From Gemmataceae bacterium (GTDB lineage: Bacteria > Planctomycetota > Planctomycetia > Gemmatales > Gemmataceae), in assembly GCA_036783645.1 (NCBI GenBank), contig DAIPWT010000009.1, positions 9,118 to 73,117 on the forward strand: 64,000 nt of DNA. Direction: 5' to 3'. The notes under the pieces are model-generated. The model was given only the letters and a program-made list of their open reading frames with translations. It had not been told where the DNA came from and ran no database searches. Shown piece after piece: positions 1 to 64,000 of this stretch. Both the position numbers and the translations under genes were made by a program. Numbering within the stretch: position 1 is the stretch's first letter; the number at the start of each line of letters is the position of its first letter.

Positions 1-384
1 AAGAGACCCTCCCCGGCTTCCGTCCCCACCGAGGCCGCGATCAACCTACCTCCCGTCCAACCAGCGCGTCCGACGAGCGAGGCCGGCCCACAGCGGCAAG
101 CGGGAGCCAAACCGCGATCTAAGCAGAAACCTCGTTCTCAACTCGCGCCGGCGCCCGTGAGACCGCCGTCCGGCGCGGCGATTCCGGTCATCGACGTGGA
201 ACTGGCGCCGACGGCGGCGCCTCAACCGTTGTTCGGATTACCGCTGACGCGCCGCGATTTTGTCGTGTTCGGCATCGGCGCCGGCGCCGGCGCGCTGGCC
301 ACGTTCCTCGGCTGCATGGTCGCCCTACTCGGTAGGCGCTCGCCGCCGCCGCCAACGCCGCCGGAGGATAAGAAGGAGAATTGA
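1..384 (+). CDS. 3' end of a larger ORF entering from upstream; Pro/Ala-rich linker plus one C-terminal transmembrane helix
   Basis: Frame 1 is open from base 1 to TGA at 382-384. Hydrophobic stretch FVVFGIGAGAGALATFLGCMVALLG is followed by a PPPPTPP tail. No catalytic motif seen. Confidence 0.4.
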   Translation, partial: KRPSPASVPTEAAINLPPVQPARPTSEAGPQRQAGAKPRSKQKPRSQLAPAPVRPPSGAAIPVIDVELAPTAAPQPLFGLPLTRRDFVVFGIGAGAGALATFLGCMVALLGRRSPPPPTPPEDKKEN

Positions 385-408
385 AGTTAGGGGTCTGTGT
401 TTGTAGTC

Positions 409-468
409 ATATAGGACTTATAGGACTTATAGGACCCATTGGTCCTATAAGTCCTATTGGTCCTATGG
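409..468. repeat. A/T-rich palindromic array of 9-bp units (CYTATARG cores), copy 1
   Basis: TATAGGACTTATAGGACTTATAGGACCCATTGGTCCTATAAGTCCTATTGGTCCTATGG. Six 9-nt units; the left half is the reverse complement of the right half. Lies between two convergent genes. Confidence 0.85.
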
Positions 469-517
469 AGAGTCTCGCTTACGCTCGACTCACTTTCCAA
501 CGCTTTCTGGAACAGGT

Positions 518-1210
518 TTACTTATCGCTCTTCGGCTTTTCCGGGGCGGCGCCAGGACGAGGACCACGCTGCGGCGCGGGGAACTCAAACTTCTCGCCGT
601 TCAGCTCTTTCCATTCCTTCTTCTGGTCGTCGGTCAGGCTGTTGACGGTCTTCTCCATCGCTTCCTTCTGCATGGCCTGAATCTTCGTGAAGATTTCGCC
701 CATCTTGGTACGATCACCGCCGGCGGCTGTGAACATTTCCTGAGCGTCCTTGGCCATCTCCTCCGTAGAGTCTTTAATGCTCTTTTTCTGCGCGTCGGTC
801 AGCTTCAGCGAGGTCTGAACGTCTTCTTTGCTCAATGCGCGCAAGCCGCCGGCTTGCACTTCCAGCTGCTTGAGACGCTTGACCTGATCGGCCTTGAGGA
901 CGGTGGGAACGGCCTTTTCGATCTCTTCCGTTTCCGCTTTCCGCAGCTCGGCCCCTTTCTCACGGTTCATGTCGGCCCGGGCTTTGGCGATGTCTTCTTT
1001 GTACTTGTCGGTGATCTTCGTGATCTGGGCCTTCTGGTCGTCGGTGAGCTTCAACTCTTCCTGGACCTTCTCCATGCCCAGGAGCTGGGCGGCGCCCGGC
1101 GCCGGAAAACCGCCGCCGGGACGGCCGCCCGGTCGCGGCTGGGCGAAAGCAGGGGAAGCCGCCAACAGGACCAGGCCGACGGTTACAATCTTGGTGCAGA
1201 CGTTACGCAT
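518..1210 (-). CDS. secreted LTXXQ-motif (Spy/CpxP-like) periplasmic protein
   Basis: Internal ATG at 1208-1210 gives signal peptide MRNVCTKIVTVGLVLLAASPAFA. Three LTD(D/A)QK helices; Lys/Glu-rich helical composition. Confidence 0.65.
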   Translation of the reverse strand: MRNVCTKIVTVGLVLLAASPAFAQPRPGGRPGGGFPAPGAAQLLGMEKVQEELKLTDDQKAQITKITDKYKEDIAKARADMNREKGAELRKAETEEIEKAVPTVLKADQVKRLKQLEVQAGGLRALSKEDVQTSLKLTDAQKKSIKDSTEEMAKDAQEMFTAAGGDRTKMGEIFTKIQAMQKEAMEKTVNSLTDDQKKEWKELNGEKFEFPAPQRGPRPGAAPEKPKSDK

Positions 1211-1327
1211 TGTCAGACTCCTCCTCGTAGGGTACGGGATCAGGGTGCGAGTACGGTAGATAGAAACCCCGATATTGTATAGAGGACTCGCGCCGCGGCC
1301 TGTTTTTTCCAACTAAGGAGACGGAGC

Positions 1328-1747
1328 ATGGTGCGGATTACGGAGACGTTGTCGATTCCTGACGAGGAGTTGTCGTGGAGTTACGCGCGTTCAAGCGGTC
1401 CCGGCGGGCAGAACGTCAATAAGGTGTCGTCCAAGGCGGTGCTGCGTTGGGACGTGGGCGCCAGCCCGAGCGTGGCGGATGACGTGAAGGCCAGGCTGCG
1501 GGCGCAACAGCGTCGGCGGATCACGACCGAGGGCGAGTTGGTGTTGTCGTCGCAGCGTTTCCGCGATCAGGAGCGCAATCGCCAGGACTGCCTGGAAAAG
1601 CTGTGCGAGATGGTGCGGACGGCGACGTTGGCGCCAAAAGCGCGCAAGAAAAAAAGGCCGACGCGGGCGTCGAAGGAACGCCGGCTGGCGGAGAAACGGC
1701 ATCGGTCGGCGGCGAAATCGACGCGGCGGAAGCCGACGGGAGAGTGA
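1328..1747 (+). CDS. arfB: alternative ribosome-rescue factor ArfB (peptidyl-tRNA hydrolase, GGQ domain plus basic tail)
   Basis: SSGPGGQNVNKVSSKAVLRWD GGQ motif, about 140 aa, Arg/Lys-rich C-terminal tail, GGAG RBS upstream. Confidence 0.9.
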   Translation: MVRITETLSIPDEELSWSYARSSGPGGQNVNKVSSKAVLRWDVGASPSVADDVKARLRAQQRRRITTEGELVLSSQRFRDQERNRQDCLEKLCEMVRTATLAPKARKKKRPTRASKERRLAEKRHRSAAKSTRRKPTGE

Positions 1748-1917
1748 CGGCGAGCGGCGGGGTTTATCCCCGCCGTCCGGCCCGCCGGGATGAACCCGGC
1801 GGCTCGCCAATCTCAGATCCGGTTGCCCCGACGCGAGTCGTAACCTACCGTGTCAATAGAGGGTCAGTGCGCCAAACGCGCGCCCCGCAACCGGCCCTCC
1901 TACCGACGTGACCCGCC

Positions 1918-2835
1918 ATGAGCCGTCTCAAAAAGTTCACGAAATCGGCCCTCTGCGCCGCCTACCTCTACTCCGGCGCCGCCCACGCCCAAGAGTGGTT
2001 GCAACGCCGCGCCGGCCGTCAGTTCATGACGATCCTTCTGTTCCACCGCGTCACGGACCAGATCCCCGAGGACGGACTGACCGTCTCCACCGCACGCTTT
2101 CGCGCCCTTTGCGCCATGCTCCGCCGGCGCTTTCGCGTCGTGCCGTTGGCCGAGGTTTTTGACGTACTCCGCTCCGGCCGGCCCATGCCGCCGCGCACCG
2201 TGGCCGTCACCTTCGACGACTGCTACCGCGACAACCTCTTCGCCGCCCGCGTCCTCGCCGAATATGGATTGCCCGCCTCCTTCTTTGTTCCCACCGCATT
2301 CGTCGGCACGGATCATATCTTCCCGTGGGACCACCACCTGCCGCGCATGGCCAACCTGACTTGGGACGAGGTGCGCGAGATGGCCGACATGGGCCACGAG
2401 ATCGGCTCGCACACCGTCAACCACGCCAACCTGGGAACCGCCTCTTACGAGGAGGCGCGGACGGAGTTGTTCGAGTCGAAGGCCGTCCTGGAAAAGCAAC
2501 TCGGCCGGAAGGTGAGCTGGTTCGCCTACCGCTTTGGGGGGAGAGAGGATCTCCGACCCGAAGCGGCCGCGCTGGTGGAAGAGGCGGGCTATGAGGGTTG
2601 TCTGTCGGGCTACGGCGGCTTCGTCTACCCCGGCGCCGACGGCCGCATCCTGCCGCGCGACTCGTCGCCCGTCTACCAGGGGCTGCTTAACGTGCAGCTG
2701 CACCTACGCGGCTGTCTCCAGTGGTTTTACACCATGAAACGCGGCCTCGGCCTGCCGGACGGACTCGAAAACCGGGTCGGCGAGCGACTGCCGGCGCTCC
2801 AGATGGACAGCGGCGTGATTTCGCTTCCGCACTGA
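1918..2835 (+). CDS. polysaccharide deacetylase (NodB homology domain)
   Basis: VAVTFDDCYRDN (TFDD motif) and GSHTVNHANL (HxxxH-type motif). Size typical of the family. Confidence 0.85.
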   Translation: MSRLKKFTKSALCAAYLYSGAAHAQEWLQRRAGRQFMTILLFHRVTDQIPEDGLTVSTARFRALCAMLRRRFRVVPLAEVFDVLRSGRPMPPRTVAVTFDDCYRDNLFAARVLAEYGLPASFFVPTAFVGTDHIFPWDHHLPRMANLTWDEVREMADMGHEIGSHTVNHANLGTASYEEARTELFESKAVLEKQLGRKVSWFAYRFGGREDLRPEAAALVEEAGYEGCLSGYGGFVYPGADGRILPRDSSPVYQGLLNVQLHLRGCLQWFYTMKRGLGLPDGLENRVGERLPALQMDSGVISLPH

Positions 2836-2845
2836 GCGCGGGGTC

Positions 2846-2908
2846 GTTTAGCCGCGACCCGAAGGGGAGCGCTCTTCGCCCGCGCTCCCCTTCGGGTCGC
2901 GGCTAAAC
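2846..2908. repeat. GC-rich REP-like palindrome, family GTTTAGCCGCGACCCGAAGGGGAGCGC (probable terminator between convergent genes)
   Basis: Near-perfect inverted repeat GTTTAGCCGCGACCCGAAGGGGAGCGC...GCGCTCCCCTTCGGGTCGCGGCTAAAC. The same element recurs at 15789-15851, with a half copy at 56201-56229. Confidence 0.8.
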
Positions 2909-4113
2909 AATTTTCTCCGCAGCACCCGCACACCGTCGAAGCAGCGTTCCATCAACCGGCGCGCCTTTTCACGCGGCCCACCGCGATGGGCGCGCAGCTG
3001 AATCAACGACCGCGAAGCCGACGCCATTTGCAGCTTATACGGAGCTTCATCGGCCAGAAAATCGAACTCGCGGCGCCCGGCCTCGATGGCAGCGCGAACC
3101 GCATACGCCAGGATCACGCCGCCCGGACGGACGCTATTGGGTACATTTACGCTCCGTCCCGTCTGATAAGTAATCGTTTTGTCGCCCCACGTCATGCCGT
3201 ACAGGGCCGCGACCGGCTCGCCGCGCACGGTCAGCTGGTGCAGTTCCAGCGCGCCGCGTTCCAGCAATGTCCGCAGGATCGCATCGTGAAACTGTAAAAA
3301 ATTCGGCGAGTGGAAGACGCCGGATTGCCCGTCTCCTTCCCAGCGCGCGTGATGCAAATCGATCAGAACGCGCGTCGCCTTCTCCAGCTCGGCCGCGTCG
3401 GTCACGCGCTCCAGGCGCGCCGCGCTGTCCGCCCACTCCTCGAAAGCGCGGAGGGATCGCGTCACCTGGCGGCGATGAGTGCATGACAGACTTTTGAGAT
3501 AGTCTTCCCATGTCTTAGGTAGAGAAATGTACGGGGCGCGGGCCGTTTCGGTCGTCTCGACGGTCAAGCCGGCTTCGCGGAATGCGGCCGTAAGCAGGGC
3601 GGGCATGGGGCCGTCGCCGTCCATCATCGGCAACACGGCTTCGTCCCATGCTCCTAACGTCCCGTCCGTCAGCGCGACGACCAACCGCCGCGCCACCGCT
3701 TCCTCGGCGCCGCGCTCCGCGATCACATTGAGATGATTGGAACAAACGCCGTGGCCTTCGCGCTCGCCCGACGCCAGGAACTCCAGGCGGCGAAACGGCA
3801 CGACGCCGCGATACCAGTGCCGGCGAAGCGACAGCGGCGCCAATCCGACGAGCCGGCCCGAGTCGCGGAACAGGGCGATGCGCAGCTGCCGGCCTTGTTG
3901 CGACCCGTAGACTCGCTGCCATGTCAGCAGCCATTCCGGCGACAGCGTCAGCTCGTTGCGCTCGCTCCGCTCCAGCAGTTCGGTCCACTCCGGCCGCAGC
4001 TGTTCGGCCTCGGCCGCTGTGGTTGCCAGCACGCAGGTGAACGCGTGGGACGGCGTCAATGGTCGTCCGCCGGCCGGTGCTTGCCGGCACGGAGGCGGCT
4101 CAAAGAGTTCCAT
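2848..4113 (-). CDS. GNAT-family acetyltransferase of the CelD/BioF2-like (FemAB-like) type
   Basis: About 420 aa. C-terminal RGEPVAALYGMTWGDKTITYQTGRS...GGVILAYAVRAAIEAGRREFDFL resembles the Acetyltransf_6 core. The 3' end runs into the REP hairpin; the true start may be an internal GTG. Confidence 0.65.
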   Translation of the reverse strand: MELFEPPPCRQAPAGGRPLTPSHAFTCVLATTAAEAEQLRPEWTELLERSERNELTLSPEWLLTWQRVYGSQQGRQLRIALFRDSGRLVGLAPLSLRRHWYRGVVPFRRLEFLASGEREGHGVCSNHLNVIAERGAEEAVARRLVVALTDGTLGAWDEAVLPMMDGDGPMPALLTAAFREAGLTVETTETARAPYISLPKTWEDYLKSLSCTHRRQVTRSLRAFEEWADSAARLERVTDAAELEKATRVLIDLHHARWEGDGQSGVFHSPNFLQFHDAILRTLLERGALELHQLTVRGEPVAALYGMTWGDKTITYQTGRSVNVPNSVRPGGVILAYAVRAAIEAGRREFDFLADEAPYKLQMASASRSLIQLRAHRGGPREKARRLMERCFDGVRVLRRKLFSRDPKGSAGEERSPSGRG

Positions 4114-4487
4114 AGACGATAACTCTGATATTTGAAGAAGTCGCGCACGGGGGATCGGCCGAACGGCGTCGGTGTGCGGCCGCGCCGGCGCAGACTGTTG
4201 TTGACCACGTAGACGGCGCCGCGCCGCTTCGTCTCGGCCGTTTCAAACGTGAGGGCGAACGAGATTGTCACCGCGTTGTCAGTCGTCACCCAATGCGGAT
4301 GGTTGACCGGGATGTGAACGCCGTCGCCCGGATTCATCGTAAACGGGACCGCCCTGGCTTTCGCTTCCTCTGCGAATGGCAGCGAATCATGGAGGCCAGA
4401 GTAGAACAGCTCGATGTTTTCCTCCGACAGGATCGAACGGTCGAAGGAGATACGGCGGCGAGGGTTTGAATCATCGTCGGCCTGGCG
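4056..4487 (-). pseudogene. cupin/JmjC-like domain fragment (N-terminally truncated)
   Basis: PGDGVHIPVNHPHWV cupin-like strand motif. The frame stays open upstream of the ATG at 4337 to a stop at 4488-4490, with no ATG and only about 140 codons. Overlaps the next gene by 58 nt. Confidence 0.35.
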
Positions 4488-4600
4488 TTAGGGGGGTGAA
4501 TCGCATCCGCTGCGAGAAGGCGCCGCTATGGAGTGCGGCGCGCTGGTTCCTACGCAAGTATAGGTTAGAAAAAAAGCAACAGGCGAGCCGCTGGATTTAT

Positions 4601-4698
4601 GCAAGCGTTGGCGAGCCGGGGGCGTAAGCCCCCGGATTCTGTTTCCGTTGCAGCAGACAGAATCCGGGGGCTTACGCCCCCGGCTCGCCAACGCTTGC
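4601..4698. repeat. 98-bp nested palindrome at the left edge of the phage-like cluster
   Basis: GCAAGCGTTGGCGAGCCGGGGGCGTAAGCCCCCGGATTCTGT ... ACAGAATCCGGGGGCTTACGCCCCCGGCTCGCCAACGCTTGC. The right arm encodes the last codons of the 4672-5157 gene. Confidence 0.85.
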
Positions 4699-5157
4699 CG
4701 GCCGTAGGCCGTTCAACACGCCAACCACCTCCGCGCGGGCGTCCGGATACCGCTCCAGCGCTCGCAGCAAGGTGCGGAGCAAATCCTGTACGCCGGGATC
4801 GAGCAAGGGCGACGTCGGCTTGTCAGCGCCGCCGCGCGGCTTGGCGAGCGCCGACCAACCGGGTTTGGCCGCCGTCTCTTTACCGGGGCCAGCCTTGAGC
4901 CAGTCCACCGGCTTGCCTTTCAGCGCGGCGACCTCCGCACCGAGCCGCGCCTGCGCCTCGGCCTGACGCACCGCCACGGCGAAGAGACGGTATTTCAGGA
5001 TCTGCCGTTTGCCATCGCCCTTGCGCATCCATTCCTCGAAGTCCTCGCGCGAGACGCCGGCGGCCTCGGCGGCGACGTGCGCGAAACCGCCGGCGCGGAC
5101 GTAGGCAAGGATGGTCGTTTCGACGGCGGGCGTCAGTAGAGGACGTTTCTGAGCCAT
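4672..5157 (-). CDS. small HTH protein resembling phage terminase small subunits
   Basis: N-terminus LLTPAVETTILAYVRAGGFAHVAAEAAGVSREDFEEWMRKG...YRLFAVAVRQAEAQA fits the TerS-like homeodomain pattern. Last gene of the phage-like operon. Confidence 0.5.
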   Translation of the reverse strand: MAQKRPLLTPAVETTILAYVRAGGFAHVAAEAAGVSREDFEEWMRKGDGKRQILKYRLFAVAVRQAEAQARLGAEVAALKGKPVDWLKAGPGKETAAKPGWSALAKPRGGADKPTSPLLDPGVQDLLRTLLRALERYPDARAEVVGVLNGLRPASVGEPGA

Positions 5158-5174
5158 AAGAAGAGGTCCATTTC

Positions 5175-5224
5175 ATAGGTCCTATAGGACTTATAGGTCC
5201 TATAGGACCTATAAGTCCTACAGG
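5175..5224. repeat. A/T-rich palindromic array of 9-bp units, copy 2
   Basis: ATAGGTCCTATAGGACTTATAGGTCCTATAGGACCTATAAGTCCTACAGG, in the intergenic gap between the ABC-GNAT gene and the HTH gene. Confidence 0.85.
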
Positions 5225-5228
5225 ATTG

Positions 5229-6356
5229 TCAGCCGCTCAACAAAGCGCAAGCCTGGTATCGAGGCAGAGCGGGGCCGACATACTCAAAGCCGGCCGTGAG
5301 CCGATTGGTCGCATGTTTGAGGCCGCGCCGTCCACGTTCGCCGCGCGAGACGAGGCTCGGCGACCGCCGCAGTCGCCAGAGCGATGAACGCAGACGAGCG
5401 CGGATCATGGCCGGGTGCGTGGTGGTGGACACGGCACGGCAGCCCAGGCCGCGCCACAATGACGCGACCAGGGCCGAGAGCGCATTACCCACGCCGACGC
5501 CTTGATAATCCGGCAAGCAAACCGTCCGGTGTTCGCGCCGCGTCGGCGGGCCGGCGCCAGGGAACGGCAGCCACGCACTGAAGGCGACCGGCCGTTCGTC
5601 CCACGATGCCAGGAAGCAGACGGCCGAGCGCGCCAGTTCGCCGCTCAGGTAGTGATGCGGAGCGAACAGCGGCCACGCCGATGTCTGGCAACGAACGATT
5701 TCGAGGCGGACGTGGGGCCGTCGCCGAAGCAACCTCCATTCAAACCGACCCTCGGCGGGTTGATAAACCCAATCCGGTTGCAGCCACGGAATCACGTCGT
5801 CATGGCAAGTCACGGCGACGAAGCGCAGGCCGTTGGCACGGACGGCCCGCGCCGCCGCGGCGCTGCCGATTTGCGCCACAGTGCGGTCCACGACGCTGGT
5901 GTATTCATCCAGGACAACGAGCGCCGGTTTAGCTGAGGAGAGCGCTTCGGCGAGGAGGCGGGCAAGCGTGACGCGAAATTGTTGGCCGGTGGACAGGACA
6001 TGGAACGGCCGCAGCCATGCCGGGGGCGACGAAAAGCCGACCGCCGATAGCAGACTCGTCACGTCTTTGATCGAAGTGCCATCAGGAAAGGCGTCGAGGA
6101 GGGCGCGATCATGCGGCCAGGAGAGGGCGGCGGAGTGCAAGGTCTCGCGCGGCCAGAACCAGCGGGCGAGCGTGGACTTGCCGCAGCCGGACGGCCCGGT
6201 GATGAGGCCGACGTTCCACGGCCGATCCTCAATCGGCAGGGTCGCGGCCCACTGAAGGCGCGACGTTTTCTCAGGCGCCAGGTCGAACAGCCCGCGCACT
6301 TGCTGGACGCGCGGCGATTCGACGACGAGCGACTCGACGGTGACGACGGCTTGCAT
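5229..6356 (-). CDS. soluble ABC-type ATPase fused to a C-terminal GNAT-like acetyltransferase domain
   Basis: Walker A GPSGCGKST, ABC signature LSTGQQ, Walker B LVVLDEYTSVVD, H-loop VTCHDD. C-terminal CLPDYQGVGVGNALSALV fits the GNAT motif A (QxxGxG). Start moved to ATG 6354-6356 because the longer ORF reads through the hairpin. Confidence 0.7.
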   Translation of the reverse strand: MQAVVTVESLVVESPRVQQVRGLFDLAPEKTSRLQWAATLPIEDRPWNVGLITGPSGCGKSTLARWFWPRETLHSAALSWPHDRALLDAFPDGTSIKDVTSLLSAVGFSSPPAWLRPFHVLSTGQQFRVTLARLLAEALSSAKPALVVLDEYTSVVDRTVAQIGSAAAARAVRANGLRFVAVTCHDDVIPWLQPDWVYQPAEGRFEWRLLRRRPHVRLEIVRCQTSAWPLFAPHHYLSGELARSAVCFLASWDERPVAFSAWLPFPGAGPPTRREHRTVCLPDYQGVGVGNALSALVASLWRGLGCRAVSTTTHPAMIRARLRSSLWRLRRSPSLVSRGERGRRGLKHATNRLTAGFEYVGPALPRYQACALLSG

Positions 6357-6376
6357 AGTGCAATCTCCAAAAGATT

Positions 6377-6473
6377 CACCACAAAGACACAAAGAACACA
6401 AAGGATGACAAATTGAATAAATACTTAATGCCTATCTTTTGTCTTCCTTTGTGTTCTTTGTGTCTTTGTGGTG
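6377..6473. repeat. hairpin with arms made of three CACAAAG units and an A/T-rich loop
   Basis: CACCACAAAGACACAAAGAACACAAAGG ... CCTTTGTGTTCTTTGTGTCTTTGTGGTG. Unit spacing is 8 then 9 nt. Lies between the ParB-like and ABC-GNAT genes. Confidence 0.85.
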
Positions 6474-6483
6474 AATCCGTTTT

Positions 6484-7053
6484 TCAGCTCAACAGCGCCC
6501 GGCACTTCAGCCCTTCCGTCTGGAAGCGTTGCAGCAAGGCGATTTGTTCCTCTTCATCGGCGCATTCAATCAGGACGAGGTATTGTTCCGCCGGGTCCGG
6601 CGCCGCCTTGCGCCCCGCTCCGGCCAGCGTCTTTTCGACCGCCGCGCCCGCCGACGCGATGGACCGCCACAGATTCACCAGCACGTCGGAATCCGCGTCG
6701 GTCACGCGGCGCAGCGCGTCGAGCTTTTGAGCGTCGTAGTCGGCAAGGGCGGCGAGCGGGTCGATGGACAGCAACAGCGCGCGGGCCTCGCCGTCGTCCA
6801 CGTCCAACACTTCCACGTCCACTTCCATATCGGGTCGCATCGACTGGCGCAGGTGGCCGTCGATCAGCTTGAGTCGGCCGTCGGGAAGCTCGTAGGCCAG
6901 CAGACTCCGGGCGAAGCCTACTTCCTCGTATAAGGCGGCCAGGGCGGCGCGCTGGGCCTCGGAGTGCAAGCGCGGGTTCAGCTCATGCGGCACGAGGTCG
7001 CCGGCGCGGACGCGGCGATGGCCCTTGATGCGGTTGCGCGGCGAAGCGGTCAT
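6484..7053 (-). CDS. ParB-like nuclease (ParB/Srx N-terminal) domain protein
   Basis: LVPHELNPRLHSEAQ...LKLIDGHLR resembles the ParB N-terminal box (the usual DGHHR appears here as DGHLR). About 190 aa. Confidence 0.65.
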   Translation of the reverse strand: MTASPRNRIKGHRRVRAGDLVPHELNPRLHSEAQRAALAALYEEVGFARSLLAYELPDGRLKLIDGHLRQSMRPDMEVDVEVLDVDDGEARALLLSIDPLAALADYDAQKLDALRRVTDADSDVLVNLWRSIASAGAAVEKTLAGAGRKAAPDPAEQYLVLIECADEEEQIALLQRFQTEGLKCRALLS

Positions 7054-7069
7054 GGTAGAGTCTCTTATA

Positions 7070-7161
7070 AGGGTCTGACCGCAAAGGGCGGGGAAACCCC
7101 GCTCCTACGGCGATTTTCTTGGGTAGGGGCGGGGTTTCCCCGCCCTTTGCGGTCAGACCCT
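7070..7161. repeat. GC-rich 92-bp palindrome inside the phage-like operon
   Basis: AGGGTCTGACCGCAAAGGGCGGGGAAACCCCGC ... GCGGGGTTTCCCCGCCCTTTGCGGTCAGACCCT. Confidence 0.85.
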
Positions 7162-7516
7162 AAACATCGTTACTCGGCCACGTCAGGTTGATGCGCTGTA
7201 GGTAGACGATTTTGTGATCCACCGCCGTGCCGCGGCCCACGCGGGCCACGGCCTGCACCTGAAACCTCGTCCCCGATTGGTTCGACACGTACACGGCGGA
7301 GCCGCCTGGCACACCGCTATAACCGTCGCGGACGTCCACCGTCGTCTCGACGCGCAGGATGTGCGTGTAGGTGAAAATGGGATTAATCGCAGGCTTGAGG
7401 TTGCGGAAATCCTCTTCCAGATAGCCCGTCGCGCCCGGCACGTCCGGCGGCGCCGGCGGCAGATTCTGCCCATGATAGATGTCACAAGTAATGTTGGCGG
7501 GCATCGGCAGGCTCAT
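7160..7516 (-). CDS. small phage head-completion (head-closure/adaptor-like) protein
   Basis: 118 aa, immediately after the connector-like gene (4-nt gap). Assignment rests on size, beta-rich composition and position only. Confidence 0.4.
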   Translation of the reverse strand: MSLPMPANITCDIYHGQNLPPAPPDVPGATGYLEEDFRNLKPAINPIFTYTHILRVETTVDVRDGYSGVPGGSAVYVSNQSGTRFQVQAVARVGRGTAVDHKIVYLQRINLTWPSNDV

Positions 7517-7519
7517 GGC

Positions 7520-8473
7520 TTACCCCTGATTCGTGGCGACAGTGTGACGACGGTACGGCGCCAACAGCGGCCGGATCACCGGCGGCGGTTGATGGTCGCC
7601 GGCGGCTTGCATCCACGTTTGAGCGGCCGCGCCAGACACCGCCTGATGAGACAAAGAAGGATCGCGCTGGGTTAGGTCGTAGTTCATCGCCACCCAGAGG
7701 GCGCACGCCTGTTGCACGGCTTCCGGCACGGTCGTATAGCCGGCCGTGTACTGCACACGGAAGTTGTGGATTCCCACTGGCCAGATCAGGTCTTCGGGAT
7801 GCAGCAATTCCGGATCGGAATAGGGGATGGCGCGGAGCAGCCAGCCGCGCGCGTCCCACTGATAGCCGGCCAGCTCGTAAGTGTGCAGCTTCAACTCGGC
7901 GTTCTGTCGCATGGCCGTGAGGGCGCCCTGCGATTGCACGCCGTCGCCGTAGCTGCTGGGCACATACAAGTCGGCGCTCGGCCATTGGCCGTAATCTCCC
8001 GTGACATCGCCGACGACTTGCGCGGTCCAACCGCGGCCGACGGCGGCGACCGCGCTGGCCAACGCGGTCAACGTCGGACACGCCGCCCACGTCAGGCTGG
8101 CCGTGGTGATCGTCTTCACGCCGGCCGCGACCTCGACCAGCTGAAGGCCGGTCGCCGTCACTTGGACGCGGCTCTGCTGGGTCGCCTGGCTGACGCTGTT
8201 ATTGACGACTTTGAGGACCGTCACAGGGCGGTAACGGACGCTATCCACCGACTGAACAGGGTATTCGCGCAGGATCAGCCGGGGATCACCCGTGCCGTTG
8301 TAAAGCTCGTCGCGTGCGATGCTGACGAAGCGGCGCCGGCAATACTTTTCGATGGCGTCGGAACAGGCCGTGACGAGCGTTTGTAGGATCGCGTTTGTCG
8401 TCGTATTGTCGGCGTAATACTGCATGGCCTGCACGGCGCGGCCGCTGGTGATGAGGTCTTTGGGGTTAGCCAC
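7520..8473 (-). CDS. phage gp6-like head-tail connector domain protein with a roughly 200-aa C-terminal extension
   Basis: N-terminus ...NAILQTLVTACSDAIEKYCRRRFVSIARDELYNGTGDPRLILREYPVQSVDSV matches the gp6-like pattern. Start overlaps the GT2 stop by 8 nt. Confidence 0.5.
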   Translation of the reverse strand: MANPKDLITSGRAVQAMQYYADNTTTNAILQTLVTACSDAIEKYCRRRFVSIARDELYNGTGDPRLILREYPVQSVDSVRYRPVTVLKVVNNSVSQATQQSRVQVTATGLQLVEVAAGVKTITTASLTWAACPTLTALASAVAAVGRGWTAQVVGDVTGDYGQWPSADLYVPSSYGDGVQSQGALTAMRQNAELKLHTYELAGYQWDARGWLLRAIPYSDPELLHPEDLIWPVGIHNFRVQYTAGYTTVPEAVQQACALWVAMNYDLTQRDPSLSHQAVSGAAAQTWMQAAGDHQPPPVIRPLLAPYRRHTVATNQG

Positions 8474-9374
8474 GGCCGGCCTCCTTTCGCCACGCCATAA
8501 TGCGGACTTTCGCCTCGCGCACGGCTTGGATGAGATTGGTTCGGCAATTCCGGTGCATCTCCCCGTCGGCGTCGTAGAGATTCAGCCCTGAAAGGGAGCG
8601 TATATGGTCGATATTTTCGTCCGTGTAGCGAGCGTAGTTTTGATCGTGGCCGATGAGATACGGGAAGACGCCGGCCCGGCGGATGCAGCGGTCGAACGGC
8701 TGTTCGGTGTCGGGATAGCCGACCTGTTGCGGCCGCGCCTCGCCGGACTCCCAGTAGCGCTCGAAGCTCCACGTCGCCCCGATGCGCCGCATTGTCGGCA
8801 TGTGGAGCATCGTGCAAGTGTGCGAGACGACGTTGCGCCAGCCGTTGGTATCCGGCCGTGGACTCATCTCGTAGCCGACGACGGGCTGGCCGGCGTCGCA
8901 CAGGCCGAGCAGCCATTCGACAAGGTCGCGCCGTCGCGGGAAGACGTCCGAATGCGAGCAGAGCAAGTACCGCGTGCGGCACAGGGCGAAGGCCAGGTCC
9001 ATCGCCGTGGTAACAGGCGCCGACGAGTGGGCATAGGCATGGGCGCGGACGTAATGGATTTCCACGTCGGGCCGACGGAGCGCCTCCAGAGTGCGGACGA
9101 CGGCCGGCGACGAACCCGTGTCAATGAGTAGGACGTAGGGCCGCACGGTTTGCAGGGCCAGCAGTTCCAGCAAGACGGGCAAGGTTTCCGGAGTTTCCAG
9201 ATGCGGTATTACCACGGTAACTTGATACTCCCACGGCTTACGGACGGCCGTACCTTCCCAGGGTCGTTGTCGGGCGCGGCAGGCAAACGGAGCGACGGCC
9301 GCTAGGGAGGATTCGTCGGCCTTGAGGATCGCCTCACGGGCGCGGGCCAAGGTGATGAGGTCGTTGCCAGGCAT
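8466..9374 (-). CDS. family-2 glycosyltransferase embedded in the head module
   Basis: VTVVIPHLETPETLPVLLELLALQT...LLIDTGSS...CSHSDVFP (GT-A fold, DxD-like SDV). Start set to ATG 9372-9374 (MPGNDL) because the longer ORF reads into the REP hairpin. Confidence 0.75.
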   Translation of the reverse strand: MPGNDLITLARAREAILKADESSLAAVAPFACRARQRPWEGTAVRKPWEYQVTVVIPHLETPETLPVLLELLALQTVRPYVLLIDTGSSPAVVRTLEALRRPDVEIHYVRAHAYAHSSAPVTTAMDLAFALCRTRYLLCSHSDVFPRRRDLVEWLLGLCDAGQPVVGYEMSPRPDTNGWRNVVSHTCTMLHMPTMRRIGATWSFERYWESGEARPQQVGYPDTEQPFDRCIRRAGVFPYLIGHDQNYARYTDENIDHIRSLSGLNLYDADGEMHRNCRTNLIQAVREAKVRIMAWRKEAGRG

Positions 9375-9391
9375 TATTTTCTCCACGGTTC

Positions 9392-9457
9392 GTACAAGCC
9401 CTGAGCGCAAGCGAGGGGTTTTCGTTTTCCCCCTCGCTTGCGCTCGGGGCTTGTAGC
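9392..9457. repeat. REP-like palindrome, family GTACAAGCC(Y)GAGCGCAAGCGAGGG
   Basis: GTACAAGCCCTGAGCGCAAGCGAGGGG...CCCCTCGCTTGCGCTCGGGGCTTGTAG. Related copies at 39241-39296 and 44936-44997. Confidence 0.8.
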
Positions 9458-9463
9458 GCTAGA

Positions 9464-9922
9464 TCAGGTGGTCACCTGCTGGCTGACCACCGAAACATCG
9501 TTGTTGACGCTGTTGGGTTTGTGAATGGCTTCGCCGGTCAATGGTACGCAGACCACCGGGATGGTGGGCGTCGTACCGCCGATGGTGAAGACCACGCTGG
9601 CCCGGACGTAGCGTTTGCCGGCCCCGAGTTGATCGGCGCGGACTTCGCTGGTGCCGATGCTGCTCGCGGCGGCGACGGTTAGCGCACTTACCGTACCGTT
9701 ATTGGTCCAGGTTGCGCCGTCGGGCGATTCCTGGACGGTCAACACGGCTGCGCACGTCGGGCTGGTGCCGCCGAAGACGCCGAGGTCGAGGACGAAGAGA
9801 CAGCGATGGACCAGCGCCAGGTCCACCTTGCCGGTGGTGAGCGTGGTGGTCGAGGTCAGTTGCTGGGCGTGGATCGGCGCGCCGCCGATGGCCAACGCTT
9901 GGGTCAGATGTTCGGTGTACAT
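9464..9922 (-). CDS. hypothetical phage structural protein (candidate capsid accessory/decoration protein by position)
   Basis: 152 aa, Thr/Gly/Val-rich beta-type composition, directly downstream of the capsid gene. No recognisable motif. Confidence 0.45.
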   Translation of the reverse strand: MYTEHLTQALAIGGAPIHAQQLTSTTTLTTGKVDLALVHRCLFVLDLGVFGGTSPTCAAVLTVQESPDGATWTNNGTVSALTVAAASSIGTSEVRADQLGAGKRYVRASVVFTIGGTTPTIPVVCVPLTGEAIHKPNSVNNDVSVVSQQVTT

Positions 9923-9950
9923 GGATGCTCCTTTATAAAGATAAGCGGAG

Positions 9951-10009
9951 TATTATAAGTCCTATAGGTCCTATAGGACCTATAAGTCCTATAAGACTAA
10001 TGAAACCCC
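9951..10009. repeat. A/T-rich palindromic array of 9-bp units, copy 3
   Basis: TATTATAAGTCCTATAGGTCCTATAGGACCTATAAGTCCTATAAGACTA, between the capsid gene stop and the next gene. Confidence 0.85.
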
Positions 10010-10023
10010 GCCCGCCAGGGTAA

Positions 10024-11340
10024 TCAGTTCAACGCCACAAACGGCGAAACCTGCGTCACGCCGTCCTGCAAAGTCACGGGCTTATCCAACCACGGCTGGC
10101 CGTCCACGCGCTCGACCACGCGCCACGTCATCTGGTTCTTGAGGAAGTTGACGTGTTCCGACGCTGCGATCTCGATCTGCATCCGGTCGCCCACGATGTA
10201 GAAACTCGGGTCGAGCAGCATCACGTCGCCCTTCGTGCCGAGGGCCGGCACCTTCTCCGTGGGAAACACCGGCCGGCCGAGCAGGCTCCAGTTCGGCGAC
10301 TTCGTCGCTCCCTGATCGATGCTGATGAAGATCGCCCGGTTGGCGCCGTCCTTGAGCTGCAACAGCTGCGGCACCACGCTGGGGCTACAAGTCCAAATCG
10401 CTTTGCCCCAAGAGATAGGCAGCAGCTTGGCCCACATGCCGGCCACGTCGGCGTACTGCACCTGGTTGGCCGTCTGCCGGGTCTGGCTGACCGTGGCCGC
10501 GGCGCCGAGCATTCCTTGCGGTTTGCCGGCCCCGTTGCCCTGCAAAAAGGCGTACTCCTCGAACCACGCCAGCGACTTGGCGAACAGCGTCATCAGGAAC
10601 TTTTCCAGGCCGATCACGCTGTCCTGCAACAGCACATTGCTGGACACCGAATATCCGGAAAGCTCCCACGCCTTCAGGTCGAGCTGCTTGAACTGCGGCT
10701 CCGTCTCGGTGCGCGTCTGCGACTCGGCGGTCCAGTACATCTGCACGCCGCCGAAGAACGGGCTGACGCCGGCCGCCTGCACCGTACTCGCGTCGAGGTA
10801 GGGGATCTGCATGGTGGAACTCGCCATCGGCACGACGAAGGCGCGCTGACGGACGAAGGTTTCTTCCGCCATGATCGACATCAATTGTTGGTAGAAGTCC
10901 GGCGGCACGGTATAGCCGCCGGTGACGCCGGACGCCTCGGCCAGGGCGGCCTTGCCGGCGTACTCGACGAAACGGCTGCCGTAGTGCTTTTCGAGGTAGT
11001 TGCGGTCGCCGCGGGCCACGGCCAAGGCCCAGTCGCCGAAGGTTTTGCCATGCGGATCGCCGTCGCCGCCAGAGCCGAACAGAACCGGCGCGGCGTTTTT
11101 GCGCGACAGCGAGCGGGCGTCGGCGAAGACTTTCAGCGATTGGTTGACGGCCGCGTCGATGCTCTGGGATTGGCGGGCGAGGGCGGCGTCGAGAGCGCGG
11201 GTGACGGCGGGGCCGATGAGATCGTCGTCCACGGCGACGGCGGTTTGCTGTTGGATGAGGTGCTGGGCGTCGGTCTCGGAAACGTCGATGCGTTCACCGG
11301 CGGCGCGGCCGAGGAACGACTTTTTCAGTTCGACAAACAT
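10024..11340 (-). CDS. HK97-fold phage major capsid protein with a roughly 110-aa helical N-terminal (delta-domain-like) extension
   Basis: GGYTVPPDFYQQLMSIMAEETFVRQRAFVVPMASSTMQIPYLD and downstream blocks match the Phage_capsid (HK97 gp5-like) pattern. 438 aa. Confidence 0.88.
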   Translation of the reverse strand: MFVELKKSFLGRAAGERIDVSETDAQHLIQQQTAVAVDDDLIGPAVTRALDAALARQSQSIDAAVNQSLKVFADARSLSRKNAAPVLFGSGGDGDPHGKTFGDWALAVARGDRNYLEKHYGSRFVEYAGKAALAEASGVTGGYTVPPDFYQQLMSIMAEETFVRQRAFVVPMASSTMQIPYLDASTVQAAGVSPFFGGVQMYWTAESQTRTETEPQFKQLDLKAWELSGYSVSSNVLLQDSVIGLEKFLMTLFAKSLAWFEEYAFLQGNGAGKPQGMLGAAATVSQTRQTANQVQYADVAGMWAKLLPISWGKAIWTCSPSVVPQLLQLKDGANRAIFISIDQGATKSPNWSLLGRPVFPTEKVPALGTKGDVMLLDPSFYIVGDRMQIEIAASEHVNFLKNQMTWRVVERVDGQPWLDKPVTLQDGVTQVSPFVALN

Positions 11341-11597
11341 GATGATACCTCACGGTGGGTCCACGGATCGAAGGCGCGAACACGCTGGGGTCCGACCATC
11401 TCCGGGCCGCGGCGCTTGACGGCTTGGCGTCCGTCTCCGATGGCGATCCCTGATGGATTGAACGGGAAGAATGTAACATTTGTACACCTACCTTCCATAG
11501 CCTAATTTGGATGAATATGAGTGCCAATGAGGGTATCTCATCTTTTTGACAGGGAATTTGCGGATTTGAGGGGAACCGAGCGTGGGCAAGACCCACC

Positions 11598-11659
11598 AAT
11601 AGGACTTATAGGACCAATAGGACTTATAGGTCCTATTGGTCCTATAAGTCCTATTGGTC
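11598..11659. repeat. A/T-rich palindromic array of 9-bp units, copy 4
   Basis: AATAGGACTTATAGGACCAATAGGACTTATAGGTCCTATTGGTCCTATAAGTCCTATTGGTC, upstream of the capsid gene and downstream of the thioredoxin-like gene. Confidence 0.85.
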
Positions 11660-11680
11660 TTTTCGATGGGGCTAATCTTC

Positions 11681-12532
11681 TTACCGCTCCTTAATCTGCG
11701 TCAACCGCGTCTTGGCCGCTTCGGCCTGCGGCGTTCCGGGCCGCGCCTGCACCACCCATTCCAGGCAAAGGACGGCCTGCGCCGGCTTGTTCTTGAGCAT
11801 GAGGGCCTCCGCCATGTCGAGGTACATGGCGCCGAGACGATCCGTTAGAGTGTCGCAAGCCGCGCTCAGGACATCGGGATCGCTGCGGATTTGGGTTTCC
11901 AGCCGTTGCGCTTCGGCTCCTTCCGGCAAGTCGGAGTAATCGGCCCTCAGCGCTTTACAGCGCTCCAGGCATCCCAAAAACTGCTGTCTCTGGTAGTCGG
12001 CCCGCGCCAACGCCAGCAACCGGCCGGCGTTTCGCGTTCGTTCCTCGTCCATATTGAGTTTTTCTGGCGGCGGCGGCGCGCTGACCTGCACCGCCTGACG
12101 CAGCCCCGAATCGACGCGCGGCGGTACGCTGGCCAAGGCGCGTTGGGCGATTTGCGTAAACTCCGCCGCCTTAACGTAGCCGTCCTGCTTTCCCAGAACC
12201 TTGCCATTGGGATCCGCGAACACCAGCGTCGGGTAGGCGTTGATGCCGAGAGCCTGAGCAAGGCCGGCATCTTTCTCGCCGTCGAGACGGAGGGCAACGA
12301 AATGTTGGCACAGCAGCTTGACGACGGCCGGGTCGCGGAAGGTCGTCGCTTCGAGTTGGCGACACCAATGGCAATTTTGTGTGCTAAAGTCGATGACGAG
12401 CGGCAGGTTTTTATCATGCGCTTCACGGCGGGCGGCGTTGTAATCGCTGAGCCAGACGATGCCTTGGGCGTGAACAGGCGCGGCGGCCAGCGCGAGGACG
12501 AGCGTGAGAGAGAGACGATATGGGAAAGTCAT
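11681..12532 (-). CDS. secreted thioredoxin-fold protein (CxxC) with a helical TPR-like C-terminal domain
   Basis: Signal peptide MTFPYRLSLTLVLALAAAPVHA from ATG 12530-12532. DFSTQNCHWCRQLE active-site motif. C-terminal helical repeats. Confidence 0.75.
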   Translation of the reverse strand: MTFPYRLSLTLVLALAAAPVHAQGIVWLSDYNAARREAHDKNLPLVIDFSTQNCHWCRQLEATTFRDPAVVKLLCQHFVALRLDGEKDAGLAQALGINAYPTLVFADPNGKVLGKQDGYVKAAEFTQIAQRALASVPPRVDSGLRQAVQVSAPPPPEKLNMDEERTRNAGRLLALARADYQRQQFLGCLERCKALRADYSDLPEGAEAQRLETQIRSDPDVLSAACDTLTDRLGAMYLDMAEALMLKNKPAQAVLCLEWVVQARPGTPQAEAAKTRLTQIKER

Positions 12533-12622
12533 GGATCGATCCTTCTTCCTTGATGGATCTACGAATGACATGGCGATGACAGGGCGGACCCTTTTAGGCG
12601 AAGGGCGTCGCGGTGTCAAGGC

Positions 12623-12677
12623 GTGGGGCAGGTTTCTAACCTGCCAATTCGGAAGGCAGGTTAGAAACCTGCCCCAC
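12623..12677. repeat. palindromic hairpin (GTGGGGCAGGTTTCTAACCTGCC arms)
   Basis: Perfect inverted repeat with a 9-nt loop, at the 3' end of the small membrane protein gene. Confidence 0.8.
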
Positions 12678-12975
12678 GGCGCGTAAAGTCATTCGACCCC
12701 GGCGCGGGCGGTTCATCTTCCGACTCCTCGGCGCGCTGACGCAGCTCATCCTCTTCGCGGTCGCCGGCCGTTTGTTGCAGCATGGATCGGCCCCATAGGA
12801 GATAGTGAATTGCCCCGAAGAGGAAGATGGCCGCGGCGACCCCGATCACGTAGACGGCCCAGCCGCCCGTCGCCACTACCAGCAGCAGCGCGAAAAAGCC
12901 GGCGACCATCGCCGCCATCATTAGCGACAAACAAGTTCCCCGTTGTCGCCCTTCCGGGTTTTCGCTCGGTTCCAT
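12661..12975 (-). CDS. small membrane protein (two TM helices, acidic tail)
   Basis: From ATG 12973-12975: LSLMMAAMVAGFFALLLVVATGGWAVYVIGVAAAIFLFGAIHYLLW, then a Glu/Asp-rich tail. Confidence 0.4.
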   Translation of the reverse strand: MEPSENPEGRQRGTCLSLMMAAMVAGFFALLLVVATGGWAVYVIGVAAAIFLFGAIHYLLWGRSMLQQTAGDREEDELRQRAEESEDEPPAPGSNDFTRRGAGF

Positions 12976-13013
12976 GATTTGTCCTCCCGCGCTCCCCTCC
13001 TTATACCGCCATA

Positions 13014-13400
13014 TTACCAGTCTCCAATTAGGCAGTGCTTGCCGCCCGAGAGCGGGAAATACCAGATGCAGGTGACCTTCCCCCGTTTCGAGCCGACCCT
13101 GACGCGACAATCGAAGTCCTCGCACTTTGAATCATCACCCAACGCTCCGGACGCTATACATCGCGCACCCCGCAACCGCTCCCGGACTTTTTTCATGTCG
13201 TCGCCGATCCGGACGCAATCGGTCAGCGCGACGATCTTTTCGTGATCAGTGTTGTTGTTTAGTATGATCGCATCAATCCGTGCGCACCAATCAACGACAA
13301 TGGCCCCATCTAGCTCGCCGCTCGACTCGTTGGGCGAAGCGCGGAGAAGCAGGGGGAAAGCGAGGAACACGACGACGACGGTAAAGCCAACATTGGTCAT
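13014..13400 (-). CDS. small secreted Cys-containing hypothetical protein
   Basis: Signal-like MTNVGFTVVVVFLAFPLLLRA from ATG 13398-13400. Locally A/T-richer sequence. Confidence 0.4.
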   Translation of the reverse strand: MTNVGFTVVVVFLAFPLLLRASPNESSGELDGAIVVDWCARIDAIILNNNTDHEKIVALTDCVRIGDDMKKVRERLRGARCIASGALGDDSKCEDFDCRVRVGSKRGKVTCIWYFPLSGGKHCLIGDW

Positions 13401-13606
13401 GTATTTCCTACCGTACCAGAGCGATCTGTCAGCGGGACAAGGGCGGGACAAGGATTGACACGCCCCTATGGTCGCTGGGAGAAGGGCTGGGGTCAACACT
13501 GAATATGCCTCAACCCGCTGAGAGTCAGCCGCCTAAATGAGGCCTTCCCCTTGACCCCCGGCGCCGGCTGGGGGAACATGGGTGCATCTTCTTCGGGGAC
13601 GGATTC

Positions 13607-14122
13607 ATGTGGCGGCTGCTTCGGATAGCAACTATCGTGACGCTCCTTGGACTGGCCGCCGGCGCAGCGGTCCTGTTGTTCCTCGTCTACACCTGCCCTT
13701 ACCCTCCCGATCATGTATGCTTCGTTATCACCAACGTCCCGGATGACGCCCGGTTCCTCTGCCTTCTCAGCGACTCGCAAGGCCGGATGAGGCCGATGCA
13801 GTGGTACGTCGGCGAAATGCTCCAAAAGCCTGCCAAAGTAGCGCCCAAGCCTTATTCTTTCGACTATGGCCGGAATGAACACGCCAGCGCCGGATTCGTC
13901 GCATGGGAGATAGGCGACCGCTACGGCGTAGCGGTGAAAAGTGCCAGCGGGACGTGGCAGGTCTTTTGGCTTCCGGCAGCGCAAGTGCCACTGGAAGGAC
14001 GGTCGGTCATCTTCGGAGGCGGCACAATAAGAATTGACTTGTCCAAAGTCGTCGCGCAGCCGCTAAGTGACGACGCGGCGAATGCACTAGGCTTACAACA
14101 AATAAGCGAGCCGCATAAGTAG
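13607..14122 (+). CDS. membrane-anchored hypothetical protein
   Basis: N-terminal TM LLRIATIVTLLGLAAGAAVLLFLV. 171 aa, no motif recognised. Confidence 0.45.
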   Translation: MWRLLRIATIVTLLGLAAGAAVLLFLVYTCPYPPDHVCFVITNVPDDARFLCLLSDSQGRMRPMQWYVGEMLQKPAKVAPKPYSFDYGRNEHASAGFVAWEIGDRYGVAVKSASGTWQVFWLPAAQVPLEGRSVIFGGGTIRIDLSKVVAQPLSDDAANALGLQQISEPHK

Positions 14123-14294
14123 CCAAAGGACACGCCATTCGGAAGTTTATAGGCAACCGTCCAGCGCGGTTTATAAGCGAAGCACTCCTATATAGATACC
14201 CGCCCCAGCCGCTTGACGCCCGCATTGGCCGGTGAGACAATTCCCCATGTTGGACCATTGTTCTTGTCTCGCCCTCTCCAGGAGATCCCACGCC

Positions 14295-15782
14295 GTGACC
14301 ACAGCGACCCTAAAAAAGCCCCAGACCGTCAAGCCGCCGCAGGTCAAGGACCAACCCTTGTTCATCGGCGGCAAATGGCTCGACAGCGTTTCCGGCAAAA
14401 CCTTCGCCACCGTCAACCCCTCCACCGGCAAAACCATCTGCCAAGTCGCCGAGGGCGATAAGGCCGACGTTGATCTCGCCGTCAAGGCCGCCCGCAAGGC
14501 GTTCGAGGAAGGCTCCTGGCCCAAGACCAGCGCCGCCGAGCGCGGCCGACTGCTCTACAAGCTGGCCGACCTTGTCGAACGACACGGCGAGGAGTTAGCC
14601 GCTCTGGAATCTCTCGATAACGGCAAGCCCTATCGCGATTCGCTCAACGCCGACCTGGCCCTGACCGTCAAGGCGTATCGATACTATGCCGGCTGGGCCG
14701 ACAAGAATCACGGCAAGACCATCCCCGTCGAAGGGCCGTACTTCTGCTATACGCGCCACGAACCCGTCGGCGTCATCGGCCAGATTATTCCGTGGAATTT
14801 CCCGCTGTTGATGATGGCGTGGAAGTGGGCGCCGGCTCTTGCTTGCGGCAATACGGTCGTCCTCAAGCCGGCCGAGCAGACGCCGTTGACGGCGCTGCGC
14901 GTGGCGGCTCTGGCCCAGGAAGCCGGCTTTCCCGACGGCGTGATAAACGTCGTGCCCGGCTACGGCCCCACCGCCGGCGCCGCCCTCACGTCACATATGG
15001 ACGTGGACAAGATCGCCTTCACCGGCGAAGGCAGCACCGGCCAGATCATCATGGAAGCGGCCGCGCGCAGCAATCTCAAGCGCGTCAGCCTGGAGCTGGG
15101 CGGCAAAAGCCCCAACATCGTCTTCGCCGACGCCGACATCGACGCGGCCGTCGAAGGCGCGTACTTCGGCCTCTTCTTCAACCAGGGCCAGTGCTGCTGC
15201 GCTGGAAGCCGGCTCTTCGTCGAGGAGAAGATCCACGACCAGTTCATCGAAAAGGTGCTGAAAAAGGCCAAATCGCAGAAGATCGGCGACCCATTCGACC
15301 CGGAGACGACGCAGGGGCCGCAGGTGTCGCAAGAGCAATGCGATCGCATCATGGGTTACATCGACGCGGGCAAAAAGGAGGGCGCGAAGCTGATGACCGG
15401 CGGCAAGCGCGTCGCCGGCCCCGGCTATTTCATCGAGCCGACGGTGTTCACGGACGTAAAAGACGAAATGAAGATCGCCAAAGAAGAAATCTTCGGGCCG
15501 GTGATGAACGTGCTGAAGTTTAAGGACGTGGACGAGGTGGTGAAGCGCGGCAACCAGACGTTTTACGGCTTGGCGGCGGCGGTCTGGACGCGCGACATCG
15601 GCAAGGCGCACCGGCTGGCCAACGGCCTTCGCGCGGGCACCGTGTGGGTGAACTGTTACGACGTATTCGACGCGGCCGCCCCGTTCGGCGGCTTCAAGAT
15701 GAGCGGCATCGGCCGCGAACTCGGCGAATACGCGCTGTCGTTGTACAGCGAGGTGAAGACAGTGTACGTGAATCTGGGGTAA
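14295..15782 (+). CDS. NAD(P)-dependent aldehyde dehydrogenase
   Basis: [28 protein letters not shown] and catalytic-Cys block GQCCCAGSR. Start placed at GTG 14295, 9 nt after AGGAG; an in-frame ATG at 14232 is the alternative. Confidence 0.9.
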
Positions 15783-15788
15783 GCATTC

Positions 15789-15851
15789 GTTTAGCCGCGA
15801 CCCGAAGGGGAGCGCGGGCGAAGAGCGCTCCCCTTCGGGTCACGGCTAAAC
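15789..15851. repeat. REP-like palindrome, same family as 2846-2908
   Basis: GTTTAGCCGCGACCCGAAGGGGAGCGC...GCGCTCCCCTTCGGGTCACGGCTAAAC, directly after the aldehyde dehydrogenase stop. Confidence 0.8.
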
Positions 15852-15928
15852 GATCTTTCCCCGCGCCGGCCGCCCTGCTATAAACCGCCGTGGGATGAAA
15901 GATCGAACTGATATACAGGAGGTGACCG

Positions 15929-16738
15929 ATGCGTCTCCAAGGGTTGGCCCTGACCGTTCTGCTTATGGCCGCGGCCCCGCTCGTCGCCCAAAGGCCGCAG
16001 ACGCCGCCCACGACTCCGACCGCACAGACCGCCCAGCCGGCCGCCGCCGATCCGCTCGACGGCTATCTCGAACGCTGGCAAAAGACGATGGAGCAAGTGC
16101 AAGCTCTCAGCGCTCAGATCAAGCGCACCGAGAAAGATCAAACCACCGACGTGGAAAAGCATTTCACCGGCTTCACGAAATACCTGCGCGTTGGCGCCGG
16201 CGCGACCACGCAGAACCTCGCCTTGCTCCAGATGACGCCGGACGGCAAAAAGGACTTTTCCGAGCGCTTCGTCTGCTCCGGCGCCCTTCTTTACGAGTTC
16301 CGCCAATCCGAGAAGGTGGTCATGGCCCACGAGCTTCCCAAGCCCAGGGCCGGTCAGGTGTCCGACGACAATTTCCTGTCGTTCCTCTTCGGCATGAAGA
16401 AGGAAGAGGCTCAGAAACGCTACGACCTCAAATTGACCAAGACCGATCAATTTTATCTCTACGTGGACATTCAGCCGCGTTTCGCCGCCGACAAAGTGGA
16501 CTTCAAACGGGCGCAGATCGTGCTGAACAAGGAGACGATGCTGCCGCGTCGGCTCTGGTTCGAGTCGCCCAATTCGACCCAAGTAACCTGGGACGTGGTT
16601 CAGATCAACAGCAACGACAAGACCATCGACCGCCGCGAGTTCGACGCGCCGACGCCGCCGGCGGGCTGGAAGATGACCCAGGCGCCGAAGGACGCCGATG
16701 TGACGCCGCGCGTGGCCCGGCCCAGCGGCGGCAACTGA
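15929..16738 (+). CDS. secreted LolA-like (outer-membrane lipoprotein carrier-like) protein
   Basis: Signal peptide MRLQGLALTVLLMAAAPLVA, Pro/Thr linker, about 200-aa beta-rich domain. Assignment by general resemblance only. Confidence 0.55.
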   Translation: MRLQGLALTVLLMAAAPLVAQRPQTPPTTPTAQTAQPAAADPLDGYLERWQKTMEQVQALSAQIKRTEKDQTTDVEKHFTGFTKYLRVGAGATTQNLALLQMTPDGKKDFSERFVCSGALLYEFRQSEKVVMAHELPKPRAGQVSDDNFLSFLFGMKKEEAQKRYDLKLTKTDQFYLYVDIQPRFAADKVDFKRAQIVLNKETMLPRRLWFESPNSTQVTWDVVQINSNDKTIDRREFDAPTPPAGWKMTQAPKDADVTPRVARPSGGN

Positions 16739-16873
16739 TTTGGCTAGTGGTTCGCCATAAGCGAGCTGCCAGGTCTTGTAGGGTGGGTCGAGTATTCGAC
16801 CCACCCTACGTGGGCGAGAAGAAGGGCGGAATCGCTCTGTCACCCTTGCTGCACCTTCAGCGATCCCCCTACA

Positions 16874-17338
16874 TCAACACATCGACACCTGCCGGCGGAT
16901 TCGAGCCCGCCACCTGCCGGCCCGTACTTTCAGAGTGTCTGGCGAAAGGCCGCGTTCGAGTGCAACCTCCGCATAGGTCTGACCGGCCGCGAGACGGCAC
17001 TCAACGTCCCATTCACCGGGCGACAAAATGCCCCGAACTTGGTCAACGGAGTCAGCTATTTCAATGGCCGACATCTCTTGTGCGCTGGAGGAGTGTAGTC
17101 TTCCGGGATAATGCAGCCGCAGCCGCCGATGCTTCTTGGCGCGATTCCACGGGATTCTGCCGAGCCGCTGGCGGCAGTCGTCGGAAAATGGGCTGTTCGA
17201 CTCGATTACCGCTAGGGTCTCGCTGAGGAATTCTTCCCGGCCGTACCCGAAATCGTCCACTCGGCCATAATGTGTTTGGCGGGCATGTTCCGCATAAAAC
17301 TGCCAGTGCGCAGGGAGCGATGACTCAGAAGTGGACAT
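16874..17338 (-). CDS. hypothetical protein with a C-terminal sigma-70 region-4/LuxR-like HTH
   Basis: LSPGEWDVECRLAAGQTYAEVALERGLSPDTLKVRAGRWRARIRRQ. Start at ATG 17336-17338. Confidence 0.45.
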   Translation of the reverse strand: MSTSESSLPAHWQFYAEHARQTHYGRVDDFGYGREEFLSETLAVIESNSPFSDDCRQRLGRIPWNRAKKHRRLRLHYPGRLHSSSAQEMSAIEIADSVDQVRGILSPGEWDVECRLAAGQTYAEVALERGLSPDTLKVRAGRWRARIRRQVSMC

Positions 17339-17534
17339 GACGGAACCTCTCGGTATGGTTTTGGAACGCGGCCTTTTGCCGCGCCAACCCTGCCAGCACC
17401 GTCGAGGATTAGCCAACCGAATCGAAGAACACGCTATGGCTCTTCGTCTCGGGCAATTCGGCAAGCCAAGTCGGTGCCAGCGCACCCGCCCAAAGCAGGT
17501 CTCTTATAGTATAGTGGCGAAGCGGACAAAGGGT

Positions 17535-17567
17535 AACAAAAGACCGGCCGTTTCCTTACGGCCGGTC
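17535..17567 (-). terminator. Rho-independent terminator downstream of the GHKL ATPase gene
   Basis: On the minus strand: GACCGGCCG-loop-CGGCCGGTC, followed by TTTTGTT. Confidence 0.6.
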
Positions 17568-17616
17568 AGATCGCTAACTTCAGGAAGCCGGAGGGATGAA
17601 CGTCTAGCTTGCGTTT

Positions 17617-19542
17617 TCAGACGTGCAGGAGTTGCGTTTCGAGTACGTCAGACCATGCCTTCCGCAGGTTGCGGAACAGCTGATTCTCTTCGCCTTGCGC
17701 GCTTCCGGAAAGCATCTGGGTTTGGGCGCGGGCCAGCGACAAGAGCAGCAACTTCAACCCGACCAAGGCTTTGCGGGTCGTATCCGCGACATCGTCCCCG
17801 GCCCCCTCGCCACTTTCTGCCTCTCCCATTTGGTTGGTCTTCTTGGCCAAGTCGCCGAGCGGCTGCCAGACCTTCTGGTAGAACCGGTGGGCGGTGTTCA
17901 CTCGCAGGATCAGCTTCCCGAACTTGTACTCGGTGTCGTAGAACGGGGCGTATTCCTGTGGTTTGAATTCGGTGAGGTACTTCGACTCCTTTACCCGGTT
18001 GAACGCTTGCTCCTCTGTCTCTTCCTCTTGCCGGAGGCTGACGGCCAGCCCGCGCAGGTTGGCCTCAAGCGCAGCTTTCTGTTCATCCGTGTCCGTCGGC
18101 GGCGTAGGCAGCGCGACGCCCTGCACCCCCTCGGTATCCATTGCGTGCCGCTCGGCTTCGTTGGTCTGCCCGGCCTGCTCCGCAACGGCGATCTTCAGTT
18201 GCCTTTCGCGGATCATCTTGCGAATATTGGTGATGGTGCGCTGGAAGCGGCAGTCGTCGTGTTCAAGAATCCAGTCGACGGCGAACTGTTGCAGGCGGAC
18301 TCCCTGCTTGTTCGCGGCAACGCCGAACGCCTCGTCGGCATCGCCCGTGAACTCGATCTGCACCCGCAGCCAGGCGTTCGTGCTGTGCTTTTTCAGCTTC
18401 AGCCGCGGCTCCGCCCCGATCTCCACCTCCCGCTCATTCCGCAGATACGACACCATGTGGTCATCGAAAACGTGGAGGCTGTTCTTGAGCGTTACCCGCG
18501 GCAGCGACCCCCAATCGTGGACTGGTAGCAGAAACATCCGGATTCGCACCTCGGTCGTGGTGAACAGTTGTCCCTCGGCAACAGGGATCTGAACGGTCCA
18601 GCTGTCCACCAGGGCGGACTTCGTTTCGGTTAGCCCCACAACCTTGACGTGCCGAGCGGAAGGCATCCAGTAGGTCGGATCGAACGCTTCGACCAGGCGG
18701 TTGTTGACGTACACGCGCACCCCCTTGTCGATGAACTTGCGGTAGATGCGGCCCATATCCTTCAGCGCATGATCTGCCAGCGTGGCGGCAGTCTTGAAGG
18801 TGAGCCTGTCGCATTTGGGCATGTAGACGATCGTGCCGGATCGCCCAAGTTGCTCGGTCAACTTGTGAGACTCGTCGGCGAGCAACTCGTGCGAGTCACG
18901 CCCCTTCTTCGCGTAGTCCATCGGCTTCGTGAACATTTCTGCCACTTCCGACGGGAGGGCGTCGGTGAACTCCGGATCGGGCAACTCGATCATGTTGTTC
19001 CGGTCCTGACCGATCTTGTCCACGTCGAGCGTCATCGAGTAGAACGCGCCGGGCTCCTGCCACGAGTATACGTCTACGCAGCGGGTGATGTTTAACGCGG
19101 CCGTTTTCATCCCCATGCCATACCGACCGATGCCGGAGCGGTTGTCGTACACCATCGAGCCGCCGAAGGCGATCGCCACCTTCAGCACGCGGGGGGCCAT
19201 CCCCTTTCCATTGTCATAGACCATCGCGTCGATCCGCTGGTTGCCCTGCTTGCCCGTCTGGCGAAAGTACACCCGCACTTCCGTCGCTCCCCATTGGAGG
19301 GCGTTGTCCACATGCTCGCACAGCGCCGACGTGGTGCTGTTGTATCCCAGGTCGCGGAGCGAGTTGATCAGGGTCTGCCCGAGGAAAAGGGGGACTCGGG
19401 CGTCCTCCTTTAGCGATCGGTTGACGACCGTCTTGCCGCCGCGCGGGGTGTTCACGCCCCATTGCGGGACAAGGTCGGGGGCGCCCGGCTCTGGGCCCTG
19501 CGCGGTCTCGGTGGTCGGCTGCTGGACGTTGGCTTCGGACAT
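17617..19542 (-). CDS. MORC-like GHKL (HATPase_c_3) ATPase with a roughly 400-aa uncharacterised C-terminal region
   Basis: Bergerat-fold motifs EHVDNALQWGA (N box), VYDNGKGM (G1), GIGRYGMGMKTA (G2). Start at ATG 19540-19542. Confidence 0.8.
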   Translation of the reverse strand: MSEANVQQPTTETAQGPEPGAPDLVPQWGVNTPRGGKTVVNRSLKEDARVPLFLGQTLINSLRDLGYNSTTSALCEHVDNALQWGATEVRVYFRQTGKQGNQRIDAMVYDNGKGMAPRVLKVAIAFGGSMVYDNRSGIGRYGMGMKTAALNITRCVDVYSWQEPGAFYSMTLDVDKIGQDRNNMIELPDPEFTDALPSEVAEMFTKPMDYAKKGRDSHELLADESHKLTEQLGRSGTIVYMPKCDRLTFKTAATLADHALKDMGRIYRKFIDKGVRVYVNNRLVEAFDPTYWMPSARHVKVVGLTETKSALVDSWTVQIPVAEGQLFTTTEVRIRMFLLPVHDWGSLPRVTLKNSLHVFDDHMVSYLRNEREVEIGAEPRLKLKKHSTNAWLRVQIEFTGDADEAFGVAANKQGVRLQQFAVDWILEHDDCRFQRTITNIRKMIRERQLKIAVAEQAGQTNEAERHAMDTEGVQGVALPTPPTDTDEQKAALEANLRGLAVSLRQEEETEEQAFNRVKESKYLTEFKPQEYAPFYDTEYKFGKLILRVNTAHRFYQKVWQPLGDLAKKTNQMGEAESGEGAGDDVADTTRKALVGLKLLLLSLARAQTQMLSGSAQGEENQLFRNLRKAWSDVLETQLLHV

Positions 19543-19958
19543 GTTCGTACTCCCATTCGCAATTGTGGCGACACGCTTTGTGCCGCCGGAAGGGTAGGGC
19601 CGCACTCTGCGACCCTCTACTAACAGAGTGGGGAGATCGGGATTGTCGTAACCGCGATTCTGCGGTCCCGAATCAAGTTCGGTTGAGACAAGGGATACGT
19701 GACTCCAAGCAGGAGGGGGATAAATGGAACGGCACCCAAGCCAAACAACTCTATGGGCCGTAGAATGGGTCCCATAGATCGCTCATACTTCATTCCATGG
19801 CGCGGAAGGCGAGGGTCATTCCGCCCCGGCCGAGCAGTCGCAGTATGATGAAAGAATTTCGGCCTTTCGGTGTTGATATCGCTGTGCTTTCACTGACGCG
19901 ATTTTACCCCGGCGCCGCCGGACTAGCAAGACGCGACCCGGCTCGCCAGTGCGTTCGC

Positions 19959-21800
19959 TCATTTCCCCGGCGGCGCCCATACGGCGTCAAAGCCGCGGCC
20001 GTCTTCCACCAGGGCGGTGCTGGCGCGTGACAACGTCAGCAACAACGGTCCGTCGCCGCGATGGTCCAACAGCAACATGCCGGCCCGATGCGCCGCCAGG
20101 GCGAAGTCGCCGGCCTCCAGCGCTTCCAACGCGGCCTCCGACTCGGCGAAAAACTGCCGACGCCGTTCCACGCCGGCCGCCTCCACTTCATACAGGTCCA
20201 CCGGCTCCGCGATGTTGACGACCCGCGCTTTCACCACGCGCCGCGAGGTGAAGCCATCGCCGAGCCGTTCGCGCGTGCCCCGCGTCACCAATACCGGACA
20301 TTTCAGATACTGTGTCAAACCCTGCACCCGGCTGCCGAGGTTGACCGTGTTGCCCATCGCCCCATATTTGAACTTGTACTTCGAGCCAGTGTTGCCGACC
20401 TGAGCCGGGCCGGTGCTGACGCCGACGCCGACCGCGGTCGCTCCGCCGAGAACTTCTTGCCACCGCGTGTTGAGGGCCGGCAGCGCGGCGAGCATGGCCA
20501 GGGCCGCGCGCACGGCCCGCTCGGCCTGATCCGGCTGGTCCTGCGGCGCCCCCCACATGGCCAGCACCTCGTCGCCGACGTAATCGACGAGTACGCCGCC
20601 TTCGTCGAGTACGCACCTAGACAACTCGTTCATTACGTCGTTCATCCAGCGCAGGCTGCCGGCCGGGCCTAGCTTTTCGCTGACCCGGCTGAAGCCGCGC
20701 ACGTCGCAGAACAGAAGCGTCACCCCGGCGTCGCGGCCCTCCAGCAGAGCCGGCTCACGGACCAATCGACGCGCCAGGTCGGCGCCGAAAAACTGTTCCA
20801 GGCGGACGTGGGCTTCCAACGCCGACTTCTCCTTGGCCTGCCGAGCCAGTCCCGCCGCCACGCCGCAGGCCAGCAGATCGACGAGCGTCGCTTCCAGCTG
20901 ACCGCCGACGTTCAGGAGCGAGATCGGCGCCCGACGACGTTCGCCGTAGAGGGCGCCGACGACGTTGCCGTCCGCATCGAGGAGGGGCGCGGCCACGACC
21001 GTCTGCAGCGGCGCCAAACTCGGCGTGTCGGCCTCACCGGACGGACGAGCCGATTGCCAAAAAGTCTTTTTCTTCTGCCTTACCTCCGCGAGAACGCGGC
21101 GACTCGGCTGCCACGGCCTGCCGAGCGTCGGCGCCTCGCCGTAAGCGGCGGCGGCGACCCACTGTTCGCCGTCGAGCAATAGCACACGGCCCAATTCGAG
21201 GCCGACGATCTGCACCAGCGCCTCGGCGGCTTTGTCGAGGAAGTCGGCCGCGCCTACGGTGGCCTGAAGGACGCCCATGGTGGTCTGAAGCCAGCCGACC
21301 ATCTCGTTCAGTTGGGCGCCGCTGAGGCCCGGCAGCGACCGTAGGCGAACGGAAAGGTCGGCGATCCGGCCGGGGCCGACGGTCTGCTCCTCAAGGCTGT
21401 GCATACCGGCTTGGTCGTCCGAGTCGGCGGCGCCGACCGTTACCGTCCGGCCGGGCAGGGAAAAGGAGAACGGCGCGGCCAGTTCGACGTTGGCGCCGGG
21501 AGCGAGGACGCCGCCGGGGGCGCCGCCGCAAGGGAGCGGCGCCTTGCTGCGATTGGTGAGACGAACGCGGCCGGAGGAAAGCGGCTCAAGGAGGGCGTGA
21601 CGGCGGGAGATGTTATCGCGGTCGTCCTGCCGGGCCACGACCAAGCGAGCGGGCGCGGAATCGACGCCGGGCAAGACGGCGTAAGGCGCCGGCTCGCCGG
21701 CCTGCTGACGGCCGAGTTCCAGTGGACCGGTCAGACGGCCGTCGAACGCGGCGCGGTCGCCTTCGAGGATACGGATTGTCAGGAAATCGATCTCGCGCAT
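19959..21800 (-). CDS. FHA-GAF-class III adenylate/guanylate cyclase
   Basis: N-terminal FHA (LELGRQQ...ISRRHALLEP...VRLTNRS), central GAF-like region, C-terminal VTLLFCDVRGFS...GDEVLAMWGAP cyclase core. Confidence 0.9.
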   Translation of the reverse strand: MREIDFLTIRILEGDRAAFDGRLTGPLELGRQQAGEPAPYAVLPGVDSAPARLVVARQDDRDNISRRHALLEPLSSGRVRLTNRSKAPLPCGGAPGGVLAPGANVELAAPFSFSLPGRTVTVGAADSDDQAGMHSLEEQTVGPGRIADLSVRLRSLPGLSGAQLNEMVGWLQTTMGVLQATVGAADFLDKAAEALVQIVGLELGRVLLLDGEQWVAAAAYGEAPTLGRPWQPSRRVLAEVRQKKKTFWQSARPSGEADTPSLAPLQTVVAAPLLDADGNVVGALYGERRRAPISLLNVGGQLEATLVDLLACGVAAGLARQAKEKSALEAHVRLEQFFGADLARRLVREPALLEGRDAGVTLLFCDVRGFSRVSEKLGPAGSLRWMNDVMNELSRCVLDEGGVLVDYVGDEVLAMWGAPQDQPDQAERAVRAALAMLAALPALNTRWQEVLGGATAVGVGVSTGPAQVGNTGSKYKFKYGAMGNTVNLGSRVQGLTQYLKCPVLVTRGTRERLGDGFTSRRVVKARVVNIAEPVDLYEVEAAGVERRRQFFAESEAALEALEAGDFALAAHRAGMLLLDHRGDGPLLLTLSRASTALVEDGRGFDAVWAPPGK

Positions 21801-21801
21801 C

Positions 21802-21984
21802 TTACTCGATCTCGCGCACCAATTTTAGCAAAGCCTCACATAGGGACTTGACTTCCTCTGCGTTTAACTCCACAGGATCGCCGTGCGCCGTGACGCATTT
21901 TAAATGTAACGCAGCTCCGGGATCGACCCAGGCGACAAGCTCACCGTGGCTGAGTTCAAAGACCTTTTCGTCCGTAATATTCAT
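21802..21984 (-). CDS. 60-aa hypothetical protein (candidate immunity/partner of the upstream 102-aa protein)
   Basis: Packed between the 102-aa gene (11-nt gap) and the cyclase start (1-nt gap). Acidic, A/T-richer sequence. Confidence 0.4.
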   Translation of the reverse strand: MNITDEKVFELSHGELVAWVDPGAALHLKCVTAHGDPVELNAEEVKSLCEALLKLVREIE

Positions 21985-21995
21985 GTTTTTGGCGC

Positions 21996-22304
21996 CTATG
22001 TTGGGAAATGTGGATTGCCGTCGATTGGATCCACGATTTTGATAATGCCGTCGGGTTCATAGGCGTGGTGGTGTGGAACGGTTGCTTTTGGGTCGCTGTA
22101 GGGAAGGCCAGTCTTCAAGTCCACGTGTCCGGAATCCATTCGTAACCGCTCCTTCCCGGTAACAGGGTCCATCCATTTATCTGGTTTGGTCAGGTGCGGC
22201 ACTAAGCCCCGCTCTTTTGCCAGCGCGCGGATCTCCGCGGCAGTCTTGCCCTTAAGGTCGTCTGCGGTGATTTTCGGGCTTTTCTTCGCCATTTGCCGGC
22301 CCAT
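21996..22304 (-). CDS. 102-aa His-rich hypothetical protein resembling a stand-alone polymorphic-toxin C-terminal domain
   Basis: KWMDPVTGKERLRMDSGHVDLKTGLPYSDPKATVPHHHAY. Resemblance to small HNH/GH-E-like toxin modules is impressionistic. Confidence 0.4.
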   Translation of the reverse strand: MGRQMAKKSPKITADDLKGKTAAEIRALAKERGLVPHLTKPDKWMDPVTGKERLRMDSGHVDLKTGLPYSDPKATVPHHHAYEPDGIIKIVDPIDGNPHFPT

Positions 22305-22556
22305 TCACGCAATCCAGTCCATTATACACGACAAACAAAAGGAGGGTCGGGTGTCGTTACAGATCGGAACGACTCCCGACCCCTTTGAATTTCCGACCCT
22401 TTTGATTTTCCCGCCCGTTACCGTCCGGCCGGGCAGGGCGTGCCACCTTCCACATCGCAGCTTTTCTATAGAGCATTCCTGACGACTTTTCTTTCCGGTG
22501 CTTGTCCGAACGGCGTAGGCCAAGGTAAGATCAATCCATCGAAGGAGTATCGCCCG

Positions 22557-22781
22557 ATGGCAAAGCGGCCCAGGCATCCGGATAAAGACATTGAGGCGGC
22601 GGTGAAGTACGCCGAGGCCAACGGCTGGATTTGGACCCCTTCCGGCGGCCACGCCTGGGGCGTCTTGTGGTGTCCGCTCGGGCAGCGAGGAGGTTGCCGT
22701 TTCGGAGTCTGGTCCACGCCTCGCAATCCCTATAGCCACGCCAGGTTTATCCGGCGGCAGGTGGATCGCTGTCCGCACTAA
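22557..22781 (+). CDS. 74-aa Cys/His-containing hypothetical protein
   Basis: ATG 22557 preceded by GAAGGAG. GGHAWGVLWCP...GGCRFGVWSTPRNPYSHARFIRRQVDRCPH. Confidence 0.5.
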   Translation: MAKRPRHPDKDIEAAVKYAEANGWIWTPSGGHAWGVLWCPLGQRGGCRFGVWSTPRNPYSHARFIRRQVDRCPH

Positions 22782-22798
22782 ACATTGGAGGAGTGAAC

Positions 22799-23053
22799 AT
22801 GGCGAAGCAGGAATACGAGTTCACCCTACTTCTGTCGGGTGTGCGCGAATTGACGCGCGAAGTACTCGACGCCCTGTACGAGGCGGGCTGCGACGACGCC
22901 CTGATTGGAGTGCGCGACGGCACGGTCTATGCGGAGTTTTGCCGTGAAGGCGCCTCGTTTCAAGAGGCCATGCTTTCGGCCGTGAGGGACGTGGAAACGG
23001 CTGGCGTAGGCGCCAAAGTCGAACAAGTCGAGCCGGATGAACTGGTTACATAA
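22799..23053 (+). CDS. 84-aa hypothetical protein (domain often seen N-terminal to XRE-type antitoxins)
   Basis: YEFTLLLSG...LDALYEAGCDDALIGVRDGTVYAEFCREGASFQEAMLSAVRDVE. GGAGG RBS before ATG 22799. Confidence 0.5.
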   Translation: MAKQEYEFTLLLSGVRELTREVLDALYEAGCDDALIGVRDGTVYAEFCREGASFQEAMLSAVRDVETAGVGAKVEQVEPDELVT

Positions 23054-23169
23054 TGTCAAGAATAGTCCGAAAATAAAGTGCGGAATGGAAAAGATCGCCA
23101 TGCGTCCCCATCCTCTGATACCATGTTAGAGGAACTCAACCAGGCTCCGGCCGCGCGAGGAGCAAACCG

Positions 23170-23379
23170 ATGGCGACCATTACCGCCGTCTACGAGAACG
23201 GGATGTTTCGGCCCACAGGGCCGGTCGATTTGCCAGAAGGAGCGACCGTGCATGTCGTAGCGGCTCCGGTTCGCACGGAACAAGACGAAGCCAGACGACG
23301 AGTGTTCGAGATTCTGTCGCAGTCCTACGATACGGGCGACCCCGAAGCCGCCGCCCGCCACGACGAACATCAGCCATGA
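23170..23379 (+). CDS. DUF104-type antitoxin (AF2212-like), cognate of a PIN toxin
   Basis: MATITAVYENGMFRPTGPVDLPEGATVHV is the canonical N-terminus of this family. Its stop overlaps the start of the PIN remnant (ATGA). Confidence 0.7.
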   Translation: MATITAVYENGMFRPTGPVDLPEGATVHVVAAPVRTEQDEARRRVFEILSQSYDTGDPEAAARHDEHQP

Positions 23380-23757
23380 GGACGGTTTTTCTCGATACGG
23401 TCGGCCTGATCGCGCTTTGGAACCGCTCCGACCCCTAGGTATCTACACAAGATAGACGGCCGCGATTTAGCCCCGGAGGGGCGGCGGTTAATAGCCAGGC
23501 GTGTAAACGCCTGGAAGGAGGCGGCGTCCCCTGATGAATCCAGCCCCGGAGGGGCGGCGGTAAGGGTCCGGCTCGGGACCGTCGCCCCTCCGGGGCTAAA
23601 TAAAGCAACGCCAGGCGCCCGCATCCAGGCGTTTACACGCCTGGCTATTAACCGCCGCCCCTCCGGGGCTAATACAACGCGCCGCGAGATTGTACTGACC
23701 GAAGTTTTTACCAACGACCGTCATTTCGCGGCCGCCGGGTTCACGCCGCTGTTTTAA
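23376..23757 (+). pseudogene. PIN-domain (VapC-like) toxin remnant split by a palindromic insertion
   Basis: N-terminal MRTVFLDTVGLIALWNRSDP then a stop. C-terminal EIVLTEVFTNDRHFAAAGFTPLF* at 23689-23757. The central roughly 85 codons are missing. Confidence 0.6.
23467..23672. mobile_element. MITE-like 206-bp element with perfect 48-bp terminal inverted repeats
   Basis: Left arm 23467-23514 (TTAGCCCCGGAGGGGCGGCGGTTAATAGCCAGGCGTGTAAACGCCTGG) is the exact reverse complement of right arm 23625-23672. Contains nested internal hairpins and no ORF. Confidence 0.6.
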
Positions 23758-24009
23758 TCACCAGCGGCGCGAGGGTTGCCTCGTTGACCCCAAGGTCTAC
23801 GCGGGACTCTATTTTATCTAGCGTCGGCGTTAGCGGGCACGCTTTGTTAGCGACTCTCGTCGGCGGGCCATCGCGTCAGTGCTTGGAGGAAATCCACGGC
23901 GGCTGACTGCCAGCGGCCGAGGCGGAATTCGGCCCTGCAACGGCGGCATATAGCGGGGCGTCGGCCGGGACTGATTCGGCTTTTCTTTACTGGCCCGGCA
24001 TCCCTTCCA

Positions 24010-25344
24010 GTGATAGAATTCGCGCAATATCTTCATTCCGTCAACTTCGAGGGCGCAGGTGTGCCAGAAAAACGCTTCACGGTTCTTTCGCTGTTCTCTG
24101 GCGGGATGGGTCTCGACATCGGACTCGAACAGACCGGCCGGTTCGAGCATCTGGCGTGCGTTGAGAAGATTCCGGCTTTCTGCGAGACGATCCGGCGTAA
24201 CCGGGATGCTGGACTTGTCGGCGATCGGAATCTCCGCGTTTACGAAAGGGATATTGCAGAACTTGATCCATTTGCGGTTATGGCTGAACTCGGTGTGAAA
24301 CCGTGCTCCGTTGATCTTATCGCGGGCGGCCCGCCGTGTCAGGCGTTTAGCGTTTTCGGCAAACGACGAGGGCTGGCTGACAGGCGCGGCGAGCTCCTTC
24401 TGGAATATCTGCGCTTCGTGGAGGCCTTTCGACCGCGTACCTTTCTCATGGAAAACGTGCGCGGCCTGCTTTCGATGACCACCGCGGAGGATCAGCACAA
24501 AGGTGCTCTGTTTGAGATGGTCCAGGACCGGTTCGACCACCTCGGTTACCGAACCGATTGCTTCGTTGTTAATTCAGTGAATTACGGCGCGCCGCAAATA
24601 CGCGAACGAATGATTGTCATCGGCAATCGCTACAATTTGTCGGCCGATTTTACACGCCCGACCCACAGCGATCACCCCGAAGAAAACCTTCCCGTGTTCG
24701 CCACGCTCGGAGACGCCATCCACGGTAAGGCGGACCCGGACCCGACCCTTATGCACTTCAGCGAGCGAAAGCAGAAATATCTGGCGATGGTCCCGCCCGG
24801 TGGGAACTGGCGCTCACTCCCACTACCCATCCAGAAGGAGTCCATGGGAAAGAGCTTCTTTCTCAAGGGCGGAAGGTCGGCGCACTGGCGCAAATTGTCG
24901 TTCGAGTTTCCCTGCCCGACCATAATGACCATGCCCAACCACGCTGGGACCAGCATGTGTCATCCGGAACTGCTCCGCCCGCTCACGGTCGGCGAGTGCG
25001 CACTCGTTCAGGGCTTCCCACCGGAATGGGCCTTCGTTGGTACGCCAGGGGAAAAGTACCAGCAGGTGGGAAACGCGGTCCCCATCGTGTTGGGCCGCCT
25101 TGGGGGCGGTTCCGTTATCGACCTACTGGAACAAATCATCTCGATCCAAAATCCCGCGCCGGGACCGATCCTGCCTAACCGTGTCTTACACTTGCGACCG
25201 CATGTGCGGACACGATGTTGGTGGAAGGACGGCCAGATTATCGATGGCCTGCCTTACTCGCAACGCCCGGGGCGAAAAAAAACTCGCATGGAGGGGCCGT
25301 CCCTTTTCGATTGGATTCCGCCCTCGACCGAAGGGGAGTTGTAA
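24010..25344 (+). CDS. DNA (cytosine-5)-methyltransferase
   Basis: Motif I LFSGGMGLD, motif IV GGPPCQAFS, motif VI ENVRGL, motif X QVGNAVP. Confidence 0.92.
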   Translation: MIEFAQYLHSVNFEGAGVPEKRFTVLSLFSGGMGLDIGLEQTGRFEHLACVEKIPAFCETIRRNRDAGLVGDRNLRVYERDIAELDPFAVMAELGVKPCSVDLIAGGPPCQAFSVFGKRRGLADRRGELLLEYLRFVEAFRPRTFLMENVRGLLSMTTAEDQHKGALFEMVQDRFDHLGYRTDCFVVNSVNYGAPQIRERMIVIGNRYNLSADFTRPTHSDHPEENLPVFATLGDAIHGKADPDPTLMHFSERKQKYLAMVPPGGNWRSLPLPIQKESMGKSFFLKGGRSAHWRKLSFEFPCPTIMTMPNHAGTSMCHPELLRPLTVGECALVQGFPPEWAFVGTPGEKYQQVGNAVPIVLGRLGGGSVIDLLEQIISIQNPAPGPILPNRVLHLRPHVRTRCWWKDGQIIDGLPYSQRPGRKKTRMEGPSLFDWIPPSTEGEL

Positions 25345-26198
25345 TGGTGGCTCACACCGAATGCGTTGCGGGAACTGCGAAAGAAACGAGCCTGTTTCTC
25401 GGGCGTCGCCTTCGTAAATTGCGCACGCAAATAGGCGGCGTACTGAACGTCAACCCTTTTCTAATGCGCGCTCTGAAAGACTTCCATCAGATCACAGACC
25501 AGTTGTCCCTCGCACAGTTTCTACTAACCTCGCATCTCGGCGGCGGTCACGCCACAGGTTTCGGCAAGATGATTGATGAGAAAGTATTGCCCCATGTATT
25601 TCAGACGAAGCGGCTTGACTCGACTTGCCGGGACGTATCCCCGTACAACAAAGAAATCTTCGATGACATTGATCATCTTGTCACGAAGAGCGACGGTGTT
25701 TACCTTTTGTCCCTGAAGGCCGGAGCCTGGTCCATTCAACTCGGTCAGGCAATGGGTTTGTATCGTCACTTTCTGGCGTTAGGCGAGCAAGGGCTTCAGT
25801 CGCGCGGAATCGTCGTGGGCGTTTTCTACGGGCATAAGGGATTGCTGACAGATAAATATCGCGTCGTCAAAGGAGAAAATATACGACACCAGTCGGAGAT
25901 GCGGAAACTTGATTACGTCGAGGTCAAGGCGGGGGCCGCTTTCTGGTCGTGGTTGAACGACGACGAGAAAGCCACTCAAGAATGGATCCTCGAAGGGATC
26001 GCTAAAGGCGCCGACGAATTCATGGCCAATACGCCAGATATGAAGGAGGTGGCAGGGGGCGCCGCTCATCGGCTGGTTCTGGAGTTGAGAGAGAAATACG
26101 GTCTTTCCGCCGCCGGCGCGATCGATTGGCTCTTCCTTCTTCACGCCGTCAACGACGACAAGGGAGAACAACTCGGAGCAGAGGCCGTCGAGCCTTAG
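25344..26198 (+). CDS. type II restriction endonuclease candidate (PD-(D/E)xK-like), partner of the C5 methyltransferase
   Basis: ATG overlaps the methylase stop (TAATG). [21 protein letters not shown] fits the D...(S/E)xK pattern. Same A/T-richer composition as the methylase. Confidence 0.6.
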
Positions 26199-27054
26199 CC
26201 ACAATCCTAGAGTGCTTGGTTGATGCGAAGCCACATGGCGCCAAATCTAAACTTGTCCCTTTACCGCTTCCTTCCGCTTCCTCGCGCTCCTTTTCGCCGC
26301 GCGCCTGTTCCGGCGCCATGTATTCCGGCGTACCCACGCCCTGCGACTGTGAAGCCTCGCCCGCTCCGCCCATCCGCTTGGCCAAACCGAAGTCGGCGAC
26401 GTGCGGCTCACCGGACGCATCCAGCAGGATGTTGCCCGGCTTCAGGTCGCGGTGCAGCAATTGCCGTTGATGGGCATAATGTACCGCCCGCGCCGCCGTC
26501 GCCGTCAGCTTGGCCGCCGCCTTCGCATCGTTGTGGTATCGCTCAAGGCGCCCAGACAGGCTGCCGCCTTCGACCAACTTCATGGTGAAGAAATGCAAGC
26601 CGCCGTGTTCGCCGACTTCGTAGACCGGCACAATATGCGGATGGTCCAGACGCGCCGCCTCGTCGGCTTCTTGGCGAAAGCGGCGCACGTCATCCGCATC
26701 GGCCAACTCGCCGGAGCGGATCACCTTGAGGGCGACCATACGCTCGGGCGCCAGTTGTCTGGCTCTGTAGACGACGCCCATACCGCCGTGGCCGATTTCC
26801 TCCAGCAGTTCGTAGCCGCCGAAGCGGCGCGGCAGGCGCCCGGCAGCGGCGTTGTCCGACGCACCGGAAGTCGGCGTGTACGCCGTCGCATGAGGGTCGG
26901 CGGGCGCGTCGGAGTAGCGCGTGCCGGCCGCGTCGTCGGTGGAAACAGGGATTGCCGGCGCGCCGGCGTAGCGCGTCGCCGCCGGATCGGAAGGCGTTGC
27001 GCCGTAGTTGGTGGCGTCGTGGTCGCCCTGTCGGCCATCGTTGTGGGGGGACAT
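26149..27054 (-). pseudogene. Ser/Thr protein kinase, C-terminally truncated after subdomain VIII
   Basis: [40 protein letters not shown] are present. After APEQARGEK the ORF reads unrelated sequence and overlaps the endonuclease 3' end. Confidence 0.75.
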
Positions 27055-27489
27055 GGGGGCGCCTCCCTTGCATTCGATCCGTGGGAAACCGCCTTTAGAT
27101 TACCGCTAGGCGTCGCCGCAGGCCAGAAAAATTATTAGTCCGCGCATACTACGCTGACCGGCCTGAAACTGGAGTGCTACGTCGTGGACAAGGGGGCCAA
27201 TCTGGCGCTATTTGGCCTGGCGCCGCCGGAGTTGGCCGTCGAGATTACGACGAAGTGCGGCCAACGCTTTACGCTGGACCTGGGCCGAACCGAGGGTTGC
27301 CCGTGTTGTTCTTGCCGGCAATCAGGTTCACGCGCTCCAGCTGCGTGAGCGCCAGTCCCGAGAAGCACCGAAAGTTCCTGACGGCGAAGCTCTGGAACAT
27401 GACCTACCTCTTAATGGTGTTCGGCCCATTCCTTGGTCTTAATATCGCAAGCGTTCGGGAAGCACAAGAGGCTGGCGTTCAGCGCAACT

Positions 27490-28449
27490 CTACGGCGGAG
27501 GGAGCACGTCAGTTGAGCCGTCCTTCGTCGGCGGCAACGGCTTTTTCATTTCGATGATCCAGGAAACGGCGAAGCCGATGACGCCAACGACTATGCTGCC
27601 AAGCACGAAGGTAAAGCGAATAGGCCCACTTGATGGGCCGATGAGGAATTCAAGCCCGCCCAGAATGACCAACATGGCAAACACTACCCGGAGCCGTAGA
27701 AGGCTCGGTGATACGTTCGGGTTCCTCGATTTGAGCAGACGGTAACAGAGGGGGCCGAAAATGCCGCCGATCAGCCCGAACATCAGAAGGCGAGAAAAAT
27801 CAAAGCCTCGCGTCGGGGCGTCGGCGGCGAGGCCGGACTGGTAGCCGTAGCCTGGCTCGAAGACAAAAGAATCCAGAACAAAATCGAAATCGACCTTGGA
27901 GCGGTCTACGTCGGCGGCGGCGGCCCAGAAATTTAACTGGGCCACGCCAACCTTTCCGGGAAATAGGCATATCTTGCCATGCACCTTGCCTGTATCGCTA
28001 ATGTTCACGGTCTGCTCGATCTCGAAGAAAATCATGTTTCTCCGAGCATCGATCACAGCGTCGAACATCTTTGAGTCGCTGGAAATACCTTTCCGATCGT
28101 TCGCTTTCTCTGCCGCAGCCTTTATGGATTTATAACCGTCCGCCGTTTCGCCGAGCGTCGGCATTCGGCAAATTTGGCGGTTAATGAGGATATAAGGGTA
28201 GTCCCCTTCCGGCTTATCGCTTCGTTGGAACCAAGCCTGATATTTCTCCAGCGGCTCTCCCGTCTGGCGGGCCAATGCCTCAGCCGCCCGGTCTGCGACG
28301 CCAGGCGGCAGACGCCGCCAACTTTCAGGGAGCTTGATCGAAAAATGAAGTTCCGGGTCGCTGTACTGTACGCCTTCGCCGTGGGCAAGGACCGTGACGG
28401 AAAAGAGAACCATGAGGGAGATGCGGAATTTCATTGACTGGCTTTTCAT
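27490..28449 (-). CDS. hypothetical protein: signal peptide, roughly 200-aa extracytoplasmic domain, C-terminal TM helices
   Basis: MKFRISLMVLFSVTVLAHG. C-terminal hydrophobic segments LLMFGLIGGIFGPLCY and VVFAMLVILGGLEFLIG...VVGVIGFAVSWII. Confidence 0.5.
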   Translation of the reverse strand: MKSQSMKFRISLMVLFSVTVLAHGEGVQYSDPELHFSIKLPESWRRLPPGVADRAAEALARQTGEPLEKYQAWFQRSDKPEGDYPYILINRQICRMPTLGETADGYKSIKAAAEKANDRKGISSDSKMFDAVIDARRNMIFFEIEQTVNISDTGKVHGKICLFPGKVGVAQLNFWAAAADVDRSKVDFDFVLDSFVFEPGYGYQSGLAADAPTRGFDFSRLLMFGLIGGIFGPLCYRLLKSRNPNVSPSLLRLRVVFAMLVILGGLEFLIGPSSGPIRFTFVLGSIVVGVIGFAVSWIIEMKKPLPPTKDGSTDVLPPP

Positions 28450-28548
28450 ATCGACCAGACATTCTGGGAGCCATCGACCATTGCCGGCTTCAACAGAAAT
28501 AAACGGCGTCAGATCAATTTAAGATGAAAGCAATCTGAAAAAGCTGTT

Positions 28549-28860
28549 TCAAGACAGCGCCACGCAGGCATTCGGCTTCTCCGTGAAGAAGCGGTGCAAG
28601 ACGCGAGCGACGTTCTTTGCCGTGGACAGGGGCAACCACTTGCCGTCTTCCGCTTCGTATTCCACTTCCGGTTCCCCGGCCAGCTCAAACCGGAGTCCCT
28701 TGGCGAACGCCTCCAGAGCCTTTACGCCCCCAGGTGAGCTGGCCACGAATCGCTCGCCGTAACGAATAGGTTGCCTGTGACTCAGCAAGGGATTGTAAGC
28801 CGCCAGGCTCCGCCCGTCAACGCACCCCGCCGCGCTTTGCCGGCGGTTATCGGCGCTCAT
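28549..28860 (-). CDS. 103-aa hypothetical protein, divergent from the AAA ATPase gene
   Basis: ORF with coding-like composition; no motif. Confidence 0.35.
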   Translation of the reverse strand: MSADNRRQSAAGCVDGRSLAAYNPLLSHRQPIRYGERFVASSPGGVKALEAFAKGLRFELAGEPEVEYEAEDGKWLPLSTAKNVARVLHRFFTEKPNACVALS

Positions 28861-28956
28861 CCCCAGCTATTCCCCCTCCATCTCACCTGCCCACACGCCC
28901 GCTCCGCAGGGTACACTCGATGTCCGCGCTCAGTCCCCGCAGCTTCAAGGTGCATC

Positions 28957-30024
28957 ATGTCCAAGCGTCCCTCCACCGCCGCCCGCGTACGGCCGATGAG
29001 CGAAGTCGAGGCCCGGCCGGTCGAATGGCTGTGGCCGGGCTGGATTCCGTTGGGCAAGGTGACTGTACTCGACGGCGATCCCGGTCTGGGTAAATCGACC
29101 CTTCTTTTCGACCTCGCCGCCCGCGTCAGCCGCGACGGCGTGATGCCCGACGGGGCGGTCGGGCCGGTCGGCGCGTCGCTCATCCTGTCGGCCGAGGACG
29201 GCGAGGCGGACACCATCAAGCCGCGCTTGGCCGCGGCCGGCGGCGATATGACGCGGCTGTTCACGCTCTCGGCCGTGCGCGGCGACGACGGCGAGGAGCG
29301 GACGCCGGAGATACCGCGCGACCTGCCGGTGATCGAGGCGGCCGTGGCCGAGCGCGGCGCCCGGCTGCTCGTCATCGACCCGCTCATGGCGTATCTGACC
29401 GGCGTGGACGCCAGCCGCGACCAGGACGTGCGGCGGGCGTTGTTCCAGCTGGCCCGGCTGGCGGAACGGCGGGGCTGCGCGGTGGTCTGCCTACGGCACC
29501 TAAACAAGACCAACGGCGACAAGGCGATCTACCGCGGCGGCGGCAGCATCGGCATCATCGGCGCCGCGCGGGCGGGCCTGCTCGTGGCCGCCGACCCCGA
29601 CGACCCGCAAAGACGCTTATTGGCCGTGACCAAGTGCAATCTGGCGTTGCCGTCGCGGCCCTTGCGGTTCGCCCTGGCGCCGCGCGACGGCGTCTGCCGG
29701 GTGGAATGGCTGGGCGAAGCGGACTTCGAGGCGGACGAATTGGTGCGGCGAATGTCGTCGGCGGAGCGGGCCGAGCGCGAGGAGGTGCGCGGCATGTTGG
29801 TCGAAGCGATGGGCTTCCTGCGCGACCTCTTGGCCACGGGGCCGAAGCCGAGGTCGATGTGCTACCTCACCGGCGAGGCGGCCGGCTATTCGCGGCGAAC
29901 GCTGGAGCGAGCGGTACGGACGCTCGGTTTGACGACGGCTTTCGGCGACCGCCACGCGGCTGGTGAAGCGACCTACGGCTTGCCGACGCCGGGCGGTGCG
30001 GAACTTGGCGGGTTGGCGGGTTGA
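28957..30024 (+). CDS. RecA-fold AAA ATPase (AAA_25/RepA-like), typical of integrative or replicative mobile elements
   Basis: VEWLWPGWIPLGKVTVLDGDPGLGKSTL (Walker A), LLVIDPLMAYL (Walker B), CLRHLNKT. Start at ATG 28957. Confidence 0.75.
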   Translation: MSKRPSTAARVRPMSEVEARPVEWLWPGWIPLGKVTVLDGDPGLGKSTLLFDLAARVSRDGVMPDGAVGPVGASLILSAEDGEADTIKPRLAAAGGDMTRLFTLSAVRGDDGEERTPEIPRDLPVIEAAVAERGARLLVIDPLMAYLTGVDASRDQDVRRALFQLARLAERRGCAVVCLRHLNKTNGDKAIYRGGGSIGIIGAARAGLLVAADPDDPQRRLLAVTKCNLALPSRPLRFALAPRDGVCRVEWLGEADFEADELVRRMSSAERAEREEVRGMLVEAMGFLRDLLATGPKPRSMCYLTGEAAGYSRRTLERAVRTLGLTTAFGDRHAAGEATYGLPTPGGAELGGLAG

Positions 30025-30035
30025 GCCGTAAAGCC
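29979..30035. repeat. left copy of an imperfect direct repeat bracketing the PLD-SNF2/methylase cassette (3' end of the AAA ATPase gene)
   Basis: CTTGCCGACGCCGGGCGGTGCGGAACTTGGCGGGTTGGCGGGTTGAGCCGTAAAGCC encodes ...LPTPGGAELGGLAG*. Compare 37384-37438. Confidence 0.75.
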
Positions 30036-30160
30036 TCGATATTCTCATCTTTCCTGCGTGAGTTACTAAGCTAAGGGAAGAATGTGGCAAGCGGCGGCCG
30101 TTAGGAAACGGTCTTCCGGCTTACGCGGACTTTCCGCGCAACGTAAGACGATAAACCACC

Positions 30161-33100
30161 ATGTCAGACAGCCATCCTCCCACTCCGAAAAAATTCCTCA
30201 CCAACCAGGGCGACAACACGCTCAGCAAACGGCTCGAAAAAATCCTGCCGCTCACGCAGGACTTCGATTGCCTCGTCGGTTATTTTTTCATCAGCGGCTT
30301 CTTCCGCCTTTACCCCGCGCTCGAATCGGTCAAGAAAATACGCATCCTCATCGGTCTAAAAAATGAGCAGGTCGTTCACGGCCTCATTCAAATCGCCAAC
30401 GAGGACTCCGCGGAAAGCGTCCCGTCCACGGCAGAGGTCAAGAGAACCTTCGGCGGGATGATGCGAAGCGAGTTGATCCAAGCGCAGGATTCACTCGCCA
30501 TCGAAACGGGCATCCGAAAGTTCATCGAGTGGATTCGCTCGGACAAGCTGGAGGTGAAGCTCTATCGGGAGCAGAACATCCACGCGAAGGTCTACATCAT
30601 GACGCCGGAGCATCCGGTGCAGGACGTGAACCACGGCTACGTCATCACCGGGTCAAGCAATCTTTCGCACAGCGGCTTGGAGGGAAATCTGGAGTTCAAC
30701 GTGTTGCTCGCGGAGCCGGAGGAACACGATTATGCACTGCATCGGTTCAACGAACTTTGGGCGGACGCCGTGGACGTGAAGGACGTTCACGACACGATCA
30801 TTACCACGGTGGAAAAGGAATCCCCCTTCGCCTTCTTCACCCCCTACGAACTCTACCTGAAGTTTCTCGCTGACTACTTTCGCGATTACTTGGGCGACCG
30901 CTCGAAGCTGAATGCGGAAAACCTGCCGCAGAATTTCAAGAAGCTGCAATACCAAGAGGATGCCGTCTTCACCGCACAGCAGATGCTCAAGACCTACGGC
31001 GGCGTCTTCCTCGCCGATGTCGTTGGCTTGGGCAAAACCTACATTTCGGCGTTGCTGGCCCTGCAACTCGATGGCCGTTGCCTGGTCATCGCATCGCCAA
31101 GCCTTCTCGATGAAAACAGCCCCGGCTCATGGCCGCGCGTGTTGCGCGACTTCTGCATCCCCGGCCACAAGTGCGTTTCCATCGGCAAGCTTGAAGAGGT
31201 CCTGGAACAGGGCGTCGAGTTCTACAAATACGTCTTCATTGACGAATCCCACCGCTTCAAAGGTGATTCCACACAACGTTACGAGTTGCTCACACGCATC
31301 TGCCAAAACAAGGGCGTCATTCTGGTTTCCGCCACCCCATACAACAACGCGCCGGACGACATCTACAGTCAGTTAAAGTTGTTCCAGCCTGCCCGCAACA
31401 GCACTATCCCCGGACTCCGCAATCTGGAAACGTTTTTCGAGAAGCTGCGAAACCGCCTCAAGGGGCTGCATCGTCTCGACGACGCCGAGGACTACCTGGC
31501 GGCGGTCGAGCTGAACGCTCAGGAACTGCGGGATCGCGTGCTCAAGTATGTCATGGTCCGCCGCACTCGCCGCGAGGTTGAGGAGTTTTACGGCGAGGAC
31601 CTCAAAAAGCAGAAGATCTGGTTCCCGAAGGTCAACGATCCCATTCCGCTGCTCTACCAGCTCAAACCGAAAGAAAGCGCAGTCTTCACAAGCACGCTGG
31701 AGAGCATAACCAGCTCCGACTTCCACTACGCTCGCTACCAGCCCCTAAACCCACTCTACTTCACCGGGCCGATTGAAGACCGCGCTGTGCAAGGCCAGCG
31801 CAACCTCGCCAAGTTCATGAAAATACTGCTCGTGAAGCGGTTGGAAAGCAGTTTCTACGCCTTTCAGAAAACCCTCGGTCGATTTATCCATTCCCATCAA
31901 CTCGTACTCCAGGCCTTCGACGACGGATTCGTGTATACAAGCAAGAAGCACAGCCACAAGGTGCTGGAGTTCTTGGAAGATGGCGACGATGACGCCATTG
32001 ACGCTCTGATCCAGGCGGAGAAAGCCGAGAGGTTCGCAACCGCTGAATTCACTCCCATCTTCCGGGAGCATGTCGCGTCGGACTTGGCCGTGCTTCAAGA
32101 GGTCCAGCGCGTGTGGAAAACCATCAAGCGCGATCCGAAATGGGTGGAATTCAAACGCGAACTCGCCGCGCAACCGGCGTTCAAGAAGGGAAAGCTTATC
32201 ATCTTCAGCGAATTCGCTGACACCGCTTGCTATCTCGCGGCAGGCATCAAAAAGGAAGTGGACGACAAGACGCTCCTTTTCAGCGCCGCATCAAGCCCCG
32301 CGCTACGCCGTGAAGTCATCGCCAACTTCGATGCCAACAGCAGCGAGAACCGCGACGATTACCGCATCCTCGTCACCACCGACGTTCTGGCGGAAGGCGT
32401 GAATCTCCATCGCTCGGCCACCGTCATCAATTACGACATTCCCTGGAACCCGACCCGCATGATGCAGCGAGTCGGGCGCGTGAACCGCGTCGGCACCAAG
32501 TTCAAAGCGCTCTTCACCTACAACTTCTTCCCGACCGATGAGGGCAATGACGAGATTGCCTTGACCGAGGCCGCCAAGTCGAAGATTCACGCGTTCATTA
32601 CTCTGCTGGGCAACGACGCGCGCCTGCTTACGGGTGACGAGAAAATCACCTCGCACAACCTCTTCGACCGTATCAACTCCAAGGAAGCAGTCGAGGGCGA
32701 CCCGGCCGAGCCCAAGAGCGAGCTAAAGTATCTGGGCCAGATCCTTGCCGTGAAACAAACCAAGCCAGAACTTTTCCAGCGCATCCTGGCCCTGCCGCCG
32801 AAGGCGCGTTCGACGCGCGCTCACGCCCCCGAACCGGCGGCGGCGGACCACCCCGACGCCGCGCCGGCGCCTGACCGCCCCGCCCTCATCACCTATTTCC
32901 GCCAAGGCCGCCTCGACAAATTCTTTCGCGCCCACGCCGGCGCCGACCGCGCCGAAGAACTCGACTTCTTCACCACCGCCGAAACCCTCGAAACGACGGC
33001 CAAGGAACCGCGCCAAGACATTCCGCCAGCGCATTTCTATCCGCTGCTGGATAAGAACAAGGAAGGATTCCAAAAAGCAACCACGCCCAGCCTCGAAACC

Positions 33101-33430
33101 TTGGCGCCGCCCACGGCGGCCGGCAGCGGCAACGAGGCGATCCTCCTGAAGCGACTCCAGGCCAAGGATTTCCGCGCCTATGCCGCGCTGACGCCCGACG
33201 ATCGCAAGTTCGCCGCCGCCGTGAGGCAAATCATTACCGACGGCCGCGTCGGCAAGCACACCATTCGTAAAGTGAAAGAGGCGTTCGATAAAACGGCCGA
33301 TCCCGCCGAGATGTTCGCCATTCTCCGCAAGGAAATCGCCCGTCAATACCTCCTCGGCCCAGCGCCCAAGCCCGATAAGGACGCGCCGCCGGCCGCGCGT
33401 GAAGTCATCCTCTCCTCTTATCTGCCGTAG
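30161..33430 (+). CDS. PLD-family nuclease domain fused to an SNF2-family helicase/translocase
   Basis: HKD motif IHAKVYIM...ITGSSNLS. SNF2 motifs I LADVVGLGKTY, II FIDESHRFK, III SATPYNN, V TTDVLAEGVNLH, VI QRVGRVNRVG. Followed by an Ala/Pro-rich, GC-rich tail of about 220 aa. Confidence 0.9.
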   Translation: MSDSHPPTPKKFLTNQGDNTLSKRLEKILPLTQDFDCLVGYFFISGFFRLYPALESVKKIRILIGLKNEQVVHGLIQIANEDSAESVPSTAEVKRTFGGMMRSELIQAQDSLAIETGIRKFIEWIRSDKLEVKLYREQNIHAKVYIMTPEHPVQDVNHGYVITGSSNLSHSGLEGNLEFNVLLAEPEEHDYALHRFNELWADAVDVKDVHDTIITTVEKESPFAFFTPYELYLKFLADYFRDYLGDRSKLNAENLPQNFKKLQYQEDAVFTAQQMLKTYGGVFLADVVGLGKTYISALLALQLDGRCLVIASPSLLDENSPGSWPRVLRDFCIPGHKCVSIGKLEEVLEQGVEFYKYVFIDESHRFKGDSTQRYELLTRICQNKGVILVSATPYNNAPDDIYSQLKLFQPARNSTIPGLRNLETFFEKLRNRLKGLHRLDDAEDYLAAVELNAQELRDRVLKYVMVRRTRREVEEFYGEDLKKQKIWFPKVNDPIPLLYQLKPKESAVFTSTLESITSSDFHYARYQPLNPLYFTGPIEDRAVQGQRNLAKFMKILLVKRLESSFYAFQKTLGRFIHSHQLVLQAFDDGFVYTSKKHSHKVLEFLEDGDDDAIDALIQAEKAERFATAEFTPIFREHVASDLAVLQEVQRVWKTIKRDPKWVEFKRELAAQPAFKKGKLIIFSEFADTACYLAAGIKKEVDDKTLLFSAASSPALRREVIANFDANSSENRDDYRILVTTDVLAEGVNLHRSATVINYDIPWNPTRMMQRVGRVNRVGTKFKALFTYNFFPTDEGNDEIALTEAAKSKIHAFITLLGNDARLLTGDEKITSHNLFDRINSKEAVEGDPAEPKSELKYLGQILAVKQTKPELFQRILALPPKARSTRAHAPEPAAADHPDAAPAPDRPALITYFRQGRLDKFFRAHAGADRAEELDFFTTAETLETTAKEPRQDIPPAHFYPLLDKNKEGFQKATTPSLETLAPPTAAGSGNEAILLKRLQAKDFRAYAALTPDDRKFAAAVRQIITDGRVGKHTIRKVKEAFDKTADPAEMFAILRKEIARQYLLGPAPKPDKDAPPAAREVILSSYLP

Positions 33431-33467
33431 AGGAGGCGTGTCGTTTACTTGGGTGACCTTTACGCTG

Positions 33468-33610
33468 GGTGCCATGCTTTCGCGGCCGCTTTCGGAACCG
33501 AGACAGCGGCAGGGCCGCCGCGAAAGCATGTTGCTCTCGCGCGGCAGACATGCTTTCGCGGGTCGCCGCGAGGGATTCTCACTCCGACGGGGCCGCGAAA
33601 GCATGGCACC
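33468..33610. repeat. nested GC-rich palindromes (ATGCTTTCGCGG family) between the helicase and methylase genes
   Basis: GGTGCCATGCTTTCGCGGCC ... GGCCGCGAAAGCATGGCACC outer arms, with internal CGCGAAAGCATG / CATGCTTTCGCG copies. Confidence 0.8.
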
Positions 33611-33687
33611 CAGCGGATCGGATCGGAACGCGGCGACAAAGGGAAGTTTCCCCCAGTATCAGCGCACACACCCGTAGAGATTCTCCT

Positions 33688-36600
33688 ATGGAAAAGAGCA
33701 CCGCTCAACGCCTTGTCCGCGACACGCTCAAAGCGCCGTTTGATCGAAAACGCTACCGCGATTTCATCAACGAACTCTGCAATGGCTTCGATGAATCCAA
33801 GAAGCAGTCCATGCAGGTTCCGGACGCCTTCGTCCCGCACGCCAAATCTTGCCAACGTCTCGGCACCTTTACCAGCCCCGAAGGCGAGAAGGCCGATGTA
33901 CTCGTCGTCCAACTCACCGAATCCTACAAGTTGGATCGCACGCGCACCGCGCTGCGCGACTTTGTGGCCCACAAGCTCAAACGCGGCGAAGGCGACGACA
34001 ACGCCTATAAAGAAGCCGGCCTCGTCGCTTTCGTCGCGCCTGATTCGCAATCCTGGCGATTCTCTTTTGTCCGCATGGAATATTCAACCAAGCGCGATCC
34101 GAAGACCGGCAAGATTAAACCGGAAGAGCGATTGACCCCGGCGCGGCGGTTCTCCTACCTCGTCGGCGTGGACGAGGAATGTCATACCGCCCAGTCGCGC
34201 TTTCTCACTCTTCTGCAAAACACGGCCGACCATCCGACCCTGGCCCAGATCGAGGATGCGTTCAGCGTTGAGGCCGTCACCAAGGAATTCTTCCGAGAGT
34301 ACGCCCGGCTGTTCGCGGACGTTGACGCCGCGCTGGTCGCCGTCGTGAAGCAGGACAAGGCTGTTCGCGACGACTTCCAGGCCAAGGGCGTCGGCACGGT
34401 CGAATTCGCCAAGAAACTGCTCGGCCAGATCGTTTTTCTCTATTTCATCCAGAAAAAGGGCTGGCTCGGCGTCGCCAAGGGCGGCAAGTGGGGCGAGGGC
34501 CCGCGCCATTTCATGCGGCAGCTTATGGAACGGGGCCTCGCCGCGAAACAATGCCTCTTTGACGACGTCCTCGAACCGCTGTTCTACGACACCCTCGCCA
34601 CCGATCGCGGCCCCGATGCCTGGTGCAAAACCTTCCAGTGCCGCATTCCCTTCCTCAACGGCGGCTTGTTCGAGCCGATCGCCGGTTATGAATGGAAAAA
34701 GACGCACATCGACTTGCCCAACGACCTCTTTACCAACACGCAGCGCTCCAAGGAGGGCGACGTCGGCACGGGTATCCTCGACGTTTTCGACCGCTACAAC
34801 TTCACCGTGAACGAAGCGGAGCCGCTGGAAAAAGAAGTCGCCATCGACCCGGAGATGCTCGGCAAGGTCTTTGAGAACCTCATTGAGGAAAACCGCCGCA
34901 AGGGGCTTGGCGCCTATTACACGCCGCGCGAGATCGTCCATTACATGTGCCAGGAAAGCCTCATCAACTATCTCGACACGGCCTTGAACATGACGCGCGA
35001 ATCGCTGGGCGCGGAGAAAGCAATCCAAGGCAACTTCTTTGGTCAAGCCGCCCCTGCGCAGAAAGCGCTCAAGGTCACGACGCGCCGCGAGATTGTTCCC
35101 CGCGCCGACATCGAGATGTTCATCCACCAGGGCGAACAAATCTCCCACTATGAGGCGGTGGAGACGAAGTATCGCATCACGATGCCCAAAGCCATCGAGA
35201 AAAACTATCGCCTGATCGACGAAAAACTGGCCGACATTACCATCTGCGACCCCGCCGTCGGCTCCGGGGCGTTCCCGGTCGGCATAATGACCGAGATAGT
35301 CCGCGCTCGCATCGCACTCACGCCCTATTTCACCGACGTGGCGGAACGCACTCCCTACTACTTCAAGCGTCACGCCATCCAATCCAGTCTCTACGGCGCG
35401 GACATCGACGTAGGCGCCGTTGAGATCGCCAAGCTACGGCTCTGGCTCTCGCTCGTGGTGGACGAGGAGGACGTTCAACAGATCAAACCGCTGCCAAACC
35501 TCGACTATAAGGTAGTAGTCGGCAACTCCCTGATGGGCGTGAAGAAGAACCTGATCAACATCGAGCAATTCAAGGAGCTGGAAGCCTTGAAACCCAAGTT
35601 CTTTGACGAGTCCAATCGAACCAAGAAGGCGGAATACAAGCGACAGATCGAGGAACTCATCCATGTACTGACCAACGGACGCGAGGAGTTCGACTTCGAG
35701 ATTTACTTCTCCGAGGTTTTTCATGCCAAGGGCGGCTTTGATGTGGTGATCGCCAACCCGCCATATTTGAATTCTCGAAGCATGGCAAAAGAAAGCCCCG
35801 AAATGCGCAAATTGATTCAGGCTGCCTATTCAATGACGAAAGGTAGTTGGGACATCTACATCGCCTTTTTTGAAAAAGGTTTCCGTCTTCTGAACCAAAC
35901 AGGGGTACTCACTTTCATAACGCCAGACAAATGGATTTCCAAACCGTTCGGCGATGAACTGCGAATTCAAACCAATTCCAAGATATTCAGTATTCTCAAA
36001 GCCGGTCGTGGGGTATTTGAAAGTGTCAACGTGGACGCGATAGTTTCCATATATGTGAATGTGGCCCAGCCATTCCTGCGAATTCTTGAGGTTGTAGGAA
36101 CAGACATGCGATTAAAGACCACTGTCCAGAAGAGTAGCTTGAAGTCTCCTTTCCCCTACGACTCGCTATTCTCCAACTGCGGGGACTTTTTGGCAAAGAT
36201 CGATAGGCATCCCGGTAGATTGTCTGAACTCGGACTTTGCGAAAATTCTTGCGCGACGGATGACGCATATAGACTGCGCGAATTTATCGAAGAAGAATCC
36301 CAAACCGCTAGACAAGATCTGTATCTTCGGATGATTAACACTGGCACAATCGGGAAGTATCTTTCAAAATGGGGACAGCGGGAGATGGTTTATCTGGGGA
36401 GCAGGTATTCGCGGCCTGTCGTCAATAAGAAGCGGTTTCTTCAGGCATTTCCGAAGTCGTATGGAAAGAAATCCGTCAGGAAGAAAATCATATTGAAGGG
36501 TCTAAACTTGTTGGATGCTTGTTTAGATGCAGATGGGTGCGTGATCCCGGGCATACCGACGCTTGTGATCCCATGCGACGACGCAGAAACTCTGAAACTG

Positions 36601-36900
36601 CTCCTTGCCATAGTGAATTGCGCATTGGCGTTCTTCTACATCAAGGAGAAATACCCGTCTTCGAGCTACAACGAGGGAACCACGTTCACTAAGGATATGT
36701 TAAACGAGCTGCCGCTCCCGAAGCTTGAGCCGAGCGACAAGGCCAACCTTGTTGAACTTGTGGACCAAATCCTCGCTGCGAAAGAGAGCGATGCCGGGGC
36801 GGACGTGAGCGCGTTCCAACGGAAACTGGACAAGCTGGTGTATGATCTCTATGGCCTAGAGCCGGAGGAAATCAAACTCGTGCAAGGCATCCCCGGCTAA
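33688..36900 (+). CDS. Eco57I/TaqI-like gamma-class N6-adenine DNA methyltransferase with C-terminal target-recognition domain (no nuclease domain recognised)
   Basis: GAYYTPREIV, motif I ICDPAVGSGAFP, LYGADID, motif IV VIANPPY, long C-terminal TRD. Start at ATG 33688 (MEKSTAQRL). Confidence 0.9.
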   Translation: MEKSTAQRLVRDTLKAPFDRKRYRDFINELCNGFDESKKQSMQVPDAFVPHAKSCQRLGTFTSPEGEKADVLVVQLTESYKLDRTRTALRDFVAHKLKRGEGDDNAYKEAGLVAFVAPDSQSWRFSFVRMEYSTKRDPKTGKIKPEERLTPARRFSYLVGVDEECHTAQSRFLTLLQNTADHPTLAQIEDAFSVEAVTKEFFREYARLFADVDAALVAVVKQDKAVRDDFQAKGVGTVEFAKKLLGQIVFLYFIQKKGWLGVAKGGKWGEGPRHFMRQLMERGLAAKQCLFDDVLEPLFYDTLATDRGPDAWCKTFQCRIPFLNGGLFEPIAGYEWKKTHIDLPNDLFTNTQRSKEGDVGTGILDVFDRYNFTVNEAEPLEKEVAIDPEMLGKVFENLIEENRRKGLGAYYTPREIVHYMCQESLINYLDTALNMTRESLGAEKAIQGNFFGQAAPAQKALKVTTRREIVPRADIEMFIHQGEQISHYEAVETKYRITMPKAIEKNYRLIDEKLADITICDPAVGSGAFPVGIMTEIVRARIALTPYFTDVAERTPYYFKRHAIQSSLYGADIDVGAVEIAKLRLWLSLVVDEEDVQQIKPLPNLDYKVVVGNSLMGVKKNLINIEQFKELEALKPKFFDESNRTKKAEYKRQIEELIHVLTNGREEFDFEIYFSEVFHAKGGFDVVIANPPYLNSRSMAKESPEMRKLIQAAYSMTKGSWDIYIAFFEKGFRLLNQTGVLTFITPDKWISKPFGDELRIQTNSKIFSILKAGRGVFESVNVDAIVSIYVNVAQPFLRILEVVGTDMRLKTTVQKSSLKSPFPYDSLFSNCGDFLAKIDRHPGRLSELGLCENSCATDDAYRLREFIEEESQTARQDLYLRMINTGTIGKYLSKWGQREMVYLGSRYSRPVVNKKRFLQAFPKSYGKKSVRKKIILKGLNLLDACLDADGCVIPGIPTLVIPCDDAETLKLLLAIVNCALAFFYIKEKYPSSSYNEGTTFTKDMLNELPLPKLEPSDKANLVELVDQILAAKESDAGADVSAFQRKLDKLVYDLYGLEPEEIKLVQGIPG

Positions 36901-36956
36901 TTTCCCTCGTTCCCGAACTCCTGTTTTTGCCTGACCCGATTGTCCGTTCGGTGCCA

Positions 36957-37342
36957 TCACAAGGACCGGATGCCGTTTCCCATTGGAACGGTCAGGCACT
37001 GACGTTCCTCAGTCGCATCGCCGTCAAAAAGGAACTGCATCCATCGGTTCCCACGGACGCGCCTGCGTCGCAAGAGCGCCTCCGCTTGTTTTGGCCAATC
37101 GTGGAGCGTGGCCGGATCAAAGTCGGCGCCGTTCGGCCAAACCAGGGTATGCACTTCGGGATCCATTCGTACTTGATGAAACAGGGCGGAATCCCGCAGC
37201 GGGCGCGGTAAAGTTCCCCGGCCAAGACCGGCTCAAAGTCGATACCTTGTTCCGTTTGGTCGTCAAATTGCACGCAAAGGCTGTAAGGCCCCATAATCTG
37301 GAACGACGTCACGCGATAAATCGGATGCCCTGTCATCGTCAT
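36957..37342 (-). pseudogene. DUF2442-family protein with a 1-nt frameshift
   Basis: The N-terminal half (YRVTSFQIMGPYSLCVQFDDQTEQGIDFEPVLAGELYR) and C-terminal half (PLRDSALFHQVRMDPEVHTLVWPNGADFDPATLHDW) are in different frames. The switch is at CGCGCCCGC, about 37195. Confidence 0.6.
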
Positions 37343-37383
37343 GCCTCCAGGGGATAAATCGGCAATGGCGAAGCGATATACGC

Positions 37384-37438
37384 CCGCTAACCCCGGGTGG
37401 CGTAGAGCTTGGCGGGTTGGCGGGCGAGCCGTAAACCC
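37384..37438. repeat. right copy of the direct repeat: displaced relic of the AAA ATPase 3' end
   Basis: CCGCTAACCCCGGGTGGCGTAGAGCTTGGCGGGTTGGCGGGCGAGCCGTAAACCC reads ...PLTPGGVELGGLAGEP* in one frame. Followed by the complementary CCCGCCAACC motif at about 37462. Confidence 0.7.
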
Positions 37439-37522
37439 TTAATGGGAAAGGAAAGATTAGCCCGCCAACCGTCCCGCCAAATCCGAGGTTTGGCGGGCAG
37501 CTGGCGGGACTTTGGCAGGCGG

Positions 37523-39205
37523 TCACGGCAGCAGTTTCACAATCTCCTCGAAGGTTTTGTGAAACTCTTCCGGAGTGTACTCCGCCGTCGCTTTCAAAAC
37601 CTGCGGCAGGAAGTCCTCTATCTCGGCCCGTCGGTGTTCCTTCACTTTGTCCGGGTCTTTTTTATATTCCTCGTCGGCAACGCCTTCACCCGCGTTCGGT
37701 AGCTTCAGGTTTAAGCTCGCGTCGAGCTTGGCAAGCTGCGCCACAATGGCCGCCTGATTCTCCTTCAGACGCATGTCCTCCGCGTCCTTGGAGTCTTCGG
37801 CTGCCCGCCGTAGGTCGTCGTAAATCGCTTCAAAGGCCCATGCGGTCCTGCGGGCCGCGTCATAATCCGGCGTCGCGCCCGCCGCCGGCTTCGCGGCCGA
37901 GTTGGCCAGACGCTTCAACAGTTCCCGCGCCGCCTTTTTGCTAAACGCCGATTCATGGGCCCCGTCGGTTTTCATCGGCGCATTCAGCTTGGGAAGCAAC
38001 TCATCGTCCATCAACGCGACCAGAGCCTGGGCGGTCTTTTTGACCTCGGCGTTATCGCCGAACGGGCGCCGGCCGAAGCTCTGATACAGAGAAGCGACGC
38101 CGTTCTTGAGATCGGCCGCGAACTTCTGATCGCGCTCTTTGTCCATCCCGGCCGCCTGCCAGTTGCACAGGTCCATCACGGCCGCCGACCACGAGCGCGG
38201 CCCCGGCCGGCCCGGCGCGCCGTTGTAGCCGCGCTCCTGGCGCCAACTCGGTTGGTGTAAATCGTGGTGACAGGCGGCGCAGTCGAACAGGGCGAAGTCG
38301 AGAACTTGTTTATCCTTGTCGGCCTGTTCGGCCTTTTGGGCCAACAGGTTGACGGCCTCGCGGAAGGCCGCCGCGCCGCCCGCCACCACCAACTTCGTCT
38401 GCTCCAGTTCCGTCGGATCCCACTGATACTGGGCCTTCTGCATTTCACGGGCTTTTTCGTTCATCAGCTGCCAGTGTCGCGGCAGGCTGTTACAGAAAAC
38501 GGCCGTCTCGAAAGCCGGCAGCGGCGGATGCCCGCCCGCATACATATCGTGCGTCACCAGCCGATGTTTATCCGGGTCGGCGTCGCCGATGTGACACGAC
38601 GCACAGACTTTTGTCCGCTTTACCGGATCCCAAAGGTCGGTCATGCCGAACTTTTCTTGCTTGTAGGTGCGATCCAGTTTGCGCCAGGCCTTGCGTGTTT
38701 CTTCGTCGCTAGTTCCATGCACATCGATCCAATTGTTCCAGGGGCCATGACAGGCGAGACAGCTGACCCCTTTCGCAATCACCTTATCGTCGATCTTCGT
38801 CTTCGCCAGTAGGTTGACGGAAACCATGCTATGGCAACCGAGACAATCCTGATCTTTTTCAGGCGCGACGTCGGAGCCGCGTAGTTTGTTGATGCGCTTA
38901 GCCCGCTCGCCGCCGAGAAGGACGTAAGCGTCCTGGTGCTTGTCGTTTTGTTCCCAAAATGTTCGCTCGTTGCAGCGACACAACGGCTGGAGGTCTGTGC
39001 TTTCCGGCGGGGTGCCGAAAGTGTGGCAGACGTTGCACCGACCGGCGTCTTGAACGCTCGGCCTTAGCGGGACGACGGGGATGCCGCCATTCGCGGGCGG
39101 ATCGTCTTTCGCCTCACCGTGCCCCATTAGGCCCCAAGCCGCGACCGCCGCTACGACGAGGGCGGACGCCAACCGAAGCCGCCGCGCATGAATTATAGAC
39201 ATCAC
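37523..39205 (-). CDS. secreted multihaem c-type cytochrome (five CxxCH)
   Basis: Signal-like N-terminus. CNVCH, CLGCH, CLACH, CASCH, CAACH. Confidence 0.85.
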   Translation of the reverse strand: MMSIIHARRLRLASALVVAAVAAWGLMGHGEAKDDPPANGGIPVVPLRPSVQDAGRCNVCHTFGTPPESTDLQPLCRCNERTFWEQNDKHQDAYVLLGGERAKRINKLRGSDVAPEKDQDCLGCHSMVSVNLLAKTKIDDKVIAKGVSCLACHGPWNNWIDVHGTSDEETRKAWRKLDRTYKQEKFGMTDLWDPVKRTKVCASCHIGDADPDKHRLVTHDMYAGGHPPLPAFETAVFCNSLPRHWQLMNEKAREMQKAQYQWDPTELEQTKLVVAGGAAAFREAVNLLAQKAEQADKDKQVLDFALFDCAACHHDLHQPSWRQERGYNGAPGRPGPRSWSAAVMDLCNWQAAGMDKERDQKFAADLKNGVASLYQSFGRRPFGDNAEVKKTAQALVALMDDELLPKLNAPMKTDGAHESAFSKKAARELLKRLANSAAKPAAGATPDYDAARRTAWAFEAIYDDLRRAAEDSKDAEDMRLKENQAAIVAQLAKLDASLNLKLPNAGEGVADEEYKKDPDKVKEHRRAEIEDFLPQVLKATAEYTPEEFHKTFEEIVKLLP

Positions 39206-39240
39206 ATCGCTCCCAGAGGGTGACGTAGGGTGCGTTCCTA

Positions 39241-39296
39241 CGAACCCGAAGCGCGAGCGAGGCGCTCGACTGCATTCCTCGCTTGCGCTTCGGGTT
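39241..39296. repeat. REP-like palindrome (GAACCCGAAGCGCGAGCGAGG arms)
   Basis: Inverted repeat between the two cytochrome genes. Confidence 0.75.
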
Positions 39297-39313
39297 AGTA
39301 GATCGGTGTACTA

Positions 39314-40726
39314 CTAGCGATTTTTCAGTCGATTGTCGATATCCCGCAAGACATTGACGATGGCCTCCGGGTCGTAGCGCGGCGGCGTGTCCCACTGCGG
39401 CGGCAGACGCAGCAGACCCTCCAGCCCGCGCACCGCACCGCCCAGCCGCGGATCGGGATCAACGGCGTTCAGCGACCGATAATGGGCGGAAAGCGCCAGC
39501 GCAAGCTGGCGGGCGTCGTCCCAACCGCCCTTGGCGATCTTCTCTCCCTCCGGGCCCGACAGCAGTTCCAACCGTTCGCGCAGTGCATCAGGGCCGAAGT
39601 CCGTTTCCGGACGCGACCGCCTCAGCCATTCGTCGTATTCCTTGACGAGCGACTTAGCCATTTGTGAAACTTGGTGCGAATCCGGACTTCGACCTTCCAT
39701 TGTTTGACGCAATTCGTTGAGCGTCGCCAGCGACGGATGCTCGGGCAGCAACGTCGTCAGGTCCACGAACGGCGACCACGCGGGCGAACCGGCCTTATGG
39801 CCCAGGGCCGGCGGACGTTGCTGTTTCAGGTCGTGGTGACACGACGAGCAGGCGTACTCGGCGAACTCCGGCCACGGCTTATGTTCACGGTCATTCGCCA
39901 CTTCTTCGGCGCGCGTGTCCAGAAGGTGCAGCGCGGCCCGCGCCGAAATAGCCTGGCCGACGGCCCACGATTCCGCCTCGTAGGCGGGGTGGCGCCGGCG
40001 GTCGTCCGCTTCGGACCAGTGTTGATACGGACGATAGCGCTCTAAAAAGGAGCTGTACTCCCATTGCAGCGGCGGATGGCCGGCGGCGTACAGATCGTGG
40101 TTCACGTCGGCGCGGTCGCCGCCGACGTGGCAGTCCATGCAAGTTTTCGCCCTTACGGCGAGGTCTTTCGTGTTGGTGAAACCATCATTCTTCTTCTCGC
40201 TCAAACTCTTTTCCTTCCATCCGTATTGCACGTGGGCCGTCAGCCACTTGCCGGCGGCGCCGTGACAGCTTTCGCAGCCGACGCCGTCGCTGAACCAGAC
40301 CGGCGAGGCGTCCACGACCTTCTCGGCTTCCGGGGCGACGTGACAGCGCAGACAGAGGATATTACAGCTGGCGGAAAGCTGTTTATCGCCAGGCTCGGAG
40401 CGGTTGAGATTTTGCTGAATGCGCACGGAGCGCTCGTCGAACAGGATTTGATACGCCTTGTTATGAGGGTCTTTGCCGATCCATTTGGCATATTCGCGGC
40501 CTTTGAAATTGCCTTCGCCGGCCTGGTTATGGCAGGCCGACGAGGTACACGAACTAACGCCGCGCCAGTCGGAAAAGCCGGCGTCATCGGCGGACGCGGC
40601 GCGGCGCGCCACCACAGCGGCAGGCGCGGGGTTAAACAGCATGGGCGCGAGGCCGACGGCCGAAAGGCCGACGGCCGCGACGGTCCAACGGCCGAGGCTG
40701 CGAATGTTCACGGGGACGCACCTCAT
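39314..40726 (-). CDS. secreted multihaem c-type cytochrome, paralogue of 37523-39205
   Basis: Start at ATG 40724-40726 (MRCVPVNIRSLGRWTVAAVGLSAVGLA). CLRCH, CESCH, CMDCH, CSSCH plus an N-terminal CTSSACH (CX4CH-like). Confidence 0.8.
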   Translation of the reverse strand: MRCVPVNIRSLGRWTVAAVGLSAVGLAPMLFNPAPAAVVARRAASADDAGFSDWRGVSSCTSSACHNQAGEGNFKGREYAKWIGKDPHNKAYQILFDERSVRIQQNLNRSEPGDKQLSASCNILCLRCHVAPEAEKVVDASPVWFSDGVGCESCHGAAGKWLTAHVQYGWKEKSLSEKKNDGFTNTKDLAVRAKTCMDCHVGGDRADVNHDLYAAGHPPLQWEYSSFLERYRPYQHWSEADDRRRHPAYEAESWAVGQAISARAALHLLDTRAEEVANDREHKPWPEFAEYACSSCHHDLKQQRPPALGHKAGSPAWSPFVDLTTLLPEHPSLATLNELRQTMEGRSPDSHQVSQMAKSLVKEYDEWLRRSRPETDFGPDALRERLELLSGPEGEKIAKGGWDDARQLALALSAHYRSLNAVDPDPRLGGAVRGLEGLLRLPPQWDTPPRYDPEAIVNVLRDIDNRLKNR

Positions 40727-40808
40727 CAAGCGAGAATAGAACAAGCAAAAGATGGCGTCCTGCAACGATTGGCTATGTGCACTGAACCTAGCACCTGAAT
40801 CTGTACGT

Positions 40809-40919
40809 CCCGCGTTCAAACGCGGGCCTACAAGCCGAAGCCCCGTGGACGGGGCTGAGAAGTGTTTTTCAGCCCGGTTTACGGGGCTTCGGCTTGTAGA
40901 CCCGCCGTTGACGGCGGGG
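40809..40919. repeat. cluster of three GC-rich hairpins
   Basis: CCCGCGTTCAAACGCGGG; CTACAAGCCGAAGCCCCGT...ACGGGGCTTCGGCTTGTAG; CCCGCCGTTGACGGCGGGG. Confidence 0.75.
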
Positions 40920-40982
40920 CGGACAGATCCAGGCGCCGGAATCTTTTGCGCACTCCAGCTTCTTCCGTGAACGGGCGAACGA

Positions 40983-41443
40983 TTAACGTCCCGCCCCCGA
41001 CAGCACGAACGCGGCCCAGTCCTTGACGGCCGCCGCCCGCTTCGGCGTTTCCTTCGCATCCACCGGCGCCTTCGTTACCGTCTGCACCGTCTCGTCCCAA
41101 TCCACCGCGCCGCGACCACGCGCCAGCGCCGGCACGCCCTGCGGATTGCGGTACAGCTCTAGCTGCGCGTGATGCAACGCCTCCAACGGCGGTTCGCCCT
41201 TCTCCCACAGGTGATAGTACAACAGATTCATCAGCGCGGCGGTCGCCTCGTCGTCTACTTTCCAAAGACTGGCCACGACGTTCTTGGCGCCACCGATATG
41301 AAAGGCGCGTTGCAATCCAAAAACGCCCTTGCCGGCCGCCGACTCGCCCAATCCCGTCTGGCAGGCCGACAGCACGGCCAGGTCCATGCCGTCCAAATCC
41401 AGCCCGGCCACCGCTTCGCCGGTGAGGACGCCGCTGTCGGCGC
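40983..41443 (-). pseudogene. CHAT-domain protease 3' fragment, copy A
   Basis: Encodes ...LSACQTGLGE...FHIGGAKNVVASLWKVDDEATAALM...AAFVLSGAGR. Homology to the full copy stops at about 41443, where an in-frame stop occurs. Confidence 0.7.
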
Positions 41444-41500
41444 GCTATACGGGCCATTGGGTTAGATGTACACGGTATCCACGCCCTTGCCCAGAGCCGG

Positions 41501-42556
41501 CTAGCTGGATTTCCCACCTCGGAAAGCCGTGACGCCTGCCCGGTCAACTTCATCGACCGGTTCGGCTCTTGCCCAGGGAACACTGCCCAGTAATCCCACG
41601 GCCGGTTCCTTGTACGCCTCGTCCAAGGTTGTTGGATCAATGCTCCAAAGGAGGGCGAGTTGCATCACACAACTCTCGTTTGGAAGCGGTAGATCCTTGC
41701 GCGCCCCGCTATCGCTCTGCTTGACCTCCGAAAGCGGCCCTTTCATGAAATGGACGCCGCCGTCGGGCTCTTCCTTCGACCCATGCTTTGGCGATTCGCA
41801 TATGGAACTCGGGTTGAAGAAATGGAAGCCGAGGTCGCGCTCTTCCTTCGTTTGCGCGCCTTCATCCCAGAGGGTAAGGCCCTTCTGACCAAGCCAGCCG
41901 TAGCCCCGGACCAGCCGCCCCTGCCGCGCCCGCGCCCAGACGTGCAGCTCGAGGTCCCGCTGCGTGCAGAAGTACTGGGCGTCCCCGAACTGGCGGCTCA
42001 GCCGCTCCAGCAGCGGTTTGACGAATACCTCAACCCGGTCAGGCGGGAATAGCGCGGTGCTGACTGCCAGGGTCCAGTCCCCCAGGGGCGGCGTGACGAA
42101 GACGGACGATTGGTATGCCGCCTTCACTCCCTCCGCCCAGGTTGCGTCCCGTGCTCCCCGTAGGACAAGAGCCTTCGCCACCGCCTCGGTATCGGTGTTC
42201 TCCACCGCCAGCCACGCCACCCGAGGACCGAATGGCAGCGGCCGGTCGGGATTCTCGACCGGCCTGGTTCTGTAGTATGGAATGATCCGGTGACCGGTCA
42301 GCAGGCTGACAAGGACGCCCAGAGCTAGTTCTTCGGGTACATAATAGTAGGGGGGCGGCGCCGGCTCCTCCTCGGCGATTTGGGGTTCCTCGGCGCGTCC
42401 GGCCAGGCGGTCCTTGAAGACTTCGCCGGCTGCCGCAATCGCTTCCAGGGACCAGCGCTCCGGATCGTTGGCCTGCATAATCTCCTGAAGTTGAGCCGAC
42501 GACTTACGGGCGAAGTGCGTCTTGATGTTGTCGATGAGGTCACGGTCCTGGCTCAT
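41501..42556 (-). CDS. 351-aa hypothetical protein lying between two CHAT 3' fragments
   Basis: Start at ATG 42554-42556 (MSQDRDLIDNIK). No motif recognised. Confidence 0.5.
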   Translation of the reverse strand: MSQDRDLIDNIKTHFARKSSAQLQEIMQANDPERWSLEAIAAAGEVFKDRLAGRAEEPQIAEEEPAPPPYYYVPEELALGVLVSLLTGHRIIPYYRTRPVENPDRPLPFGPRVAWLAVENTDTEAVAKALVLRGARDATWAEGVKAAYQSSVFVTPPLGDWTLAVSTALFPPDRVEVFVKPLLERLSRQFGDAQYFCTQRDLELHVWARARQGRLVRGYGWLGQKGLTLWDEGAQTKEERDLGFHFFNPSSICESPKHGSKEEPDGGVHFMKGPLSEVKQSDSGARKDLPLPNESCVMQLALLWSIDPTTLDEAYKEPAVGLLGSVPWARAEPVDEVDRAGVTAFRGGKSS

Positions 42557-42639
42557 ACATCCTCTCCGGCGAGTCATGGCCGAACAATGATTAGACGGCG
42601 AAGCACCCGCCAACGCAGCGAGATTTTGCCGCCTATCGT

Positions 42640-42736
42640 GAGAACCCCGGTTCTCACGCTTGCACCCTCGTTCCCATACCCTCGTTACCCTCGTTCCCAA
42701 ACAGGAGTTTGGGAACGAGAGAACGAGAGAACCGAG
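42640..42736. repeat. hairpins with short tandem units (CCTCGTT / GAACGAGA)
   Basis: GAGAACCCCGGTTCTC, then ...CCTCGTTACCCTCGTTCCCAAAC AGGAG TTTGGGAACGAGAGAACGAGAGAACCGAG. Confidence 0.75.
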
Positions 42737-42751
42737 ATGCTACTAGACCAT

Positions 42752-43110
42752 TCAACGTCCCGCCCCCGACAGCACAAACGCGGCCCAATCCTTGACGGCC
42801 GCAGCACGCTTCGGCGTCTCCTTCGCGTCAACCGGCGCCTTCGTTACCGTCTGCACTGTCTCGTCCCAGTCCACGGCGCCGCGGCCGCGCGCCAACGCCG
42901 GTACGTCCTGCGGATTGCGATACAACTCGAGCTGGGCGTGATGCAGCGCCTCCAACGGCGGTTCACCCTTCTCCCACAGGTGATAGTACAGCAGATTCAT
43001 CAGCGCGGACGTCGCCTCGTCGTCCACCTTCCACAGGCTGGCCACGACGTTCTTGGCGCCACCGATAGGAATGGCGCGTTGCAAACCAAAAACACCCTCG
43101 CCGGTTGCGC
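42752..43110 (-). pseudogene. CHAT-domain protease 3' fragment, copy B
   Basis: Encodes ...GGAKNVVASLWKVDDEATSALM...AAFVLSGAGR. Homology is lost at about 43110, next to the ECF sigma gene start. Confidence 0.7.
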
Positions 43111-43157
43111 TTCGCCCTCGGCGAACGTCCTCATTGTAGAAACCGCGAGGGCGGCGC

Positions 43158-43658
43158 GTGGATTCCACGGCAGGCTTGCTTCATTTGCTCCAAACCGACG
43201 GCCGGCGGTTGCACCGCTTGCTGACCCGGCTGACGCTCCGCGCCGATGCGGCCGACGACTTGTTGCAGGAACTGTTCCTACGGCTGCGTTCGTCCGCCGG
43301 CTTCCGCAACGCGACCGACCCTGCCGCGTTTGCCGTCCGCACCGCGGTCAACCTGGCGTTCGATTGGCGCCGCAAACGGCGCCGCCGCCGCGAAGTGGGG
43401 GAGGTTCCCGACCAAGCTACAAGGCTTGATCCGCTAGCGAAGCTGGTGGAGCGCGAGGAACTCGATCAGGTCTTGATTGCCTTGACCGAATTGCCCGAAA
43501 GTGTGCGGCTGTGCCTCGTGCTGCGCCACCTGGAGCAGCTCGACGCCAATGAAGTCGCCCAGCTGCTGGGCAGAACGGCGCATCAGGTTCGCGCCTTGTG
43601 CGCCAAGGGCGTCGCCCGGTTGCGGCGTCGCCTGGGCGAGGAGATTCCCAATGGATGA
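43158..43658 (+). CDS. ECF-type RNA polymerase sigma factor
   Basis: Region 2 DDLLQELFLRL...AVNLAFDWRR and region 4 LPESVRLCLVLRHLEQLDANEVAQLLGRTAHQVRALCAKG. Confidence 0.85.
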   Translation: MDSTAGLLHLLQTDGRRLHRLLTRLTLRADAADDLLQELFLRLRSSAGFRNATDPAAFAVRTAVNLAFDWRRKRRRRREVGEVPDQATRLDPLAKLVEREELDQVLIALTELPESVRLCLVLRHLEQLDANEVAQLLGRTAHQVRALCAKGVARLRRRLGEEIPNG

Positions 43659-44877
43659 ATCCGAAGTTCTGCGCCGGCTGAAGGCGTTGGCCGACGCGCC
43701 GCCGTCCGATCCGCAAACCGCCTTGAATCGGACGCGAGCCGCCCTACTTGCCGACCTGAAACCACCGCCTTCTTTTTGGAGTGTGCCCACCATGACCCGC
43801 TATGCCGCTCTGGTCGCCGTCGCCGCCGTGGTACTGCTGGCCCTCTGGCTGGCCAGTCCGTTCGGCGGCGGCAACCTTGCCTTTGCCGACGTGCAAAAAA
43901 AAGTCGAACAGACCAAGTCACTGACTATCACCTTTACCCAGGAGGGTTCGGATGGCAAACCGCAAACCGGAACCGCGTATGCGTTGAGTGACGGCCGGCT
44001 GCGGATGGAAGACGCAGACGGCAGCTACAACGTCATCGACCCGCGGCGCGAGCAGTCGCTGGCCGTCGATCCGGCCAAGAAAAAAGCGTTGCTTATAAAG
44101 GGCTATTACAACCGCGTGCCGACCGATGTGTATGAGATTTTGCGGAACATTCGCAAAAGTGAAGTGAAGAAGCTGCCGGGGGAACAACTGAACGGTCAGA
44201 CGACCGAAGTGTTTCTCGGCAAAGCGTCGTTTGGCGAGATCGAGCAGGAGATAAAAGTGTGGGTCGAGCCGAAGTCGCAACTACCGGTTCGGCTCGAAGT
44301 CGTGGACAAAGACGACGCCCATGCGGGACGCAAGATGACGATGGACTTGAAGTTCGACCAGCCTTTCGACAAGAAGTTGTTTTCGACGGAGGCGCCGGCG
44401 GGTTTCACGTTGCGAACCGAAGGCGTCGAGACCGCGCCGGCCCATCGCGTTGAGGACGCGGCGGGGTCCGCCCCTGAGGTGAAGCCGAAAGTGGGGCTGG
44501 GCCAGGTCAAGTTCGGCATGACGAAAGAACAGGTCATCAAGGAGCTAGGGGAGCCCGACAAAATCGATCAGAAGGGCATGGCATTGGATTACTTGTCCCG
44601 GGGCTATTCCGTCCTCGTTAGCCCGCGACGCGGGGTGATGATGATTACCTGCTATACGCAGGCGACCTTCGTCGTGAAGGTTGCGGACTTCGCGGGCAAG
44701 ACGAAGGAGGGCATCGGCATGGGCGCGAAGTCCGCCGACATCGTCAAAGCGTACGGCGAGTCGGACGCGACGGAAAAAGAGGAGCAAATGACGCGGTTGA
44801 GCTACCGAAAGCTGGGGCTGGAGTTCACGCTGGCGAACGACAAGCTGGTGGAGTTTTCGCTGTCGGCGGTTCCGTGA
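43651..44877 (+). CDS. anti-sigma-like membrane protein with an extracytoplasmic LolA-like domain
   Basis: ATG 43651 overlaps the sigma stop. Short cytoplasmic N-terminus, TM YAALVAVAAVVLLALWLA, large beta-rich ectodomain. Confidence 0.6.
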   Translation: MDESEVLRRLKALADAPPSDPQTALNRTRAALLADLKPPPSFWSVPTMTRYAALVAVAAVVLLALWLASPFGGGNLAFADVQKKVEQTKSLTITFTQEGSDGKPQTGTAYALSDGRLRMEDADGSYNVIDPRREQSLAVDPAKKKALLIKGYYNRVPTDVYEILRNIRKSEVKKLPGEQLNGQTTEVFLGKASFGEIEQEIKVWVEPKSQLPVRLEVVDKDDAHAGRKMTMDLKFDQPFDKKLFSTEAPAGFTLRTEGVETAPAHRVEDAAGSAPEVKPKVGLGQVKFGMTKEQVIKELGEPDKIDQKGMALDYLSRGYSVLVSPRRGVMMITCYTQATFVVKVADFAGKTKEGIGMGAKSADIVKAYGESDATEKEEQMTRLSYRKLGLEFTLANDKLVEFSLSAVP

Positions 44878-44935
44878 AGGGGAATAGACCACGGATAAAC
44901 GCGGATGCAACGAACCCGACCATCCCGCCGGTCTT

Positions 44936-44997
44936 TACAAGCCTGAAGCGCGAGCGAAGGTTTCCACCCCATCCTTCGCTCGCGCTTCAGGCTTGTA
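44936..44997. repeat. REP-like palindrome, TACAAGCCTGAAGCGCGAGCGAAGG family
   Basis: TACAAGCCTGAAGCGCGAGCGAAGG...CCTTCGCTCGCGCTTCAGGCTTGTA. Confidence 0.8.
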
Positions 44998-45012
44998 TAG
45001 CATGAGAAGCTA

Positions 45013-47316
45013 TCAGCGACCCGCTCCCGACAGCACAAACGCGGCCCAGTCCTTGACGGCCGCCGGACGTTTTGGCGTCTCCTTCGGGTCGGCCGGCGCT
45101 TTCATCACGGCTTGCACCGTCTCGTCCCAATCCACGGCCCTTTGGCCCTGGGCCAGCACCGGCACACTCTGGGGATTGCGGTAAAGCTCTAGCTGGGCGT
45201 GGTGCAGCGCCGTCAGCGGCGGCTCGTTCTTCTCCCACAGGTGGATGTAGAAGAGGTTCATCAGCGCCGCCGTGGCCTCGTCGTCTACCTTCCACAGGCT
45301 GGCCACCACGTTGCGGGCGCCGCCGATGTGGAAAGCGCGTTGCAATCCAAAAACGCCTTCGCCGGCCGCCGCTTCGCCCAGGCCGGTCTGACAGGCCGAC
45401 AGCACGGCCAGGTCCATGCCGTCCAAATCCAGCCCGGCCACCGCTTCGCCGGTGAGGACGCCGCTGTCGGCGTCGGTCGGCTGATTGGCGCCGGCCAGCA
45501 CCAAGCCGGAGAGGGTAAGCGGATTGCGCGCCGCCGCCCCGCGTCGCTCGGCGCCGACGCCGAGGAGGAAGTCGTCGGGCCGGAACAGGTGTTCGCGTTC
45601 CTTGCTGTCGGGGGCGGCGAAGAAGCCGTGCGTGGCGAGATGCGCCCAGCGCGCCCTGGGCAGATCGGCCAACAGACGCGGCACGTCGGCGCCGGCGCCG
45701 GAGCGTTCGACGATCTCAGGAGCGTGGGGCAGTTTCCTGGCCTCGGCGACGACGCCGGCCCGTTCCTTGACGGTGGCGGGCAGGGCCGGTCACGGTTTGC
45801 CAGTAGAGGCGTCGTCACGGTCGTAGCGGACGCCGCCGACGGCCAGCAGTACGCCGGGGCCGCGGCTTGTCGGGACGGGGGCCGTCAGTTGGTCGAGCAG
45901 CGACGGGCCGCCGGGCACGACGGCGAAGGCGTAGTCCTCCAGCAGCACCGAGCCGGGCCGGTCGCCCGGCAGGGCCGACCACGGCAACGCGCTCAACGGG
46001 CCATCGGGGCAGATGTAGACGGTATCGACGCCCTCGCCCAATGCCGCGGCGATGGGTTCCCAGACGGCCTTCCTTAGTCGGCCGGCGGCGTCGCTGCGCA
46101 AGTTTTTGACGATAGCGTCTCGCCATTCTGCCAAGTCTTTCTCGATGGCCGCCGCGTCGGCGAGTTCGACGCGGCGTATCGGCTGACCCTTGCGGAGTAT
46201 GAAGACGGCGTAATGGCCGTCGGCCCACTTCCGCGTCTTGGGATCCAAGTCTCTGTAGCGGGAAAGGTCGATGAACACGGCGCGCTCGGGCAGTCGATCA
46301 GCGAGGTCAGTGTACGAGAGTATGCCGCGGTCAGACGCCGGCAACAGGGCGGCGAGTTCCTTTTCCAGTCGCTCCTTCTTGTCGGTCAAGTCTTGGACGA
46401 GTTGGGCACGGTCGGCGTCGCCGGGACGGGCGGGCGCCAGAACGAGCCGGGCCAGTTCCTGTCGCACGCCGATCAGCGTCTGCACCTTTCGCCGTGTGGC
46501 TTCATCGGCGTCCGAGGCGGCGCGGAGCAGGCGGCGACGGCGCTGGAGGCTGCGGGCAAGTGCGGACTTGCTTTGCCATAGGACGGGGTACTGCTCGGCG
46601 GGATTGGCGCTCTCCTCATGGACGGTGGCCGCGAGGAACAGGTTGCGGGCGCCGGGCAGGGAAGCGGCGAGATTTAGCGCCTCGGCTTCAGCACCGCCGT
46701 CGGCAAAAGCGACGGTCAGTCGGTCGTACATGGACGCGCCTTCGGCAAGAACGTCAGCTGCCTTTCCGTATTCTCCCCGCGCCAGCAACGAACCACCCAA
46801 GTTGTTGAGGCCCCTAGCCAGTTCTGGGTGGCCGACGGGGTACTTGTCGGGTGGGTAGAGCTTCTTAAGCATGTCCAAGGCGGCGCGGTAGAACGGCTCC
46901 GCCTTGCCGTACTCGCCCCGCGCCAGCAACAGGCTGCCTAGGTTGTTGAGGCTACTTGCCAGGTAGCGATGGCCGCCAGGGTACTGCTCCGCCGGGTAGA
47001 GGCGCTTGCTCATTTCCAAGGCTTCACGGAGGAACGGCTCCGCCTTGCCGTACTCGCCCCGGTCGTGCAGCAGGGCGCCCAGGTTGCTGAGGCTCCCGGC
47101 CAAGTTGGGATGGCCGTCGGGGTACTTCCCGGTCGGATAGAGGCGGCGGCGCATCTCCAGAACGTCGCGGAGGAGTGGCTCCGCACGGCCGTACTCGCCC
47201 CGCGCCTGTAGCAGGACGCCCAAGTTGTTGAGGCCCACGGCCAAGTTGGGGTGGCCATCGGGGTACTTGTCGGCCGGGTAGAGGCGACGGCACTTCTCCA
47301 GGGATTTTTCAAACAA
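45013..47316 (-). pseudogene. TPR-CHAT protein (copy C, full length) interrupted by an in-frame TGA at 45790-45792; N-terminus also unclear
   Basis: Repeated TPR units (YPDGHPNLA..LNNLG..ARGEYGKAEP), then a CHAT domain (HLATHGFF, LSACQTG). The two ORFs 45790-47316 and 45013-45684 share a frame and are separated only by TGA (GKP*PALPATVKE). Confidence 0.75.
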
Positions 47317-47399
47317 CTCAGACGCGGCGACGTATTTCCCGTCCCGATACAGCTGAGCCGCCAGCTCGTTTACAGACAGCTGCGCAAAGAACTAAACTT

Positions 47400-47690
47400 T
47401 CACGAGGCGATAAGCCCTGAAAACAAGGCAAATACAGACAGTGGGAGTTTACTTCTTTGTGCATCAGTCAGTAACTCCAATGCTTGCTTATGCAGCGTTC
47501 CGCGTTCCTCGGCCGTCAACTCCGTCGCCGGCTCGTCGGCCCTCACCGGTGCGGTCCACGCCGCCGCGCCCATCACAAGCAAGATGGCCCCCAACACCAG
47601 CGTCAACCATCCGGCTTGCCTCACATTCACGCTAGTGGTCATTGGCGATCCTCTTTGATGTATAATCCCGCGTCGTCTGGATAAACCCAT
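47400..47690 (-). CDS. short ORF with a signal-peptide-like N-terminus, possibly the detached 5' end of the TPR-CHAT gene
   Basis: MTTSVNVRQAGWLTLVLGAILLVMGAAAWTAPVRA. Different frame from the TPR ORF, and stops occur in both relevant frames near 47395-47405. Confidence 0.3.
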   Translation of the reverse strand: MGLSRRRGIIHQRGSPMTTSVNVRQAGWLTLVLGAILLVMGAAAWTAPVRADEPATELTAEERGTLHKQALELLTDAQRSKLPLSVFALFSGLIAS

Positions 47691-47752
47691 TCGTTTCTAC
47701 ACAACCCCGGCAGGTTTACTCTATGGACGGGGGCGCCATGCAACGCCGTCAA

Positions 47753-48921
47753 CTACGGGGCGGCTTGTTTCGCTTTAAGTCGTTGCATGGCTCGTAGTTG
47801 TTCCGCCGTTGCCGATTGGAGTTTCGGGTCGCCAGGCGGCTTTTCCTTTTTCTTATGCGGCCAGTCGCGGGCTTTCTTGCTGCCGCGTCGAACGTAGCCG
47901 TCTTTCGTTGCCCAGGCTAAATCACGGCCCAAGCCGCGATCCAGACAGCGTCGTGTCAACGCATGCCGCATGCTCCGCCGCACGCGGTCGCGCGCCTTGG
48001 CCGCCGACCAACGCAACGGGTCGCCGCCTCGCGCCAAGATTTGCGACGCCGTCATCAGGCCCAACAGCCACAGGCCCAACAGCGCCCACGTCAGTTCGCA
48101 CTTCGCCGCCTCGGGCGTTCGGCTCTTGCGGCAGATCGGCTTCCTGAATCAACACCGACGGGGCCTGCCTCTCGAAAAGAGAACGAACCGCCAAGACGCC
48201 AAGAGCGCCAAGAATACAATTGCCCTCTTCTACTTGGCGCTCTTGGCGTCTTGGCGGTTCGTTCTTTACACCTCAACGGCGCTGTTCAAGGAACTATTGG
48301 GGGAGAACAAGGTGCGGGAACGACCGCGGCGGCAAATCCGCCAGCATCTCTTCCAAATGCCGTCGTTCGCTCGCCGTCCCCGGCCCGATGCGAAAATCCC
48401 AGGGTATGCCCGTGCCCATGTGTAGCAACGTCGTCACGAACAATTGCGGTCCCGTCTTCTTTTTGCCCGCACACTTCAACTCGTTTTCGTTGGCCGCCGT
48501 CCGCAGTGAACGCGCACCAACCCTCATGCCGCCAGTGCCGACCGGCTCTCGTCCGCAACTGCTGTCGCAATCGTTTGCCCAGGGCCGGCCGCAGCGGCGT
48601 CAGCCATTTCAACTGCGCCTCGTACCATCCTGTGTAACTCTTGCCTAACGTCCACTTGGGAAACAGCGACCGTGCTGCCTCCCGCGTTTCCTCGAAACGC
48701 GTCTGCAACGTTTGCTCCGCGCTCCAGACCATCAGGATCGCCACCCAAAACACCCGCAGCGGCGACCATTTCAATCCCGCCACCCGCCAGCGTGAAAAGA
48801 ATTGCCCGGGCAGAAACTTCCCGATGGCGTCTTTCAAGCCGTGGCGAGAGGATACCTGAGTCCGACGCTGCCGGCGGCCCTTGCGACTTTGGGAAGGACG
48901 CTTCCTGTGCTGACGAGCCAT
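47753..48921 (-). mobile_element. degenerate IS (DDE transposase, IS4/IS701-like) remnant with frameshifts and a hairpin insertion
   Basis: Transposase-like pieces in three frames (MARQHRKRPSQSRKGRR...; ...KKKTGPQLFVTTLLHMGTGIPWDFRIGPGTASERRHLEEMLADLP; ...ILARGGDPLRWSAAKARDRV...). Family call is tentative. Confidence 0.55.
48181..48264. repeat. hairpin with arms made of three GCCAAGA units, inserted in the IS remnant
   Basis: GAACGAACCGCCAAGACGCCAAGAGCGCCAAG ... CTTGGCGCTCTTGGCGTCTTGGCGGTTCGTTC. Unit spacing 8 then 9 nt, the same architecture as 6377-6473. Confidence 0.85.
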
Positions 48922-49110
48922 GTGAAGCCCTCCGTGCGCTGGCGTTCTCTGGTAAGAACACCCCGTGTAACGGAGGGCTTCCATGTTCATACATCGTTAT
49001 TAGTTAAGACCATTCCGCATACAATCCTCTGGACGGCGTTGCATGGCGCCCCCGCTTGAATAGATGCCTATGGCCTTGACCCTCGCCGCCGTCCTGACGA
49101 CCATAGGAGC

Positions 49111-49983
49111 ATGAACGATTGGCAACCTTACGTCGATGACTTGCTGAAACGACGGACGCCGTGCGGCGGCTTCTCCGGCCAGCCGGGCGGCCGTCATCGT
49201 CCGGACGCGGCCGCCTGGGCCGTGTTGGCGCTGCGCGCCTTGGGGGCGATCCCCGAACCCGGTCCGGTCCTCGACCGGCTGGCGCAGGGCCAACTGCGGG
49301 ACGGCCGTGTGCCCATCGACCCGGATTATCCACAAGCGTTTTGGCCCACGTCCGAGGCGATTCTGGCCTGGAACGGCTCCGCCGCTCATGCCTCGAACCA
49401 GACCCGCGCCGTCGATTTCCTTCTGCGCACCTCCGGCGTCCACTATCGTCTGGATAAGGACGCCGTCGTGGAACACGACACGACGATCCGCGGTTGGCCG
49501 TGGATCGAGAAAACCCATTCATGGGTCGAGCCGACGGCGATGGCTTTGCTTGCCCTGGAATGCGCCGGCCAAGCGGGGCACGCCCGCGCGGAGGAGGCGC
49601 GGCGGATGCTGCTAAATCGTCAACTCGAATCCGGCGGCTGGAATTACGGCAACACGAAGGTCTATTGCGTCGAATTAAGACCTTCAATGGAGAGTACCGG
49701 CCTGGCTCTGCACGCCCTGGCCGGCCACGTCAGCGCCAAGGACGTTCAAAAAAGTCTGGATTACCTGGAGACGGAAGTGTCGGGCACGCGCGGTCCTCTA
49801 TGGCTGGGCTGGTCGGTCCTGGCCCTGAGCGCCTGGGGTCGCCGCCCCGCGGGCATCGGCGCTTGGATCATGGAGAGCCTGGAACGGCAGTCGGTTTACG
49901 GCAGTTATGACACCGCCTGGATGGGCGCCCTTTTGCTGGCCGCCCGTTGTGAAAACGGCCTTCATGCCAAGGAGGCTTCGTGA
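49111..49983 (+). CDS. prenyltransferase/squalene-oxidase-repeat (terpenoid cyclase-like alpha-alpha toroid) protein
   Basis: Repeated ...GGW.. / ..AWAVLAL.. / TAMALLAL / TGLALHAL helical hairpins typical of the repeat family. Confidence 0.65.
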   Translation: MNDWQPYVDDLLKRRTPCGGFSGQPGGRHRPDAAAWAVLALRALGAIPEPGPVLDRLAQGQLRDGRVPIDPDYPQAFWPTSEAILAWNGSAAHASNQTRAVDFLLRTSGVHYRLDKDAVVEHDTTIRGWPWIEKTHSWVEPTAMALLALECAGQAGHARAEEARRMLLNRQLESGGWNYGNTKVYCVELRPSMESTGLALHALAGHVSAKDVQKSLDYLETEVSGTRGPLWLGWSVLALSAWGRRPAGIGAWIMESLERQSVYGSYDTAWMGALLLAARCENGLHAKEAS

Positions 49984-51050
49984 CCTCGAACCCCTTTATC
50001 GACCTGCTTAAACGGCTCATGGCCCGGTTCGCCCTGCGCGGCTCGTCCGGCGCGATCACCGACATGGGGCTGCACCGGGTCTTCAACGGCGAGGCGTGGC
50101 AGACCCAGACTTTCATCGCCAAAGCGGATAGCTATGAGCAGGATTTGGCGGCCGTCGTCTCGTCGGGGATGGCGCAACTCGGCGTGACGCGCGCGGAAGT
50201 GGAAGGCAAGACTATCCTACTCAAGCCCAATTTAGTCGAAACCTCCTCGGTCAAGTCCGCCTGCATCAACACGCATCCGCGCGTGATGTACGCCGCCGTG
50301 GTCGCCTTCCAACGACTCGGAGCGGCCCGCGTCCTCATTGGCGAAGGAGCCGGCCATCGCCGCGATTCCATGATTCTCCTGGAGCAATCGGGTCTGGTCG
50401 ATGTGTTGAAAGAGACGGGCGCCGCCTTTGTCGATCTCAATTATGCGGAAGTGACGGCGGTTCCGAACGCCGGCCGGATCAGCCGGCTGAAACGGTTCAT
50501 GCTGCCGCGCGTGGTGCGCGAAGCGGATTGGGTGGTGTCGATGGCCAAGCTCAAGACGCATCATTGGGCGGGCGTCACATTGGCCATGAAGAACCTTTAC
50601 GGCGTGGTGCCGGGCGCCTATTACGGCTGGCCGAAGAATGTGTTGCACCACGTCGGCTTGCAGCAGTCAATTTACGACGTGGCGGCCACGGTCAACGCTC
50701 ATTTCGCCATCGTGGACGGCATCATCGGCATGGAGGGCGACGGCCCGATCCTCGGCGAAGCCAAGCCGGCCGGCGTGTTGGTCATGGGCCGCAACCTGCC
50801 GGCCGTGGACGCCACCTGTTCGCGCGTGATGGGCATCGACCCCGTGTGGATTCCCTATCTGGCCGCGTCGCCGTACTTCCTCGGCCCGATCCACGAGGAC
50901 GAGATCGAGCAGCGCGGCGAACGCATCGACGCGGTGAAAACGGAGTTCCGGCTGCTGGAACACATCCACGTCCACCGTTACTTGATGGGGAGGCGGCGGA
51001 CGAAGACGGCGGCAGGGGGCAAGGAAACGTATGGGATGTTCACGTATTAG
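49980..51050 (+). CDS. DUF362 domain protein
   Basis: ILLKPNLVE, THPRVMYAAV, MAKLKTHHWAGVTLAMKNLYGVVPG, DGIIGMEGDGP. Start overlaps the previous stop. Confidence 0.8.
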   Translation: MTSNPFIDLLKRLMARFALRGSSGAITDMGLHRVFNGEAWQTQTFIAKADSYEQDLAAVVSSGMAQLGVTRAEVEGKTILLKPNLVETSSVKSACINTHPRVMYAAVVAFQRLGAARVLIGEGAGHRRDSMILLEQSGLVDVLKETGAAFVDLNYAEVTAVPNAGRISRLKRFMLPRVVREADWVVSMAKLKTHHWAGVTLAMKNLYGVVPGAYYGWPKNVLHHVGLQQSIYDVAATVNAHFAIVDGIIGMEGDGPILGEAKPAGVLVMGRNLPAVDATCSRVMGIDPVWIPYLAASPYFLGPIHEDEIEQRGERIDAVKTEFRLLEHIHVHRYLMGRRRTKTAAGGKETYGMFTY

Positions 51051-51060
51051 AGCCGGCGCC

Positions 51061-51127
51061 GGTTAGCCGCGACGCGCTAGCGGAGCGCGGGGAGTTCACG
51101 CGCTCTGCTAGCGCGTCGCGGCTAATC
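51061..51127. repeat. REP-like palindrome (variant of the TTAGCCGCGAC family)
   Basis: GGTTAGCCGCGACGCGCTAGC...GCTAGCGCGTCGCGGCTAATC between convergent genes. Confidence 0.8.
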
Positions 51128-51144
51128 GGCGCCGGCTTACCTCG

Positions 51145-53046
51145 TCACTTTGCTTTCATCTTCTCAATCCGGTCCTTGAGGGCCTCGATGTATTCTTGCG
51201 TGCGACCGCCATCGACGGGCTGCTCCTCACCCGGCTTCGGTTCGAGGCGAGCCATTTCTTCTTGAAGCGTCCGAGATCGAATGAAGCGCTCCCTGATGAC
51301 GAAGCTATACGTGCCGTTCGCTTCCTTCGGCATCTGGACCCGGACCCACCATATGTCATAAAGGAACGCCATCCCCGGATCCCAGCCGCCGCCGACGGCT
51401 TCGAGTTCCGCCCCAGGCGGCAGTTGCTTCGTCTCCGCGATCTTCTTGAAGGCGTCGAACAGCTTGTCCGTCACGGCGGAATCTTCCGGCCGCTTTGCCG
51501 CCCGAATCGCGGCAATGACTTCCGGTTCGGTGATCGGCGTCTCATCCTTTCCAATAGGGTTATGCGCTGCTTTCGTGTTCAGCGCTTTGATTGCGTCCGA
51601 AAGGGATGTTCGGGCGCCGTCCTTTGCCTTAGAGTTCTTATCCTTCACCTCGAACTCCACAGTGCCCGTCGAAAGCGTCGGATGGCTGTACACCATACGG
51701 CCGAATGCGATATTGTACTTCCCCGGCCGCACTCGGATCGTCGGTGTGCTGACTACGGTTGTCGGGTCGGCCTTTCCCTCCAAGACTTCCTCGACCGCGA
51801 CCTCCGGTTTATACAGTGTGACCGTTTCGCCTGGTTTAAGAATCCGTTTGGTCGGGACCGCCCAAAACAACCACAAAGGCGGCATGGCGACGTAGACAGT
51901 TTTCCCTTGCGCATCGGTGATCTTTGGCGCGTACTCTTGGAGACGTCCGTGGCTGATCGTTATCGCGGCGCTGCTGACATTTCGCACCGTGAGTTCAAGT
52001 TTGATTTCCTGCCCGGCGCGATAGGCGATCTTGTCGGCAGGCACAAGGGCGAGGCCAAGTTGAAGGCCGTTCACTTCCTTGCCCCAGGCGAATTCCTCTT
52101 CCTTCTTTTCCGGTTCCTGTTTCGCTGACGTTGCCACAGGTTTCTCCGCAAGGGCCGGCTTGTCCTCCTGACCCACCGCCGTCCGGCAGGTGAGAACAGT
52201 CGCCCCGGTCGCCACGAAGCCAAGGATCAGCACGACGGCGATAACCGTCTTGAGTTTGGTGAACAACATTGCCTTCATCACTCCTTCCGTAAGGGCGGCG
52301 ACCTTGACCGAGATCGCTCCCGTAGCCGCCGCCTTTCCCGCCGCAAGCAGACTTGCGGCTTTGATCGTTGAGACCACCACCGAGGTCGGCACGCCCGCCG
52401 ACGCCGCCTGTTGGGACAGCACCGCCGCCAACGCCCCGCCCGACAAGGCGACGCCCCGCCGTGTGAGCCGCTTCGCCAGCATGATTCTTGCCCTCGCCAA
52501 CCGGCCCGCCACCGTCCCTTCGGGACAGCCGAGTTGCCGAGCGGCTTCCTTGCGCGTCTTACCTTCCAGATCGCATAGGACAATGACGCCACGATACTTG
52601 TCAGGCAGGCGGCTCAACTCTTCGTCAAGCAGGGGTTGCAGGTCGCGCCACGGGTCTTGTTGGGTCGGGGCTGGTTCGGGCATTTCCGCCACCTGGCTTT
52701 CTCGCCCCTTCCTCTTGGCGGCGGTCGCCCGCGCCTTCAACGCCGTCTGGTGAGCCACCCCATAGAGCCAGTTGGCAAGCAACTCCCTTGAGGCAATCGA
52801 CGCCGCCTTACGGACGAGGACGAGGAAGGTGGTTTGGAAGGCGTCCTCGGCGTCGTGGTGATTGTGGAGGACGCGGCGGCAGACGCCCCACACCATCGGC
52901 CCATGCCGCCGCACAAGGGCCGCAATAGCCGCCTCGTCACGGCGGCTAAGGTAGTCCTCCAGCAATTGCCCATCGGTCAGCCCGGCGCCGTCGCGCAGAA
53001 CCCTGCGTAGGTGCTGGATGAACCCGCTCATCTGGTTGGTCGCCAT
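51145..53046 (-). CDS. ECF sigma factor fused through a TM segment to a roughly 350-aa C-terminal extracytoplasmic domain
   Basis: Start ATG 53044-53046. Region 2 DAEDAFQTTFLVLV, region 4 LPDKYRGVIVLCDLEGKTRKEAARQLGCPEGTVAGRLARAR, TM TVIAVVLILGFVATGATVL. Confidence 0.8.
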   Translation of the reverse strand: MATNQMSGFIQHLRRVLRDGAGLTDGQLLEDYLSRRDEAAIAALVRRHGPMVWGVCRRVLHNHHDAEDAFQTTFLVLVRKAASIASRELLANWLYGVAHQTALKARATAAKRKGRESQVAEMPEPAPTQQDPWRDLQPLLDEELSRLPDKYRGVIVLCDLEGKTRKEAARQLGCPEGTVAGRLARARIMLAKRLTRRGVALSGGALAAVLSQQAASAGVPTSVVVSTIKAASLLAAGKAAATGAISVKVAALTEGVMKAMLFTKLKTVIAVVLILGFVATGATVLTCRTAVGQEDKPALAEKPVATSAKQEPEKKEEEFAWGKEVNGLQLGLALVPADKIAYRAGQEIKLELTVRNVSSAAITISHGRLQEYAPKITDAQGKTVYVAMPPLWLFWAVPTKRILKPGETVTLYKPEVAVEEVLEGKADPTTVVSTPTIRVRPGKYNIAFGRMVYSHPTLSTGTVEFEVKDKNSKAKDGARTSLSDAIKALNTKAAHNPIGKDETPITEPEVIAAIRAAKRPEDSAVTDKLFDAFKKIAETKQLPPGAELEAVGGGWDPGMAFLYDIWWVRVQMPKEANGTYSFVIRERFIRSRTLQEEMARLEPKPGEEQPVDGGRTQEYIEALKDRIEKMKAK

Positions 53047-53144
53047 GTCCGTTCCTTTGCGGGGGCGACGGTCGCCCTCTACCCTATTACTACCGGCGGA
53101 CGGCGGTTTTGATACACGAGTTTTCTTGGGGTGAAGCGTTTTTC

Positions 53145-53229
53145 GTTTAACCCGTAGCCGTAGGCGAGGCCGGCCCGCGTCCGTCAGCACGTTCCGGCCC
53201 TTGGCCTCGCCTACGGCTACGGGTTAAAC
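53145..53229. repeat. 85-bp GC-rich palindrome
   Basis: GTTTAACCCGTAGCCGTAGGCGAGGCC...GGCCTCGCCTACGGCTACGGGTTAAAC. Confidence 0.85.
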
Positions 53230-53286
53230 GATCCTAAAGAGATGGATTTTTGGGCTAGTTCTTACACTTCTAATTCCTTCGGGCGG

Positions 53287-54306
53287 CTACTTCGCCTCCG
53301 CTTTCCGCTCGGCAAGCCTTTTGTCCAGCCAGTCGGCGACGACTTTCCCATCCCCCTCCTGGTAGACGTCATGGCCAACCCTTTTGCGGATAATCAAGTC
53401 GGCCGGGACGTCGGCCGCCTTCAACCGCTCCGCCAACTTCTCGGCCTGGCGAACCAGCAGGGTGTCCTTCTCGCCGTAGATCAGCAAGCCGGGCCCCGAG
53501 TCGGCTGAGACGAGGGATGCCGGAGACAACGCCTTCAACCTCTGGCGTATCTGCTCCTCATCGGTCACTGGAGAAAAGCTGAGGGATTTTTGGTGGTAGT
53601 CGCGGAACACGATGGGGAAGTGATCGATCTTCGCCTTCTTCCTTATTTCCTCCGGCAAGCGGAATTCGAGGATGCTCTTCCCCTCGGCCTCGTAGTTCAC
53701 CAGGTCGGTTGGGCCACCGAAGCTGACGAAAGCGGCGACCCGGCTCGACTCCCGCTCGACCGGGTCGTAGCGGCCGAGGCCCGTGGGGTCCGGCACTGGG
53801 AAGGGCGGTCCCTTGCCGCCGCTCACGCCCACGAGGGCGGCGAGATGACCACCTGAACTGATGCCGATTATGGCGAGCCGATCCGCATCCACCCGGTACT
53901 CCTTGGCGTGATACCGGACGTAGCGCACCGCCCGGTGAACGTCAGGAACAATTTCGTCGAGCGGAAAGACAGGAAAACTGCTATGGCCGACGACGAAGAC
54001 GGTATAGCCTCGCCCCAGGACGTCGGTTAAGAGCGGGCCTGGCTCGAACCTTTCCACGTTCGACACCCACTCCACGCCGGCAATCCAGAGGATCGCGGCG
54101 CCGTTCTCCTTCCCCTTCGGCCGGAACACGTCCATCGTGAGGGCGAGGCCGGCCTTGCGACCATAGATCACGTCGCGGGTGCGGGTATACGGAGGCTCGT
54201 CATCGGCGGCGGCCGCAAGGCCTGCCGCCGCGAATAGCCCCAGAACCACACTCAACACCGTCAATCGGTTATGCAATTTCGTCGTGTGAACACCTTTCAT
54301 CGCCAA
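53287..54306 (-). CDS. secreted alpha/beta hydrolase (esterase/peptidase S9-like)
   Basis: Signal peptide, nucleophile elbow GISSGGHLAAL, C-terminal GHD(V) His motif. Confidence 0.85.
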   Translation of the reverse strand: MAMKGVHTTKLHNRLTVLSVVLGLFAAAGLAAAADDEPPYTRTRDVIYGRKAGLALTMDVFRPKGKENGAAILWIAGVEWVSNVERFEPGPLLTDVLGRGYTVFVVGHSSFPVFPLDEIVPDVHRAVRYVRYHAKEYRVDADRLAIIGISSGGHLAALVGVSGGKGPPFPVPDPTGLGRYDPVERESSRVAAFVSFGGPTDLVNYEAEGKSILEFRLPEEIRKKAKIDHFPIVFRDYHQKSLSFSPVTDEEQIRQRLKALSPASLVSADSGPGLLIYGEKDTLLVRQAEKLAERLKAADVPADLIIRKRVGHDVYQEGDGKVVADWLDKRLAERKAEAK

Positions 54307-56102
54307 TCCACCGAGCCTAGAACGTCCTCAATCTTCCGCTGCCCCTGGGGGTTGAAATGCCCTTCGTTGTCGTAGAGTTCCTTCCGATTTCGTCCGTCGG
54401 CGTCGATGACGACGATAAACTGGTGGAAGGCTTCGCCGCCCTTGGGCTTGGCCGGCTCCCGGTCAACTCTGTAGAGCAGTTTCTTTCCCGACGGCGACCA
54501 CCCGCAAAAAAAGCTCACGCCAGCGGCTTCCCGCGTCGCCTGGCGGAGCGGCCCGCCGCTTAGGTCGCCGACGAACACTTGAAATTTTCCGTCGTCGTCG
54601 CCCTGCGGCCCGGCGACCTGCTTGCCATCTGGGGAGATGCGCCACCGTGGGGGATTTAGGATCGTCACTTTGTCGAACAGCCGTTCAACCTTGCCGGTGG
54701 CGTACTCCACCCGGTAAAGCTCGGCGTCGCCCTTCCCATTCTTTAGATCGACGTTTTTCGCGGTAAGGAACCACTTGCCGTCGGGCGAGACGTCGGCCGG
54801 CCAATGACCTTCCGGCAACTTCAGATCCGCGACCTTGAGCGTGGAGACGTCGAGCAGCTGAAACTTCAAGTCGCTTGGGACGAAGTCCTTGGGCTTCTCC
54901 AAGCTGGGAAGGACGAGGTGCTTGCCGTCCGGCATCCAGAAGAAATCAGTGATAGATGGGTCCAACGCCACCCTCATCCCTGGCCGGGGTTGGTCGAACT
55001 GCCAGATTTCCAGGACCATCCCCGGCTGGACGTGGACTGTGCGCAGGTAGGCCACGGATTTGCCGTCCGGGGCGGTGCGGTGCGTCCTGATATATTCGCT
55101 GTGGCCGAGTTCATCGCCGATCAAGGTGAGGCCCGAGTGATCCGCCTTGAGCCTGGCGAATTGGTTGAAGTGAGAGACGACCAGGATTCTATCCAGGGGA
55201 TCATCGGCCCCGGTCTTCGGCGCCGCTTCGGCCTTGGCTTCGGCAGGCGGCGGTGCGGCGGGCGCGGGGCGCATCGTCAGCCATCCGCCGGCAGCCAGCA
55301 CCACCGCCAGGACAAACGCCCCGGCGAGCTTGAGAAAGGTGAAGGACATACTCCGAATGACCTCCTGGGCTAAGTGTGACACTGTTGATGAAATCAAGCC
55401 GCGGGCGACGGCCTCCCTAGCCGTCGTGACCGAAGCGCGTGCCGTCCTGACGAAGAATGTCGTCGGCAAGGGCGGGCGGGCTTCAGCCAGGATACCCGCG
55501 AGCGGGACCGCGCTTGGCCCGACCCCACGACGAGCCAGACTGTCGCGGAGCTTGTTCCGCGCCCGTTCGAGGCGGCCCCGGAATGCGGTGACTGTCCAGC
55601 CCAACTCGGCCGCGGCTTCGTCATGGGTCTTGCCCTGCAAGTAGCAGAGCACGAGCGGCCCCTTGTAGCGGGCCGGCAGCTTCTCCAGTTCCGCGTGCAG
55701 CAGTTCTCCCGCCTCGCGGACGGTCAAGTCTTCGGCGGCGGCCACCGGCGCGACGGCGAGACCCTCGCGGGCTTGGCGACGAGCGATCGCGGCGCGTAGC
55801 TTGCGGGCTGTGCGGAACGCGACGCCGTGGAGCCAACTCGGCAGCGAATCGTGCTTGCGGACGCTTGATGCTTTCTGGGCCAAGACGAGGAAAGTGGCCT
55901 GCGCGGCGTCCTCGGCATCGGCCGTGTTGCGCAGTACGCCGCGACAGACCCGGTAAACCATCGGCCCGTGCCTACAGACGACCGCCGTGAAGGCGGCTTC
56001 GTCTCGGGCCGCAAGGAACCGGCGGAGCAACTCGGCGTCGGGCTCGCCGCGAAGTTCTGAAACCACAATGCGCCGTATGAAGTCACTGACCGCGGCCATC
56101 AT
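54297..56102 (-). CDS. ECF sigma factor fused through a TM segment to a TolB/WD40-like beta-propeller domain
   Basis: Start ATG 56100-56102. DAEDAAQATFLVLA, LPARYKGPLVLCYLQGKTHDEAAAELGW, TM LAGAFVLAVVLAAGGWL, repeated PDGK propeller blades. Confidence 0.8.
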   Translation of the reverse strand: MMAAVSDFIRRIVVSELRGEPDAELLRRFLAARDEAAFTAVVCRHGPMVYRVCRGVLRNTADAEDAAQATFLVLAQKASSVRKHDSLPSWLHGVAFRTARKLRAAIARRQAREGLAVAPVAAAEDLTVREAGELLHAELEKLPARYKGPLVLCYLQGKTHDEAAAELGWTVTAFRGRLERARNKLRDSLARRGVGPSAVPLAGILAEARPPLPTTFFVRTARASVTTAREAVARGLISSTVSHLAQEVIRSMSFTFLKLAGAFVLAVVLAAGGWLTMRPAPAAPPPAEAKAEAAPKTGADDPLDRILVVSHFNQFARLKADHSGLTLIGDELGHSEYIRTHRTAPDGKSVAYLRTVHVQPGMVLEIWQFDQPRPGMRVALDPSITDFFWMPDGKHLVLPSLEKPKDFVPSDLKFQLLDVSTLKVADLKLPEGHWPADVSPDGKWFLTAKNVDLKNGKGDAELYRVEYATGKVERLFDKVTILNPPRWRISPDGKQVAGPQGDDDGKFQVFVGDLSGGPLRQATREAAGVSFFCGWSPSGKKLLYRVDREPAKPKGGEAFHQFIVVIDADGRNRKELYDNEGHFNPQGQRKIEDVLGSVDWR

Positions 56103-56200
56103 TCTTCCCCTGCCTAACACCGTGTAGTGCCCGCGGGGACGAGTCGTTTCATGCGACTTTTCAGATTTTCTCCGGGACTGAATAACATTGTGCCGTCGAA

Positions 56201-56229
56201 GCGCGCTCCCCTTCGGGTCGCGGCTAAAC
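56201..56229. repeat. half copy (right arm only) of the GTTTAGCCGCGACCCGAAGGGGAGCGC REP family
   Basis: GCGCGCTCCCCTTCGGGTCGCGGCTAAAC overlaps the metallophosphoesterase stop codon. Confidence 0.7.
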
Positions 56230-57090
56230 GTCGTCGCGCCGCAGAGTGAACACCGTGATCTCCGGCCGCGCGTTGAAGCGCACCGGATACTTCACCACGC
56301 CGAGGCCGCGGTTAATGTACAGCCTGCGGCCGTCGTACAGATCGACCTCGCCGGCCACGTAGCGAGGGTTGGTGACCGACGTGAACGGCGGCGGCAGGAA
56401 CGGCGGCTTGCACTGGCCGCCGTGCGTGTGGCCGCACAGAATCCAGCCCTGATAGCCCTCCCAAACGTCGCCGTCGGCCGCGTCCGGGTTATGGAGCAAA
56501 AAGAGATTGGCTTTGTCGTTATCTAACTTTAGCGTCGCCCGGTCGATGTCGCATTGACCGCTCCATAGGTCGTCGGCCCCGCTGATGGTTAAGCCCTGAA
56601 CGTCACAGCTGGTGTTGCGCAGCATTTGCAGGCCGAGGCCGGTAAGTCGGGCCGTTAGCCGGTCGGCGACATCGGTGACTCTATGGCTCCTCGTGTAGTC
56701 GTGATTGCCGAGGATGCCCACCGTCGCCAACCGCGCCGGCGGCAGGTCTTCCAATACGCGACAAACGTGGTCCAATTCCTCGTCGCGCTTGCAGGTCATG
56801 AAGTCGCCGGTCACGACGAGAATGTCGGGGGCAAACTGGCTCACGGTCTGGAAGGCGTCGCGGAGATACGAATCGGACACCTCGGGGCCGATGTGTAGGT
56901 CGCTGATCTGCACGAGCGTCTTGCCGATCAGCGAGTCCGGCAGAAAGCGGATGGGTAGGTCGCGGCGCACGACTTCGATCCAGTGCGGTTCGACGAGCCA
57001 GGCGTATCCGCCGAGGCCGACGGCGCCGCCGAGTAGACCGAGGGCCGTGCGTTTCAGGAAGGCGCGGCGGTTGGGGGCGGGTGGGTTCAT
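56224..57090 (-). CDS. Tat-signal metallophosphoesterase (calcineurin-like)
   Basis: NRRAFLKRTALGLLGG, QISDLHIG, VVTGDFM, GNHD, GHTHGG. Confidence 0.85.
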   Translation of the reverse strand: MNPPAPNRRAFLKRTALGLLGGAVGLGGYAWLVEPHWIEVVRRDLPIRFLPDSLIGKTLVQISDLHIGPEVSDSYLRDAFQTVSQFAPDILVVTGDFMTCKRDEELDHVCRVLEDLPPARLATVGILGNHDYTRSHRVTDVADRLTARLTGLGLQMLRNTSCDVQGLTISGADDLWSGQCDIDRATLKLDNDKANLFLLHNPDAADGDVWEGYQGWILCGHTHGGQCKPPFLPPPFTSVTNPRYVAGEVDLYDGRRLYINRGLGVVKYPVRFNARPEITVFTLRRDDV

Positions 57091-57311
57091 GCGTCATCCG
57101 GTCGTCGGCGCCAAGGGCATTGGTAAGGGTAGCTTGTTTTCGGAAAGGGCGTCAACCCAGGGTGCGTCTTCGCACCCCGGACTCACGAGTACGTTCGCCC
57201 GGGGTGTACAGCCGGGCGCCGTTTGCGGAGCGCCTCCGCTCTGCTACGATAAGGCGCTTTGATTCGCCGTCCCCTAGCCCGATAGTTCGTTTACGCCTTA
57301 TTGAGGTCTTT

Positions 57312-59345
57312 ATGATCCCTCGTATTGTTTTGGGTTTCTGCGCGGAAATCGCCACGACGGAGTACACCTTCGCCTACGTCCTCGCGGCCGCCCACGAAGG
57401 CCGTTTGCTCAAAGCCGACTTCAGCATGTTCCCGCCGCAAGGCTCCATCTACGTGCCGCGGCCGTTGTTTCCCCATCAGTCCGTCCGCTTCCGCGACCTC
57501 GGCTTCTGGGACGTGGAGGAAGACCCCAACTTTGGCGACCGTAACCGCGGCGCCAAGTACCGCGCCTTCCGCCTCCGCGCCGACGTGCCGGCCGAGGTCG
57601 TCCGCGTCGATTGCCCTTCCTATCGGGCCGATGAGGTCCGCCAACACCTTATCGAACGCGGCATCGAGGCGTTCTACCGCCTCGACGGCCGCGACCTGAT
57701 GCTAGAGTTCGCCGACGGCGTCACGGCCGGTCCCGTGCGCGTTGAGCCGGCCGACGACGACGGCCGTTTCCGCTGCGACCCCGAACACCTCGGCCAACCC
57801 CTTGGCGCCTGGCCGAATCGCGGCGCCCTTCAACCCGTCCTTGTCAACATGGGCCAGACCGCCCGCTGGTTCGTTTGGCCGCTGCCGCGCCCCGAATCCT
57901 TCATCGACCTCGCCTCCACCCGTCAGGTTCTCGACAGCCTTCAACACATCGGCATCAGCCAGGAGTTGTACGACGATCTCATCGGCAAACTCGGTTTCAT
58001 CGACCATGCCTCTCTCGTGCCGCCGCTGCACCGTAAGCGCTTACAGGTGCTGCTCGACGAGGCGCTCACCACGGGCAAGCAACTGGAAGCCTGCGTACCA
58101 CTGCTACGCGACGATCCGAAGATGTTGGAGGCCGTCGAGCAGTACAAGCATCAGGTCGGCGAGGAATATCGCAGAGATTTGGAGACGCAAAAGTCTCAAT
58201 TGGGCGACGAGGTGGGCGAGCTGGAAGCGCGTAAGAAGGGCGTCGAGGATCAGATTGAAGAGGTGCGCAAGCGACTGATTGAGGAGGAGTCGCTAAAGGA
58301 AAAGACGGCCGAGTCGGTGGCCGAGGCCGTGTTCGCCCGCGCCCGTCAGGCGCAAAAAGAGGTCCACGGCATGTTGGCCGAGGTGGCGGTGTTACGGCCG
58401 TTCCTCAGCAATGGCGCCGCGCCGACGCCTGCCCTTCCGGCCGCGCGGGCGCTGGCCGTCGAGACGCATCGGCATGAGGCCGTTCCACTGGCGGGCACCG
58501 ACGCCGCCTATTCCCATCTGAAAAGTCAGCTAGAGAACATCGGATTACAGCCGCGCTCCGCCTCGGCGGCCGCCCGCGAAACGCTGACGGCCCTGTCCTT
58601 GGGCCAGGCGGTTTTCCTCCAAGGGTCGATGGCCGCCGTGCTGGCGCGCACGATCACCTCTGCTTTATCCGGGGCGCGCTGGGTCGAGCTGGACGTGCCG
58701 GCCGACATGAAAGACGGCGCCCTGGTCAAACCGGTCGTGGAGGCCGCGGCGGCGGAGGAAGGGCCGACGATGTTGGTCCTCAACGGCGCCAACCGCTCCT
58801 GCATCGACGCCTACGGTTCCGACCTCATTCGCATCCTCGCCGAGCGCGCCGCCGGCGTGCCGTCGGCGCCTGGTTTGATGCTTATAGGAGTGCTGTCCGA
58901 AGGACTCAGCGCCGTGCCGCCCGATCCGGTGCTGACGGCTCTGGGGCCGATCCTGCACACCGACTACCTCGCGTGGAAACGCGGCTGGAAGGCGCGGCCG
59001 ACGCACCCAGGTCAGCTTACGGCCGGACCTTGGCCGCACCCCGATGGGCCGGATGAGGCGGCCCTCGATTACTTACTCGACGAGTTGCAGCCGACGCCAA
59101 ACGAACTATGGCGCCACAACGTGCTGGCGGCGGATCGACGGCTGGCGGGCTGGCCGGGCGAGCCGGGCGCCCCGGACGCGCTCGATTCGGTGCTATTCGG
59201 TTGGGTGCTGCCGCGCTGCACAGCGGCCGGCGTCGATCTGTCGGAACACGCCGACGCCTTCCGGCAGTTATTCCCTGAGCCGGATGAAATGGATCCGCGA
59301 TTGAGGCTATTGCTGAAGGCGCACGGGGCGGCGGAAGTGTTTTGA
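57312..59345 (+). CDS. 677-aa hypothetical protein with a central coiled coil
   Basis: Start ATG 57312 (MIPRIVLGF). Central QVGEEYRRDLETQKSQLGDEVGELEARKKGVEDQIEEVRKRLIEEESLKEK. No catalytic motif recognised. Confidence 0.55.
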   Translation: MIPRIVLGFCAEIATTEYTFAYVLAAAHEGRLLKADFSMFPPQGSIYVPRPLFPHQSVRFRDLGFWDVEEDPNFGDRNRGAKYRAFRLRADVPAEVVRVDCPSYRADEVRQHLIERGIEAFYRLDGRDLMLEFADGVTAGPVRVEPADDDGRFRCDPEHLGQPLGAWPNRGALQPVLVNMGQTARWFVWPLPRPESFIDLASTRQVLDSLQHIGISQELYDDLIGKLGFIDHASLVPPLHRKRLQVLLDEALTTGKQLEACVPLLRDDPKMLEAVEQYKHQVGEEYRRDLETQKSQLGDEVGELEARKKGVEDQIEEVRKRLIEEESLKEKTAESVAEAVFARARQAQKEVHGMLAEVAVLRPFLSNGAAPTPALPAARALAVETHRHEAVPLAGTDAAYSHLKSQLENIGLQPRSASAAARETLTALSLGQAVFLQGSMAAVLARTITSALSGARWVELDVPADMKDGALVKPVVEAAAAEEGPTMLVLNGANRSCIDAYGSDLIRILAERAAGVPSAPGLMLIGVLSEGLSAVPPDPVLTALGPILHTDYLAWKRGWKARPTHPGQLTAGPWPHPDGPDEAALDYLLDELQPTPNELWRHNVLAADRRLAGWPGEPGAPDALDSVLFGWVLPRCTAAGVDLSEHADAFRQLFPEPDEMDPRLRLLLKAHGAAEVF

Positions 59346-59398
59346 AAACGAGCCGTCGCCTCAATCGAGGCGACGGCCCCAAAATGAAACCGAACTAT

Positions 59399-60205
59399 TT
59401 AGAAACGACGCGATGGAACGTCGTGGAGTTCTTCTTCATCGGACGAGTGGGTCTCGAAAACCGTGCCTTCAACCGGCTTACCACCTAGCTTGGTCGTAAG
59501 GCCGTCCATGATTTCCCGCACGTGCGGAACCAGCGTTTCCGGAGCGGCCTTCACCGCCATGTCCCGGACTACGCCGAGCAGCGTGCCGATCGCCAGTTCT
59601 TTCACCTTGTTAATTTCAGGGCCAAACGTACTTTCCAGCGCGCCCATCCAGCCTCCGGCCGTGACCGCCGCCCCTCCTACAGAAGCCGCGGTCGATCCCA
59701 CGGCCGATGCAGCCGCGCCGAGGTTTGAAGCTGCTGACCGGGCGAAACGGCTGACGGTCGGCCCGAACGACTCGGCCGCACGACCCATCGCCCGCGCCGC
59801 CGGCGCGACATTCAACATCCGGCCGGCAACGAAGCCCACGACCACGGCGCCTCCCACCATCAGGTAAGGATGATTACCCACCTGCCGATGGAGATCGAAC
59901 GTTTGTCTGACGCCCTCCACGGTGTCGGCCATCGTCTCTTTGACGCTGTCCACCGTGCCCTGAACCGAGTCCTTCACACTGTCCACCGTGCCCTGAACCG
60001 AATCTTTCACGTTGTCAACCACGTCCCGCACACTCTGTATGGTGTCGGTGACGGTGGAAGTGGCGTTTTGCACCGAGTCGGCGACTGCGGAGGTAGCGCC
60101 CTGGACAGTGTCCATCACCTGTTTCTCCAGCTTTTCGAGTTTGTCGGAGAGGTCGGTGCGCGCGTCTTCCATCCTCTCACGGATTACTTCGGTTTCGTTG
60201 TCCAT
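59399..60205 (-). CDS. stress-associated protein with 11-residue helical repeats and a C-terminal TM (DUF3618/YtxH-like)
   Basis: Start ATG 60203-60205. Repeats VDNVKDSVQGTVDSVKDSVQGTVDSVKETMADTVEGV. TM YLMVGGAVVVGFVAG. Confidence 0.6.
   Translation of the reverse strand: MDNETEVIRERMEDARTDLSDKLEKLEKQVMDTVQGATSAVADSVQNATSTVTDTIQSVRDVVDNVKDSVQGTVDSVKDSVQGTVDSVKETMADTVEGVRQTFDLHRQVGNHPYLMVGGAVVVGFVAGRMLNVAPAARAMGRAAESFGPTVSRFARSAASNLGAAASAVGSTAASVGGAAVTAGGWMGALESTFGPEINKVKELAIGTLLGVVRDMAVKAAPETLVPHVREIMDGLTTKLGGKPVEGTVFETHSSDEEELHDVPSRRF
59948..60013. repeat. 33-bp tandem duplication inside the repeat-protein gene
   Basis: GTCCACCGTGCCCTGAACCGAGTCCTTCACACT followed by GTCCACCGTGCCCTGAACCGAATCTTTCACGTT. 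Confidence 0.8.
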
Positions 60206-60591
60206 TCCAGATTCTCCTTCGTCGCTTCGGCGGCCTGTCGGCTCATGCCCAACGACTTGAGGGTTTTTGAAGCGAAGTAGAGCAGGGCGCAGCCCACAAC
60301 GCCGAAGACGACCGTGACAATGGCGTAACAGCCCCACAAGGGCAAGTGTTCCGGCGCCAACCAATTCAGGAGGTTTGCCAGCGTCAGGCCGAGAAGGATT
60401 AACGCCGTCATCGTAATGGCCGCGCCCGCGCCCAAAGTAGGCAGCGCCTCTTTGGTCCGATTGACGTCGTCCTTCAACTCGTGCTTGAACAGCAGCAGCT
60501 GCTGTTTGATCAATTCCTGGGCGTCAGTGACGATGCCGCTGAGCAGCGACGTCACCGACGGCTCGGAATTGGTTTGAATGCGATCCGCCAT
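60184..60591 (-). CDS. Holin-X-like (phage holin family 3-6 type) small membrane protein of the stress trio
   Basis: LLSGIVTDAQELIKQQLLLFKHELKDD, then two TM helices. ATG 60589-60591. Confidence 0.6.
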   Translation of the reverse strand: MADRIQTNSEPSVTSLLSGIVTDAQELIKQQLLLFKHELKDDVNRTKEALPTLGAGAAITMTALILLGLTLANLLNWLAPEHLPLWGCYAIVTVVFGVVGCALLYFASKTLKSLGMSRQAAEATKENLEWTTKPK

Positions 60592-60593
60592 GA

Positions 60594-61076
60594 TCAACTC
60601 CTGGACGAAGTAGCCTTGGCCAGCAGGAAGCCGACGGCGACGCCGATCAGCAGGGCCGGAATCGGATTGCGACGGATCAGGCCGGTGAAGTCTTCGGCCA
60701 CGCCGCTGAGACCCTGGTCTTCGAGGTATTGGCCGGTGCTGTCGAGGGCGCTGGCGACGCGGCCGGCGGCCGAGCCCATCATGCCTTCGCGGGGCGCGTT
60801 CTGACGAACCTGACCTGCTAAGGACTTGAGGCCGCTGCCGGCCGAGGACGTGGCGTCTTCGGCCCGGTGGCCGACGTAGGAGGCCGCTTCGCTGGCCTTC
60901 TGGCCGGCCGTGGAAGCGACGTCCCTGGCCTTATCCGCCAAGTTCGATGCCATGTCTTTGGCCTGGCCGTATGCGGCGGCGCCGAGATCCTGCGCTTTGT
61001 TCTTCACGTCCGTCGCGGCGCGGCTGGCGGTGGAAGCCAAGTCCTTGGCCTTGTCAGAAGTGGGGTTATTTGCCAT
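60594..61076 (-). CDS. DUF883/ElaB-like membrane-anchored stress protein
   Basis: Start ATG 61074-61076. Ala/Lys/Asp-rich helical repeats (KAKDLAS.., KAQDLGA.., KARDVAS..). C-terminal NPIPALLIGVAVGFLLA anchor. Confidence 0.65.
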   Translation of the reverse strand: MANNPTSDKAKDLASTASRAATDVKNKAQDLGAAAYGQAKDMASNLADKARDVASTAGQKASEAASYVGHRAEDATSSAGSGLKSLAGQVRQNAPREGMMGSAAGRVASALDSTGQYLEDQGLSGVAEDFTGLIRRNPIPALLIGVAVGFLLAKATSSRS

Positions 61077-61448
61077 TGATCTACTCCCTTTTATGCGGTT
61101 AATGGTTGATTTCCCGGCGAGGGCGGCGTTCCAACAGTTGGACCGCCAACCCCTAGGCGTCCGAGAAGCATTCCGGAACCGCGTCCGGTAGCGGTCAACC
61201 TTCACGCAACAACCATGCCAACTTTTCTATATCGTAGAACCCCTTGGCGAGCGGCGGGGTTTGTCCCCGCCGTCCGAACCCGCCGGGATAAACCCGGCGG
61301 CTCGCCAGGGTGTGGGCGGCGCAGAAATGAGCAGATTGCTGCCCACGCAGGGGCGGGTCAAATGGAGTAGGAAGGCGGGCGGCTCGCGGGGAGTGCTTGC
61401 GTTCCGCCAGATCACCGGCGACAATGACCGGGGAGGCCGGGAGTCGCC

Positions 61449-61868
61449 ATGATCGCATACGAAACGCAACTCAATCAGGATCTTCGATGGGCGCTCCAGG
61501 AGGGAAGCATGCACTTCGAGGAGGCGAGCGCGGTCCACCGCACCCTACGACGAGTCGTGAAGCGGCTGGATGAACTGGGCGTGTCCTACGCGGTGGCGGG
61601 CGGCATGGCATTGTTCCTCCACGGTTTCCGCCGCTTCACCGAGGACGTGGACATTTTGGTCACGAAGGACGGCCTTCGCCTCATCCACGAGCAGCTGGAG
61701 GGGTTAGGATACGTCGCGCCGTTCCAGGGAAGCAAGAACCTGCGGGACGCGGACACCGGCGTGCGCATCGAGTTCCTCGTGACCGGCGAGTACCCGGGCG
61801 ACGGCAAACCCAAGCCGGTGGCGTTTCCGGACCCGGCGGCCGTCGGCGTTGAGCGGGACGGCGTCCGT
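61449..61868 (+). pseudogene. pol-beta-superfamily nucleotidyltransferase, 3'-truncated
   Basis: AVAGGMALFLHGFRRFTEDVDILV (G-G...D-x-D). The coding-like sequence ends at about 61868, where the ORF continues as the antisense of another gene fragment. Confidence 0.45.
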
Positions 61869-62024
61869 GACGGGGACCGGGGCGAAGAAGTCCCCGCGCT
61901 CGCGCAGCCCTTGCCGCAACAGCCAGCGCCGAATGCGGCGATACTTCAAGGAGTCGAATGGGTGGAACCGCTCCAGGCCGAGGGCCGTGATATTGTACCC
62001 GGAGCTGTAAACAATCGGGACCAT
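61860..62024 (-). pseudogene. histone-deacetylase-family N-terminal fragment (about 55 codons)
   Basis: MVPIVYSSGYNITALGLERFHPFDSLKYRRIRRWL matches the conserved N-terminus of HDAC11/AcuC-like enzymes. No catalytic core follows. Confidence 0.5.
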
Positions 62025-62168
62025 CGCCCTTCACGGTTCGCGCCTCACGACCTGCCGCCGTCGGCCGCCCCTACGGACATAACGGACAGGGCCGGCGTCC
62101 CGCCACGGCGACCTCGCCGCGTCGGTAGACGACGGCCTGTATCGGCGCGTCCCTTCCGCTCAGAGCCG

Positions 62169-62459
62169 TCAGGCCGGGTCGCACTGGTGCTTGAAATCCA
62201 TGATGAACAGGTCGTCGGGCGACGTGGAATCGTCGATTACAAAGGAGAAGCGGTGCAATAAGGCTCCGTCGGCTACGGGCAGAGAGTATAGGAAAAACCG
62301 CTGATCCGCCGGGTGGCGCCATGAGCGGTAAAGGTGGTAACGGTTCTCAAGGTCGTCGCGCAGCCCGACGCGGAAGCGTATCATCGCGTCGCGCGACAGT
62401 TGAGGTCGGCACTCGCCCAATCTCCGGCTCATCTCTTTGTCGATGCGAAGGCGGCGCAC
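62169..62459 (-). CDS. 96-aa hypothetical protein
   Basis: Starts 4 nt after the upstream gene's stop. No motif. Confidence 0.4.
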   Translation of the reverse strand: MRRLRIDKEMSRRLGECRPQLSRDAMIRFRVGLRDDLENRYHLYRSWRHPADQRFFLYSLPVADGALLHRFSFVIDDSTSPDDLFIMDFKHQCDPA

Positions 62460-62462
62460 GGG

Positions 62463-63008
62463 CTACTCCCGCACCCAGGAGCCGCCCGCTTGGACGCGGG
62501 ACAACACATCGGTTAGCTCTTCATGGTCGCCCCGCGCGTAAGCCGCCTGCGCCCTGGCGATCCGCTCGGGGTCCAGTATCGGCGCCGGGAGGCCGAGCAT
62601 CTCCCAGCGCGCCAGGCGCTCCCGTGCCCAAAGGGGAAACTCGGCGGCCCGGGCTTCCAGTTCATCAAGGCGCGCCAGCGGCCGCTCGAACAGGGGGGCC
62701 TCCTCCCGGACGTTGCGGAGCGCCTCTAGCAATACCTGCGCGGCGTCATCCAGCACCCACCGCAATACTTCCGCCTCGGTCGCCCGGTCCTTGTCGGGGT
62801 TCCTGAGAGCCGTCTCCCACATCGCCTCCCAAATGCGGGCCGCCTGATCCGCTAGGGCGAGTACAGCGGCGATGTGGCTTTCGGTTGCAATCTTGAATTC
62901 CTCGGCCAAGATTCTTATCTGTTCCAGCAGGTCGATCCGGGGCTTCGCCTCGGCGCCTCTCAGCCTGCGCGTTTCTTCCCGGAAGCGTTGTAGTGTGTCG
63001 GTTGGCAT
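62463..63008 (-). CDS. 181-aa all-helical hypothetical protein
   Basis: Start ATG 63006-63008 (MPTDTLQRF). Glu/Arg/Ala-rich helices. Confidence 0.45.
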   Translation of the reverse strand: MPTDTLQRFREETRRLRGAEAKPRIDLLEQIRILAEEFKIATESHIAAVLALADQAARIWEAMWETALRNPDKDRATEAEVLRWVLDDAAQVLLEALRNVREEAPLFERPLARLDELEARAAEFPLWARERLARWEMLGLPAPILDPERIARAQAAYARGDHEELTDVLSRVQAGGSWVRE

Positions 63009-63095
63009 AGCCTTGCTCCTCCTCCACGTATTGTCGCAGAAAAGCTTAAGTAAATACAGGCCGGGCCGCTCGAATCGCATCCAGCATGTCAAAAA

Positions 63096-63863
63096 CTAAA
63101 ACGCCACCACCACAACCTGAATGACCTTCACCAGCAACACATCCGATACCAGCACCAGAAACAAGGCCGCCACCACGCCGGCGGTGGCCGCCCGGCCGAC
63201 GCCTTCGGCGCCGCCGCGCGCGTTCATGCCGAAGTAACAGCCCGACGCCCCGATAAGCCAACCGAACACCACGGTCTTGAGCGTGGCCGGGATGGCGTCT
63301 CGCAACGTGAGGACGCGCAAACATTCGTTAAAGAATTGCCGGCCGGTGAGCGTACCGCCGAGCGTCTCGGCCAACCAGCCGGCGACGAGCGCCGTGACGG
63401 CGATAAAAATGGTGAGCAGCGGCAGCGCCAACATACACGCCAACACGCGGGGCGCCGTCAGCTCGCGCATCGGCGAGAGACCCTGCGCTTCGAGGGCGTC
63501 GATTTGTTCGGTAAGGACCATTGCACCGAGGCCGGCGCCGAGGCTGGCCCCGGTACGGCCCGCGACGATCAGCCCCGCCGCCAGGGGCGCGAACTCCAAA
63601 ACCACAGCCAGAGCCAGAGCTTGCGGTAAGTAGACCACCGCGCCTGGCCCGGCGACGGCCGTCAGGGTGCCGCGCAGGTGCAGCCAGACGACCACGCCGA
63701 TGGCCGTGCCGGCCGTCAACGCGAGGGGCAACGCTCCCATCAGCACGTCGGACAGCTGAGCGGCCAACTCGCGCGGCCGAACCAAGGCGTGCGGTAACGC
63801 CGCCAAGGAGCGCAGGGCGAAGTGGGTGAGACGGCCCAGGGTTTCGAGCGCGGCGAACATCAT
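63096..63863 (-). CDS. mlaE: MlaE-family ABC transporter permease
   Basis: Start ATG 63861-63863. EQIDALEAQGLSPMRELTAPRVLA and GGAEGVGRATT-like conserved blocks. Multiple TM helices. Confidence 0.85.
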   Translation of the reverse strand: MMFAALETLGRLTHFALRSLAALPHALVRPRELAAQLSDVLMGALPLALTAGTAIGVVVWLHLRGTLTAVAGPGAVVYLPQALALAVVLEFAPLAAGLIVAGRTGASLGAGLGAMVLTEQIDALEAQGLSPMRELTAPRVLACMLALPLLTIFIAVTALVAGWLAETLGGTLTGRQFFNECLRVLTLRDAIPATLKTVVFGWLIGASGCYFGMNARGGAEGVGRAATAGVVAALFLVLVSDVLLVKVIQVVVVAF

Positions 63864-63864
63864 C

Positions 63865-64000
63865 TTAGACGGTTGCCAAGACCGGTTCACGTTTCGCGCC
63901 CCTGGCGCGCCGCGTCTGGGTTTCCTTACGGAACAGACTGAGTAGCTCCATCCGCAGGTCAACGTCGTCGGCGCCGCGGCTATCCCATTCGCGCAACACG
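63865..64000 (-). CDS. 3' end of an upstream ORF running off the window
   Basis: Open frame ...VLREWDSRGADDVDLRMELLSLFRKETQTRRARGAKREPVLATV*, with TAA at 63865-63867 one nt before the mlaE-like start. Confidence 0.35.
   Translation of the reverse strand, partial: VLREWDSRGADDVDLRMELLSLFRKETQTRRARGAKREPVLATV

What the first reader, a model, noticed from the sequence alone, without database searches (positions are those of the whole stretch)
29979..37438. 7.4-kb PLD-SNF2 helicase-nuclease plus N6-adenine methylase cassette bracketed by a duplicated 3' end of the AAA ATPase gene
The last codons of the AAA_25 ATPase gene (29979-30035, ...LPTPGGAELGGLAG*) recur 7.4 kb downstream (37384-37438), where one frame reads ...PLTPGGVELGGLAGEP*. 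The DNA shares CTTGGCGGGTTGGCGGG and GAGCCGTAAA blocks, plus weaker similarity for about 25 nt upstream. Between the copies lie only a PLD(HKD)-SNF2 fusion, an Eco57I/TaqI-like methyltransferase with its own TRD, and a frameshifted DUF2442 gene. Duplication of a gene's 3' end at both borders is the signature of site-specific integration into that gene end. Yet no integrase or transposase lies inside, so the cassette was either mobilised in trans or exchanged by another route. Functionally the pair resembles predicted ATP-dependent restriction systems. It combines DISARM-like parts (PLD as in DrmC, SNF2 as in DrmD, adenine methylase as in DrmMI) but lacks the DrmA/DrmB core, so it is not DISARM. 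A two-gene PLD-SNF2 plus methylase module travelling as a bounded cassette deserves attention.
Basis: partly seen in the sequence, partly recalled or inferred. Interest (0 to 1): 0.72.

Follow-up and report, generated by a model that had tools for sequence, protein, structure and literature searches.

The report
Restriction-like gene pair between two helicase-gene copies
A horizontally acquired two-gene restriction-modification-like defence module sits between a complete replication-helicase gene and the eroded stump of a second copy of that gene, so the "duplicated gene end" is a decay scar and not the footprint of a self-inserting cassette.

Summary
An ~80-nt direct repeat (29956-30036 and 37359-37439) brackets 7.3 kb that holds only a PLD(HKD)-SNF2 gene, a gamma-class N6-adenine methyltransferase gene and a frameshifted DUF2442 gene.

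The repeat is not a target-site or att duplication. The two copies are only 75% identical, as different as AAA_25 alleles from different genomes.

The right copy is a pseudogenised AAA_25 C-terminus. It is still joined to a conserved cis module of six TTGGCGGG/CCCGCCAA octamers, which in intact relatives follows the AAA_25 stop codon directly.

A relative with the same cytochrome flank (L010) also has two tandem AAA_25 units. They enclose different cargo, and its right unit keeps the 5' leader and first codons. Whole units were therefore duplicated, not just a 3' end.

The PLD-SNF2/methylase pair is adjacent in every other context examined, down to 52% identity. Those contexts share no flanks and show no flanking repeats. 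The catalytic motifs are invariant.

It is best read as an untested ATP-dependent R-M-like system with Type ISP/Type III-like logic. It is not DISARM and not a DUF499-centred BR system. No recombinase and no empty site were found.

Verdict: moderately interesting, a new member of known kinds.

The parts
28840..28956 (+). Conserved ~118-nt leader of AAA_25 unit 1
   Evidence: It aligns with the region upstream of AAA_25 in six other loci whose further-left flanks are unrelated (A4). blastn homology to L019 begins at 28849. The motif CCTGCCCACACGCCCGCTCCGC at 28886 is unique in the window.
28957..30024 (+). AAA_25 (RecA/DnaB-like replication helicase-type ATPase) gene, 355 aa, intact. Walker A GDPGLGKS is at 29074-29097.
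   Evidence: Pfam AAA_25, 2.1e-35. PHROG matches to the C-terminal helicase part of phage primase/helicases. Called as 355 aa in public records. Many homologs are Prim-Pol fusions. GC is 0.714 against 0.634 in the flanks.
29956..30036 (+). Left repeat copy: the last 22 codons of AAA_25, the stop codon and about 12 nt beyond
   Evidence: Homology to the intact relative L019 ends at 30035.
30004..30020 (+). Core 17-mer CTTGGCGGGTTGGCGGG (two TTGGCGGG octamers, coding for LGGLAG)
   Evidence: It is invariant across all related loci (A1).
30037..30160 (+). Cassette leader upstream of PLD-SNF2. It has no homology to AAA_25 units or to other instances of the pair.
30161..33430 (+). PLD(HKD)-SNF2 helicase-nuclease, 1089 aa. 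Motifs: HxK at aa 141-143, GSSN 164-167, Walker A GLGKT 289-293, DESH 361-364, motif VI QRVGRVNR 769-776.
   Evidence: Pfam PLDc_2, SNF2-rel_dom and Helicase_C. PADLOC C3a139 'HKD+Snf2', 4.7e-47. Motif positions. The motifs are invariant in 16 homologs down to 51% identity (A3).
33463..33615 (.). Palindromic MITE/REP-like insert: 25-nt perfect terminal inverted repeat and four alternating CATGCTTTCGCGG units. It lies in a 257-nt spacer that the other instances lack.
   Evidence: (I1, I23). The two genes abut or overlap in L016, L017, L018 and at the P0220 places.
33688..36900 (+). Gamma-class N6-adenine DNA methyltransferase, 1070 aa. It has a conserved N-terminal domain, motif I DPAVGSGAF (aa 521-529), NPPY (aa 690-693) and a divergent C-terminal target-recognition region.
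   Evidence: Pfam Eco57I, 2.1e-35. PADLOC REase_MTase_IIG, 6.8e-233. PDB matches to the CamA, TaqI and BseCI methylases. Homology to other instances starts at 33688 and drops out over about 35.9-36.8 kb.
36957..37342 (-). DUF2442 pseudogene (one frameshift)
37359..37434 (+). Relic of a second AAA_25 unit: the last ~27 codons with a 1-nt frameshift, core 17-mer at 37408-37424, ancestral TAA at 37432-37434
37435..37510 (+). Distal half of the cis module: an AT-richer spacer, CCCGCCAA x2 (37461, 37473), then TTGGCGGG (37490) and CTGGCGGG (37501). It folds as two hairpins.
   Evidence: DNA fold -29.7 kcal/mol, z = -2.57. The same arrangement follows the AAA_25 stop codon in L019, L008 and L009, and it is 77% identical to the L010 module.
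37523..39202 (-). Multihaem cytochrome gene, the conserved right flank. It is syntenic with L010.

Best explanation
The 7.4-kb interval is a cargo bay between two tandem, same-orientation copies of an 'AAA_25 unit'. One unit consists of a ~118-nt conserved leader, a RecA/DnaB-type replication-helicase gene, and a cis module of six TTGGCGGG/CCCGCCAA octamers that starts in the last codons of the gene. The units belong to decayed integrated elements that carry conflict and defence genes in planctomycete genomes.

The left unit is intact but has lost the distal half of its module. The right unit has been deleted down to its last 27 codons plus the module.

The cargo is a horizontally acquired operon that most likely works as an ATP-dependent restriction-modification system. 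In this reading the methyltransferase, through its variable target-recognition domain, marks host sites with m6A and supplies sequence recognition. The PLD-SNF2 protein is the restriction subunit. It would be loaded at unmodified sites, translocate on DNA with its SNF2 motor and cut with its single HKD domain, which must pair with a second copy to form an active site. The domain order matches a Type ISP enzyme (nuclease, motor, methylase, TRD) split into two polypeptides. It can equally be described as a Type III Mod/Res pair with a different nuclease and motor.

Shown:
- the repeat and the nature of the relic;
- the conserved module;
- the tandem units in L010;
- the conserved adjacency of the gene pair and its intact motifs;
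- foreign base composition.

Inferred:
- the order of events that produced two units (tandem accretion or recombination between related elements, followed by deletion);
- the function of the module (origin iterons, recombination site or terminator);
- complex formation between the two proteins;
- the restriction mechanism.
For: Repeat and relic.

The copies are as divergent as alleles of different genomes. W_left versus W_relic is 75% identical; W_left versus L019 is 85%; W_relic versus L019 is 81%.

Intact arrangement. In L019, whose gene is 89% identical in nucleotides to the window's, the stop codon is followed directly by the module. Window homology breaks at 30035 and resumes at 37367-37497. 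L008 and L009 show the same arrangement.

The octamers cluster only at this site in every locus examined.

In gene-less remnants (L010, L011, L012, L013) the octamers stay invariant while the spacers drop to 53-66% identity.

L010 shares the cyt560/cyt581 flank. It has a full AAA_25 gene, 2.7 kb of different cargo, and then a second unit that retains the leader and about 22 codons fused to the core.

L011 is a similar internal deletion.

Cargo. GC is 0.565 against 0.634 in the flanks. Homologs with 74-85% amino-acid identity occur in Gammaproteobacteria and Betaproteobacteria.

PLD-SNF2 is followed directly by an Eco57I/TaqI_C methylase at every other place examined, covering four different homologs. 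Catalytic motifs are invariant. The TRD region is variable.

HKD-helicase plus methylase operons have been predicted to be R-M systems in the literature (PMC2292703; PMC12839542).
Against: - No full-length second unit was seen at this locus, so tandem whole-unit duplication in the window is inferred from L010 and not observed directly.
- The 17-nt core is identical in both copies. That would also fit a crossover at that point.
- No experimental evidence exists for methylation, restriction or interaction of the two proteins.
- The methylase matches a PADLOC 'Type IIG' profile at 774 bits. It might therefore cut DNA by itself, which would leave the role of PLD-SNF2 open.
- Neither element boundaries nor an integrase were found for the larger island.
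Confidence: 0.6

Rival explanations
1. The cassette entered by site-specific (or short-homology, Campbell-type) recombination at the AAA_25 3' end, with CTTGGCGGGTTGGCGGG as the crossover core. It was catalysed in trans by a recombinase encoded elsewhere. The incoming circle carried its own ~78-nt AAA_25-like segment, which explains why the copies are similar but not identical.
For: The 17-nt core is identical, and 27 of 30 positions match from core to stop, against 64% identity upstream. This pattern is expected if exchange happened in the core. The adjoining array of direct and inverted octamers resembles recombinase arm sites. Remnants in L010 and L013 begin at the core. The module lies at the island/host boundary in the window, L010 and L011.
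Against: The core is invariant in all alleles, so identity there carries no information about where a crossover happened. There is no integrase or transposase in the cassette or in the window ORFs scanned. The other pairs have no flanking repeats, no shared ends and no AAA_25 fragment. The second unit in L010 includes the 5' leader and N-terminal codons, which a 3'-end att duplication does not predict. No empty site or alternative occupancy was found in 8 population contigs.
Confidence: 0.13
2. One-step replacement by homology-facilitated illegitimate recombination. Incoming DNA carrying a foreign AAA_25 allele plus the cassette recombined homologously on the left, inside or upstream of AAA_25. 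On the right it joined illegitimately 73 nt before the end of the resident gene, leaving the resident 3' end as a relic.
For: The relic together with its module is closest to the orthologous L010 sequence (77% for the module; 24/26 over the retained coding part, from my own count on the alignment). The complete gene is closest to L019, which lies in a different context. The complete gene (GC 0.714) and the cassette (GC 0.565) both differ from the flanks.
Against: The differences in identity rest on few positions. The AAA_25 gene and the cassette differ strongly from each other in GC, so they are unlikely to have had a long shared history. L010 shows that two units can coexist at this locus, so no one-step replacement is needed.
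Confidence: 0.15
3. A functional rival. The methyltransferase is a self-sufficient Type IIG restriction-modification enzyme with a nuclease in its conserved N-terminal domain. PLD-SNF2 would then be a separate or auxiliary defence effector and not its restriction subunit.
For: PADLOC REase_MTase_IIG profile at 6.8e-233, covering residues 74-861. The N-terminal 135 residues are confidently modelled as an alpha/beta domain (pLDDT 84-94) with invariant D70, K81, R86 and R90.
Against: No Pfam nuclease domain is detected. No PDB structural match has E < 0.05. There is no E-x-K or comparable catalytic triad in the invariant columns. The gene is strictly adjacent to PLD-SNF2 in all contexts examined, usually with overlapping or abutting stop and start codons, which suggests one complex.
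Confidence: 0.2
4. The shared sequence is a dispersed REP-type repeat or a chance match with no historical meaning.
For: The genome does carry REP-like palindromes (33463-33615, 39238-39301, 12607-12682). A related genome has three copies of the module.
Against: There are only two sites in 64 kb, with a score far above background. The relic reads as an AAA_25 C-terminus over 27 codons. All copies of the module in other genomes are AAA_25 ends or their remnants.
Confidence: 0.02

Closest known systems
Type ISP restriction-modification enzymes (LlaGI, LlaBIII), from my own knowledge of the literature
   Same: The domain order is the same: nuclease, SF2-type ATPase motor, gamma-class N6-adenine methylase, TRD. 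The expected logic is also the same: recognition of unmodified asymmetric sites, ATP-driven translocation, then cleavage.
   Different: Here the functions are split between two polypeptides. The nuclease is a PLD/HKD domain instead of an Mrr-type PD-(D/E)xK domain. The motor is SNF2-type. phmmer against the PDB found no sequence similarity to solved Type ISP structures.
Type III R-M (Mod/Res)
   Same: Two subunits. The methylase carries the TRD. A helicase-nuclease fusion acts as the ATP-dependent restriction subunit. The Pfam ResIII motif is weakly matched.
   Different: Res proteins have a C-terminal PD-(D/E)xK nuclease and a Rad25-like helicase. Mod is beta-class. Here the nuclease is an N-terminal HKD domain, the motor is SNF2, and the methylase is gamma-class Eco57I-type.
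DISARM class 1 (DrmA, DrmB, DrmC, DrmD, DrmMI)
   Same: There are homologous parts: an SNF2 domain (DrmD-like, 1.8e-34), a PLD domain (as in DrmC) and an Eco57I-type adenine methylase (DrmMI-like, 8.4e-28).
   Different: There is no DrmA and no DrmB/DUF1998. The DrmD score is far below the NCBIfam cut-off (131 against 610 bits). PLD and SNF2 are fused into one protein.
Type-2 BREX-related (BR) / Hma-type DUF499-centred systems (PMC12839542)
   Same: The effector is an N-terminal HKD nuclease fused to a Swi2/Snf2 helicase, paired with an N6-methyltransferase. The authors interpret it as R-M-like.
   Different: BR systems are defined by a DUF499 AAA+ ATPase, and Type-2 also by DUF3780. Neither is present in the cassette. 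The HmaA profile matches only the helicase C-terminal lobe (5.8e-22).
PADLOC candidate 'C3a139 HKD+Snf2', from a type III CRISPR accessory-gene survey (PMC6546367)
   Same: This is the best profile match for the PLD-SNF2 protein, 4.7e-47 over residues 92-811.
   Different: It is a candidate family defined by neighbourhood to CRISPR loci. There is no CRISPR-cas here, and the family has not been characterised functionally.
Rep-plus-iteron modules of integrative satellites and plasmids (for example phage P4 alpha with the octamer iterons of ori/crr), from my own knowledge
   Same: A primase/helicase-family gene is followed at once by several copies of one octamer, in direct and inverted orientation, around an AT-richer spacer.
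   Different: The protein lacks the Prim-Pol domain found in many homologs. Neither binding nor replication has been tested. The module sits at the island boundary, which would suit an att site equally well.

Membership tests
DISARM | Core triad of DrmA (helicase), DrmB (DUF1998) and DrmC (PLD) | tested here: not met
   Only three genes lie between the repeats. Among the window proteins scanned with PADLOC, the only DrmA match is a weak one (2.2e-14) to the helicase lobe of the PLD-SNF2 protein itself, and there is no DrmB match.
DISARM | DrmD equivalog score for the SNF2 protein | tested here: not met
   NF038317 scores 131 bits against a cut-off of 610. NF038318 scores 70 against 950.
Type IIG R-M | A single polypeptide with methyltransferase and TRD | tested here: met
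   Eco57I domain, motif I and NPPY are present, with a variable C-terminal region. PADLOC IIG profile at 6.8e-233.
Type IIG R-M | An endonuclease domain in the same polypeptide | tested here: inconclusive
   No nuclease Pfam match. In the AF2 model the N-terminal 135 residues are confident, but Foldseek against the PDB finds nothing with E < 0.05.
Type III R-M | Res subunit made of a Rad25-like SF2 helicase and a PD-(D/E)xK nuclease, with a beta-class Mod subunit | tested here: not met
   The helicase is SNF2-type and the nuclease is HKD. The methylase has motif I before NPPY and an Eco57I-type fold.
Type ISP R-M | All activities in one polypeptide with an Mrr-type nuclease | tested here: not met
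   There are two ORFs, separated by 257 nt here and abutting elsewhere. The nuclease is PLD.
BR (DUF499-centred) / Hma systems | A DUF499 AAA+ ATPase in the locus (plus DUF3780 for Type-2) | tested here: not met
   No such Pfam match in any ORF scanned in or around the cassette.
BR (DUF499-centred) / Hma systems | An HKD-Swi2/Snf2 effector paired with an N6-methyltransferase | tested here: met
Site-specifically integrated cassette or island | A recombinase (tyrosine or serine integrase, or transposase) in the element | tested here: not met
   None in the cassette and none in the window ORFs scanned.
Site-specifically integrated cassette or island | Flanking direct repeats that are identical over the crossover segment | tested here: inconclusive
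   A 17-nt identical core is present. However, that core is invariant in all alleles, and the repeat as a whole is 75% identical.
Site-specifically integrated cassette or island | An empty site in relatives, or excision products | tested here: not met
   All 8 population contigs are occupied and carry exact copies of the repeats. The only orthologous locus (L010) holds other cargo between two AAA_25 units. Circular forms cannot be tested with these tools.
Rep-iteron (origin) module | Several copies of one short motif next to the rep gene, conserved as DNA | tested here: met
   Six octamers within about 100 nt. They are invariant in 8 loci, including gene-less remnants, while the spacers diverge.
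Rep-iteron (origin) module | The Rep protein binds the repeats and replication starts there | not testable with these tools
   This needs EMSA or footprinting and replication assays.

The most novel reading that the evidence does not exclude
The AAA_25 unit (leader, helicase gene and TTGGCGGG module) could be a previously undescribed docking platform for defence cargo in Planctomycetota. In this reading the octamer module is a recombination or replication site that is used repeatedly to capture or exchange cassettes between related elements, without a cassette-encoded recombinase. The tandem units and orphan modules would be the footprints of that process. The PLD-SNF2/methylase pair would also be a stand-alone, split Type ISP-like restriction system that has never been characterised.
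Probability: 0.12. Interest if true: 0.6.

Novelty: new member of a known kind. Interest (0 to 1): 0.35.

Why it matters
The result shows how a "duplicated gene end" can mislead. Comparison with relatives turns an apparent integration footprint into the stump of a second gene copy.

It also documents a recurrent cargo bay next to a replication-helicase unit in planctomycete islands.

The PLD-SNF2 plus methylase operon is widespread, with thousands of relatives across phyla and about 80% identity between Planctomycetota and Proteobacteria. It is still annotated only as 'helicase' and 'methyltransferase'. Experimental proof that it is an ATP-dependent restriction system with an HKD nuclease would add a defined class to the R-M and defence catalogue. 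It would also clarify what the DrmD/DrmMI-like parts of DISARM and the BR systems do on their own.

Tried and rejected
1. Collection scans for the core-plus-stop pattern. Genome contigs gave only Planctomycetaceae MAGs plus one chance hit. Metagenome contigs gave two chance hits. Viral contigs gave none. A wider census of modules was therefore not possible.

2. Empty-site search by exact look-up of the cyt560 and PLD-SNF2 proteins. All contigs carry the same arrangement.

3. tRNA-linked island boundary. The only ARAGORN tRNA (12607-12682) is a perfect palindrome and probably spurious. It has no direct repeat elsewhere in the window.

4. Integrase hunt across the window. None found.

5. Nuclease in the methylase N-terminus. 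Pfam at E <= 1, phmmer against the PDB, and AF2 plus Foldseek were all uninformative.

6. Rfam search on 28-39.5 kb. Nothing reached a gathering score.

7. Promoter and terminator scan. Counts were no higher than in shuffles.

8. Membership of DISARM, BR/Hma, Type III and Type ISP. Each was rejected on a defining feature (see the membership table).

9. Flanking repeats around other PLD-SNF2/methylase pairs. None above background.

10. Exact left boundary of the remnants at the core. At first this looked site-specific. L012 then turned out to retain about 18 coding codons, and L010 retains the leader and N-terminal codons. The idea was dropped.

11. A named published system for this exact pair. 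None was found.

Full report
**Source and layout**

The window is from a Planctomycetales metagenome-assembled genome (GCA_002404095.1, contig DHJA01000232.1).

Around the finding the gene order is as follows:
- AAA_25 ATPase, 28957-30024, plus strand
- PLD-SNF2, 30161-33430, plus strand
- methyltransferase, 33688-36900, plus strand
- a frameshifted small gene, 36957-37342, minus strand
- two multihaem cytochrome genes on the minus strand, from 37523

Upstream lie other defence-type genes:
- a C5-methylase with a type II endonuclease
- a PD-T4-6-like Ser/Thr kinase
- a MORC/MzaB-like GHKL ATPase

**Checking the observation**

A gapped local alignment joins 29956-30036 to 37359-37439 with score 64. 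The next best score anywhere in the window is 29, and the maximum against shuffled flanks is 37.

The 17-mer CTTGGCGGGTTGGCGGG occurs only at 30004 and 37408.

The right copy reads GNGEAIYA, then a 1-nt frameshift, then PLTPGGVELGGLAGEP*. Homologs end in the same way, for example P0003 with ...ALPTPGGAELGGLAGEP*. The relic is therefore a real, pseudogenised AAA_25 C-terminus.

The functional gene has a 1-nt insertion that creates an earlier TGA stop (LAG*), as seen in the sequence.

The small minus-strand gene matches DUF2442 once its frameshift is repaired.

**What the repeated sequence is**

Close relatives of the AAA_25 protein were found and their contigs fetched.

In L019 the gene is 89% identical in nucleotides to the window gene. 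There the stop codon is followed directly by a structured stretch. It has an AT-richer spacer of about 30 nt, two CCCGCCAA, a short loop and two TTGGCGGG. The last codons of the gene themselves contain two TTGGCGGG (LGGLAG).

The window gene matches L019 up to 30035. The match resumes at 37367-37497.

L008 and L009 have the same contiguous arrangement.

The 7-mer TGGCGGG/CCCGCCA, the core of the octamers, clusters nowhere else in any of these loci.

The module folds into two hairpins. What is conserved, however, is the octamer sequence itself, including in remnants that no longer encode anything (L010, L011, L012, L013), while the spacers fall to 53-66% identity. This points to a DNA-level cis element such as a protein-binding site, and not merely a terminator hairpin. 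No Rfam family matches.

Upstream of the gene, about 118 nt are also conserved in seven loci whose further flanks are unrelated. The recurring entity is thus a ~1.3-kb 'AAA_25 unit': leader, gene and module.

The protein resembles the helicase part of phage and satellite primase-helicases. Many homologs are Prim-Pol fusions.

**Is the bracket an integration footprint?**

Several results argue against it.

1. The two copies are 75% identical over 75 nt (64% upstream of the core, 90% from core to stop). That is no closer than alleles from different genomes: W_left versus L019 is 85%, and W_relic versus L019 is 81%. The identical core carries no information, because it is invariant everywhere.

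2. L010 is the only fetched relative that shares the cytochrome flank. It has a full AAA_25 gene truncated 14 codons before its end, then 2.7 kb of quite different cargo: REP palindromes, a frameshifted HUH/Y1-type ORF, an HNH gene and others. After that comes a second AAA_25 unit that retains the conserved leader and about 22 N-terminal codons fused to the core and module. Two whole units therefore stood in tandem at this locus, and the right one decayed by internal deletion.

3. L011 is a similar deletion derivative, with 42 N-terminal codons joined to the core across a CTTGGC microhomology. L012 keeps about 18 terminal codons. L013 keeps only the core. L022 is broken at about codon 295.

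4. The relic in the window fits this series of variably eroded units.

5. No integrase or transposase domain occurs in the cassette or in the window ORFs scanned.

6. All population contigs carry exact copies of both repeats, and no empty site was found.

A crossover in the core, whether site-specific or Campbell-type, cannot be excluded. Neither can one-sided homologous replacement. Both are kept as rivals.

**The cargo**

PLD-SNF2 has thousands of relatives. Homologs with 74-85% identity occur in Competibacteraceae, Rhodoferax and other Proteobacteria.

The cassette GC is 0.565, against 0.634 for the flanks and 0.714 for AAA_25. This indicates recent horizontal acquisition.

At every other place examined, the PLD-SNF2 gene is followed at once by an Eco57I/TaqI_C-type methyltransferase gene. 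These places cover four homologs of 85%, 79%, 60% and 52% identity, and the stop and start codons usually abut or overlap. More distant versions on Thermus and Meiothermus plasmids also sit beside a DNA methyltransferase.

Nucleotide homology between instances starts at the PLD-SNF2 start codon and ends inside the methylase gene. It drops out over the C-terminal target-recognition region.

There are no shared flanks, and in L016-L018 there are no flanking direct repeats above background. The pair is a conserved operon, but not a bounded mobile cassette.

Catalytic residues are intact and invariant in 16 homologs: HxK and GSxN of a single HKD domain, Walker A, DExH, and motifs III and VI. The methylase has motif I and NPPY and matches the CamA, TaqI and BseCI methylases.

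In the window the two genes are separated by 257 nt containing a 155-nt palindromic insert, which the other instances lack.

**Mechanism (inferred)**

The most likely function is an ATP-dependent R-M system.
- The methylase, through its TRD, marks and recognises the target site.
- PLD-SNF2 is the restriction subunit. It translocates with the SNF2 motor and cuts with an HKD site that needs two copies.

The domain order (nuclease, motor, methylase, TRD) is that of Type ISP enzymes split into two proteins. The subunit logic is that of Type III.

A rival view is that the methylase is a complete Type IIG enzyme, since PADLOC gives 6.8e-233 to a IIG profile. Its N-terminal 135 residues form a confident alpha/beta domain with invariant D70 and K81. 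However, no nuclease family or PDB fold matched, so this remains open.

**Comparison with known systems**

- DISARM is excluded. There is no DrmA or DrmB, and DrmD scores 131 bits against a cut-off of 610.
- The DUF499-centred BR/Hma systems include a Type-2 form with the same kind of HKD-Swi2/Snf2 effector plus an N6-methylase. They are defined, however, by DUF499 and DUF3780, which are absent here.
- HKD-helicase plus methylase operons were predicted to be R-M systems as early as 2008.
- The best profile for PLD-SNF2 is the uncharacterised PADLOC candidate 'HKD+Snf2' (C3a139), which comes from a CRISPR type III accessory-gene survey.
- I found no paper that names or tests this exact two-gene system.

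**Verdict**

The repeat is real, but it is the stump of a second AAA_25 unit and not a duplication made by cassette insertion.

The cargo is a widespread, horizontally mobile and still uncharacterised R-M-like pair.

Novelty: a new member of known kinds (R-M-like helicase-nuclease plus methylase; a defence cargo bay in a decayed integrated element). Interest is moderate at 0.35.

The most novel reading still open is that the octamer module is an active docking site for cargo. I give that about 0.12 probability.

Noticed in passing
window 12607-12682: The only tRNA called by ARAGORN (tRNA-Arg, TCT) is a perfect palindrome with a stem of about 24 bp (GTGGGGCAGGTTTCTAACCTGCC ... GGCAGGTTAGAAACCTGCCCCAC). 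It is probably a REP or terminator hairpin and not a tRNA. No copy of its 3' part occurs elsewhere in the window.
   Followed up: partly
window 33431-33687 (palindrome 33463-33615): A 257-nt spacer separates PLD-SNF2 from the methylase. It holds a 25-nt perfectly complementary terminal inverted repeat and four alternating CATGCTTTCGCGG units, and looks like a MITE/REP insertion. The two genes abut in all other instances. This is the only copy in the window.
   Followed up: partly
window 17617-27054: A string of other defence-type genes lies upstream of AAA_25. It includes a MORC/MzaB-like GHKL ATPase (17617-19605, minus strand), a GAF-cyclase with weak PycC similarity (19959-21800, minus strand), a C5-methylase (24010-25344) with a type II endonuclease (25215-26198), and a PD-T4-6-like Ser/Thr kinase (26149-27054, minus strand). 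In L018 a GHKL ATPase directly follows the PLD-SNF2/methylase pair.
   Followed up: partly
window 22793-23053; L010 11942-12196: An 86-aa ORF (phrog_2620, 'excisionase and transcriptional regulator') is 87% identical to an ORF in L010. In L010 that ORF lies inside the bay between the two AAA_25 units. In the window it lies 6 kb upstream of AAA_25. Cargo has evidently been shuffled around the units.
   Followed up: no
window 10024-11340 and 4672-5157; L008 744-2108 and 9529-9930: An HK97-type major capsid gene and a 161-aa ORF in the window have homologs in L008. There they flank the same kind of AAA_25 unit, within 8 kb. This hints that the units derive from a capsid-encoding satellite or prophage-like element.
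   Followed up: no
L010 11030-11900; L017 13285-17271: The L010 insert begins with REP-like palindromes and a frameshifted HUH/Y1 (RAYT/IS200-like) ORF. In L017, and in homolog P0267, a Y1_Tnp domain (PF01797) is annotated inside the methylase ORF itself. Y1 transposase and REP elements seem to associate repeatedly with these loci.
   Followed up: no
L011, L012, L013 (contig CAVYVK010000011.1): One Planctomycetaceae genome carries three copies of the octamer module, none with an intact AAA_25 gene. The gene side of L013 encodes an FtsH-ternary-system fvmX6 protein and a DUF4058 protein. L011 abuts ABC-transporter genes.
   Followed up: partly
window 39238-39301: A 25-nt inverted repeat (92% complementary, 14-nt loop) lies between the two cytochrome genes. 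Its arms (GAAGCGCGAGCGAGG) resemble a palindrome next to the L013 module (GAAGCGCAAGCGAAGG). It may belong to a lineage-wide REP family.
   Followed up: no
window 28957-30024: The AAA_25 gene has 71.4% GC against about 63% for the surrounding genome. The adjacent cassette has 56.5%. The two neighbours are compositional outliers in opposite directions.
   Followed up: no
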